Shown one piece after another: positions 1-32,000 of a stretch of 32,000 nt of DNA. The notes beneath the pieces were generated by a model. That model worked only from the letters and a program-made list of their open reading frames with translations, did not search any database and had not been told where the DNA came from. This DNA is from an uncultured Erysipelotrichaceae bacterium (GTDB lineage Bacteria > Bacillota_I > Bacilli_A > Erysipelotrichales > Erysipelotrichaceae), in assembly GCA_942493105.1 (NCBI GenBank), contig OW818668.1, forward strand, positions 1,980,001 through 2,012,000. The letters run 5' to 3'. The position numbers and the translations under genes were made by a program. Each line of letters begins with the position of its first letter. Position 1 is the first letter of the stretch.

Positions 1-310
1 CATCCAGAAATACTGGTGATCCAAGATCATTGATCCAACGATATTCACCATCATGACGTTTTAATCGATATTCCATTTCAAAAGGTACCCTAAGCGCAAA
101 AGCATCCAGGTATATTTTTAAACAACGCTCAAAATCATCTGGATGTACACCTGTAGCCCAACCATTACCCATTTCTTCGGATATTGATCGACCTGTAAAT
201 TTAAGCCACGTCGCATTAAAATAGTTACACAAGGCATCGGTTCCAGCTCTCCAAATCATATTTGGAGAGGCTTCTACGATGATTTCGTATTCACTGGTAC
301 TTAGATTCAT
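1..310 (-). CDS. PAS-domain sensor protein, N-terminal part (gene runs off the window start)
   Basis: This ORF is not in the track. My translation from the ATG at 310..308 gives MNLSTSEYEIIVEASPNMIWRAGTDALCNYFNATWLKFTGRSISEEMGNGWATGVHPDDFERCLKIYLDAFALRVPFEMEYRLKRHDGEYRWINDLGSPVFLD, open to position 1. It shows a PAS-fold pattern (W..G...HPDD, then DGxxRW). An AAGGAGG SD lies at 314..320 (minus strand). Confidence 0.7.
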   Translation of the reverse strand, partial: MNLSTSEYEIIVEASPNMIWRAGTDALCNYFNATWLKFTGRSISEEMGNGWATGVHPDDFERCLKIYLDAFALRVPFEMEYRLKRHDGEYRWINDLGSPVFLD

Positions 311-473
311 GATCCTCCTTTTGTTAAGAGAACGTCAACATTCACATTATAACACTCCTTTTTTCTAAATTATATCAAATATTAATCTTGTCTTTTAAAT
401 ATAGTATGAGCACATCAACTGAACTTTCCAGTACTTCTACGTATACTGTGTTTGAAAAGAAAAGAGGACCAAT

Positions 474-857
474 ATGCTACAAGAATATGTTAGAGCGACA
501 ACAAAATCGTATGAATCAACATTATCTGATCTCAAAAACAAACTCCTTGAAAGAAGGTTTGGTGTTTTAGCATCCATTTCATTATCAGATAAAATCAAAG
601 ATAAGGGTATCGAATACTTAGGACAGTTGACCATCTTAGAGGTCTGTAATCCTTTTGAAGCTGCAGCTGCGCTTGAAATCAATTCTGCAGCTGCATATTT
701 CTTACCATGCAAAATTTTAGTCAGAGAAGTTAATGGTTGTGCTTTGATCGAAATGGCGAAACCATCATCTTTGGTCGAAATCTTGGGTGACGCAAAATTA
801 AGTGTTTTTGCTAAAAAAATAGAAAATCTTTTGATTGAAGCAGCTGAAGCAGTTTAA
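474..857 (+). CDS. DUF302-like small protein
   Basis: 127 aa ORF with an AAGAGGA SD just upstream. Its size and the LTILEVCNP...YFLPCKILV pattern match what I recall of DUF302. Confidence 0.55.
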   Translation: MLQEYVRATTKSYESTLSDLKNKLLERRFGVLASISLSDKIKDKGIEYLGQLTILEVCNPFEAAAALEINSAAAYFLPCKILVREVNGCALIEMAKPSSLVEILGDAKLSVFAKKIENLLIEAAEAV

Positions 858-946
858 TCTTTGGTTTCATATACATATGTGTCTCAAAATCCTTTCTCAA
901 TAGTATAATGAAATCAAAGAGAATGCTTTCATTAAAGGAGGACCTT

Positions 947-1411
947 ATGGGATATGAAATCAAACCCGCCTATGACCGACTCGATGAAGTCATAACTTTG
1001 TTTAGAGAGTACCATAAGATGTTAGGGGTCGATCTAAACTTTCAAGACTTTGAAAAAGAATTAAAAACTTTGCCTGGAAAATACACAACTCCTGATGGAC
1101 GACTTTATGTGATTTACTTAGAAGGTAAACTTGCTGGGTGTATTGCACTTAGACGCTATGATGAAACACGCTGTGAAATGAAACGCCTCTTTGTTAGACC
1201 TCAGTTTAGAGGTTTACGTTTAGGTCAAATTCTCGCTGAAAAGATTATTCAAGATGCCAAAGGTATTGGCTATGAAGAAATGATATTGGATACTTTAGCC
1301 TCTCTTGAAAGTGCAGTTTATATGTATCGTAAGATGGGATTTGAAGAAGTTGAACCTTATTATGATAATCCTTTAGATGATGTCATTTATTTTAAACTTA
1401 AACTTAAATAG
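947..1411 (+). CDS. GNAT family N-acetyltransferase
   Basis: Contains the acetyl-CoA motif RPQFRGLRLGQILAE (Q/RxxGxG/A type). I prefer the ATG at 947 because AAAGGAGG lies at 934..941. The track start at 908 sits inside a TATAAT box (904..909). Confidence 0.8.
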   Translation: MGYEIKPAYDRLDEVITLFREYHKMLGVDLNFQDFEKELKTLPGKYTTPDGRLYVIYLEGKLAGCIALRRYDETRCEMKRLFVRPQFRGLRLGQILAEKIIQDAKGIGYEEMILDTLASLESAVYMYRKMGFEEVEPYYDNPLDDVIYFKLKLK

Positions 1412-1426
1412 ACAAATACACTTAAT

Positions 1427-1461
1427 AAAGATGCCCGATATTGTTTGAAAGCATCTTTTTT
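1427..1461 (+). terminator. Rho-independent terminator after the GNAT gene
   Basis: Stem AAAGATGC (1427..1434) pairs with GCATCTTT (1451..1458) and is followed by a T-run. Confidence 0.6.
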
Positions 1462-1572
1462 ATATGGTTATAGAATGATGTGTAGATCTTCAATTTATAA
1501 GTTTCATCAAATTCACACTTACCCTAACTAGATTAACGCTATCTTTAATCTATACTTAACTTAGGAGATCTT

Positions 1573-1986
1573 ATGAAAAAAGCCATATACATCCTTATCG
1601 TGACTTTTTTATCTTTTTGGTTAATCAATTATGGGATAACTCTTGAACAAGAACCCTCTTTAATTAATGGGATCTATGTCTTGGAGTATGTCATTCCGGG
1701 ATTTGCGATCCTTGTCACCAATATTTTTGCGTTGATGTTTGAAAAAGAAAATCAACCTTGGATCATCTTCATGATCAGTATCGCTGTTTGCTTGATCGGA
1801 GAATTGATTGCCTTGAGTTATTATCAATACAATGATCAATTTTTAACGCTGACCCTGAAATTGATGAGTTTGGCTTTAATTGTCAGTATCATCAACATTA
1901 CATTATTAAGCTGTCTAAAATGGTGGATCAAAGGATTACCAAAACCATCTCATAGCATCAATAAAAATGTATCTAGTAAAAGTTAA
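1573..1986 (+). CDS. Hypothetical integral membrane protein (about 4 TM)
   Basis: 137 aa, hydrophobic throughout. AGGAG SD 5 nt upstream of the ATG. Confidence 0.6.
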   Translation: MKKAIYILIVTFLSFWLINYGITLEQEPSLINGIYVLEYVIPGFAILVTNIFALMFEKENQPWIIFMISIAVCLIGELIALSYYQYNDQFLTLTLKLMSLALIVSIINITLLSCLKWWIKGLPKPSHSINKNVSSKS

Positions 1987-1994
1987 GCCACTAA

Positions 1995-2016
1995 AAAGCA
2001 ACCCTAGGGTTGCTTT
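1995..2016. terminator. Bidirectional terminator between convergent genes
   Basis: Perfect palindrome AAAGCAACCC-TA-GGGTTGCTTT flanked by A-runs and T-runs. Confidence 0.75.
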
Positions 2017-2019
2017 GGT

Positions 2020-2364
2020 TTATTTATGACCTTCTTTAGGTACGATGCATATAAATTTAAAGGGTTTGTCACCAGCATTTTTAAATTGATGGAGTTCACC
2101 TCCAGGAACAAATGCATAAGAACCAGCCTCTACCTTATTCTCGACTCCATTAAGTAACAAAGTTCCTTGTCCTTCTAAGATCACATTGATATGTGGCCAA
2201 TCATGGGCATGTTTAGGGGTATAACCTTCTGGCGCAAGTTCAAATACGCGCATAACGTGTGAATCCCAACCTTCTTGAGGTCCCACCAAAACTTTCATCA
2301 ATGCATCTTTTGCTAACGGATTGGTAACAACTTGTCCAGTAATTTCTTTAAAGTTTCCTAACAT
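2020..2364 (-). CDS. Cupin domain protein
   Basis: 114 aa with cupin-like His/Glu motifs (PKHAHDWPHINVILEG ... GELHQFKN). AAAGGAAA SD upstream. Confidence 0.75.
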   Translation of the reverse strand: MLGNFKEITGQVVTNPLAKDALMKVLVGPQEGWDSHVMRVFELAPEGYTPKHAHDWPHINVILEGQGTLLLNGVENKVEAGSYAFVPGGELHQFKNAGDKPFKFICIVPKEGHK

Positions 2365-2422
2365 AATGTTTCCTTTTCAACCATTAAGGTCATAATTTAA
2401 ATAAAGTATATCATGAATTTTT

Positions 2423-2905
2423 CTAAGTGACTTTGGCTTTGACCACATCAGCAATTTGTCCTTGAACAGTATGAATCAAATCGCTTACTTTGATTTCCAT
2501 CTGTTGACCTATTCTACCTACCGAAACCAGCACAGTCTCCAATTTAGTTATTTTTTGATCAAAAAGTGTGACAAATTTTTTCTTCATCCCGACTGGACTA
2601 CACCCCCCTCTTACATAACCGCTCACATTTAACAAGGCAGAAACAGGGATCATTTCAATGTGCTTTTCATGAAGATGGACAGCAGCTATTTTAAGATCGA
2701 TTTCATCGGCACCATTGATGACCAATACATAATATTGATGGCTTGCCCCAATCACAATAAGGGTCTTATAAACTTTCTCAATGGGTTGATGAAGACGTTG
2801 AGCAACTTCGATCGCATCAAGCGCAAGCCCATCAGATTCATAAGAATGAATGACATATGAGATCTTGGCTTTATCTAAGATCCTTAAAGCGTTGGTCTTT
2901 TCCAT
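2423..2905 (-). CDS. ybaK: Cys-tRNA(Pro)/aminoacyl-tRNA deacylase, YbaK/EbsC family
   Basis: 160 aa. The N-terminus KTNALRILDKAKISY and the GGCSPVG motif are typical of YbaK/EbsC. Its ATG overlaps the stop of the upstream gene (TAATG at 2903..2907). Confidence 0.8.
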   Translation of the reverse strand: MEKTNALRILDKAKISYVIHSYESDGLALDAIEVAQRLHQPIEKVYKTLIVIGASHQYYVLVINGADEIDLKIAAVHLHEKHIEMIPVSALLNVSGYVRGGCSPVGMKKKFVTLFDQKITKLETVLVSVGRIGQQMEIKVSDLIHTVQGQIADVVKAKVT

Positions 2906-3843
2906 TAGGGTTTGTAGTTTTTTAAACTCAGGTTTATCTGTTCAACCAAGGCCTTAACAGTTGGATTTGTCGTATCGATACCTGTTGACCATGGTTTTGT
3001 TAAATCGATCGGACCAGAGAAATATCGTGCTTTTAGGATAATTTCAGGTCTATATTCATAATGTACTGTATCGAAATGGTTCCATTTCCCTCCCCATATG
3101 AACATATTGTCTTCAAACGCTTTAACGATGGACTTTGGATAGTTGATGATACGATCTCTGGCTTTTATAGGATCTGCCCATTGCCAATAATCTTGAGCAT
3201 GATAATGCATATCTAAAGCAATTCCATATGAATGCATACTTAAAAGCTGAGTTCCTGAAATGACACGATAATAATAGGTTCCACTGGATGGAGACAAGTA
3301 TGTCAGTAAATCAGGATTTGATTTTGCCAAATCAAATATACGATCAGTAGCTGTTTTGAAGGCAAGCTCAGCTTGATTGATCTTTGTGAATCTTAAAGTC
3401 TGCGTCCCATAAGTTACTTTCACTGTATTAGCGTACGTCAGTTCTTTACTATTGCCGTAAACATCATTAAAAAAAGCATACGTTCTATAACGACCAGGAT
3501 CGACGTCTTTTTCTGAGATCTCTACTGCATCAGTCAATGGATAGATTTGATCGAGCATATCTTGTATGTCAGCATTCGCTAATTTTTCTTCAGGAGTCTT
3601 TTCTAAGGTATCATCATATCGAATCTTGAGCCCTGATTTCATAACTAAATATGGCTTGGAATCAATCAACTCAAGTCCTTTTACATATTCAGGATAAGCC
3701 AACATCATGATCAACACATCCCGTTTTAAAGTCACGGAATATTTTGTCTCTGGATCTGGTTTAGGATCTTCAGGGATCGATTTACCACTGCAGCTTGTCA
3801 AGAAGATCAATAAAGCTATCCCTAACCCTAATCTATTTTTCAT
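2905..3843 (-). CDS. Lipoprotein, M15 (LAS-type) peptidoglycan metallopeptidase
   Basis: Lipobox LLIFLTSC|SG. Zinc-ligand motifs SMHSYGIALD (HxxGxAxD) and WGGKWNHFDTVHYEY (DxxH) are as in M15 D-Ala-D-Ala carboxypeptidase or L-Ala-D-Glu peptidase families. GAGGA SD upstream. Confidence 0.7.
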   Translation of the reverse strand: MKNRLGLGIALLIFLTSCSGKSIPEDPKPDPETKYSVTLKRDVLIMMLAYPEYVKGLELIDSKPYLVMKSGLKIRYDDTLEKTPEEKLANADIQDMLDQIYPLTDAVEISEKDVDPGRYRTYAFFNDVYGNSKELTYANTVKVTYGTQTLRFTKINQAELAFKTATDRIFDLAKSNPDLLTYLSPSSGTYYYRVISGTQLLSMHSYGIALDMHYHAQDYWQWADPIKARDRIINYPKSIVKAFEDNMFIWGGKWNHFDTVHYEYRPEIILKARYFSGPIDLTKPWSTGIDTTNPTVKALVEQINLSLKNYKP

Positions 3844-3930
3844 GTTTTCCTCATTAATGACGCAAAAATATAAAGAGAAAGATATTCCCGCTTCTATTAT
3901 AGGTCATTTGTGATATAAATCAGGTTCAAC

Positions 3931-4578
3931 TTAACTGATGGGGCGATAAAAAGGGTCTTTAGGATCAAAATAAACATGTTTTAAATTATAGTGGGCAAAA
4001 AATATAGCCAATCGATACTGTAGGATGATTAAAATTGAACCACCAAATAGGATCAGTCCATAAATCATCATCGGTGTTACTTCAAAACCTAAATTCAACA
4101 TAAGTTGAATATTGATGGCTGTATCTAATGGATCTTTGATTGCAATCAAAGCAGAAACAATACATACACCAACCATGATGATCGTCACAAACTTCGCTGT
4201 ATCAACAATCATATTCTCCATTTTTGAATTATCAAGATCTTGATAGAGACCCACACGAATCATAAATCTAGCAGCTAAGATACCTAAGATCAGATTAAAA
4301 ACAGGGACACCCATAAAGAATCCCAAAGTCATGATCGAATAAAAAACATAGATAAACATCAAGGCCAAAGGTTTTAGTGTTTCTAGAGATTTTAATACTG
4401 GTTTTAAAAAGAACACATCAATCAAGATACCAAAACCCATTCCAGCAAAAGCCACAGAAGAAACCTGAGCCTCACCGACTCGACCCAGACTTAACCACCA
4501 TCCGGCCAGAAAAAGAACCAACGGAATCAAACCCCAAAAAAGGATTTTATAAAGTATCATTTCTAATCGATTGAGCAT
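3931..4578 (-). CDS. Hypothetical integral membrane protein (about 6 TM)
   Basis: 215 aa, hydrophobic. Overlaps the upstream GNAT gene by 16 nt, so the two are probably co-transcribed. Confidence 0.6.
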   Translation of the reverse strand: MLNRLEMILYKILFWGLIPLVLFLAGWWLSLGRVGEAQVSSVAFAGMGFGILIDVFFLKPVLKSLETLKPLALMFIYVFYSIMTLGFFMGVPVFNLILGILAARFMIRVGLYQDLDNSKMENMIVDTAKFVTIIMVGVCIVSALIAIKDPLDTAINIQLMLNLGFEVTPMMIYGLILFGGSILIILQYRLAIFFAHYNLKHVYFDPKDPFYRPIS

Positions 4579-5147
4579 GGATCAAAGCCCTTTCTCAGTA
4601 TTGTTACCTGATCTTTCTGATCAATGATTTTAAAACCAAGATCCAAATACATCTTTGTAAAACCTCGATATGCTTTTTGTGGAGCTTGAGGAATCTCAAA
4701 AGGAAATCCCAACACCGCATCATATCCTGATTCAAAAAAATCATTTACAGCATGGTTTAATAATTGGCTGGCAACACCTTGGTGACGATATTGCGGATGT
4801 ATGACGAAACACACGACACAAGCGACTTTTTTGTCTACAATATAGGGCTGAATGAATGCAGTCAAACGTGGATAAGCATCAACGTGATTTGCATTGATCC
4901 ACCCAATAACCTTATCATGATCATAAGCAAGATAACCTTTCATAGTGCCTTGCCTAATGGCCTTAAGTGCCTCTTCCTGATTTTCCTTAGCACTTCGCTT
5001 TTTCCATTGGGCATCAGAACAATCATTATGATAGTATCGACAGAAACAACCTGCCCAATCAGGGGCATGATGAAAATCCATCTTTTCCAGATACGTTAAG
5101 TAATCTAATGCATTTTGGGGACCTAAAGCTTCTATGGTACAGTTCAT
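4563..5147 (-). CDS. GNAT family N-acetyltransferase
   Basis: 194 aa with the motif HPQYRHQGVASQLLNHAV (QxxGxA). GGAG SD upstream. A TATAAT box lies at 5182..5177 on the minus strand. Confidence 0.75.
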   Translation of the reverse strand: MNCTIEALGPQNALDYLTYLEKMDFHHAPDWAGCFCRYYHNDCSDAQWKKRSAKENQEEALKAIRQGTMKGYLAYDHDKVIGWINANHVDAYPRLTAFIQPYIVDKKVACVVCFVIHPQYRHQGVASQLLNHAVNDFFESGYDAVLGFPFEIPQAPQKAYRGFTKMYLDLGFKIIDQKDQVTILRKGFDPCSID

Positions 5148-5360
5148 CAGTGCTCCACAAGTATATTTACATATTTATTATACTAGATTCACTTATAACA
5201 TGACATCAATTCAATCCCATAGAATTTCTAGAGACTAATCAAAAAAACTGAATGCTTGCGAAAAATCTGATTCCCATTCAACAAATATAGTGTTAAAAAT
5301 AATTCTCATCATTTTCTAAACCATTTTGCTTTACTTTACACGAATGGTGGCTTATATTAA

Positions 5361-5389
5361 TTAAGTGTCTTAATGATTAACCCACTTAA
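5361..5389. promoter_or_regulatory. Inverted repeat, candidate MarR operator
   Basis: TTAAGTG (5361..5367) and CACTTAA (5383..5389) are 7-bp arms, located 17 nt upstream of the marR-like start and its SD. Confidence 0.35.
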
Positions 5390-5405
5390 CAGTTAAAGGA
5401 GACTT

Positions 5406-5873
5406 ATGGACGACAGCAAACAAGAGCGATATCACGACTTCATGGAAAAATACATGAATCTTCAAAGAATCATGCGTAGGCATCAAAAAGACAAACAAAG
5501 ATGCAATGCTTGGCTCTTGGTTGCCATTCACTCGATCAGTCATGGTGAAGCCGTCATGATTTCTCAAATCAGCTCAAAACTTGAAATCAGTAATGCTGCA
5601 ACGACTCAAATGATCGATACACTTGAAAGTCAAGGATTCGTTGAAAGACAATATGATCATGCTGATCGAAGAGTCACCTTGGTCAAACTAACCAGAGATG
5701 GTGATGCTGCCTTAAAATTTGCATTTATGCAGACAACCACTTATTTAGATGGTTTGTTTGATTTCTTAGGTGAAGAGGATACGTGTAATTTAATAAGATT
5801 AATTGATAAGATGATGGAATATACACTAAAGACTATGGAACCTAGTCTAGAAAAGAAAAAGGAAACATTATGA
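5406..5873 (+). CDS. MarR family transcriptional regulator
   Basis: 155 aa with a winged-HTH pattern (ISQISSKLEISNAATTQMIDTLESQGFVERQYDHADRRVTLVKLT). Its stop overlaps the next ATG (ATGA at 5870..5873). Confidence 0.85.
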   Translation: MDDSKQERYHDFMEKYMNLQRIMRRHQKDKQRCNAWLLVAIHSISHGEAVMISQISSKLEISNAATTQMIDTLESQGFVERQYDHADRRVTLVKLTRDGDAALKFAFMQTTTYLDGLFDFLGEEDTCNLIRLIDKMMEYTLKTMEPSLEKKKETL

Positions 5874-8077
5874 TCCGTTTGAAAAAGTATTTAAAACCTT
5901 TTATCGCTGCCATTGTATTGGCTATTGCTTTATTGTTTGTTCAAGCCTCTGCTGACTTAAATTTACCCAACTATATGTCGGATATCGTATCCATCGGGAT
6001 CCAACAAAAAGGTGTTGCTAATGCATCACCTGAGGCGCTAAGCATAAGCGGTTATGATCTTATTTCTACTTTAGCGACTCTTGATCAAAAAGAATCATTA
6101 AGTTCATCTTATAGCTTGATTACGGAACCTAACCAAGACCAACTCAAGAAATATCCAAACATGTCAGGCAAATCATTTTATGTGCTCAATAGTGACCTGA
6201 CAAAACTTCAGCGTGAAGCATTGGATGTGACTTTTGGTCAAGCTGTTTGGACTTTGATCTCACTAAACTCAGGTCAAGGTAGTTCAGGAGGACCGATGTC
6301 GATGGGCAGTTTGGATATCACCAAACTCTACCAAGCCATTCCAGGTTTAAAAATGTTACCAGCTCCTGTTTTAGAAGCTGCTCAAAACACATCATCAGAT
6401 ATCAGTGATACCTTAAAGAAACAAACCGGCGTCGTGATTGCCCAAGCTTTTTATACAGAATTAGGTGTCGATCTTGAATCCATGCAGATGAAGTATATCT
6501 TCAATACTGGACTATTAATGCTCTTGATTACTTTGATCGGTGCTGTCGCTACCATCTTGGTGGTCTTCTTGTCTTCACGTATTGGTGCTGCTTTATCTCG
6601 CAACTTAAGAAAAGACATCTTCAAAAAGGTAGAGTCTTTCTCTAACGAAGAGTTCGATACTTTTGCCTCATCATCACTAATTACCCGAACAACCAACGAT
6701 GTGACCCAAGTTCAGATGTTGATCACCATGGGTATACGGATCTTGTTTTATGCCCCGATCTTAGCCATTGGGGGGATTTATATGATTCTACAGACCAATG
6801 TCTCCATGGTTTGGATCATTGCCTTGGCTGTCAGCTTATTGATCATGATGATCGCAGGGATCTTTACAGTAGCCGTTCCAAAATTTAAGTTGACTCAGAA
6901 ACTGATCGATCGCTTAAACTTGGTGGCCCGCGAAGGCTTAAGCGGACTTATGGTCGTACGTGCTTTTGGAAATCAAGAATTCGAAGCGAAACGATTCGAT
7001 AAAGCCAATCGTAATTTGGCAGATACTTTACTCTTTGTCAATCGGGTCATGAATCTCTTGATGCCTTTCATGATGTTGATCATGAATCTTACAGTCGTCT
7101 TAATTGTTTGGGTCGGTGCTCATCAGATCGCTGAATCTAATTTACAAATCGGAGATATGCTGGCCTTCATGCAATATGCAATGCAAGTCATCATGGGCTT
7201 CCTTATGATCTCTATGGTCTTTATCATCTTCCCGCGTGCTCAAGTTTCTGCAGTACGTATCGCAGATGTCTTGGCTGTTGAAAACAAAATCGTAGATCCA
7301 AAAGATCCAAAAACTTTCAATCCTCTTCAAACAGGGGTCGTTGAATTTAAAAATGTTTCATTCAGATATGCCAACGCTGTAGAAGATGTCCTTCATGATG
7401 TCAGTTTTAAAGCTCTGCCAGGTCAAACAACCGCATTTATTGGTTCTACAGGTTCTGGTAAGAGTACACTGATCAACTTGATCCCACGCTTCTATGATGT
7501 CACTGAAGGTGCTATTTTAGTCAATGGCGTCGATGTTCGTGATGTAACTCAACATGACCTACATGAAACCATCAGTTATATCCCTCAAAAAGGCATGCTG
7601 CTTTCAGGTTCAGTCAATTTTAACTTAAAGTATGGTAAACGTGAAGCCACCCAAGAAGAAGTCCTCAAAGCCGCTTCAATCGCTCAAGCTGTTGATTTTA
7701 TCTCTCAAAAAGAAGAAGGCTTTGAATCCAATATCGCTCAAGCTGGAGCCAATGTATCTGGGGGTCAGAAACAACGTCTCTCGATTGCCAGAGCTTTGGT
7801 CAAAAATGCACCCATCATTATCTTTGATGACAGTTTCTCAGCCCTAGATTTTAAAACCGATCAGCGTTTACGAGAAGCCCTTCATAAAGAACTGCGTCAG
7901 TCGACCTTATTGATCGTCGCCCAACGGGTATCCACCATCATGAATGCGGATCAAATCATTGTCTTAGAAGACGGAAAAGTTGTTGGTCAAGGAACCCATC
8001 GTGAACTCTTGATCAGTTGTCCTACCTATTATGAAATCGCATCTTCGCAGTTATCTCAGGAGGAATTGGCGTTATGA
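5870..8077 (+). CDS. ABC exporter subunit (TMD-NBD half transporter) with a degenerate NBD
   Basis: Walker A GSTGSGKS and signature VSGGQKQR are present. Walker B is IIIFDDS, with Asp in place of the catalytic Glu (codons 7826..7831). The H-loop reads AQR, with Gln at 7922..7924 instead of His. An unusually long hydrophilic segment lies between TM1 and TM2. Confidence 0.9.
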   Translation: MIRLKKYLKPFIAAIVLAIALLFVQASADLNLPNYMSDIVSIGIQQKGVANASPEALSISGYDLISTLATLDQKESLSSSYSLITEPNQDQLKKYPNMSGKSFYVLNSDLTKLQREALDVTFGQAVWTLISLNSGQGSSGGPMSMGSLDITKLYQAIPGLKMLPAPVLEAAQNTSSDISDTLKKQTGVVIAQAFYTELGVDLESMQMKYIFNTGLLMLLITLIGAVATILVVFLSSRIGAALSRNLRKDIFKKVESFSNEEFDTFASSSLITRTTNDVTQVQMLITMGIRILFYAPILAIGGIYMILQTNVSMVWIIALAVSLLIMMIAGIFTVAVPKFKLTQKLIDRLNLVAREGLSGLMVVRAFGNQEFEAKRFDKANRNLADTLLFVNRVMNLLMPFMMLIMNLTVVLIVWVGAHQIAESNLQIGDMLAFMQYAMQVIMGFLMISMVFIIFPRAQVSAVRIADVLAVENKIVDPKDPKTFNPLQTGVVEFKNVSFRYANAVEDVLHDVSFKALPGQTTAFIGSTGSGKSTLINLIPRFYDVTEGAILVNGVDVRDVTQHDLHETISYIPQKGMLLSGSVNFNLKYGKREATQEEVLKAASIAQAVDFISQKEEGFESNIAQAGANVSGGQKQRLSIARALVKNAPIIIFDDSFSALDFKTDQRLREALHKELRQSTLLIVAQRVSTIMNADQIIVLEDGKVVGQGTHRELLISCPTYYEIASSQLSQEELAL

Positions 8078-9948
8078 GTCAAAATACACAGAATCAAGCC
8101 CCTAAGCGACAAGGCCCAATGGGAGGACCCATGGGTGGTCCTATGGGAATGCGTTCTACCGAAAAAGCCAAAGACATCAAAGGAACACTTAAAAAACTCC
8201 TTAAATTATTGAGTCCTTATTCAGTTGCGTTATTTTTCGTATTATTGTTTGCGATCGCTTCAACCGTATTTACAGTGGTTGGACCTAAGATCTTAGGTGA
8301 AGCTACAACGATTTTGGTTGAAGGCATGATGAAACAAATCACCAATACTGGATCCATTGACTTTGATGGGATTGGTAAGATTATCCTTCTATTGGTTGGC
8401 TTGTATGTGATCAGTGCCTTGTTTATGTACATCCAAGGCTTCCTTATGAGCAAAGTTGCCAATAATATCACTTACAAGTTACGTAAAGATCTTAACAGTA
8501 AGATCGAACGTTTGCCTTTAGCCTATTTTGATAAGCATAATTATGGTCAAGTTTTATCTCATATCACCAATGATGTGGATGCGGTCAACAATTCATTGTC
8601 TCAAGGCATCACGCAACTGATTACTTCTGGGACCTCCATCATCGGGATCTTATATATGATGTTTTCCATCAACTGGCAGATGTCCATCGTCGGATTATTG
8701 GTTTTACCAGTCTCTGTTTTACTGATTGGTTTGATCATGAAATCGTCACAGCGATTCTTCAAGGATCAACAAAAATATCTAGGCATGGTCAACGGCCAAG
8801 TCGAAGAAATGTATTCCAATCACGTCATCGTCAAGGCCTTTAACGGAGAAGCACAAGCCGTTGAGAATTTTACCCAATATAACGATGAGCTTTATGATTC
8901 GGCTTGGAAATCCCAATTCTTCTCAGGTATGATGCAGCCCATCATGGGTTTCATTGGTAACTTAGGTTATGTGGTCGTGGCCATATTGGGCGGCTATTTC
9001 GCTGCTCAAGGCACTTTGACCATTGGTGCCATTCAGTCTTTCATTCAGTATATGCGTTCATTTACACAGCCTATTGCACAGATCGCAGCTCAATCCAATG
9101 CGTTGCAATCTACCATCGCAGCCAGTGAAAAAATATTCTTGTTGCTTGAAGAACCTGAAGAAGCTCCAGACACAGAAAATGCTCTGCCGATCGATGATAT
9201 TCAAGGTGATGTTGGATTTGCACACGTTAAATTTGGATATAGCCCAGAAAAGATCGTCATCAATGACTTCAAGGCACATGTATCCGCTGGTCAAAAAATA
9301 GCCATCGTCGGTCCTACCGGTGCTGGTAAAACAACCATGGTCAAATTGCTGATGCGTTTCTATGATGTCACTGAAGGTGCAATCTTGGTTGATGGTTTAG
9401 ATATTCGCCAGTTTAAACGCAATGACCTCAGAACCTTATTTGGGATGGTCCTACAAGACACCTGGCTCTATAATGACACCATCCGCGAAAACATCCGCTA
9501 TGGACGTCTGGAGGCTACAGATGAAGAAGTTCATCAAGCTGCTAAAATGGCTCAGGTTGATCACTTCGTTCAAACTTTGCCTAATGGTTACGATATGATC
9601 CTTAATGAAGATTCTTCAAACATCTCAACAGGTCAAAAGCAGTTGATGACCATCGCTAGAGCCATCTTAGCCAATCCAAAAGTTTTGATCCTAGATGAAG
9701 CAACCTCTTCAGTCGATACCAGAACAGAAATCCTGATTCAAAAAGCCATGGATATCTTGATGGAAGGCAGGACCAGTTTCATCATTGCCCATCGTTTGTC
9801 CACCATCCGTAATGCAGATCTCATCTTGGTCATGAACTTAGGTGACATCGTAGAATCGGGTACCCATGACGAACTTTTGGCCAAAGGCGGTTTCTATGCC
9901 AATCTATACAACAGTCAATTCGAAGCCGGAGAAGAAGAATTCGCGTAA
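8074..9948 (+). CDS. ABC exporter subunit (TMD-NBD half transporter) with a consensus NBD
   Basis: Walker A GPTGAGKT, Walker B LILDEATS and H-loop IAHRLS are canonical. The signature is degenerate, ISTGQ (9622..9636). The start overlaps the upstream stop (ATGA). Confidence 0.9.
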   Translation: MSQNTQNQAPKRQGPMGGPMGGPMGMRSTEKAKDIKGTLKKLLKLLSPYSVALFFVLLFAIASTVFTVVGPKILGEATTILVEGMMKQITNTGSIDFDGIGKIILLLVGLYVISALFMYIQGFLMSKVANNITYKLRKDLNSKIERLPLAYFDKHNYGQVLSHITNDVDAVNNSLSQGITQLITSGTSIIGILYMMFSINWQMSIVGLLVLPVSVLLIGLIMKSSQRFFKDQQKYLGMVNGQVEEMYSNHVIVKAFNGEAQAVENFTQYNDELYDSAWKSQFFSGMMQPIMGFIGNLGYVVVAILGGYFAAQGTLTIGAIQSFIQYMRSFTQPIAQIAAQSNALQSTIAASEKIFLLLEEPEEAPDTENALPIDDIQGDVGFAHVKFGYSPEKIVINDFKAHVSAGQKIAIVGPTGAGKTTMVKLLMRFYDVTEGAILVDGLDIRQFKRNDLRTLFGMVLQDTWLYNDTIRENIRYGRLEATDEEVHQAAKMAQVDHFVQTLPNGYDMILNEDSSNISTGQKQLMTIARAILANPKVLILDEATSSVDTRTEILIQKAMDILMEGRTSFIIAHRLSTIRNADLILVMNLGDIVESGTHDELLAKGGFYANLYNSQFEAGEEEFA

Positions 9949-9952
9949 ACTC

Positions 9953-9986
9953 AAAGGATGGATTTCAAGTGAATCCATCCTTTTTT
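9953..9986 (+). terminator. Rho-independent terminator of the marR-ABC operon
   Basis: 12-bp stem AAAGGATGGATT / AATCCATCCTTT with a 7-nt loop, followed by a T-run. Confidence 0.85.
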
Positions 9987-10015
9987 ATAAGGTTGTGGTA
10001 TGATTTTAAGGAACT

Positions 10016-10726
10016 ATGGAAAGACTCAACGTCCTTATCGCTAGAACTGGTTTATGTTCTAGACGCCAAGCAGATACCTACATCATTGAAAAACGAGTGA
10101 CCGTCAACGGTCAACTCGCTGTTTTAGGTATGCAGATCTCAGAAGAAGATCTGGTTCTTCTTGATGGAGCTCCTCTTGGGAAAAAAGCCCCCCATGTACT
10201 ATTGGCCTATCATAAGCCCAAAGGCATCACTTGTACGACTGATAAAGCCATACAAGGCAATATCATCGATGCGATCAAATATCCCATCCGTATCTTTCCT
10301 ATTGGTCGATTGGATAAAGATTCTGAAGGACTGATTCTACTCACATCAGATGGAGACATCGTTAATAAGATCCTCAGAGCTGAAAATGATCATGAGAAAG
10401 AATACTACGTCAAAGTCAATGCGCCTTTGATGGGCGACTTCAAAGAAATCATGGAAGACGGGGTTGAAATCTTCAATCCTGTTAAAAATCAAAACACAGT
10501 GACTTTACCATGTAAAGTTAAAGTCATCAACGAACAATCTTTCTATATTACCCTGAGCCAAGGTCTGAATCGTCAAATCAGAAGAATGGTTGCGACTTTA
10601 GGCTATCGTGTCGTTTACCTAAAACGTGTTCGAATCATGCATATTCATCTGGATAACTTAGCTAAAGGCGAATACAGGCTTTTAAGCGATTCTGAAACAA
10701 GGATCCTATACGAATCTATATCTTAA
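10016..10726 (+). CDS. rluF: 23S rRNA pseudouridine synthase, RluF-like (RsuA family)
   Basis: N-terminal S4 domain (RLNVLIARTGLCSRRQAD), catalytic GRLDKDSEGLILLT, and NKILRAENDHEKEYYV plus QGLNRQIRRM, which closely match my recollection of E. coli RluF. Confidence 0.8.
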   Translation: MERLNVLIARTGLCSRRQADTYIIEKRVTVNGQLAVLGMQISEEDLVLLDGAPLGKKAPHVLLAYHKPKGITCTTDKAIQGNIIDAIKYPIRIFPIGRLDKDSEGLILLTSDGDIVNKILRAENDHEKEYYVKVNAPLMGDFKEIMEDGVEIFNPVKNQNTVTLPCKVKVINEQSFYITLSQGLNRQIRRMVATLGYRVVYLKRVRIMHIHLDNLAKGEYRLLSDSETRILYESIS

Positions 10727-10727
10727 A

Positions 10728-10748
10728 AAAAGGAGCTCTGCTCCTTTT
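10728..10748. terminator. Bidirectional terminator between convergent genes
   Basis: AAAAGGAGC-TCT-GCTCCTTTT. Confidence 0.7.
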
Positions 10749-11418
10749 AAAATCCCCTGTTTTGACCTCGATAAGGCGCTTCTTTATTGGCTATGTATTC
10801 ATCGATGCCAGGCCCATTAAGTGTTTTCAAGCGCCATATCCCATAGATGTAACTGAGCACTAAAATAATGATTGTAGTAGGCAGTCCCATTAATGTATTG
10901 GCCCAACCCAATTGACTGACATCATTTTGAGAATACAAAGTTAATTGGATCGTAGTTCTCATCAAGAAGAAGATGGTCCAAATCCAGGTCACTTCTCGAT
11001 AAGCAGGTTTAATCGACTTCAACCAAAACCAATCTAATTTCCAACCTCGACTGATATGACTTGCATATGCAGCCATTGGTTTATCAACAACCAATGAAAC
11101 AATCGCCAATAACAATATAAAAGCATTACTGATGATGCCTGGCAAAAAATAATTCGTCGCATTATCGGCAATCAAAGCCATACTGCCTGCTAAAATAACG
11201 CTCACTAAACCACCAAAAGCATACCCCCAACTTTGTTTGCGTGTTATGCACAAAACTCCAAAACCAAAAGCAGTTAACCCTGCCCCAAATACCGCACTCA
11301 ACAAACCAAATTGTCCATTAATGATAATAAACAACAATGGCGGTAATACCGCATCCAGTGTTTTACCTGATAAAACAGATCTTAACTCTTGAATGATCTC
11401 TAATCCCAATTTTCTCAT
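10747..11418 (-). CDS. Hypothetical integral membrane protein (about 6 TM)
   Basis: 223 aa, hydrophobic. I could not assign a confident family by eye. Confidence 0.6.
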   Translation of the reverse strand: MRKLGLEIIQELRSVLSGKTLDAVLPPLLFIIINGQFGLLSAVFGAGLTAFGFGVLCITRKQSWGYAFGGLVSVILAGSMALIADNATNYFLPGIISNAFILLLAIVSLVVDKPMAAYASHISRGWKLDWFWLKSIKPAYREVTWIWTIFFLMRTTIQLTLYSQNDVSQLGWANTLMGLPTTIIILVLSYIYGIWRLKTLNGPGIDEYIANKEAPYRGQNRGF

Positions 11419-11494
11419 ATTTCTCTTTTCATGATCAGCAATGACTCTACTTTAAATAAATAAGCATGACAAGTCAACTTAAGCGACCATAACC

Positions 11495-12334
11495 CTATAT
11501 CCACGAATATTGAAAGAAAAGCAAGATGATACCCAATACAAAACTGGCCATGTTGGCAACCAAAGCATAGAGTATCCTACGACCCGTTTTCTTTTTCTTA
11601 TCAAATAACAACCAGCACACCAAACCTTCAAACAACCAAATGAAGCCTTCACAAAAAATCAAGACAAAGACGGCACTTACCAACCCAGCTCTGATCAAGG
11701 TTGTCCCTAAAACGATTGTCAATCCAATTTGAGTAACAAGATTCATAATCAAGAAAACTCTAAAGTTGTGTTTCGTAAATAGTCCAAACATGAGTAAGAT
11801 CAAGCCTTCTAGAATCAATGTAGGAATCAGTGTACTGATAAATTGCAGCCCATAAGCGACCATTAAATTTGGTTTGGTTATCTTCCCGCTTTCAGCATCA
11901 AATTGAATCGACATATAGAATGAATCCATCGTTAGCGTTTCGCTGACCGTGATCTTACCACTTTGGGTAACCATGATGATTCTAAATTGATCAGGGATCC
12001 GATAACCAAATTTGTGGATCATTTTTTCACCATTTTGATCACCAATCAAATCACCAAACAAAGGCACTAGAGTACCTCTAACCAAAGCTGGATACCAGCC
12101 TTGACCTTCAAGAGATCTCAAGTTTTCGATCATGCCTGGATTCAATTGATCGATCTCATGTTCATTTTGACCTAGATAAGAGGATCTTACTAAGAGATCT
12201 AAATAGTATGGCTCATCCGGAGCATGATTAACTGTAATTTTCAGCTCAGGTTTAGGACCAGCATCTGCATAAACAAGGATCGTAGAACCAAATAAGAATA
12301 TAAATATTCCACACATGATCCACAGTTTTTTCAT
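11495..12334 (-). CDS. Hypothetical protein: signal peptide, about 150-aa extracytoplasmic domain and a C-terminal multi-TM domain
   Basis: Signal peptide ...STILVYA|DAGPKP. The C-terminal half is hydrophobic, with Glu-Gly pairs inside the helices (LILEGLILL, FCEGFIWLFEGLV). AGAGG SD upstream. Confidence 0.6.
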   Translation of the reverse strand: MKKLWIMCGIFIFLFGSTILVYADAGPKPELKITVNHAPDEPYYLDLLVRSSYLGQNEHEIDQLNPGMIENLRSLEGQGWYPALVRGTLVPLFGDLIGDQNGEKMIHKFGYRIPDQFRIIMVTQSGKITVSETLTMDSFYMSIQFDAESGKITKPNLMVAYGLQFISTLIPTLILEGLILLMFGLFTKHNFRVFLIMNLVTQIGLTIVLGTTLIRAGLVSAVFVLIFCEGFIWLFEGLVCWLLFDKKKKTGRRILYALVANMASFVLGIILLFFQYSWI

Positions 12335-12367
12335 CGTTTGCCTCTTTTGCGTTGTCGCAATTAAAAA

Positions 12368-12766
12368 CTAAGATGCCTCATAAATGATATCCCATTCTAT
12401 CCCAAATTCATCAAACACATGACCCATAAGTGATCCCCAAGATGTCTCTCCAAACGGTCTTTTTACGATCCCATTGATTTTCAATCCATCAAAGATTTCT
12501 TGGGCTTGGGATAAACTGTCAGCTTCAAAAGTCAAATGTAAATTTTGCGAGAATGGATCTAGGGGTTTATCCAAATCACACATGTATAAATAAAACGCAC
12601 CGATCTGAAGCTCCGCATGCATCACCTTCCCCAAAAGCTTTTCATTGGGACAGTTCTTATCATCGATTCTCCACAATAATAACTTTTTCGCAGAGAAAAT
12701 TTCAGCATATCGTCTGTATGCTTGTTCACAATTTCCATCAAATTGGATGTAGGTTGCTAGTTTCAT
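12368..12766 (-). CDS. VOC/glyoxalase-superfamily protein (PhnB-like)
   Basis: 132 aa. The N-terminus ATYIQFDGNCEQAYRRYAEIF and the C-terminus FGETSWGSLMGHVFDEFGIEWDI are typical of PhnB-like VOC proteins. Confidence 0.65.
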   Translation of the reverse strand: MKLATYIQFDGNCEQAYRRYAEIFSAKKLLLWRIDDKNCPNEKLLGKVMHAELQIGAFYLYMCDLDKPLDPFSQNLHLTFEADSLSQAQEIFDGLKINGIVKRPFGETSWGSLMGHVFDEFGIEWDIIYEAS

Positions 12767-12842
12767 AGTGATCCTTTAATGCATCATGCATATCTATTTT
12801 CAGTGTATCATGAGATAAAGATGTTTTCCCTTCTTTTTCCCC

Positions 12843-12871
12843 TTTTCAATCCCTTTTGGCTGTCATATAAT
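12843..12871 (+). promoter_or_regulatory. Candidate sigma-70-type promoter
   Basis: -35 TTTTCA (12843..12848), a 17-nt spacer, then -10 TATAAT (12866..12871). The ORF-track ATG at 12870 lies inside the -10 box. Confidence 0.4.
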
Positions 12872-12890
12872 GGTAAAAACGGAGAGACCT

Positions 12891-13595
12891 ATGAAAAATC
12901 ATTATCTTAAACCCAAGCTCTTTGCATTAGCCTTGTTGGTTATATCTTTAGGCATGATTTTTGGGGGATTTTATATGGAAAGTGAGACCTATAGTATGAA
13001 TTACTTTGGAATTGCTTTCATTGGTATCTTTTTAAGCATCATGGCGTTGGTTACATTTTTCGTATATAGCGGACTTCAACGCAAACTTAATAATTTAATG
13101 GATGCGGCACCCCTTTTAGCCTTTGTTTTGTCAGATCAACAGGCTCAGCAGGCCATCGAAGAAAACAACAGAGCACTAAAAAGCTACAACAAGCAGATTT
13201 GGTTGACCATTGTCTTTTTCTGTATTTTATTTGCTGTCACAGGTCCTTTGTTTGCTGAAGATTGGGGACTTTGGGCTTTGATTTGTTTAGCTATTGCAGT
13301 CTTTTTCACTTTTGTTTATCTTATTGCAACAGCATATCGCGTCAATCGATTTAAGAAAAGGGATTATAATGTTATCCTAAATCAAAAAGGCGTCTATTTT
13401 ATGGGTGAATATTATACGTTTGAAATGCCCGGAGTATGGTTATCTCAAGCGGAATATGATCCTGATAAATCATTATTGACGTTAATGGTCACTGCTGCTA
13501 CAACAGCTGGCCCAGCAGATTCAACGCTCATTATTCCGATTCCAGAAGAATACAGAAACAAAATTGAAACCATCTTATCAGAGTTGCCCGCTTAA
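12891..13595 (+). CDS. Hypothetical membrane protein
   Basis: I prefer the start at 12891 because a GGAG SD lies at 12881..12884. It has four hydrophobic segments and a soluble C-terminal region of about 60 aa. Confidence 0.55.
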   Translation: MKNHYLKPKLFALALLVISLGMIFGGFYMESETYSMNYFGIAFIGIFLSIMALVTFFVYSGLQRKLNNLMDAAPLLAFVLSDQQAQQAIEENNRALKSYNKQIWLTIVFFCILFAVTGPLFAEDWGLWALICLAIAVFFTFVYLIATAYRVNRFKKRDYNVILNQKGVYFMGEYYTFEMPGVWLSQAEYDPDKSLLTLMVTAATTAGPADSTLIIPIPEEYRNKIETILSELPA

Positions 13596-13722
13596 TAGTC
13601 TTCATATTGTTTTTTTGGTTCAATCATAAAATGTGGTTTGATTTAAATTAATTGGTATTTTTAACTTACTTAAACACAATATCAATTAAACAAATATTTA
13701 ATTTACTTATTTTATTAAATAT

Positions 13723-13750
13723 AAAAATCCAAGATTTACTTGGATTTTTT
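13723..13750. terminator. Bidirectional terminator between convergent genes
   Basis: AAAAATCCAAG-ATTTA-CTTGGATTTTTT. Confidence 0.8.
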
Positions 13751-13755
13751 CATCA

Positions 13756-14430
13756 TTACCTACTGAACCAATTGTGTTCAAGTTGAGGATTAAACAGATA
13801 AACAAATAACCCTAATGCGATATAGGCAAAGCCAATCGCTTCCCATACAAAATAACTAGCCGATAACACCACTACAGTCGCCATGACTCCCCCACAGAAA
13901 TAAACAAAAATTGATACGATATACCACTGTACTTTCCACAACTCATCTTTGTTGCCTTTTAAAACAGCTCCTAAACTAAAAGCAGCATCCGTTAAGTAAC
14001 CTGTCATATGCGTCGTTCTGATCAAAATGCCTTTTACTTTAAAATAAGTTCCGTTTTGTAGTCCCATCCCAAAAGCAATCACAAACAAAATCATTTCATG
14101 TGAGGCGTCCATTAAGTAAGCAAGGGTCAAACTTAGTCCTAAAACAATGGGAAGTAGTGTATATAAAACTTTTAGGTGATGGGTCCGCTTATAAAATAGA
14201 AAACCAGCAATGACTGAACCTAAAGCAAATAATCCTACAAAAAGAAATAAAACTGAAAAAGAGCGTAACTGTCCTGATGCGATCGCTACTGCAGCATGAC
14301 TGATGTTTCCAGTATGATTTGTTATGGTCGTATCATATAACATGATGGCAGAGACACTGGTTGCCCCACCCAAGAATGTCAAACTCGTGATCCATATCAG
14401 TGTGAATATTCGGTGTCTTGTAATTTTCAT
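13756..14430 (-). CDS. YoaK/DUF1275 family membrane protein
   Basis: 224 aa, about 6 TM. The TNHTGNIS and HMTGYLTDA motifs resemble the two TGN/TG repeats of DUF1275. AAGGAG SD upstream. It lies 40 nt downstream of the antiporter with no terminator between them. Confidence 0.6.
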   Translation of the reverse strand: MKITRHRIFTLIWITSLTFLGGATSVSAIMLYDTTITNHTGNISHAAVAIASGQLRSFSVLFLFVGLFALGSVIAGFLFYKRTHHLKVLYTLLPIVLGLSLTLAYLMDASHEMILFVIAFGMGLQNGTYFKVKGILIRTTHMTGYLTDAAFSLGAVLKGNKDELWKVQWYIVSIFVYFCGGVMATVVVLSASYFVWEAIGFAYIALGLFVYLFNPQLEHNWFSR

Positions 14431-14470
14431 TTAATTTGCTCCTTAATGTGTATTCTTATCGAAGTATCAT

Positions 14471-15664
14471 TTAAGTGTTAACTTTGGATTTGTGTGAAAG
14501 TAATCGTTGATACGTTATATCAATGCCCATGGCCCCCAAAGGTGCACTGATCAAAATGGCTAATATGGCTACCGATAAAATAATGTTACCTGAAGCTAAA
14601 CCTAGCGACAAAGGAACCGACCCTATGGCAGCTTGCACAGTTGCTTTAGGTAAATAAGCGATTGAAACAAAAAGTTTTTCTTTGCTATTTAGGTTAGTTT
14701 TCAACAAACAGAAAGAAACGCCAATCATCCTAAAGATCAAAGCACTGACGATCAAACCTATAGCCAATAATCCAGTTACTTGGATCACATGAATATCTAC
14801 AGCAGCCCCAACCAATACAAATAAGAAGAGTTCTGAGGCTACCCAACTTTTCGAAAACTTAACAGCCAGTCGTTTCGCTAATATTGCATAGCGCTCCAAA
14901 ATGGTTACCCCAACACTCATGACAGCCAAATAACCAGATATCCCTATCTTACCTTTAAGTGCGGTTTCTAGTGCCATAAAAAAGAAGGCTGTGCTTAATA
15001 AGATTAGAACTTTAATGGTATCTCTAACATGAATCCGTTTAAATATCCAAATCAAAATCAAGCCACTTACGACACCTAATCCTATCCCCAAACCTATCGT
15101 AAATGGAATCAGTAACAGATTCATAACTTGAAAGCCAGTGCCTTGTATCATTTCCAACAGTGCTGTAAAGATGATGATCACATAGACATCATCGATTGAA
15201 GCACCAGCCATGATCATTTGAGGAATTTGTTTATCAACACCATACCCTTTATCCATTAACTTCAACATTCTTGGAACAACGACTGCTGGAGAAACAGCTG
15301 CCAAAACTGCACCTAATAAAGCAGCTTCTAGTGTGGTGATACCCAAAAAGAGTGGGCCTAATATCATAACTGCCACAAGTTCAAATGTAGCAGGAATGAA
15401 ACTCATTAAAAGCGCAGGTCGTCCAACTTTCTTAAGATCGCTAAGATCAAGTGATAATCCTGCCTGGGTCAAAATAATAATCAATGCTATTTGTCTTAGA
15501 TCTTTTGAAATAGCCAATATTTCAGGTGCTATCAAATTAAAACCATAAGGACCTAAAATCATGCCTGCCAAAAGCATTCCTAAAAGGCTCGGTAATTTAA
15601 GCTTTTTTAAAATACCACCAAAGATCATCCCCATCATAAGTATAAGAGCCAAACTCAGTAACAT
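14471..15664 (-). CDS. Cation:proton antiporter (Na+/H+ exchanger family, CPA-type)
   Basis: 397 aa, about 11-12 TM. The N-terminus LKLPSLLGMLLAGMILGPYGFNLI is typical of the Na_H_Exchanger family. Strong AGGAGG SD upstream. Confidence 0.8.
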   Translation of the reverse strand: MLLSLALILMMGMIFGGILKKLKLPSLLGMLLAGMILGPYGFNLIAPEILAISKDLRQIALIIILTQAGLSLDLSDLKKVGRPALLMSFIPATFELVAVMILGPLFLGITTLEAALLGAVLAAVSPAVVVPRMLKLMDKGYGVDKQIPQMIMAGASIDDVYVIIIFTALLEMIQGTGFQVMNLLLIPFTIGLGIGLGVVSGLILIWIFKRIHVRDTIKVLILLSTAFFFMALETALKGKIGISGYLAVMSVGVTILERYAILAKRLAVKFSKSWVASELFLFVLVGAAVDIHVIQVTGLLAIGLIVSALIFRMIGVSFCLLKTNLNSKEKLFVSIAYLPKATVQAAIGSVPLSLGLASGNIILSVAILAILISAPLGAMGIDITYQRLLSHKSKVNT

Positions 15665-15689
15665 ACATTCCTCCTAAAGGTGTGATTTC

Positions 15690-15780
15690 AAAATAAAAAC
15701 TGATCACCTGTAAAACTCACAGAAGTCATCAGCCTTTGGGCGGTTCAAGCGTGTGCTTTGGGAGACATTCATTCCCGCGT
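15690..15780 (-). promoter_or_regulatory. Fluoride riboswitch (crcB motif)-like aptamer with an overlapping intrinsic terminator
   Basis: The minus-strand RNA from 15776 reads GGGAAUGAAUGUCUCCC-AAAGCACACGCUUGAACC-GCCCAAAGGC-UGAUGACUUCUGU. P1 is GGGA/UCCC with an AUG-containing loop. AACCGCC, hairpin GCC-CAAA-GGC and CUGAUGA match my recollection of the crcB consensus (GGCGAUGG..CGCC..AAAC.GC..CUGAUGA..CCU). Loop GAA(U)GUC can pair with GACUUC to form the pseudoknot. The terminator CUGAUGACUUCUGU/ACAGGUGAUCAG plus U-run (15732..15690) shares its 5' arm with the aptamer 3' strand. Confidence 0.65.
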
Positions 15781-15783
15781 AAA

Positions 15784-15792
15784 AGTATAACA
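15784..15792 (-). promoter_or_regulatory. Extended -10 promoter for the riboswitch-antiporter operon
   Basis: The minus strand reads TGTTATACT (TGn + TATACT), placing the start site about 15777, immediately before aptamer stem P1. Confidence 0.5.
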
Positions 15793-15915
15793 CAAGAATC
15801 TTTGACTTGAAAGCGTAAGTTCACGTATATTCATATCTAAAACTTGGTCAATTTGGCACATTTGTAGTGTAGAACTGTTAAAATCATTTTAGAAATCTAA
15901 CCTTGAGGTCAACAA

Positions 15916-16608
15916 ATGAAGAAATGGATTAAGCGTATCGGTCTTGGTTTACTAGCGATCTTAGTTATTGCTTTTGCAGGATTTTATGTATATACCTTGG
16001 ATTATTCAAAAGCAGATGTTCAGGCTGAAGAAGCCTTTACACAATCTGTTGAACAAAGCAAAACCATCCACGCCTATCTGACAGAAGATTCTGATATTGG
16101 GATCATATTTTATCCAGGTGGAAAAGTAGAATCAAAAGCTTATTCTGTATTAGGATCAGAACTAAGTGCACAAGGCTTTTCAACCTTCATCGTTGATATG
16201 CCATTTAATTTGGCAGTATTTGATATCAATGCTGCAAATCGCGTACGTAAGCTTAATCCACAAATCAAAAGCTGGTTCTTAGCTGGTCATTCATTGGGAG
16301 GAGCGATGGCTTTTTCCCATTACGATGCGAATTCAAAAGACTATGCAGGATTGATTTTATTGGCGGCATATCCTTTAAAAGATACTTCTAAACCAATTTT
16401 GATTCTTGCGGGAATAAATGATAAAGTATTAGATTTTTCAAATCTAGATGGTTTTCAGACCACTTGGATACAAGGTGGCAATCATGCTCAATTTGGTAAT
16501 TATGGACTACAAAAAGGTGATGGAACAGCAACCATCTCAGCTACTGAACAAAGATTTATCACCATTGAAGCAATTTCAAACTTTATTCAACTTAACTTAG
16601 TTCCCTAA
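15916..16608 (+). CDS. Membrane-anchored alpha/beta hydrolase
   Basis: N-terminal TM helix, nucleophile elbow GHSLGG, then GINDKV and GGNHAQF (candidate Asp and His). GAGG SD upstream. A possible extended -10 TGTTAAAAT lies at 15876..15884. Confidence 0.75.
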   Translation: MKKWIKRIGLGLLAILVIAFAGFYVYTLDYSKADVQAEEAFTQSVEQSKTIHAYLTEDSDIGIIFYPGGKVESKAYSVLGSELSAQGFSTFIVDMPFNLAVFDINAANRVRKLNPQIKSWFLAGHSLGGAMAFSHYDANSKDYAGLILLAAYPLKDTSKPILILAGINDKVLDFSNLDGFQTTWIQGGNHAQFGNYGLQKGDGTATISATEQRFITIEAISNFIQLNLVP

Positions 16609-16719
16609 TAAAAAGATACGCAACCCTAAAAATAACTTATATATCATATATTATTGTATATATAGACTAATTAATAACTAATTTCGATACATATAATATG
16701 GTTTGCTTTTAAATGTGAG

Positions 16720-16728
16720 TGGTATAAT
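16720..16728 (+). promoter_or_regulatory. Extended -10 promoter of the pilus operon
   Basis: TGGTATAAT (TGn + TATAAT). Only 6 nt separate it from the ATG at 16735, and there is no SD-like sequence. Confidence 0.5.
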
Positions 16729-16734
16729 AAGTTT

Positions 16735-17226
16735 ATGAAATCATCCATAAATCATAAAGCGGGCACAACTTTTCTTGAAGTGTTAATTGCCTTATTTATA
16801 TTTACCCTCATGGTAAGTGCAGTTTTTCCTGTGTTCATGTCCACTCGTAGAATGGACCTTTATTCCAAAGCTTTTACTGAAGCTAGACAAATGGCTCAGA
16901 CACGAATTGAATGGATTTATTCCCAATCTCAAAATTATGGATACTTGGATACTTTATATCAACTCAGTACGACAGAATCTTTTGCATGCAATGGATTCAC
17001 TTGGACTGTTGATACAACAACTTTAGAAATCTTATATAATGAACCTACATCCGTAGTTACATGTACCAAGACCAGTGCTCCTTTTGTTATAGAATTGATT
17101 TTCACCAAAGACGATGAGATCCTTACTGAAGATTTTGTCGATATTAAAGTAACTGTGAATGATGTTAGAACATCCACAACCATCAAACTCTATGAGACCC
17201 TCTATGCGACTGGCTTTATCCAATAA
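16735..17226 (+). CDS. Type IV pilin-like protein (prepilin-type N-terminus)
   Basis: Leader MKSSINHKAG followed by TTFLEVLIALFIFTLMVSAVF. Gly is at -1, Glu at +5, then a hydrophobic alpha1-N helix. Two Cys residues (C85, C110). Confidence 0.8.
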   Translation: MKSSINHKAGTTFLEVLIALFIFTLMVSAVFPVFMSTRRMDLYSKAFTEARQMAQTRIEWIYSQSQNYGYLDTLYQLSTTESFACNGFTWTVDTTTLEILYNEPTSVVTCTKTSAPFVIELIFTKDDEILTEDFVDIKVTVNDVRTSTTIKLYETLYATGFIQ

Positions 17227-17659
17227 ATCTAGAGCAGGTTTCACCCTGTTAGAGTTGATCGTCGCCATGGCTGTTTTTTCTATATTAGGATCCGTTTTGG
17301 TCAGCATCTTTGTGGCAGGCGTTCAGTATTTCTCAAACGAGAAATCACAACTTTATAATCAGTTTGGCATCACCGAACTCTCAGGTGCTCTTGAATCAGA
17401 TGCCCGTAAAGCAAGTGCTGCAAGCACAAGCTCTGGTTGTTTGGTATTTACGATCTCAAATGGAAACACTACATATTGCCTCAATACAACGACTCATGTT
17501 GTAACACGCAATTCTAATGTGGTTGCAGATCATATTTCGAGTTTTAGTTTTACCATTACATTAAATAAGTTGAACTTAGTCGTGACCAGTACCAATGATC
17601 AACGAGGCATCAACAATCAGATCAATTTGACCTATTACTTAAGGGAAGGTAATTATTGA
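17204..17659 (+). CDS. Type IV minor pilin-like protein (prepilin-type N-terminus)
   Basis: MRLALSNKSRAG|FTLLELIVAMAVFSILGSV is a canonical G|FTLxE class III signal. The start could be 17192 or 17204; the ORF-track start at 17159 would give an implausibly long leader. It overlaps the upstream gene's end. Confidence 0.8.
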   Translation: MRLALSNKSRAGFTLLELIVAMAVFSILGSVLVSIFVAGVQYFSNEKSQLYNQFGITELSGALESDARKASAASTSSGCLVFTISNGNTTYCLNTTTHVVTRNSNVVADHISSFSFTITLNKLNLVVTSTNDQRGINNQINLTYYLREGNY

Positions 17660-19149
17660 TGATAAAAGTTTTAAAAGAAAAACGAGGCATTGCCCTGTTG
17701 ACTGTCATGTTGACCTTTTTAAGTTTGTTTATTTTATTATCTGCAATAGTTTCTCTGTCGATAAACAATGCTGACAATACCATTACGACCAATAACTATT
17801 CAAAAGCATATTATGTTGCTGAATCTACACTCAATAAACGACTGGCTGAAATCGATACGATTTTCACCACTTTGGCAGACACAAATCCAAATCCCAATGA
17901 TTTATTCACATTACTTGAAAATCGGTTTAGTACTTTGCCTTCACAATTAACATTCGAACAGACTTCAGACAATGATTCAGCAACCCTATCTTTCATTGCC
18001 TCTGAAGGAACCTATGAATATCCAAATTACGTATTTTATAAATTGGTGGTGACCGGAACCGTAAATAATGTCAGCAGAACCTTATCCAAAGAAATTGGTT
18101 TCTCATATACACAAGGCGGACCTGGATTGATCATCGGTAAAGCGGTTTTGACCCAACGCGGGATGATCATAGGAGATCAGAAATCAACGATCATTGGACC
18201 AATTGCCAGTAACTTACTTGATAATACCACCATCGATATTAAGTCGACTCAAGATCAAATCCCAATGGTGTTTGTCCCGACCTCAAAGTCTTCCTATGTA
18301 CTAAATCAAACAAGGATTGGAAAGCGAATCACCGAAGTGGCAAGTCCTTTCATCTTTCCAGTTATAAATTATCCAGTTATTCCAACTTCATCTCCGACTT
18401 TGATTGCTCCTTATACTTTCGTAAACAATAAGGCAACCATCAATGTCTTTGGTTATTCATATCTTGATTCAATGACCGTTGCTCAAGGACAAACCTTAGT
18501 AATAAATTTAGGTACAAAAGGAACGTCAGGAACTCGGAAAATGTTGCGTGTCAAAGACATCAATGTTTCCGGAAATATTCGTGTCATCGGTACAGGAAGG
18601 CTCTTGTTGGTCTTTGAATATGGAAAAGGGACCCTAAACATGGGCTCAAAATTCAATGTTTGTGGTGATACCATTGGTAGTTGTGTCACCGCAGATCCAG
18701 ATTATACGAAATTCTTGTTTTATCTAAAAACTCCTTATGTAACCAAAGGTGATTTAGCGAATTATCCAAAACTTGTTTTCTCAAACCTACATTTATTCTA
18801 TGGCTCACTCTTAGCAGAATACGTAGATGTTGAAGTCAAAAGCGATAACTTCAAAGGACATATTGTCACTTCAGGAAATACGGTTAATTTTTCAGCCAAC
18901 TCTGTCATTAAAAAAGCACTGTTCTATGCTCCTTTTGCAACCATGACGATAGATTCTAATGCGGTACTTACAGGTTCACTTGTTGCCAATTACTTTACGA
19001 TTTCTAATCCGCAAACCATGGTTACTTATGTTGAAGTAGATAAAGAAACTTTCCCTTTCAGTATCGACTTCCCTACTACCTCAACCAGCGACTATGTGCC
19101 AGGCAGTATTGATATCATTGAAGGACCCGTTCAGGAGAACAACCCATGA
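17659..19149 (+). CDS. Large PilX/GspK-like minor pilin lacking Glu5; candidate tip or adhesin subunit
   Basis: The N-terminus MIKVLKEKRG|IALLTVMLTFLSLFILLSAIV is PilX_N-like, with Thr rather than Glu at +5. It is about 496 aa. The C-terminal half has recurring G(S/H)hh(A/T) turns (YGSLLAEYVDV, GHIVTSGNTVNF, TGSLVANYFTI) that suggest a beta-helix. The ATG overlaps the upstream TGA (TGATG). Confidence 0.65.
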   Translation: MIKVLKEKRGIALLTVMLTFLSLFILLSAIVSLSINNADNTITTNNYSKAYYVAESTLNKRLAEIDTIFTTLADTNPNPNDLFTLLENRFSTLPSQLTFEQTSDNDSATLSFIASEGTYEYPNYVFYKLVVTGTVNNVSRTLSKEIGFSYTQGGPGLIIGKAVLTQRGMIIGDQKSTIIGPIASNLLDNTTIDIKSTQDQIPMVFVPTSKSSYVLNQTRIGKRITEVASPFIFPVINYPVIPTSSPTLIAPYTFVNNKATINVFGYSYLDSMTVAQGQTLVINLGTKGTSGTRKMLRVKDINVSGNIRVIGTGRLLLVFEYGKGTLNMGSKFNVCGDTIGSCVTADPDYTKFLFYLKTPYVTKGDLANYPKLVFSNLHLFYGSLLAEYVDVEVKSDNFKGHIVTSGNTVNFSANSVIKKALFYAPFATMTIDSNAVLTGSLVANYFTISNPQTMVTYVEVDKETFPFSIDFPTTSTSDYVPGSIDIIEGPVQENNP

Positions 19150-20330
19150 AATTCTATAAAGTGACGGCCGTAACCGAAACAGGAGCACGTAAGACAGAAG
19201 TCATTGCTTCTGAAAATGTCGAAGAGATCTATGAAAGTCTAAAAGAGCGTTCTTTGTTTTTAGTCGATTATAAACAAGTTGCTAAATCAGGCAAGAATAA
19301 AATGAAGACTCGAGAATTAATCATATTTACGCGTCAATTAAGTGCGATGATCGATGCTGGGGTTGCCATTTTAAAAGGCATCACGATCATTCAAAACAGC
19401 ACAAAAGATCCTAAAGTCAAAAAACTCTATCAAAATTTGACTCAAGAAATCCAAAAAGGCAATTCTTTATCTGTCGCAATGCGTAAACAAAGCGGAGCAT
19501 TTCCTGATATCTTGATTAATATGGTTGTTGCAGGTGAAATGGGTGGTACGCTTGAGAAATCTTTATTGTTGATGTCCATGCATTTTGAGAAGGAACAAAA
19601 ACTAAAGAATAAAATCAAAGGGGCTTCCACATATCCAATCATATTGGGGGTCATCGCTGTTTCTGTCGTTATTTTGTTGATGACCTTTGTCTTGCCTACC
19701 TTGACCCAAATGTTTGATCCTGGAACCTTGCCCCCTCTGACTGCCTTTGTGATGGGAATCAGCCACTTTCTTACGACGTATTGGTTTATCTATATTCCTG
19801 CAGTATTCATTCTAATCACGGGCTTTATTGCTTTATTACGGGTTCCTTCATTTAGATTGAAGTTTGATTACTTTATCTTAAAGATGCCCGTTATTGGACC
19901 ATTAAATCAAACCATCTATTCAGCCAGATGTGCACGTTCTTTCGCATCCCTATATTTAAGTGGAATACAAACCATCCCAATGATTCAATCCACTGCTCAA
20001 ATTCTAGGTAATTCCTACATCGAAAGTCTATTTGATGAAGTGGTCATGCGGGTATCCCATGGTGAAATCATCTCCAAGGCTTTAGAAGACATGGGAGTCT
20101 TTGATCCTATGCTCAGTTCAATGGTCAATGTGGGTGAAGAAACTGGTGCTCTTGGTGATATCTTGGTTCGTACAGCCGATTACTTTGATGAGGAAGCAGA
20201 TACAGCCTTGTCTAAAATGGTCGCTTTGGTTGAACCGATCATGCTGGTACTTATGGGGATCATCATTGGGGTTATCGTTGTATCTGTAATTCAGCCTATG
20301 TTTGCTATGTATGATCAGATCGGAAACTAA
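19146..20330 (+). CDS. pilC: Type IV pilus platform protein PilC (GspF family)
   Basis: 394 aa with two T2SSF-type repeats (FTRQLSAMIDAGVAILKGI...; FASLYLSGIQTIPMIQ...) and 3 TM segments. The ATGA overlaps the upstream gene. Confidence 0.9.
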   Translation: MKFYKVTAVTETGARKTEVIASENVEEIYESLKERSLFLVDYKQVAKSGKNKMKTRELIIFTRQLSAMIDAGVAILKGITIIQNSTKDPKVKKLYQNLTQEIQKGNSLSVAMRKQSGAFPDILINMVVAGEMGGTLEKSLLLMSMHFEKEQKLKNKIKGASTYPIILGVIAVSVVILLMTFVLPTLTQMFDPGTLPPLTAFVMGISHFLTTYWFIYIPAVFILITGFIALLRVPSFRLKFDYFILKMPVIGPLNQTIYSARCARSFASLYLSGIQTIPMIQSTAQILGNSYIESLFDEVVMRVSHGEIISKALEDMGVFDPMLSSMVNVGEETGALGDILVRTADYFDEEADTALSKMVALVEPIMLVLMGIIIGVIVVSVIQPMFAMYDQIGN

Positions 20331-20342
20331 GAGGTAAAAATC

Positions 20343-21818
20343 ATGCTCATTATCGAAATTAGAGACAATTCCCTAATCATCATTCAGTCCTCTTCAAAGC
20401 TGAATACATTTAGAATCACAGATTCTAAAACCATAGAATTTGAAGACAGTTGGAAAGCCTATATCTCCAATCCTGAAAATTCAGCCAACTTAACCCAAAC
20501 TTTAAAATCTTATAAGGAAAGTAAATTCTTTCTATGCTTAAACAACAGCAGTGTGATCTATCGCGATATGGTTGTTCCAAAAGCCAGTCCTCGCTATCTT
20601 ACTGCCTTGATTCGTCATGAACTAACGCATACTTTAAATCTTAGCAATGATTTTCTAATGGATTATACAATTTTAGGAGATACTTTAAGTAATGGCAAAA
20701 AAATGCAGAAGATCCTTGTCGCAACCATACTGGCCTCAAATCTAAACGAGATCCTAGAATACTTTGAAAAGATCGGTCTACAGATTTCTAAAGTCGATGT
20801 TTCACTAAACAGTCTTATGAAATATGTCGACATCACAAAAATTGCCAGTAAAGAAAAAAACACTTTGATAACAGACATCAGTTCAAATTCGATTCGTCAG
20901 TATTTATTTGAAAAAGGTAAATACAGCTATTACAGAACAACCAAAATCACAGCTTATCAAGAATCAGAGGAACAACTTAGTTTAGAAAGTACAACCGAAA
21001 TCATAGAAAAAATGCTTCAATTTTCTTTATCTCTGGGTCAAAATTCTGGTATTGATCAAATCTACCTGTTTGGATCTTATCCTAAAATCGAACATCTTAA
21101 AATTTATATGAATGAAACCCTTAATGTTGATACACAGGTCATTTCTAGACCCAAAATCCTACATGAGACCAAACGCAAACCATTCAATCATGTTTTTATC
21201 TATGCTTTAGGATTACTCTTTTCACAACGCTTCAAACGTAAAAAAGACATCAATTTGATATCACCGTATAATGTCTTTTACTCTAAAAGCGCAAATGCCA
21301 TCAACTTTGATGCGATCTATAATTCTTTAGCCTTTGGATTAGGTTATCTTGCTTTATTTGGAATCGTCATCACGACTCTTCAAACCAATGCCGTCAATGC
21401 CAACATTAAAAAAATCAATGATTATTTTAATCGTCCTGACATCATACAAGCTTTAAGCGAAATCTCTGAAATGAAGGCCACGATTGCTTCACTTAATGAG
21501 ATCACAAAGGAGCTCGATAGTATTCAACTTGTCCTTGACAGTATCCCCCGCTATACCGATCTTAAAATTCAAGATCTGATCTTGATCAAACCTACAGGTG
21601 TTGATTTTAGTAAAATTGCCTTTATTGATAATGTCATTACGATTTCAATCATAGCAGAAGACCCAAGTATGATTTATGAATATGTACTAGAACTTAGTGA
21701 AGTAGAAACCTTTAGTAAGGTAACCTATACCAGTTATCAAATGGAGACCAATTCCAAAAAATATACATCAGAGATTCATTTGACATTAAGCGAGGAAACT
21801 AGCCATGAAAATAACTAA
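20343..21818 (+). CDS. PilM-PilN fusion protein (GspL-like architecture)
   Basis: Residues 1 to about 300 follow the actin-like PilM pattern (IIEIRDNSLIII; ITDISSNSIRQY; IYLFGSYPKIEHLKIYMNETLN). This is followed by KKDINLISPY (compare the PilN INLLP motif), one TM segment (LAFGLGYLALFGIVITTL), a coiled coil, and a PilN-like C-terminal domain. Confidence 0.7.
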   Translation: MLIIEIRDNSLIIIQSSSKLNTFRITDSKTIEFEDSWKAYISNPENSANLTQTLKSYKESKFFLCLNNSSVIYRDMVVPKASPRYLTALIRHELTHTLNLSNDFLMDYTILGDTLSNGKKMQKILVATILASNLNEILEYFEKIGLQISKVDVSLNSLMKYVDITKIASKEKNTLITDISSNSIRQYLFEKGKYSYYRTTKITAYQESEEQLSLESTTEIIEKMLQFSLSLGQNSGIDQIYLFGSYPKIEHLKIYMNETLNVDTQVISRPKILHETKRKPFNHVFIYALGLLFSQRFKRKKDINLISPYNVFYSKSANAINFDAIYNSLAFGLGYLALFGIVITTLQTNAVNANIKKINDYFNRPDIIQALSEISEMKATIASLNEITKELDSIQLVLDSIPRYTDLKIQDLILIKPTGVDFSKIAFIDNVITISIIAEDPSMIYEYVLELSEVETFSKVTYTSYQMETNSKKYTSEIHLTLSEETSHENN

Positions 21819-22452
21819 AAAAGACATCATGTATCTGAAGTGGCTTGGTCTATTTTTGGGCATCTATGTCTTTTGGACTTACTTATGGTTACCCATGAGT
21901 ACAACATTGAGTACTAAACAAGTTCAGCTTCAAGAACTTGAAACTCGATATATGGTCGCTGAACAAACGATACCGACACGAAATACGGTTAAAAATCTAG
22001 AGATGGATGCGAAAGCAAAAGCCAAACTCAAATTCGAACAATTCTTTGATGTGCTTACACCGGCTCAAACAGAAGCAATCTTAGTTCCCATCATCAAAGC
22101 ACATCGAGCTAAAATAAGTTACTTTCAAGTTTCTGATGCACAAGTCGTCGTACCTGAAACTACATTGAAACTTGAAGAACAACTTAGCTACAAAATCAAA
22201 GAATTGATTGATCTCTACAACAATATGACCACACAAGATCCTAAGCTTCCGATCACTCAGTCTCAACTGCTAAAAACACAGATCACGTATTTGGTCGATG
22301 TATCTTTTGAAGACTATAAAGCTTTATTAAAGACCATTGATGATATGGAAGTAACGATCCTGCTTTCATCTTCTGAGTATGATTTCAATGATAAGGTTGC
22401 AGAAATGGTATTTGATATTTATTCTATAGAAAAAATAGATTTCGTCCAATAA
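21805..22452 (+). CDS. PilO-like bitopic pilus alignment protein
   Basis: 215 aa with a short cytoplasmic N-terminus, one TM segment (WLGLFLGIYVFWTYLWLP), a coiled coil (QVQLQELETRY...) and a globular C-terminal domain. The call rests on position and topology only. Confidence 0.5.
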   Translation: MKITKKDIMYLKWLGLFLGIYVFWTYLWLPMSTTLSTKQVQLQELETRYMVAEQTIPTRNTVKNLEMDAKAKAKLKFEQFFDVLTPAQTEAILVPIIKAHRAKISYFQVSDAQVVVPETTLKLEEQLSYKIKELIDLYNNMTTQDPKLPITQSQLLKTQITYLVDVSFEDYKALLKTIDDMEVTILLSSSEYDFNDKVAEMVFDIYSIEKIDFVQ

Positions 22453-22544
22453 GAAAATCTTGATCATCTAAAATGTCCCATTATTTCATAAAGGCGTTTT
22501 TTGATGTAAAATGAAGCTTAGAAAACAAACACAGAGGTCCGTTT

Positions 22545-24203
22545 ATGAAGCATGCATCCCTAGAAGAAATGCTCGTCAATGAAAAGATCATTACTCAAGC
22601 TCAATTAGAAGAAGTCAATCTGATTCAGAAAGAAACAGGTCAGGCTACTTTTTATATCATCCTAGATCATCAGTTTGCCAAAGAAAAAGATGTTTTAAGA
22701 ATCCTTGCTAAAAGTCTAAAAATGGATTTTGTTGACAACCTCATCAACAACATCAACACAGATGTGATACGTTCTTTTCCACAACAATTGGCTCAAAAAT
22801 ATAAAATGTGCCCTTTAAGAGTTCATGAAGGAACCCTTACATTGGCTACCAGCAATCCATTTAACGTTACCGCAATAGAAGACATCAGTATGCTGATTGG
22901 ACTCTCTATCAACACAGTATTGTCTACCAAGACCGATATTGAAGTAGCCATCGATCGTCTTTATACAAAACGCAGTGAAAAGAATGAGCAAGGTGAAGAC
23001 ATCGCCAATGAAGGTGATGAAGCTGAAAACGAAGCAACCGTAGAAACATCATCTGTAGTTAGGATCGTAAACAATCTGATCATCGATGCGTATAAAGTCA
23101 ATGCCAGTGATATCCATATTGAACCAGAAGCCAACTTTACCAGAGTACGATTCAGAGTTGATGGTGATCTAATAAAGCATATCGATTTCGATAAAGAAAA
23201 ACACTCTTTGATTTCTACCCGCATCAAGATCTTATCTGGCCTTAACATCGCAGAAAAACGCTTGCCTCAAGATGGCAGTTTCCAATTCAACCATGACTTT
23301 AAAAAAATAGACATCCGAGTATCTACCTTACCAACCCCTTATGGCGAAAATATCGTCATGCGTCTTTTAGGGGCTGATCAAAACATCGAGTATTCATTGT
23401 CTGGTTTAGGAATTTCTCCCGCAACGATCATGACCATTGAGAAAGCCATTCGTGTTCCTCATGGGATCATTTTGGTCACAGGACCTACCGGTTCAGGTAA
23501 GACCACGACCTTATATTCGATCTTAGCGAAATTAGCAGTTCCTACCAAAGCCATAAAGACCGTTGAAGATCCCATAGAACGAAAATTTGAAGGCATCACT
23601 CAAGTTCAAGTCAACCAAAAAGCTGGTTTGACTTTTGCGGCTGGTCTACGTTCAATTTTACGTCAAGATCCTGATATCATCATGATCGGTGAGATTCGTG
23701 ATACAGAAACCGCAGAAATCGCCATCAGATCTGCCATTACCGGTCACTTGGTCTTATCGACCATCCATACCAATGATGCTTTATCTTCAGTCATACGTTT
23801 GGTCGATATGGGCATTGAGCCTTTTAAAGTAGGATCCTCATTGGTCTGTATTATTTCACAACGTTTGGTTAAAAAGATCTGTGTCCACTGTAAGAAAAAA
23901 GTTGACATAAGCACAACTGAAGCTCGTTTACTCGCGACTGATTTAACCTATGTGTATGAAGGTGCAGGTTGTCCAAAATGCAACAATACCGGATATAGCG
24001 GCCGCTTAGCTGTCTTTGAGATCGTCTTGATTGATGGACACCTAGAAGATTTGATTTCTCGTGGTGCTTCATTAGAAGACCTTAGAAACTATGCTAAAGA
24101 GAAGAAGATCCCAATGTTGAGAGATGAAGTTATGAACTATGTTCAAATTGGAACAACTACTGTAGAAGAAGCCTTACGTATCTTATATAATGTTGAAAAC
24201 TAA
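22545..24203 (+). CDS. pilB: Type IV pilus extension ATPase PilB (GspE family)
   Basis: GspE_N-like N-terminus, Walker A GPTGSGKTTT, Walker B/Asp box DPDIIMIGEIRD, His box GHLVLSTIHTN, and a tetracysteine motif CVHC...CPKC. Confidence 0.92.
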   Translation: MKHASLEEMLVNEKIITQAQLEEVNLIQKETGQATFYIILDHQFAKEKDVLRILAKSLKMDFVDNLINNINTDVIRSFPQQLAQKYKMCPLRVHEGTLTLATSNPFNVTAIEDISMLIGLSINTVLSTKTDIEVAIDRLYTKRSEKNEQGEDIANEGDEAENEATVETSSVVRIVNNLIIDAYKVNASDIHIEPEANFTRVRFRVDGDLIKHIDFDKEKHSLISTRIKILSGLNIAEKRLPQDGSFQFNHDFKKIDIRVSTLPTPYGENIVMRLLGADQNIEYSLSGLGISPATIMTIEKAIRVPHGIILVTGPTGSGKTTTLYSILAKLAVPTKAIKTVEDPIERKFEGITQVQVNQKAGLTFAAGLRSILRQDPDIIMIGEIRDTETAEIAIRSAITGHLVLSTIHTNDALSSVIRLVDMGIEPFKVGSSLVCIISQRLVKKICVHCKKKVDISTTEARLLATDLTYVYEGAGCPKCNNTGYSGRLAVFEIVLIDGHLEDLISRGASLEDLRNYAKEKKIPMLRDEVMNYVQIGTTTVEEALRILYNVEN

Positions 24204-24206
24204 ACT

Positions 24207-24235
24207 AAAAGTGCCAAAAATGGCACTTTTATTCT
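24207..24235 (+). terminator. Rho-independent terminator of the pilus operon
   Basis: AAAAGTGCCA-AAAA-TGGCACTTTT followed by a T-rich tail. Confidence 0.85.
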
Positions 24236-24327
24236 TATTATCAGAATTTGCTTTTAATTTGAGCATAATGGTGGTAAGTTAAAATCGAGAATGGTAAAGT
24301 AACTTTACTAAAAAGGAGAATATTCAT

Positions 24328-25107
24328 ATGGACATTAAATTTCAAAAGCTTAGACGTTTTAACTTAATCATGGGTCTATTTCATTTAGTTCAAGGGGTAG
24401 CCATGTTGTTTCTGGCAACCAGTGTGATTCAAAAAATCGCAGCATTTCAACCTACAGTCGTTCAGTATTTCTTACAATTCAATTTAGCAACACAATCTTT
24501 GGAACCAGCCGTTAAAGATTTGTTCCAGTTGCCCTTTGGCATCTTGGTTGCCAGTTTCTTATTGATTTCAGCGCTTGCACATGGTTTGATCTATCTCAGC
24601 GGTGATAAATACATCAATGATCTAAAGAAAGGCATCAATCAATTCCGTTGGTTTGAATATGCTTTCAGTTCTTCCATCATGATCGTCTTGATTGCTACCC
24701 TATTTGGCGTTTACGATATTGGCTCACTTGTTTTAATTTTCTTGGTCAATGCAGCCATGAATCTGTTTGGTTTAGATATGGAACTCATCAATGCCGGAAC
24801 TAAAAAAGAAAAAGTAAACTGGGGTCCATTTATTTGGGGTTCAGTCGCAGGCTTAGCACCTTGGATCGTCATCTTATTGTATATGTTTGGCTCTGGTAAT
24901 TTCGATATGACCCCATGGTTTGTATGGGCCATCGTCGGGACCTACTTCGTTGCCTTCAATACCTTCCCCATCAACATGATCCTGCAATACAAACGTGTTG
25001 GAAAGTGGAAAGATTACCTCTACGGAGAACGTGTCTATATCATCTTAAGTTTAGCTGCTAAATCGATCTTGGCTTGGTTGGTTCTGTTTGGAGCCATGCA
25101 GCCTTAA
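24328..25107 (+). CDS. Heliorhodopsin
   Basis: 259 aa with 7 hydrophobic helices. Motifs FNLIMGLFHLVQ (His19), SALAHG (His85), FRWFEYAFSSSIMIVLIA (Glu110), LVNAAMNLFG, LAPWIVILLY and GERVYIILSLAAKSILAW (Lys245, codon 25060..25062) line up with my recollection of heliorhodopsin 48C12 (FRWVEYSLSSSVMIVLIA; GERAYIVLSLVAKSALAW, where the Lys forms the Schiff base). AAAGGAG SD upstream. Confidence 0.88.
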   Translation: MDIKFQKLRRFNLIMGLFHLVQGVAMLFLATSVIQKIAAFQPTVVQYFLQFNLATQSLEPAVKDLFQLPFGILVASFLLISALAHGLIYLSGDKYINDLKKGINQFRWFEYAFSSSIMIVLIATLFGVYDIGSLVLIFLVNAAMNLFGLDMELINAGTKKEKVNWGPFIWGSVAGLAPWIVILLYMFGSGNFDMTPWFVWAIVGTYFVAFNTFPINMILQYKRVGKWKDYLYGERVYIILSLAAKSILAWLVLFGAMQP

Positions 25108-25121
25108 TCTTATGTTTATAC

Positions 25122-25148
25122 AAAGGATGTCTTAGGCATCCTTTTTTT
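25122..25148 (+). terminator. Rho-independent terminator after the heliorhodopsin gene
   Basis: AAAGGATG-TCTTAGG-CATCCTTT followed by a T-run. Confidence 0.75.
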
Positions 25149-25248
25149 CATAATAAATAACGTTATGAATTTGTTGTCTGAAATTATTTATGATTCAGTT
25201 GAAATAAGAATAAGCGCTTTGAAGTATAATGAAGTCGAGGTATTTCTC

Positions 25249-25554
25249 ATGGAAAACATGGAACTGATTTGTTTCAACATCATATCAAATGCTGGTTCAG
25301 CTAAATCTTCTTTCTTAGATGCTTTAAGTGCCATCAAAATCAAACAGTTTGATTCAGCGAAATCAAAACTAAAAGAAGGCGAACATTATCTTAGAGAAGC
25401 CCACAAGACTCATATGGGCATCATCTCGCAAGAAGCCAGTGGTATCAAAACCGAATTCTCACTCTTACTGATGCATGCGGAGGATCAAATCAATACCGCT
25501 GAGATCATTAAGATCCTAGTCGATGAATTGATTCAACTGTATCCAAAAACATAA
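25249..25554 (+). CDS. PTS EIIA component, lactose/cellobiose family (stand-alone)
   Basis: About 101 aa from the ATG at 25249 (GAGG SD at 25237..25240). ELICFNIISNAGSAKS and LLLMHAEDQ (phospho-His region) are typical of PTS_IIA type-3. The ORF-track start at 25165 adds 28 aa that are not like the family. Confidence 0.75.
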   Translation: MENMELICFNIISNAGSAKSSFLDALSAIKIKQFDSAKSKLKEGEHYLREAHKTHMGIISQEASGIKTEFSLLLMHAEDQINTAEIIKILVDELIQLYPKT

Positions 25555-25577
25555 AAAGCGACTCAAGTCGCTTTTTG
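25553..25577. terminator. Bidirectional terminator between convergent genes
   Basis: AAAAAGCGAC-TCAA-GTCGCTTTTT. Confidence 0.8.
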
Positions 25578-26876
25578 TTTGTTTCTATGTCCATTTTGAT
25601 AATTAGGTTTAGGACCCTCTTTTTTAAATGAAGCTGATGGATGTGGTTTTTGACGATGGAAGCGGGCTGGATCTTTATCCCCGAATTTCTTATCGACCGC
25701 TGCAGGTTTACTGGTAAAGACAGGCTCTGTCGGTCTGATACGATGACCACGCGGACTGAAAGGATGGTCATGAGTAATGGGGATCGACTTATTGATGAGC
25801 TTTTCAATGTCTCTTAATAAGCCTCTTTCTTCTTCATCACAGAAAGATATGGCTGTACCACCAAGTCCTGCACGTCCTGTTCGTCCAATACGATGAACAT
25901 AGGTTTCAGACACTTCAGGCAGATCATAAATCAACACATGGCTCAATTCATCGATATCCAATCCTCTGGCAGCGATGTCGGTTGCGACCAGAATTTTTGT
26001 TTTTCTGTCCTTAAAGGATTTCAAGGCAGCTTGTCTTGCATTTTGAGATTTGTTCCCATGAATGGCTAAAGCAGGCAAACCAGAGATCACCAGCGCTTTA
26101 ACGATTTTGTCAGCACCATGTTTGGTTCTAGAGAAGACCAATACAGATTCAATATCTAAGGTTTTAAGCAGATGGATCAATAAATGGATCTTATCAGGTT
26201 TATTGACGAAATAGAGCTGTTGATTGATCGTATCTACAGTAGAGGCAACAGGTGTTACTTCAACTTTAACTGGATTTTTTAAGATAGAATTGGATAATAT
26301 GGCGATTTCTTTAGGCATAGTAGCTGAAAAGAACATCGTTTGTCTCACATGAGGCAAATATGAAATGATCTTACGTACATCATGGATCATCCCCATATCC
26401 AACATCATATCTGCTTCATCCAAAACAAAGTATTTCACATGTTCAAGATGAATGAATTTCTGATTGATCAAATCAAGTAAACGACCTGGTGTAGCGACTA
26501 AAATATCAACGCCTCTAGCCAATTCATCGGTTTGAGGACGCTGAGAAACGCCACCATAGATCGCAATGGTCCTGGAATTTAAGTACTTCCCATAGGTCTT
26601 AAAACTGTCTTGGATTTGAATGGCCAATTCTCTGGTCGGTGCTAAAATCAAAGCTTGGATCTTTCTTGGTGTTTTGGATGCTCCGCTTAAGCCTTGAAGT
26701 ATAGGAATCGCAAATGCTGCAGTTTTTCCTGTGCCGGTTTGGGCAGTTCCTAAAAGATCTTTGCCTTCTAATAAAGGACCAATCGCTTGGGCCTGGATGG
26801 GTGTTGGGTCTTTATAACCTTCTTCTTTGAGTGCCCGTTGTATCGGGGCGATGATGTTTAAATTTTCAAATTGCAT
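25563..26876 (-). CDS. DEAD-box ATP-dependent RNA helicase
   Basis: Q-motif region FENLNI...PTPIQ, then AQTGTGKT, PTRELA, DEAD, SAT and HRIGRTGRAG motifs, with a basic C-terminal tail. I prefer the ATG at 26876 (AAGGAAAAA SD) over the GTG at 26894. Confidence 0.9.
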   Translation of the reverse strand: MQFENLNIIAPIQRALKEEGYKDPTPIQAQAIGPLLEGKDLLGTAQTGTGKTAAFAIPILQGLSGASKTPRKIQALILAPTRELAIQIQDSFKTYGKYLNSRTIAIYGGVSQRPQTDELARGVDILVATPGRLLDLINQKFIHLEHVKYFVLDEADMMLDMGMIHDVRKIISYLPHVRQTMFFSATMPKEIAILSNSILKNPVKVEVTPVASTVDTINQQLYFVNKPDKIHLLIHLLKTLDIESVLVFSRTKHGADKIVKALVISGLPALAIHGNKSQNARQAALKSFKDRKTKILVATDIAARGLDIDELSHVLIYDLPEVSETYVHRIGRTGRAGLGGTAISFCDEEERGLLRDIEKLINKSIPITHDHPFSPRGHRIRPTEPVFTSKPAAVDKKFGDKDPARFHRQKPHPSASFKKEGPKPNYQNGHRNKQKAT

Positions 26877-26971
26877 TTTTTCCTTATGACTCACTTCTGA
26901 TGTCTGGGCAAAAGCCCATGATACTTTAACACATTTATGCCCATAAGTATCGTTTTAGGTCAAATAAGCCC

Positions 26972-27538
26972 TTATTCTCTGAAACATATCCCCTTTTGAT
27001 CCATGGATTCAATGATGGCCAAAGACTCAAGAAGATAACCTTTTTCTCTTAAGCTGGCCCCGCCTTCCTGAAATCCCTTTTCGATGACGATCCCGATCCC
27101 AACAACTTCAGCGTGGGCTTGATGGACCAAATCAATCAGACCATTCACAGCTTCTCCTTTGGCCAAGAAATCATCTATGATCAATATTCGCTCATTTTCA
27201 TGAATAAATGACTTATTGACTTGAACGATCGAAGTCTTATTTTTAGTATAAGAATGAATAAGCGTACTGTAGACAAGATGATGTTTGACTTCACCTTTTT
27301 TCGCAAACACGACAGGCACTTTAAAATATTGGGCTGCGATAACTGCGATCGCAATACCTGATGCTTCTATGGTCAAGATCTTATCGACCTTTGATCCACC
27401 AAAGCGCTCATAAAAAGTTGCCCCAATTTCATTAAGAAGTTCAACGTCAATTTGATGATTGAGGAAACTGTCTACTTTTAAGATATTACCTGGGTATACT
27501 TTTCCTTCAGATAGAATTTTCTCTTTCAATGTTTTCAT
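26972..27538 (-). CDS. xpt: Xanthine phosphoribosyltransferase
   Basis: 188 aa. [16 protein letters not shown]-binding [13 protein letters not shown] and [11 protein letters not shown] closely match my recollection of B. subtilis Xpt. Confidence 0.88.
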
Positions 27539-27673
27539 ATGAACCTCTTAGATTCATTTTAAACGAATATTATAAAAAAACTAGAGTTTCATTTTGAAGC
27601 TTTCCTTATGTTTCAATCTTTGAGTCAATTTGTCCAAGGAAATCTGATTCATACATATTATTTACTTACACTC

Positions 27674-27702
27674 TATACAAGCAAAAATAGGTGTGCTACA
27701 AT
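27674..27702 (+). promoter_or_regulatory. Promoter of the permease leader
   Basis: -35 TATACA (27674..27679), then an extended -10 TGCTACAAT (27694..27702). Confidence 0.5.
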
Positions 27703-27717
27703 ACTTTCAGTATAGGT

Positions 27718-27800
27718 CCTTTAAATCAAGACGAGAGCTTGATAAGGTACGATTTAAACCTTCAACTAGGGGTCCTTTATACAGAGGGACCCTTTTTTTT
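27718..27800 (+). promoter_or_regulatory. PyrR-type transcription attenuator (binding hairpin plus terminator)
   Basis: The hairpin CCUUUAAAUCAAGACGAGAGCUUGAUAAGG (27718..27747) has lower stem CCUU/AAGG and upper stem UCAAG/CUUGA with a bulged A and a GAGA loop. This resembles the PyrR binding-loop consensus (..CCUUUAA..GUCCAGAGAGGCU..AAGG). The terminator GGGTCCTT/AGGGACCC plus T8 lies at 27770..27800. GAUAAGG can alternatively pair with CCUUUAU in the terminator 5' arm. Confidence 0.5.
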
Positions 27801-27842
27801 GAAAAAAACCGGGACTATACGAAACTCAAAAGGAGAAAGAGT

Positions 27843-29165
27843 ATGAAAGACATTGTGCATGGTTATTTGCCGGATGAGAAGCCCCCGCTAGGGAAGCTGC
27901 TTGTTTTCGCCCTTCAACAGATTCTGGTTATGTTTCCAGCGACCGTCTTGGTTGCCTTACTGACTGGTTTCCATGTTTCCACCACGATTTTCGCTTCCGG
28001 TTTTGCAACGCTTTGCTTTATTTTTATCACCAAAGGTAAGATTCCGCTGTATTATGGATCAAGTTTCTCGTATATCGCAGCCATCGTAGGGATCACTGGT
28101 GCCAAATTTGGTACACCAGCACCTGATGCGTTGATTTCAGCTGCCCAGTTTGGGATCATCATGTCGGGTTTAGTTTCGATCGTAGCCGGTGTGATCGTAT
28201 CTCGTTTTGGATTAGATAAAATTGAAAAAGTCTTGCCGCCTTCCGTAACTGGATCCATTGCGATCGTCATTGGGATCTCACTTGCTGCTACAGCTGTTAC
28301 CAATGCGGGCAGTAATGGTGGAGGCGCAGTTACCAACATCAACTGGACCGCAGCCCTCATCACCTTATTCGCAACCATTCTGTTCTCAGTTTATCTCAAA
28401 GGGGTATGGGCACAATTGCCGATCCTATTGGGAATCTTGGTTGGTTACGCTGTTAGCTTTGGTTTAGGTATGGTTGACTTATCCCAAGTGTTGGCTGGAA
28501 ACATCATTCAGGCTCCACACTTTACCTTACCCGACTTTACCGCATGGAATGCTGTGTTTGCCATCATGCCGATTGCGATCGCAACCATTCCTGAATCTAC
28601 TGCACATTTATTCCAATTAGATATTTATGTCAATGACTTAGCCAAGAAAAAAGGCAAGCCTCCAGTGAAGATTGCAGAAAAACTAGGATTGAATTTGATT
28701 GGGGATGGAGTAGGCGATATCGTATCTTCCTTGTTTGGTGGACCTGCTGGAACCAATTACGGTGAAAACTTATCCACAATGGCCATCACAAAGAACTTCT
28801 CAGTATGGGTCTTAGGTGCTGCAGCCATCATTACGATGATCATCTCCTTCTTGTCTCCATTAACGAACCTCGTCTTATCGATTCCTTCATCCGTCATCAA
28901 CGGAGCTTGTATCTATCTGTTTGGGATCATTGGTGCACAAGGTGTCGCCATCATGATCGAAAGAAAAGTCGATATGTTCAGTTCTAAGAATCTAGCCGTC
29001 ATCGCTGTTATCTTGACCATCGGTTTAGGTGGTAGTTACGGTTATCCAGGTGGAATGATTCCTTTGTTTGGAGGCAATTTCCCAGCCATCGCTACAGCGT
29101 CTGTTGTAGGGATCTTATTGAATCTTGCGTTGTCCTTTAAGAAAGATACGACAACAGTAGAATAA
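27843..29165 (+). CDS. pyrP: Uracil permease (NCS2 / UraA-PyrP family)
   Basis: The start at 27843 follows AAAGGAG. The sequence is strongly similar by eye to E. coli UraA (KGKIPLYYGSSFSYI vs KGKIPAYLGSSFAFI; TNYGENLSTMAITKNFSVWVLGAAAI vs TTYGENIGVMAITRVYSTWVIGGAAI). The substrate-site Glu and His are retained (IPESTAHL vs IAEHVGHL). Confidence 0.8.
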   Translation: MKDIVHGYLPDEKPPLGKLLVFALQQILVMFPATVLVALLTGFHVSTTIFASGFATLCFIFITKGKIPLYYGSSFSYIAAIVGITGAKFGTPAPDALISAAQFGIIMSGLVSIVAGVIVSRFGLDKIEKVLPPSVTGSIAIVIGISLAATAVTNAGSNGGGAVTNINWTAALITLFATILFSVYLKGVWAQLPILLGILVGYAVSFGLGMVDLSQVLAGNIIQAPHFTLPDFTAWNAVFAIMPIAIATIPESTAHLFQLDIYVNDLAKKKGKPPVKIAEKLGLNLIGDGVGDIVSSLFGGPAGTNYGENLSTMAITKNFSVWVLGAAAIITMIISFLSPLTNLVLSIPSSVINGACIYLFGIIGAQGVAIMIERKVDMFSSKNLAVIAVILTIGLGGSYGYPGGMIPLFGGNFPAIATASVVGILLNLALSFKKDTTTVE

Positions 29166-29168
29166 TCC

Positions 29169-29190
29169 AAACCCCTTCGGGGGTTTTTTT
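29169..29190 (+). terminator. Rho-independent terminator
   Basis: AAACCCC-TTCG-GGGGTTT followed by a T-run. Confidence 0.85.
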
Positions 29191-29259
29191 ATTGGTCTTT
29201 TTAATCAACCTTCCCAACTTTATAAGTTATAATTAATCCATGTTAAACGAGGTTCACAC

Positions 29260-31059
29260 ATGAGTCAAAAAGAAGTATTGCTTCGCAGTCAGGTCCCAGT
29301 TGAATTAACTTGGGATACCGCATCTATTTTCGCAGATGATACATCTTGGGAACAGTCTTTTAAAGCAGCAGAAGATGCTCTTCAAACGGCCGCATCTTTC
29401 AAAGGTAAATTAACTGCTTCCCCCAAAGCCTTACTGAAGGCACTAGAGTACCGTAATCACGTCATTCAACTGGTTGAGCACTTATACAGCTATGCTCACT
29501 TAAAGAGCGATGTGGATACATCAAATGCCCTATACCTTGGTTTTCAAGGCAGAGCACGTAGTTTATATGGAAAGCTTGCTTCAGAGTTAAGTTATTATGA
29601 TACAGAACTCTTAGAAGCAGATGAAGCAGTGGTTAGATCTTACCTACAAGAAGATGCTCTAAAGATCTATGCCCATGAATTTGAGATCTTATTTAAACGC
29701 AGAGCTCATATCTTAAGTGATAAGGAAGAAAACATTTTAGCCTTGGCTTCTGAAGTCTTAGGGGCTTCTGGTCAGATCTTCTCGATCCTCAACAATGCAG
29801 ATCTGAAGTTGCCTCAAATCAAAGGTGAAGACGGGACTCCTGTTCAATTGTCTCAGGGAAGATATGGCTTATTCCTTGAATCAAAACAACGTGACGTCAG
29901 AAAAGATGCCTTTAAAGCGATGTATGCGACTTATGGAGCCTTCAAGAATACCTTTGCGGCAACCTTATCCACCAACATCAAGTCCCATAACTTTAATTCT
30001 AAAGTACGTCACTTCAATAGTGCCCGTGAAGCTGCTTTGTTTTCAAATCATATTCCGGAAAGCGTTTATGATGCCTTGGTCAGTGCGATCCACGAAGGCT
30101 TACCTTTATTGCATAAATATGTATCCTTACGCAAGAAAGTACTTAAGCTAGATGACTTAAGGATGTATGACTTATATGTCCCAATGGTTGACGATGTTGA
30201 CTTGAAGTTTACCTATGATGAAGCCAAAGAAGTCATTCTAAAGGCTCTTTCTGTCTTAGGTGAAGATTATGTCTCCCATTTAAAAGAAGCCTTTGAGAAC
30301 CGCTGGATCGACGTCCTAGAGAACACTGGAAAGCGTTCAGGTGCTTACTCTTCCGGCAGTTATAACACCAATCCTTTCATTTTGCTCAACTGGCAAGATA
30401 ACTTAGATAATGTCTATACTTTAGCTCATGAACTGGGTCATTCGATCCATTCTTATTACACCAGAAAGAATCAACCTTTCATCTATGGAGACTATTCGAT
30501 CTTTGTGGCAGAAGTCGCTTCCACAACCAATGAGAATTTATTGACGGCTTATTTATTAAAAACCTATAAAGATCCCAAGATCCAAGCCTACATCATCAAT
30601 CATTATCTGGATGGGGTCAAAGGAACAGTCTACAGACAAACTCAGTTCGCTGAATTCGAACATTTCATTCACCAAGCTGATTCTGAAGGGATTGCACTCA
30701 CTTCAGATGCCTTAAGTGAAAAGTATGATGCGATAAATAAGGCCTATTATGGACCTGAAATGACTTATGATGAAGAGATTGCCCATGAATGGGCACGTAT
30801 CCCCCACTTCTACTACAACTATTATGTTTATCAATATGCGACTGGATTCTCAGCCGCCAGTGCTTTAGCCTATAAGATCTTAAATGAAGGTGAAATTGCG
30901 GTTACAAACTATCTGAACTTCCTAAAAGCTGGATCCAGTGTCACACCGATTGATGCCCTAAAGATTGCGGGCGTTGATATGTCCAGCAATCAGGCCACAT
31001 TAGATGCCTTAAAGCTCTTCAAACAAAGATTGGATGAATTCGAAAACTTGATCAAATAA
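29260..31059 (+). CDS. pepF: Oligoendopeptidase F (M3B)
   Basis: 599 aa with the zinc motif HELGHSIHS plus a downstream E (FVAEVAST). The N-terminal pattern R..VP.E.TWD is typical of PepF. Confidence 0.88.
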   Translation: MSQKEVLLRSQVPVELTWDTASIFADDTSWEQSFKAAEDALQTAASFKGKLTASPKALLKALEYRNHVIQLVEHLYSYAHLKSDVDTSNALYLGFQGRARSLYGKLASELSYYDTELLEADEAVVRSYLQEDALKIYAHEFEILFKRRAHILSDKEENILALASEVLGASGQIFSILNNADLKLPQIKGEDGTPVQLSQGRYGLFLESKQRDVRKDAFKAMYATYGAFKNTFAATLSTNIKSHNFNSKVRHFNSAREAALFSNHIPESVYDALVSAIHEGLPLLHKYVSLRKKVLKLDDLRMYDLYVPMVDDVDLKFTYDEAKEVILKALSVLGEDYVSHLKEAFENRWIDVLENTGKRSGAYSSGSYNTNPFILLNWQDNLDNVYTLAHELGHSIHSYYTRKNQPFIYGDYSIFVAEVASTTNENLLTAYLLKTYKDPKIQAYIINHYLDGVKGTVYRQTQFAEFEHFIHQADSEGIALTSDALSEKYDAINKAYYGPEMTYDEEIAHEWARIPHFYYNYYVYQYATGFSAASALAYKILNEGEIAVTNYLNFLKAGSSVTPIDALKIAGVDMSSNQATLDALKLFKQRLDEFENLIK

Positions 31060-31086
31060 AAAAGCGAAATTTCTTCGCTTTTTTTA
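31058..31086. terminator. Bidirectional terminator between convergent genes
   Basis: AAAAAGCGAA-ATTTC-TTCGCTTTTTT. Confidence 0.8.
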
Positions 31087-32000
31087 CGCTTTAACTTCTC
31101 CATACAAATCATAGTCATCATTTCTAAGAATGTTTACTTTCACAAACGAACCGATCTTTAAGGGTTGATCGGATGTAAAAACGACTTCCCCATCGATTTG
31201 ATCTGGGGCATAATGGATCGAACGACCACGATAGACATTGGTTCCTCTGTCTTTAGAATCGATCAAAACTTCTAAGTTTGAACCAATCATGGCTTTGATC
31301 TTTTCTTCTGAGATCTTTGCCTGTAAATCCATGACTTGTAGGAGTCTTTCTTGTTTCTCTGTTTCCGAACAGCTGTCTTTCATGAAGTAAGCCGGGGTAT
31401 CTTCTTCAAGGGAATAGGCAAAGGCACCTAAACGATCAAATTTGATTTCTTGAATGAAATCAAGCAAGGTTTGAAACTGTTTTTGTGTTTCACCAGGGAA
31501 TCCTACGATCACCGTGGTTCTTAAGATGGCTTGTGGAAACACGTCACGTATCTCTGAAATCACATGTCGTATATCTTCGACTGTTCCTTTACGCGCCATT
31601 GCCTTCAGAAGGTCATTGTCTGCGTGCTGGATGGGAATATCAAAGTATGGGATAACTTTATCACAAGCCTTCATATCCATCAGTAAAGCCCTAGAAACGG
31701 CATTAGGATACATATATAAGATACGGATCCATTTTAAACCAGGCAACGCATTGAGATCCTTCAAGAGCGATCCTAATTGGTTGGATCCTTGGTCTTCCAT
31801 GTATCGAGTGGTATCTTGAGCGATGAGGACCAATTCTTTCACACCTTGTAGGATCAAATGTTGAGCTTCTAGTAATAACTCTTCTTTGGGATACGAATTC
31901 AAAGGTCCTCGAATCAATGGGATCGCACAGTATGTACAACGGTTAGAACAGCCTTCTGCGATCTTCAAATAAGCCGTATGGGCTTTCTTTGAGATTAGAC
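31084..32000 (-). CDS. rimO: Ribosomal protein S12 methylthiotransferase RimO (radical SAM MTTase), C-terminal about 300 aa; N-terminus lies beyond the window
   Basis: The frame stays open upstream of the track's TTG start (...LISKKAHTAYLKIAEGCSNRCTYCAIPLIRG). It has the CxxxCxxC radical-SAM cluster in the RimO-type YLKIAEGC context and a C-terminal TRAM-like domain. Confidence 0.8.
   Translation of the reverse strand, partial: LISKKAHTAYLKIAEGCSNRCTYCAIPLIRGPLNSYPKEELLLEAQHLILQGVKELVLIAQDTTRYMEDQGSNQLGSLLKDLNALPGLKWIRILYMYPNAVSRALLMDMKACDKVIPYFDIPIQHADNDLLKAMARKGTVEDIRHVISEIRDVFPQAILRTTVIVGFPGETQKQFQTLLDFIQEIKFDRLGAFAYSLEEDTPAYFMKDSCSETEKQERLLQVMDLQAKISEEKIKAMIGSNLEVLIDSKDRGTNVYRGRSIHYAPDQIDGEVVFTSDQPLKIGSFVKVNILRNDDYDLYGEVKA

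Follow-up and report, generated by a model that had tools for sequence, protein, structure and literature searches.

The 32-kb stretch of DNA analysed here (the window), from an uncultured Erysipelotrichaceae bacterium, contains a real, conserved seven-gene operon for type IV pilus assembly. Because it is collinear, gene for gene, with fuller clusters in a sister group of Erysipelotrichales, the best reading is that it encodes the assembly of a monoderm type IVa pilus and is reduced relative to its sister-group counterpart. We assign this reading a probability of about 0.7. The machinery genes of the operon, which are intact and evolving under purifying selection, encode PilC, a PilM-PilN fusion, PilO and a PilB ATPase that retains every catalytic motif.

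Seven translationally coupled genes (g1-g7) are driven by a conserved extended -10 promoter. All seven open reading frames are present on the forward strand at positions 16735-24203, in the order two prepilins, a 496-residue pilin lacking Glu5, PilC, the PilM-PilN fusion, a PilO-like protein and PilB. The gene calls of a preliminary description of this DNA were all correct, as judged from the reading frames, Pfam matches and tblastn. Genes g1 and g2 overlap by 23-35 nt, g2 and g3 by 1 nt, g3 and g4 by 4 nt, and g5 and g6 by 14 nt; 12 nt lie between g4 and g5. A 92-nt gap (22453-22544) separates g6 from pilB (g7), and sequence inspection and a scan revealed in it a weak promoter-like site (22485-22512) and an AGAGG ribosome-binding site. 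An intrinsic terminator with an 11-bp stem, a 4-nt loop and a T-rich tail follows on the forward strand (24206-24231). The extended -10 box, TGGTATAAT (16720-16728, forward strand), was read directly from the sequence and is missing from the output of a simple two-hexamer promoter scan. Its 3' end lies 6 nt ahead of the g1 ATG, which suggests that the transcript is leaderless or nearly so. Upstream of g1, the TGnTATAAT box is kept in six of the nine relatives' loci compared (L002, L003, L006, L007, L010 and L011), and L078 and L079 have one-base variants of it (TGATATAAT and TGGTATGAT); no clear extended -10 box was found there in L009.

The products of g1-g3 look like a GspI/J/K-like minor-pilin tip module. 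All three bear class III signal peptides in which the cleavage-site Gly is kept, and Glu5 is kept in g1 and g2. The g1 prepilin (16735-17226, forward strand; 163 residues; KAG/TTFLE) matches Pfam N_methyl weakly (E 0.0023; 17.9 bits, below the 21.2 cut-off) and the NCBIfam models for ComGE (E 4e-6) and PilV (E 0.002) below cut-off. Its G-1 and E+5 are kept throughout the clade, and its dN/dS is 0.20. It matches p1, the first gene of sister locus L075 (tblastn, 1.8e-9), and it is the ortholog of p1 and looks like a GspI/PilV/ComGE-type minor pilin. The g2 prepilin (17192-17659, forward strand; about 151-155 residues; RAG/FTLLE) probably starts at one of two conserved Met codons, the ATG at 17192 or that at 17204. 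It matches N_methyl (E 1.5e-7), NCBIfam TIGR02532 above the cut-off of that model, and, below cut-off, ComGF in a full-length alignment (E 3.4e-5). Its prepilin motif is kept across the clade, and it matches the second L075 gene, p2 (tblastn, 4e-16), of which it is the ortholog; it looks like a ComGF/GspJ-type minor pilin.

The third protein, g3 (17659-19149, forward strand; ATG start; RG/IALLTV), has Thr, not Glu, at position +5 and matches DUF7305 (E 9.5e-5). Foldseek searches with its AlphaFold2 model (pLDDT 82.5) returned ComZ (6QVI; E 4e-7, probability 1.0) as the best match, followed by ice-binding proteins; the global TM-score to ComZ is low (0.23) despite the high Foldseek probability. 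We therefore predict, from this model, a tip pilin in the PilX/GspK position, with a large C-terminal beta-rich domain (DUF7305, ice-binding-protein-like) and a ComZ-like architecture. A profile search with the g3 family yielded 1572 clusters, among them an Alteribacter protein named "PilX N-terminal / DUF7305", and the three-gene pilin module also occurs alone in the Bacillaceae genome of Alteribacter natronophilus. This occurrence, the predicted fold of g3 and weak NCBIfam matches of ComGE/PilV, ComGF and ComGG type across g1-g3 agree with the earlier proposal that the trio is a minor-pilin or tip module.

The remaining genes, all on the forward strand, encode the assembly machinery. The PilC platform protein, g4 (19146-20330), has both T2SSF repeats (E 6e-53), three hydrophobic segments and 48-49% identity with the sister-group PilC; its NCBIfam scores (GspF 314 bits, PilC 257, ComGB 135) are all below the equivalog cut-offs. 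Indeed, none of the seven operon proteins reaches such a cut-off. The fusion protein, g5 (20343-21818), matches PilM_2 (E 1e-10) and PilN (E 0.016). In tblastn, the separate PilM and PilN of the sister clade align with g5 residues 2-295 and 299-466, mapping to 20346-21227 and 21237-21740, respectively. The layout is that of a cytoplasmic actin-like PilM (residues ~1-295), a transmembrane segment (~324-347) and an extracellular PilN domain. The PilO-like bitopic protein, g6 (21805-22452), matches T2SSM below cut-off (E 4.8e-5) and the sister PilO proteins in tblastn (1e-13 to 6e-10). The PilB extension ATPase, g7 (22545-24203), has an N-terminal MshEN domain (E 5e-16) and a T2SSE match (E 2e-125), with Walker A at residue 313, the Asp box at 341, Walker B at 378, the His box at 399 and a tetracysteine motif, CVHC...CPKC. 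Its NCBIfam scores are 535 bits for GspE and 525 for PilB, both below cut-off, and 266 for ComGA; against the PDB it scores ~400 bits with PilF/PilB versus 346 with GspE.

The preliminary description proposed a comparison of synteny in relatives, and this comparison found the g1-g7 order in all 8 loci that have a PilB at least 70% identical and span the operon completely. Four contig-truncated loci are collinear to their ends; L070, the twelfth clade locus fetched, holds only the 3' end of pilB. The flanking genes of the window recur in L002-L005, L010 and L011, another set is common to L006 and L007, and the flanks of L009, L078 and L079 are each distinct. Purifying selection acts on all seven genes, with dN/dS of 0.05-0.20 and saturated dS. 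The seven frames are uninterrupted in the window and in each relative's locus covering the whole operon, except for pilB of L011, in which there is an apparent frameshift. The clade is known from freshwater and other environmental metagenomes.

The window was said to contain no PilD, PilT or short pilin, and this was borne out: none of its other open reading frames of at least 100 residues matches a peptidase A24, PilT or pilin family, and a six-frame motif scan of the window found no further prepilin. That these components might sit just outside the window had also been considered, but in the 10 loci from relatives that extend past the operon, none of them lies within 10 kb of it. A PilT profile search found no match on operon-bearing contigs, including those of 1.24, 0.83 and 0.77 Mb, among the matches listed (at least 539 bits).

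The sister group consists of Erysipelothrix-like metagenome-assembled genomes with PilBs 57-60% identical to g7; we found no description of its clusters in the literature searched. We sampled four loci (L075, L076, L077 and L080) of three types. In two of the three types (L075, L076 and L077) the same genes occur in the same order as in the window, as one-for-one orthologs: p1-p2-pX-PilC-PilM-PilN-PilO-PilB. In all three types, PilM and PilN are separate genes, PilT and a pilin of 111-120 residues directly follow PilB, and a PilD gene is in the cluster. The pilin after PilB in L075, L076 and L077 has 111-113 residues and the motif KKG/FTLIELIVVIAILA, and in these loci the gap between PilO and PilB is occupied by an antisense pilD. 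L080 has the order PilC-M-N-O-B-T-PilA, with PilD further downstream; what it has in common with the window is limited to the PilC-PilM-PilN-PilO-PilB core, and a VWA pilin is among its minor pilins, which lie downstream. An ABC-exporter pair is found directly upstream in L075 and L080, with a MarR gene in the latter; in the window, a MarR gene and an ABC-exporter pair lie ~7 kb upstream of the operon.

In a neighbor-joining tree of PilB, the window clade and the sister group were reciprocally monophyletic, and jointly monophyletic with respect to diderm PilBs, each in 200/200 bootstraps. In their common ancestor, pilM and pilN would have been unfused genes, pilD would have stood antisense between pilO and pilB, and pilB would have been followed by pilT and a short pilin. 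In the window clade, pilM and pilN would have fused, and pilD, pilT and the short pilin would have been lost or relocated. Since the two clades are reciprocally monophyletic, it is parsimony that favors loss, not gain, as the probable direction of change. The suggestion of a distinct machine is thus not upheld: the operon is orthologous, gene for gene, to clusters carrying PilD, PilT and a 111-120-residue pilin. The terminal position of the ATPase was correctly described, but it does not mark a distinct machine, as it would result from the 3' end having lost PilT and the short pilin. Similarly, the alignment complex does comprise two polypeptides, the fusion and the PilO-like protein, but the parallel drawn with GspL/GspM does not reflect descent; the fusion is lineage-specific, not an inheritance from GspL/GspM.

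Known systems offer several points of comparison. The clostridial type IVa pili (C. difficile, C. perfringens) are likewise monoderm, with PilB, PilC, PilM/N/O and no secretin. In C. difficile, PilV, PilU and PilK are three minor pilins that include a large Glu5-less member, like the window trio. By gene content and order, the C. difficile arrangement (pilA1-pilB1-pilC1-pilMN-pilO-pilV-pilU-pilK-pilT-pilD) is permuted relative to the window, where the minor-pilin trio is first, the ATPase is last, and pilA, pilT and pilD are absent from the operon and its vicinity. A PilM-PilN fusion has already been described in C. difficile (PMC6916266). That article, citing Denise 2019, gives PilM, PilN and PilO as specific to type IVa pili, and their presence speaks against setting the operon apart from that class. 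Gram-positive pil operons lacking pilT are already documented (PMC3244431). The Streptococcus sanguinis system (PMC4832360, PMC6916266) is also monoderm with PilM, PilN and PilO and, as is predicted for the window, has modular minor pilins bearing grafted adhesion domains; its locus differs in having pilD, pilT, two major pilins and another gene order. ComZ of Thermus is a tip pilin with a DNA-binding beta-solenoid (PDB 6QVI; PMC6561018), for which that paper reports the same likeness to ice-binding-protein solenoids as is seen in the fold matches of g3. In its model, g3 is predicted to resemble Thermus thermophilus ComZ/PilA2 in joining a GspK-like pilin domain to a large ice-binding-protein-like beta-solenoid, and small minor pilins adjoin both; sequence identity is 10-12%, with a low global TM-score. 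The bulk of g3, too great for the body of a fiber, implies a location at the tip. Thermus has a secretin and PilT, whereas the window host is monoderm, and DNA binding by g3 would be a predicted likeness. The GspI-GspJ-GspK set of type II secretion systems (T2SS) parallels g1-g3, with two small Glu5 pilins and one large Glu5-less pilin, the inserted domain being alpha-helical in GspK and a beta-solenoid in g3. GspL and GspM, a bitopic actin-like protein and its small bitopic partner, parallel g5 and g6, but g5 arose by PilM-PilN fusion, and GspC, GspD, GspG and GspH are absent from the window.

Another possibility, which we consider unlikely, is that the operon encodes a self-contained, PilT-less pseudopilus, T2SS- or Com-like, in which a short fiber of g1 and/or g2 is capped by g3 and serves as a DNA receptor or adhesin; PilA and PilT would be lost and the peptidase borrowed from a Com system. 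It presupposes that no KKGFTLIELIVVIAILA-type short pilin or pilT exists elsewhere in the clade genomes, and it gains from the lack of both in every window-clade locus, from the PilT search of the large contigs and from the strong conserved promoter with g1 as the first gene after it. Com and T2SS machines function without PilT. Further, g3 matches PilB and PilC in constraint (dN/dS 0.055), is relatively more conserved than its sister counterpart (59% identity at a PilB identity of 73%, against 27% for sister-clade pX at 65%), and has a predicted fold like that of DNA-binding ComZ. However, g1 and g2 are orthologous to the minor pilins p1 and p2, and their overlap implies coupled, roughly equal expression, which is unusual for a major subunit. 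Pilus genes are also commonly scattered, as the Alteribacter trio, apart from machinery genes, illustrates.

Membership in the ComG pseudopilus family, as a Com-type DNA-uptake machine, is far less probable, even though g1, g2 and g3 weakly match ComGE, ComGF and ComGG and the tip pilin is predicted to be ComZ-like. The ComGA (266 bits; cut-off 300) and ComGB (135; cut-off 240) scores fall far under those for GspE/PilB and GspF/PilC; PilM, PilN and PilO are present; the order is not comGA-GG; and a ComGC-like first pilin is absent. The ComGA model covers only residues 177-443 of g7, whose N-terminus is MshEN, a domain that canonical ComGA is not known to carry. We disfavor slightly more strongly a T2SS-like secretion pseudopilus in a monoderm, built from GspE, GspF and GspL- and GspM-like proteins. 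The GspE and GspF models slightly outscore PilB and PilC for g7 and g4, g6 has its T2SSM match and g5 a GspL-like topology, but all of these NCBIfam scores are below equivalog cut-offs, the PDB scores favor PilB/PilF, PilM and PilN are separate in the sister group (making g5 a recent fusion), the secretin, GspC, GspG and GspH are missing, and the sister clusters have PilT. Least probable is a decaying, functionless remnant: the locus lacks three components that are normally essential or typical, and one relative's pilB appears frameshifted, yet the selection analysis effectively refutes decay, the frames are otherwise intact, and the promoter box and prepilin cleavage motifs are conserved.

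If the operon serves a type IVa pilus, a prepilin peptidase encoded elsewhere would cleave g1, g2 and g3, which would then form a GspI/J/K-like complex that primes assembly on PilC. This complex would finally sit at the tip of the filament, where the g3 beta-solenoid would be exposed as a putative receptor or adhesin. PilMN-PilO would hold PilB at the membrane, and PilB would power polymerization of a major pilin whose gene would lie outside the operon. The operon is, on this evidence, a trimmed variant of a fuller cluster, not a new kind of machine.

The seven-gene operon at 16735-24203 on the forward strand is best read as that of a reduced, rearranged type IVa pilus of the monoderm kind, equipped with a ComZ-like tip pilin, in an unstudied lineage. 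Monoderm type IVa pili, PilM-PilN fusions and Gram-positive operons without pilT were already known. The seven reading frames all lie at the positions assigned to them in the preliminary description. The fourth gene (g4) encodes the platform protein PilC (Pfam T2SSF, E 6e-53, two repeats), and the last, g7, a PilB-type extension ATPase (T2SSE, E 2e-125, plus MshEN) with Walker A, Walker B, Asp-box, His-box and tetracysteine motifs. Between them, g5 (491 aa) begins with a PilM_2 match (E 1e-10) that is followed by a weak PilN match, and it has a single transmembrane segment at residues 324-347; g6 (215 aa) matches T2SSM weakly. The three pilin-like genes come first. Both g1 (N_methyl E 0.0023, under the Pfam cut-off) and g2, which also bears an N_methyl motif, carry the class III signal peptide motif of pilins (Gly-1, Glu5), and it is kept across the window clade (the window and its close relatives by PilB). 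The third, g3, starts at the ATG at 17659, shares one base with the g2 stop codon, and has the cleavage region G/IALLTV, in which position +5 is Thr and not Glu.

The architecture of the operon is compact. Its genes are joined by overlaps of 1-35 nt or by a 12-nt gap, except for a 92-nt spacer ahead of pilB, and a terminator with an 11-bp stem lies 3' of pilB. Directly 5' of g1 is an extended -10 box, TGGTATAAT (within 16720-16737). Only 6 nt separate the end of this box from the ATG and there is no Shine-Dalgarno sequence, which suggests that the g1 transcript in the window is leaderless. A TGnTATAAT box occupies the same place in the loci of six relatives (L002, L003, L006, L007, L010 and L011); L078 and L079 have one-base variants of it, and none is clear in L009. 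The leaders of g1 in the relatives measure 3-25 nt, some with AAGGAG.

The relatives whose PilBs are 72-95% identical to that of the window are uncultured Erysipelotrichaceae MAGs from lake metagenomes (Loclat, La Plata and Erken bins) and other environmental metagenomes. The order of the seven genes is identical in all eight window-clade loci that span the whole operon, and the loci whose contigs end inside it (L001, L004, L005 and L008) are collinear over the extent present; L070 contains the 3' end of pilB only. Flanking genes vary among the subclades. Across the seven genes, dN/dS between the window and L003 lies at 0.05-0.20, and synonymous sites have reached saturation. The conservation of gene order, dN/dS, Gly-1/Glu5 motifs and -10 box argues that the operon is real, functional and expressed from a conserved signal. 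In the CAXXCK01 MAG, the alignment of pilB (L011, 10001-11655) splits into overlapping pieces, residues 1-355 and 353-552, owing to a frameshift or else to an error in the assembly of long reads.

To which family of type IV filaments does this operon belong? PilM, PilN and PilO are considered specific to type IVa pili (PMC6916266), and this subcomplex is present; its PilN and PilO are weak in Pfam, but their orthology to the genes of the sister group (see below) is clear. The NCBIfam models place g7 and g4 under the equivalog cut-off in every one of six comparisons: for g7, GspE scores 535 bits (cut-off 630), PilB 525 (676) and ComGA 266 (300), and for g4, GspF scores 314 bits (424), PilC 257 (700) and ComGB 135 (240). 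Against the PDB, the best matches of g7 are PilF and PilB at about 400 bits, with GspE at 346. A competence (ComG) pseudopilus would agree with weak, sub-threshold NCBIfam matches of the pilin trio (ComGE and PilV for g1, ComGF over the full length of g2, and ComGG at the N-terminus of g3). We reject it nonetheless, given that ComGA and ComGB fall under their cut-offs, that there is no comGA-GG order with ComGC first, and that PilM, PilN and PilO are present. A type II secretion system is likewise rejected: GspE and GspF are under their cut-offs, and secretin, GspC and GspG are all missing. The preliminary description had likened the two-polypeptide alignment complex to GspL/GspM; this likeness is convergent, since g5 is a PilM-PilN fusion. 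Thus, because of the presence of PilM, PilN and PilO and the comparison of NCBIfam and PDB scores, the operon is filed as a monoderm type IVa pilus machine, and as neither Com nor type II secretion. Its peculiarities have precedents. Clostridioides difficile has a PilM-PilN fusion (PMC6916266), and Gram-positive pil operons are highly variable, some of them being without pilT: where a Gram-positive bacterium has pilT, a further, pilT-less pil operon is usually present as well (PMC3244431). The proposal of a distinct filament machine therefore gives way to that of a type IVa variant, although its tip-module component is retained.

Comparison with a sister group indicates how this variant could have arisen. 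After the window clade, the next-closest PilBs (57-60% identity) come from Erysipelothrix-like MAGs. A neighbor-joining tree of PilB, built with a fast distance method, recovers the window clade and the sister group each as monophyletic in 200/200 bootstraps, and the two are jointly monophyletic with respect to diderm PilBs, again in 200/200. Sister loci L075, L076 and L077 have the order pilin, pilin, ~500-aa PilX_N/DUF7305 pilin, PilC, PilM, PilN, PilO, PilB, PilT and a short pilin of 111-113 aa (KKG/FTLIELIVVIAILA), with an oppositely oriented PilD inserted between PilO and PilB. In L076/L077, a gene for a GGDEF cyclase lies just 3' of the short pilin (L076, 13328-14380). The order in L080 is PilC-PilM-PilN-PilO-PilB-PilT-PilA, with the minor pilins and PilD downstream. 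The L080 minor pilins lie 3' of PilT and PilA (14122-18232), and one of them, 484 aa long with a von Willebrand A domain, is reminiscent of the modular pilins of Streptococcus sanguinis.

By tblastn, the genes of the window correspond one-to-one to sister-group genes, and the separate PilM and PilN map to the two halves of g5 with about 3 residues between them. PilM and PilN are usually separate in other Bacillota. They are likewise unfused in each of the three sister locus types retrieved, which contain PilD, PilT and PilA as well. On this basis we infer, by parsimony and not as proof, that the changes took place on the window-clade side: pilM and pilN would have been fused there, and pilD, pilT and the short pilin lost or relocated. 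The terminal position of the ATPase gene, which had been taken as distinctive, would thus result from a 3' truncation, as PilT and the short pilin follow PilB in the sister loci. The leading position of the pilins is true of the window but not unique to it, being the same in L075 and L076/L077. A further trait that may have been lost along with PilT and PilA is control by c-di-GMP. The N-terminal MshEN domain of the window PilB (residues 1-60; 22545-22730) has a degenerate c-di-GMP-binding motif, with key Arg and Gly residues replaced and a score of 23 bits under motif model NF053729 (cut-off 38); we therefore discounted c-di-GMP control of this PilB.

The surroundings of the operon were also compared. 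A MarR gene and an ABC-exporter pair are found at 5406-9948 in the window, ~7 kb upstream of the operon. Such a pair lies directly upstream of the pilus clusters of L075 (1-2941) and L080 (1150-5146, with MarR upstream of the pair), at 36-43% identity and in the same order. This shared upstream pair suggests that the pilus locus has been retained in the same chromosomal neighbourhood. The other window ORFs of at least 100 aa are unrelated to pili; in addition to MarR and the two exporters they include a Na+/H+ exchanger, an alpha/beta hydrolase, a heliorhodopsin, a PTS IIA protein and a DEAD helicase, among others. The heliorhodopsin gene (24328-25107, forward strand; PF18761, E 4e-94) starts 125 bp past the pilB stop and 97 bp past the terminator stem. 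We rejected it as a member of the operon: it has its own AGGAG ribosome-binding site beyond the terminator, and the adjacency is missing in half of the clade. Because its position next to pilB is kept in L002-L005, L010 and L011 but not in L006-L009, L078 and L079, heliorhodopsin and the pilus operon are probably not functionally linked.

An important question is how a pilus could be made with this set of parts. As the preliminary description had it, the window holds no PilD, PilT or short pilin. Pfam detected no peptidase A24, PilT or pilin family among its other ORFs of at least 100 aa; a six-frame prepilin regular expression yielded no further prepilin in the window; no short pilin lies there or in the relatives' flanks; and tblastn of the window with the sister-clade PilD, PilT and short pilin gave only cross-matches to pilB and g2. 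PilD was not found in the 10-kb flanks of the relatives either, and PilT was not found at the operon locus. In a PilT profile search of 5.8 billion proteins, none of the best 120 matches (at least 539 bits and at least 56% identity) was on a contig matching a window-clade contig in length. This result covers window-clade contigs of 1.24, 0.83 and 0.77 Mb; the complete chromosome OW818653.1 seems to be outside the search set, its PilB being missing among the PilB matches. The conserved cleavage motifs would imply that a prepilin peptidase is encoded somewhere in the genome. We think it probable that the genomes of this clade also contain a major pilin; the presence of PilT is somewhat doubtful, and piliation is possible without it (PMC6916266). 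Another possibility, which we regard as unlikely, is that the clade has lost the major pilin, PilT and a dedicated peptidase altogether, and that its seven-gene machine now assembles the former minor pilins into a short pseudopilus that works without PilT, with the highly conserved, ComZ-like beta-solenoid of g3 as its receptor and cap. If true, this monoderm of freshwater and other environmental samples would have a living intermediate on the path by which a type IVa pilus becomes a pseudopilus of the Com or T2SS style.

The weak NCBIfam matches of the pilin trio (ComGE/PilV, ComGF and ComGG) correspond to the positions of a GspI/J/K-type priming complex. That the trio forms a tip module, as first proposed, is borne out by its NCBIfam matches, the ComZ-like fold of g3 and a stand-alone trio in Alteribacter natronophilus. 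This last trio (locus L081, 9154-12166 of VCRO01000002.1) encodes homologs of g1, g2 and g3 with 130, 153 and 484 aa, the third with PilX_N and DUF7305, and is followed by a gene for a DsbA-like protein. Because the trio stands alone there, the tip module acts within Bacillota as a portable cassette of three genes. Only the N-terminal helices of g1 and g2 matched PDB sequences, those of geopilins, and a single-sequence AlphaFold2 model of g2 was unusable (pLDDT 49.7). Homologs of g3 were limited to the window clade in a word-based search, whereas a profile search returned 1,572 clusters (50% identity), almost all with a length of 450-570 aa. Those of named source are from Bacillota, and the few annotations looked up are mostly "hypothetical" or DUF7305, with the Alteribacter natronophilus member named "PilX N-terminal / DUF7305". 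We found no mention of DUF7305 in the literature.

In the AlphaFold2 model of g3 (pLDDT 82.5), a long N-terminal helix precedes a small sheet, after which comes a large beta-rich domain. Foldseek matches this fold best, among PDB entries, to ComZ, a competence pilin of Thermus (E 4e-7, probability 1.0, with a global TM-score of only 0.23), and next to the solenoids of ice-binding proteins. The predicted architecture is thus ComZ-like, with an N-terminal pilin helix and sheet preceding an ice-binding-protein-like beta-solenoid. The same pairing of fold similarities was reported for ComZ, which has been argued to sit at the pilus tip and bind DNA (PMC6561018). The dN/dS of g3, 0.055, denotes a constraint equal to that on PilB and PilC. 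Further, g3 (17659-19149) retains 59% identity where PilB has 73%, and its sister counterpart pX retains 27% where PilB has 65% (L075 vs. L076), so that g3 evolves, relative to PilB, at about half the rate of pX, the sister figure being that of one sequence pair. The PilM-PilN protein evolves relatively faster. The strong constraint on g3, and its greater relative conservation compared to pX, hint at a conserved ligand.

Type IV pili of monoderms have been studied in few species only. We found no paper that treats those of Erysipelotrichaceae or Erysipelothrix in substance, and none for Erysipelotrichales. The operon described here is naturally minimised, consisting of a tip module, PilC, a PilM-PilN fusion, PilO and PilB, and a fuller version exists in the sister group. 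The window clade and its sister group thus offer a clean test of the parts needed for assembly. The same comparison bears on the origin of PilM-PilN fusions and on how pili might become pseudopili. Finally, g3 extends the ComZ-type design, a pilin plus a beta-solenoid, to a large family of ~500-aa proteins.

Follow-up and report, generated by a model that had tools for sequence, protein, structure and literature searches.

The Locus and Its Features

The heliorhodopsin (HeR) gene lies within the 32-kb stretch of DNA that was analysed as a whole (the window), between a pilus or secretion operon and an orphan phosphotransferase gene. The features to which the analysis refers, in the numbering of the window, are the following:

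24328..25107, + strand: HeR coding sequence, 259 amino acids plus stop codon, ATG start, identified through PF18761, NF038020, HeR matches in the PDB, and AlphaFold2/Foldseek
24314..24318, + strand: Shine-Dalgarno sequence AGGAG, 9 nt 5′ of the ATG, read from the sequence
24206..24231, + strand: predicted intrinsic terminator closing the upstream gene for a PilB/GspE-like ATPase (22545-24203), with an 11-bp stem, four GC pairs, and a T-rich tail
25122..25144, + strand: predicted intrinsic terminator 3′ of the HeR stop codon, with a 10-bp stem followed by a T7 run
24655..24657, + strand: codon GAA for Glu110, predicted single Schiff-base counterion (E107 in 48C12), placed by alignment and invariant in 79 related loci
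25060..25062, + strand: codon AAA for Lys245, predicted retinal Schiff-base lysine in TM7 (K241 in 48C12), placed by alignment and invariant in 79 related loci
16735-24203: type IV pilus or type II secretion-like operon, 5′ of HeR, with pilins carrying N-methylation motifs, DUF7305, T2SSF, PilM, a T2SSM-like protein, and the PilB/GspE-like ATPase
25165-25554: orphan PTS EIIA of the lactose/cellobiose type, directly 3′ of HeR
Further 3′ of HeR: a convergent DEAD-box helicase gene, then phosphoribosyltransferase, xanthine/uracil permease, PepF, and a radical-SAM/TRAM enzyme
5870-9948: exporter pair of a cluster of MarR and a two-gene ABC exporter, 14 kb from HeR
15916-16608: alpha/beta hydrolase, 8 kb from HeR

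The reading frame is intact, opens with an ATG on the plus strand, and is preceded by a Shine-Dalgarno sequence of its own, as the original prediction had stated; the further claim that the gene is flanked by terminators and monocistronic is borne out by two stable hairpins. The upstream hairpin (24206-24231) reaches -14.2 kcal/mol with z = -4.98, and the downstream one (25122-25144) -11.5 kcal/mol with z = -3.97, none of 200 shuffled sequences being equally stable in either case. Similar hairpins occur in relatives, on both sides of HeR in locus L005 and 3′ of HeR in locus L022, and it is because of these flanking and recurring terminators that the layout is read as monocistronic; the prediction that the HeR gene is transcribed alone, cut off from the pilus operon by a terminator, is thus supported. 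A scan of the 96-nt gap 5′ of the gene with the sigma-70 consensus yielded no convincing promoter.

Family Membership and Fold

That the protein belongs to the HeR family is virtually certain. The Pfam family Heliorhodopsin (PF18761) is matched from end to end (E = 4.2e-94; 314.9 bits, the cut-off being 26.7; positions 1-242 of the 242 in the model), and the second-best Pfam match has E = 0.6, which upholds the family assigned at the outset and leaves the other 7-TM families without a match. The NCBIfam equivalog NF038020, "heliorhodopsin HeR", is likewise covered completely (positions 1-244 of 244) at 290.4 bits, above its cut-off of 100, so that the NCBI pipeline would itself name the gene heliorhodopsin HeR. 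In a sequence search of the PDB, the six distinct matches are all HeRs, with E values from 8e-59 to 3.5e-44, Cv06 (9VFC; E = 1e-50) being among them.

Structure prediction points to the same family. The AlphaFold2 model, built from an alignment of 41 sequences and of moderate confidence (pLDDT 73.4, pTM 0.69), consists of seven long helices and a beta-hairpin (strands 43-52 and 57-67) in the first extracellular (AB) loop, the length of which is specific to HeRs, as in the solved HeRs. The ten best Foldseek matches of this model are HeR structures throughout (TM 0.71-0.83, E at most 2.6e-10), with TM values of 0.75-0.83 against the structures of TaHeR and 48C12, and the type-1 rhodopsins come next with TM values of about 0.45-0.55, the best of them at E = 1.9e-3 and a TM of about 0.5.

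Key Residues and Topology

Residues were mapped by HMMER alignment to 48C12 (6su3), the chain numbering of which is native (H23 agrees), and to TaHeR (6is6), and the two alignments agree in placing the lysine, the glutamate, and the two histidines singled out by the original prediction at homologous positions. Thus, H19 (in FHLVQ), H85 (in SALAHG), E110 (in RWFEY), and K245 (in SLAAKS, opposite SLVAKS of 48C12) correspond to H23, H80, E107, and K241 of 48C12. The core polar residues defined by Kovalev 2020 (PMC7049168) are retained in 17 of 17 positions and are invariant across the 79 related loci, these being N12, H19, S81, H85, Y95, N104, R107, W108, E110, Y111, S114, E152, M217, Q220, Y230, E234, and S241; M217 occupies the position of 48C12 Q213, where Met is a frequent variant (Kovalev 2020, PMC7049168). 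The serines predicted to stabilise the counterion, S81, S114, and S241 (S76, S111, and S237 in 48C12), are aligned and invariant, and the polar cavity on the cytoplasmic side is complete, with H19, H85, N104, Y111, N12, E234, R107, Y95, E152, Q220, Y230, and W108 matching H23, H80, N101, Y108, N16, E230, R104, Y92, E149, Q216, Y226, and W105 of 48C12 (PMC7049168). With helix limits transferred from homologues, the predicted cytoplasmic segments hold 14 lysines and arginines and the extracellular ones 2, a charge distribution that fits the inverted (N-in) topology expected of the family.

In the extracellular half of the protein, Tyr206 is an invariant polar residue in a region that in TaHeR (with Ile at this position) and 48C12 (with Leu) is hydrophobic throughout. 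The interior would therefore not be identical to that of these two non-transporting reference structures.

Relatives and Selection

A protein identical to that of the window is already in the NCBI collection, encoded on a contig of 2,032,407 bp. Homologues with E < 1e-10 number 5,062 in a large protein collection, several of them named "heliorhodopsin HeR", and among species-representative genomes 534 stretches encode relatives. The best 80 of these are 72-96% identical to the protein of the window and mostly 259 amino acids long, and they come from Erysipelotrichaceae (the closest, at 96%), Clostridia, Anaerolineaceae (Anaerolineae), Dehalococcoidia, and Thermotogae MAGs; cultured holders in this clade are Proteiniclasticum ruminis and Fusibacter bizertensis, to which Alkalibacter rhizosphaerae is added by the protein matches, and the HeRs of these cultured holders are 73-78% identical. 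At the closest locus, L001, HeR is 96%, the DEAD-box helicase 98%, and PepF 95% identical. Between the HeR of the window and the clade of 72-96% identity there is no substantial difference, and it represents one more member.

To judge by its sequence, the source of the DNA is a relative of Erysipelotrichaceae, which are monoderm Bacillota. The distribution rule proposed for HeRs assigns them to monoderm hosts (Flores-Uribe 2019; Bulzu 2021), and the occurrence of the closest loci in Erysipelotrichaceae MAGs conforms to it. A literature search combining heliorhodopsin and Erysipelotrichaceae found no paper.

The GC content of the HeR gene is 39.9% and that of the window 38.1%, and in the other loci checked the GC content of HeR follows that of the host. 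A recent lateral transfer of HeR, considered as a candidate, was rejected since the GC content of the gene is near that of the window and since it tracks the host.

The dN/dS ratio of HeR is 0.028 against locus L001, 0.033 against L003, and 0.075 against L005. Across the 79 loci, 107 of the 259 columns never vary, all functional residues included, and the diagnostic residues are invariant except for conservative substitutions at S172, R235, and S246. On account of this low dN/dS and of the nearly invariant residues of the retinal pocket, the gene is judged to be functional and under strong purifying selection that includes the retinal lysine, and such selection speaks against both a relic and a role without retinal.

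Genomic Neighbourhood

Conservation of the neighbours was surveyed by calling ORFs in the 79 related loci and the window and clustering them by all-vs-all BLAST, and the 134 immediate neighbours of HeR were scanned against Pfam. No neighbour is conserved across the 79 loci, and no family recurs beyond single lineages. The 134 neighbours match 137 Pfam families, the 25 most frequent of which were listed; the commonest, MGS-like, has 6 members, all in a single sub-lineage, followed by T2SSE, SelO, and DUF429 with 5 each. The order PilB, HeR, (EIIA), DEAD-box helicase, phosphoribosyltransferase ... PepF is found only in loci L001, L002, L004, L005, and L022, and partly in L003 and L025. Within this block, the genes diverge together, HeR being 78-96%, PilB 76-88%, and PepF 76-95% identical, and in L022 the corresponding values are 78% for HeR, 76% for PilB, 76% for PepF, and 67% for the DEAD-box helicase. 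Neighbours that diverge in step with HeR point to vertical inheritance of the block and not to functional coupling. The DEAD-box helicase, with a count of 9 loci, was discarded as a conserved neighbour, because in 4 of the 9 (L010, L016, L018, and L020) the proteins are only about 38% identical and represent different helicases.

In a published survey of 448 HeR genes, 275 stand alone and 173 have a co-operonic neighbour, and the partners form ten groups, namely GS, NAD+ synthetase, photolyase, MerR, TerC, ABC transporter, SDR, alpha/beta hydrolase, DUF2177, and DUF2238 (PMC11109279). None of these ten is adjacent to the HeR of the window, the neighbours of which are a T2SSE ATPase and PTS_IIA. 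Nor did Kovalev et al. find a conserved transducer in the vicinity of subfamily-1 HeRs (PMC7049168).

The gene is an ordinary member of a family that is well described, and it has been catalogued before, since annotation pipelines already name the family, the exact protein is public, and the stand-alone arrangement is the commonest one.

Source of the Chromophore

The original prediction had drawn attention to the lack of genes for carotenoid or retinal biosynthesis in the window. The absence itself was confirmed, as a Pfam scan of 38 non-nested ORFs, HeR and 37 others, with a length of 90 amino acids or more in the 32-kb window returned no carotenoid or retinal-biosynthesis family, and it is the weight placed on it that does not stand: the window amounts to about 1.6% of a genome of roughly 2.03 Mb, so that an absence within it is uninformative and says little about the remainder. 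Prokaryotes that bear rhodopsins and have neither blh nor diox1 are widely documented; some of them import retinal from outside, and in at least one bacterium devoid of blh it is made by an unknown route (PMC7734400). For the protein described here, the chances that the retinal is exogenous and scavenged are put at about even.

A carotenoid-binding site at the lateral fenestration has been proposed for about 91% of HeRs in a 2025 preprint (10.1101/2025.11.27.691015), where the residues required, in 48C12 positions, are given as aromatic at 162 and 206, small at 166 and 210, Gly at 169, and Asn at 207. The equivalents in the present protein are F168 and F210, S172 and P214 (Pro, as in Cv06), G175, and N211, so all these positions carry a residue of the type described. 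A predicted motif of this kind would allow retinal to be taken up from outside, and possibly a xanthophyll antenna as well.

Proposed Mode of Action and Alternative Explanations

Taken as a whole, the data make it likely that the gene encodes a functional, stand-alone HeR photosensor that does not transport ions, acts on a partner encoded elsewhere, and uses scavenged retinal; as to the activity itself, the analysis indicates that the protein is probably a non-transporting sensor or regulator. By analogy with established HeR biochemistry, the inserted protein would have a cytoplasmic N-terminus, and all-trans retinal would be joined to Lys245 by a covalent bond, Glu110 being the only counterion. 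Illumination would isomerise the retinal, and the proton of the Schiff base would pass to the polar cavity on the cytoplasmic side (H19, H85, N104, Y111, E234, Q220, and waters), the membrane not being crossed. A long-lived intermediate may then rearrange the cytoplasmic loops, which carry positive charge, and thereby modulate a partner protein, which here would be encoded outside any HeR operon. The chromophore would be scavenged from the surroundings by way of the lateral fenestration (F168, S172, G175, F210, N211, and P214), and this is the least certain of the steps.

The alternative of a proton transporter, either light-gated or light-driven, like the giant-virus protein V2HeR3, has in its favour that V2HeR3 belongs to the same family, that the window protein keeps both the counterion Glu110 and the equivalent of V2HeR3 E215 (E234), and that Tyr206, polar and invariant, occupies the gate in the extracellular half. 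Nevertheless, the hallmark residue E191 of V2HeR3, essential although not sufficient for transport (PMC9448325), is that very Tyr206, W195 is replaced by Phe210 and E205 by Gln220, and the closest structures are those of the non-transporting TaHeR and 48C12. The viral transporters fall, moreover, in subfamily 2 of Kovalev, which has neither the Asn138 analogue nor the fenestration motif, whereas both are present here (the former as N141), and a transporter is accordingly considered very improbable. A light signal passed to one of the neighbours, to the PilB-like ATPase with an effect on pilus activity or to the PTS EIIA with an effect on sugar signalling, agrees with the adjacency of PilB and HeR in loci L002, L003, L004, L005, L022, and L025, with the position of EIIA directly after HeR in L001 and L022 and within 1.3 kb of it in L004 and L005, and with the known regulation of adjacently encoded proteins by HeRs. 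In the window as in relatives, however, HeR is set apart from the two neighbours by terminators, and the adjacency is limited to one co-diverging orthologous block, for which vertical inheritance is a sufficient explanation; in about 70 other loci of the clade neither T2SSE nor EIIA adjoins HeR, and PilB and EIIA lie outside the ten published partner groups (PMC11109279). The probability of such signalling is accordingly slight, and equally slight is that of its fuller form, in which HeR would serve as photoreceptor for the PilB-like ATPase or the PTS EIIA in a non-producer that scavenges retinal from its community. If the reading that involves PilB were true, it would imply a rhodopsin-controlled pilus or a phototactic response in a monoderm heterotroph.

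Two further explanations concern the chromophores. An opsin that stays without retinal in this host, and that either functions independently of light or is in the process of being lost, would accord with the absence of retinal and carotenoid genes from the 32-kb window and with the names of many related MAGs, from which a habitat in anaerobic reactors, groundwater, and sediments may be deduced. This explanation is nonetheless quite unlikely. The dN/dS is 0.03-0.08, the frame is intact and has a good Shine-Dalgarno sequence, and across 79 loci that span several phyla K245, E110, and nearly all of the pocket residues checked do not vary, a constancy for which a role without retinal would give no reason. 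Unlikely as well is a light harvester with two chromophores, in which an exogenous xanthophyll, bound at the lateral fenestration, would serve as an antenna and light capture, not signalling, would be the main function. The residues described for the site in the preprint are in place, all but S172 being invariant in the 79 loci, and the host is monoderm, as the hypothesis set out there requires. The support for carotenoids in HeR that the sections consulted offer, however, consists of docking and of lipids in crystals and not of measured binding (10.1101/2025.11.27.691015), and since nearly every HeR carries the motif, it does not discriminate. The antenna also leaves the use of the captured energy unsaid, and no energy output is known for an HeR that transports no ions.

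Significance of the Locus and of the Clade

The locus itself matters little, and nothing in the window makes the question of the role of HeR more tractable. The general problem, namely the role of most prokaryotic HeRs and the source of the chromophore where retinal genes are missing, is real, and the clade represents a reasonable experimental entry to it, being extremely conserved across Bacillota, Chloroflexota, and Thermotogae and occurring in cultured strains, including Proteiniclasticum ruminis DSM 24773. For 13 natural HeRs, absorption in the range of 530-556 nm has been reported, and the HeRs of Mesotoga infera and Dehalogenimonas, which may or may not fall in this clade, absorbed at 539 nm when expressed (PMC7807009).

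Comparison with Known Heliorhodopsins

Among the HeRs of solved structure, the best match is TaHeR from Thermoplasmatales archaeon SG8-52-1 (6IS6, 7U55, and 7CLJ), with a phmmer E value of 8e-59 over residues 2-259 and, by Foldseek, TM values of 0.79-0.83 at 44-45% identity. The two proteins have in common the Schiff-base Lys and its counterion Glu, both His residues, Asn at position 142 and Met at position 213 of 48C12, and the motif NM(I/Y)LQYK. TaHeR is archaeal, has an AB loop shorter by 7 residues, and has Ile199 in place of Tyr206 and a Thr in place of Asn141, so that the protein of the window has two Asn (N141 and N145) near the ionone ring. The founding member, 48C12, from an actinobacterial fosmid (6SU3, 6SU4, 6UH3, and 9LJJ), is matched with E = 1.6e-44, about 44% of the 247 aligned positions being identical, and the differences from it are M217 for Q213, N145 for I142, Y206 for L202, and L251 for Q247. 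In the classification of Kovalev 2020, Met213 with Asn142 is the signature of subfamily 3, and Tyr202 with Asn142 that of subfamilies 7-9 (PMC7049168); the window protein appears, from its residues, to carry signatures of bacterial subfamilies other than 1, and it fits both 3 and 8 as these are described in the published text.

Demonstrated examples of HeRs that regulate a partner (PMC9529153, PMC9769723, and PMC11109279) are AbHeR with glutamine synthetase, TfHeR with photolyase, and OcHeR with the ABC exporter OmrDE. They belong to the same family as the protein described here, and the presumed mode of action, a light-dependent interaction between proteins, is the same, but they are encoded in an operon with the partner, whereas the HeR of the window is monocistronic. 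V2HeR3 of Emiliania huxleyi virus 202, which transports protons, shares with the window protein the counterion Glu and the equivalent of E215 (E234), and differs from it at the gate, where E191 and W195 correspond to Y206 and F210, and at E205, which corresponds to Gln220.

Distribution of the Heliorhodopsin (HeR) Clade

In the related loci L001–L080, the best 80 of 534 HeR-encoding stretches from species-representative genomes, HeR lies at about 10001–10780 in most cases, and these genes form a single clade that is 72–80% identical across genomes of Bacillota, Chloroflexota (Anaerolineae, Dehalococcoidia), and Thermotogae, some of them with megabase contigs. The window HeR is about as similar to HeRs of Anaerolineaceae (78%) as to those of some Erysipelotrichaceae (78–79%), and HeR GC follows that of the host (37–53%) within the clade; this points to an old lateral spread combined with very strong constraint. 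Judging from the names of the MAGs, many sources are anaerobic reactors, groundwater, or sediments, habitats that are oddly unexpected for a light sensor.

Genomic Context of HeR

Flanking features in the window:
16735–24203, +, complete type IV pilus/T2SS-like operon
25165–25554, +, orphan PTS lactose/cellobiose-type EIIA
25551–25578, bidirectional terminator hairpin (−15 kcal/mol, z = −5.4)

The pilus operon, whose host is apparently a monoderm member of the Erysipelotrichaceae, ends 125 nt before HeR, an adjacency preserved in six close relatives (L002, L003, L004, L005, L022, and L025). It encodes a PilB/GspE-like ATPase of 552 aa with an MshEN domain, which falls under every NCBIfam equivalog cut-off (535 versus 630 for GspE; 525 versus 676 for PilB), together with T2SSF, PilM-like and T2SSM-like proteins, two small proteins carrying methylation motifs at their N-termini, and a DUF7305 protein of 497 aa.

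On the other side, EIIA comes after HeR in two relatives as well, L001 (with 92% identity) and L022 (with 56%); in L004 and L005 it sits roughly 1.3 kb downstream of HeR. The protein scores under all NCBIfam cut-offs (83 bits versus 137), and the whole window contains no IIB or IIC gene. Since the annotated ATG adds an extension of about 29 aa ahead of the Pfam domain, the true start may be an internal Met near 25249. EIIA and the DEAD-box helicase gene are convergent and have the hairpin in common; it overlaps the final codons of both ORFs as called.

A second Erysipelotrichaceae/Firmicutes sub-lineage (L010, L012, L016, L017, L018, and L020) has a distinct fixed context around 8300–11300, with SelO (protein adenylyltransferase) divergent and upstream of HeR in all loci except L020, a methylglyoxal synthase-like (MGS-like) gene 34–90 nt 3′ of HeR and co-oriented with it in every locus, and a patatin-like gene after the latter in five of the six. 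In a few loci, methionine sulfoxide reductases (PMSR, SelR) and DUF2177 recurrently adjoin HeR, a recurrence reminiscent of the oxidative-stress hypothesis put forward by Bulzu 2021.

Comparison with Characterized Systems

Features compared:
5406–9948, +, MarR regulator, then two overlapping ABC exporter genes
24943–24945, Tyr206 codon of HeR

The exporter genes encode proteins of 735 and 624 aa, both of which combine an ABC_membrane with an ABC_tran domain; the pair is of the heterodimeric class, like the exporter shown to be regulated by a HeR in Ornithinimicrobium (PMC11109279). The window cluster is 14 kb from HeR and unlinked to it.

Tyr206 is invariant and occupies the position of 48C12 L202, TaHeR I199, and E191 of the viral, proton-transporting V2HeR3, the latter being its proton-gate residue; Tyr at the L202 position is a feature of HeR subfamilies 7–9 (Kovalev 2020, PMC7049168). 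Its side chain in the window HeR is polar and lies in the extracellular half; in the non-transporting 48C12 and TaHeR this half is hydrophobic.
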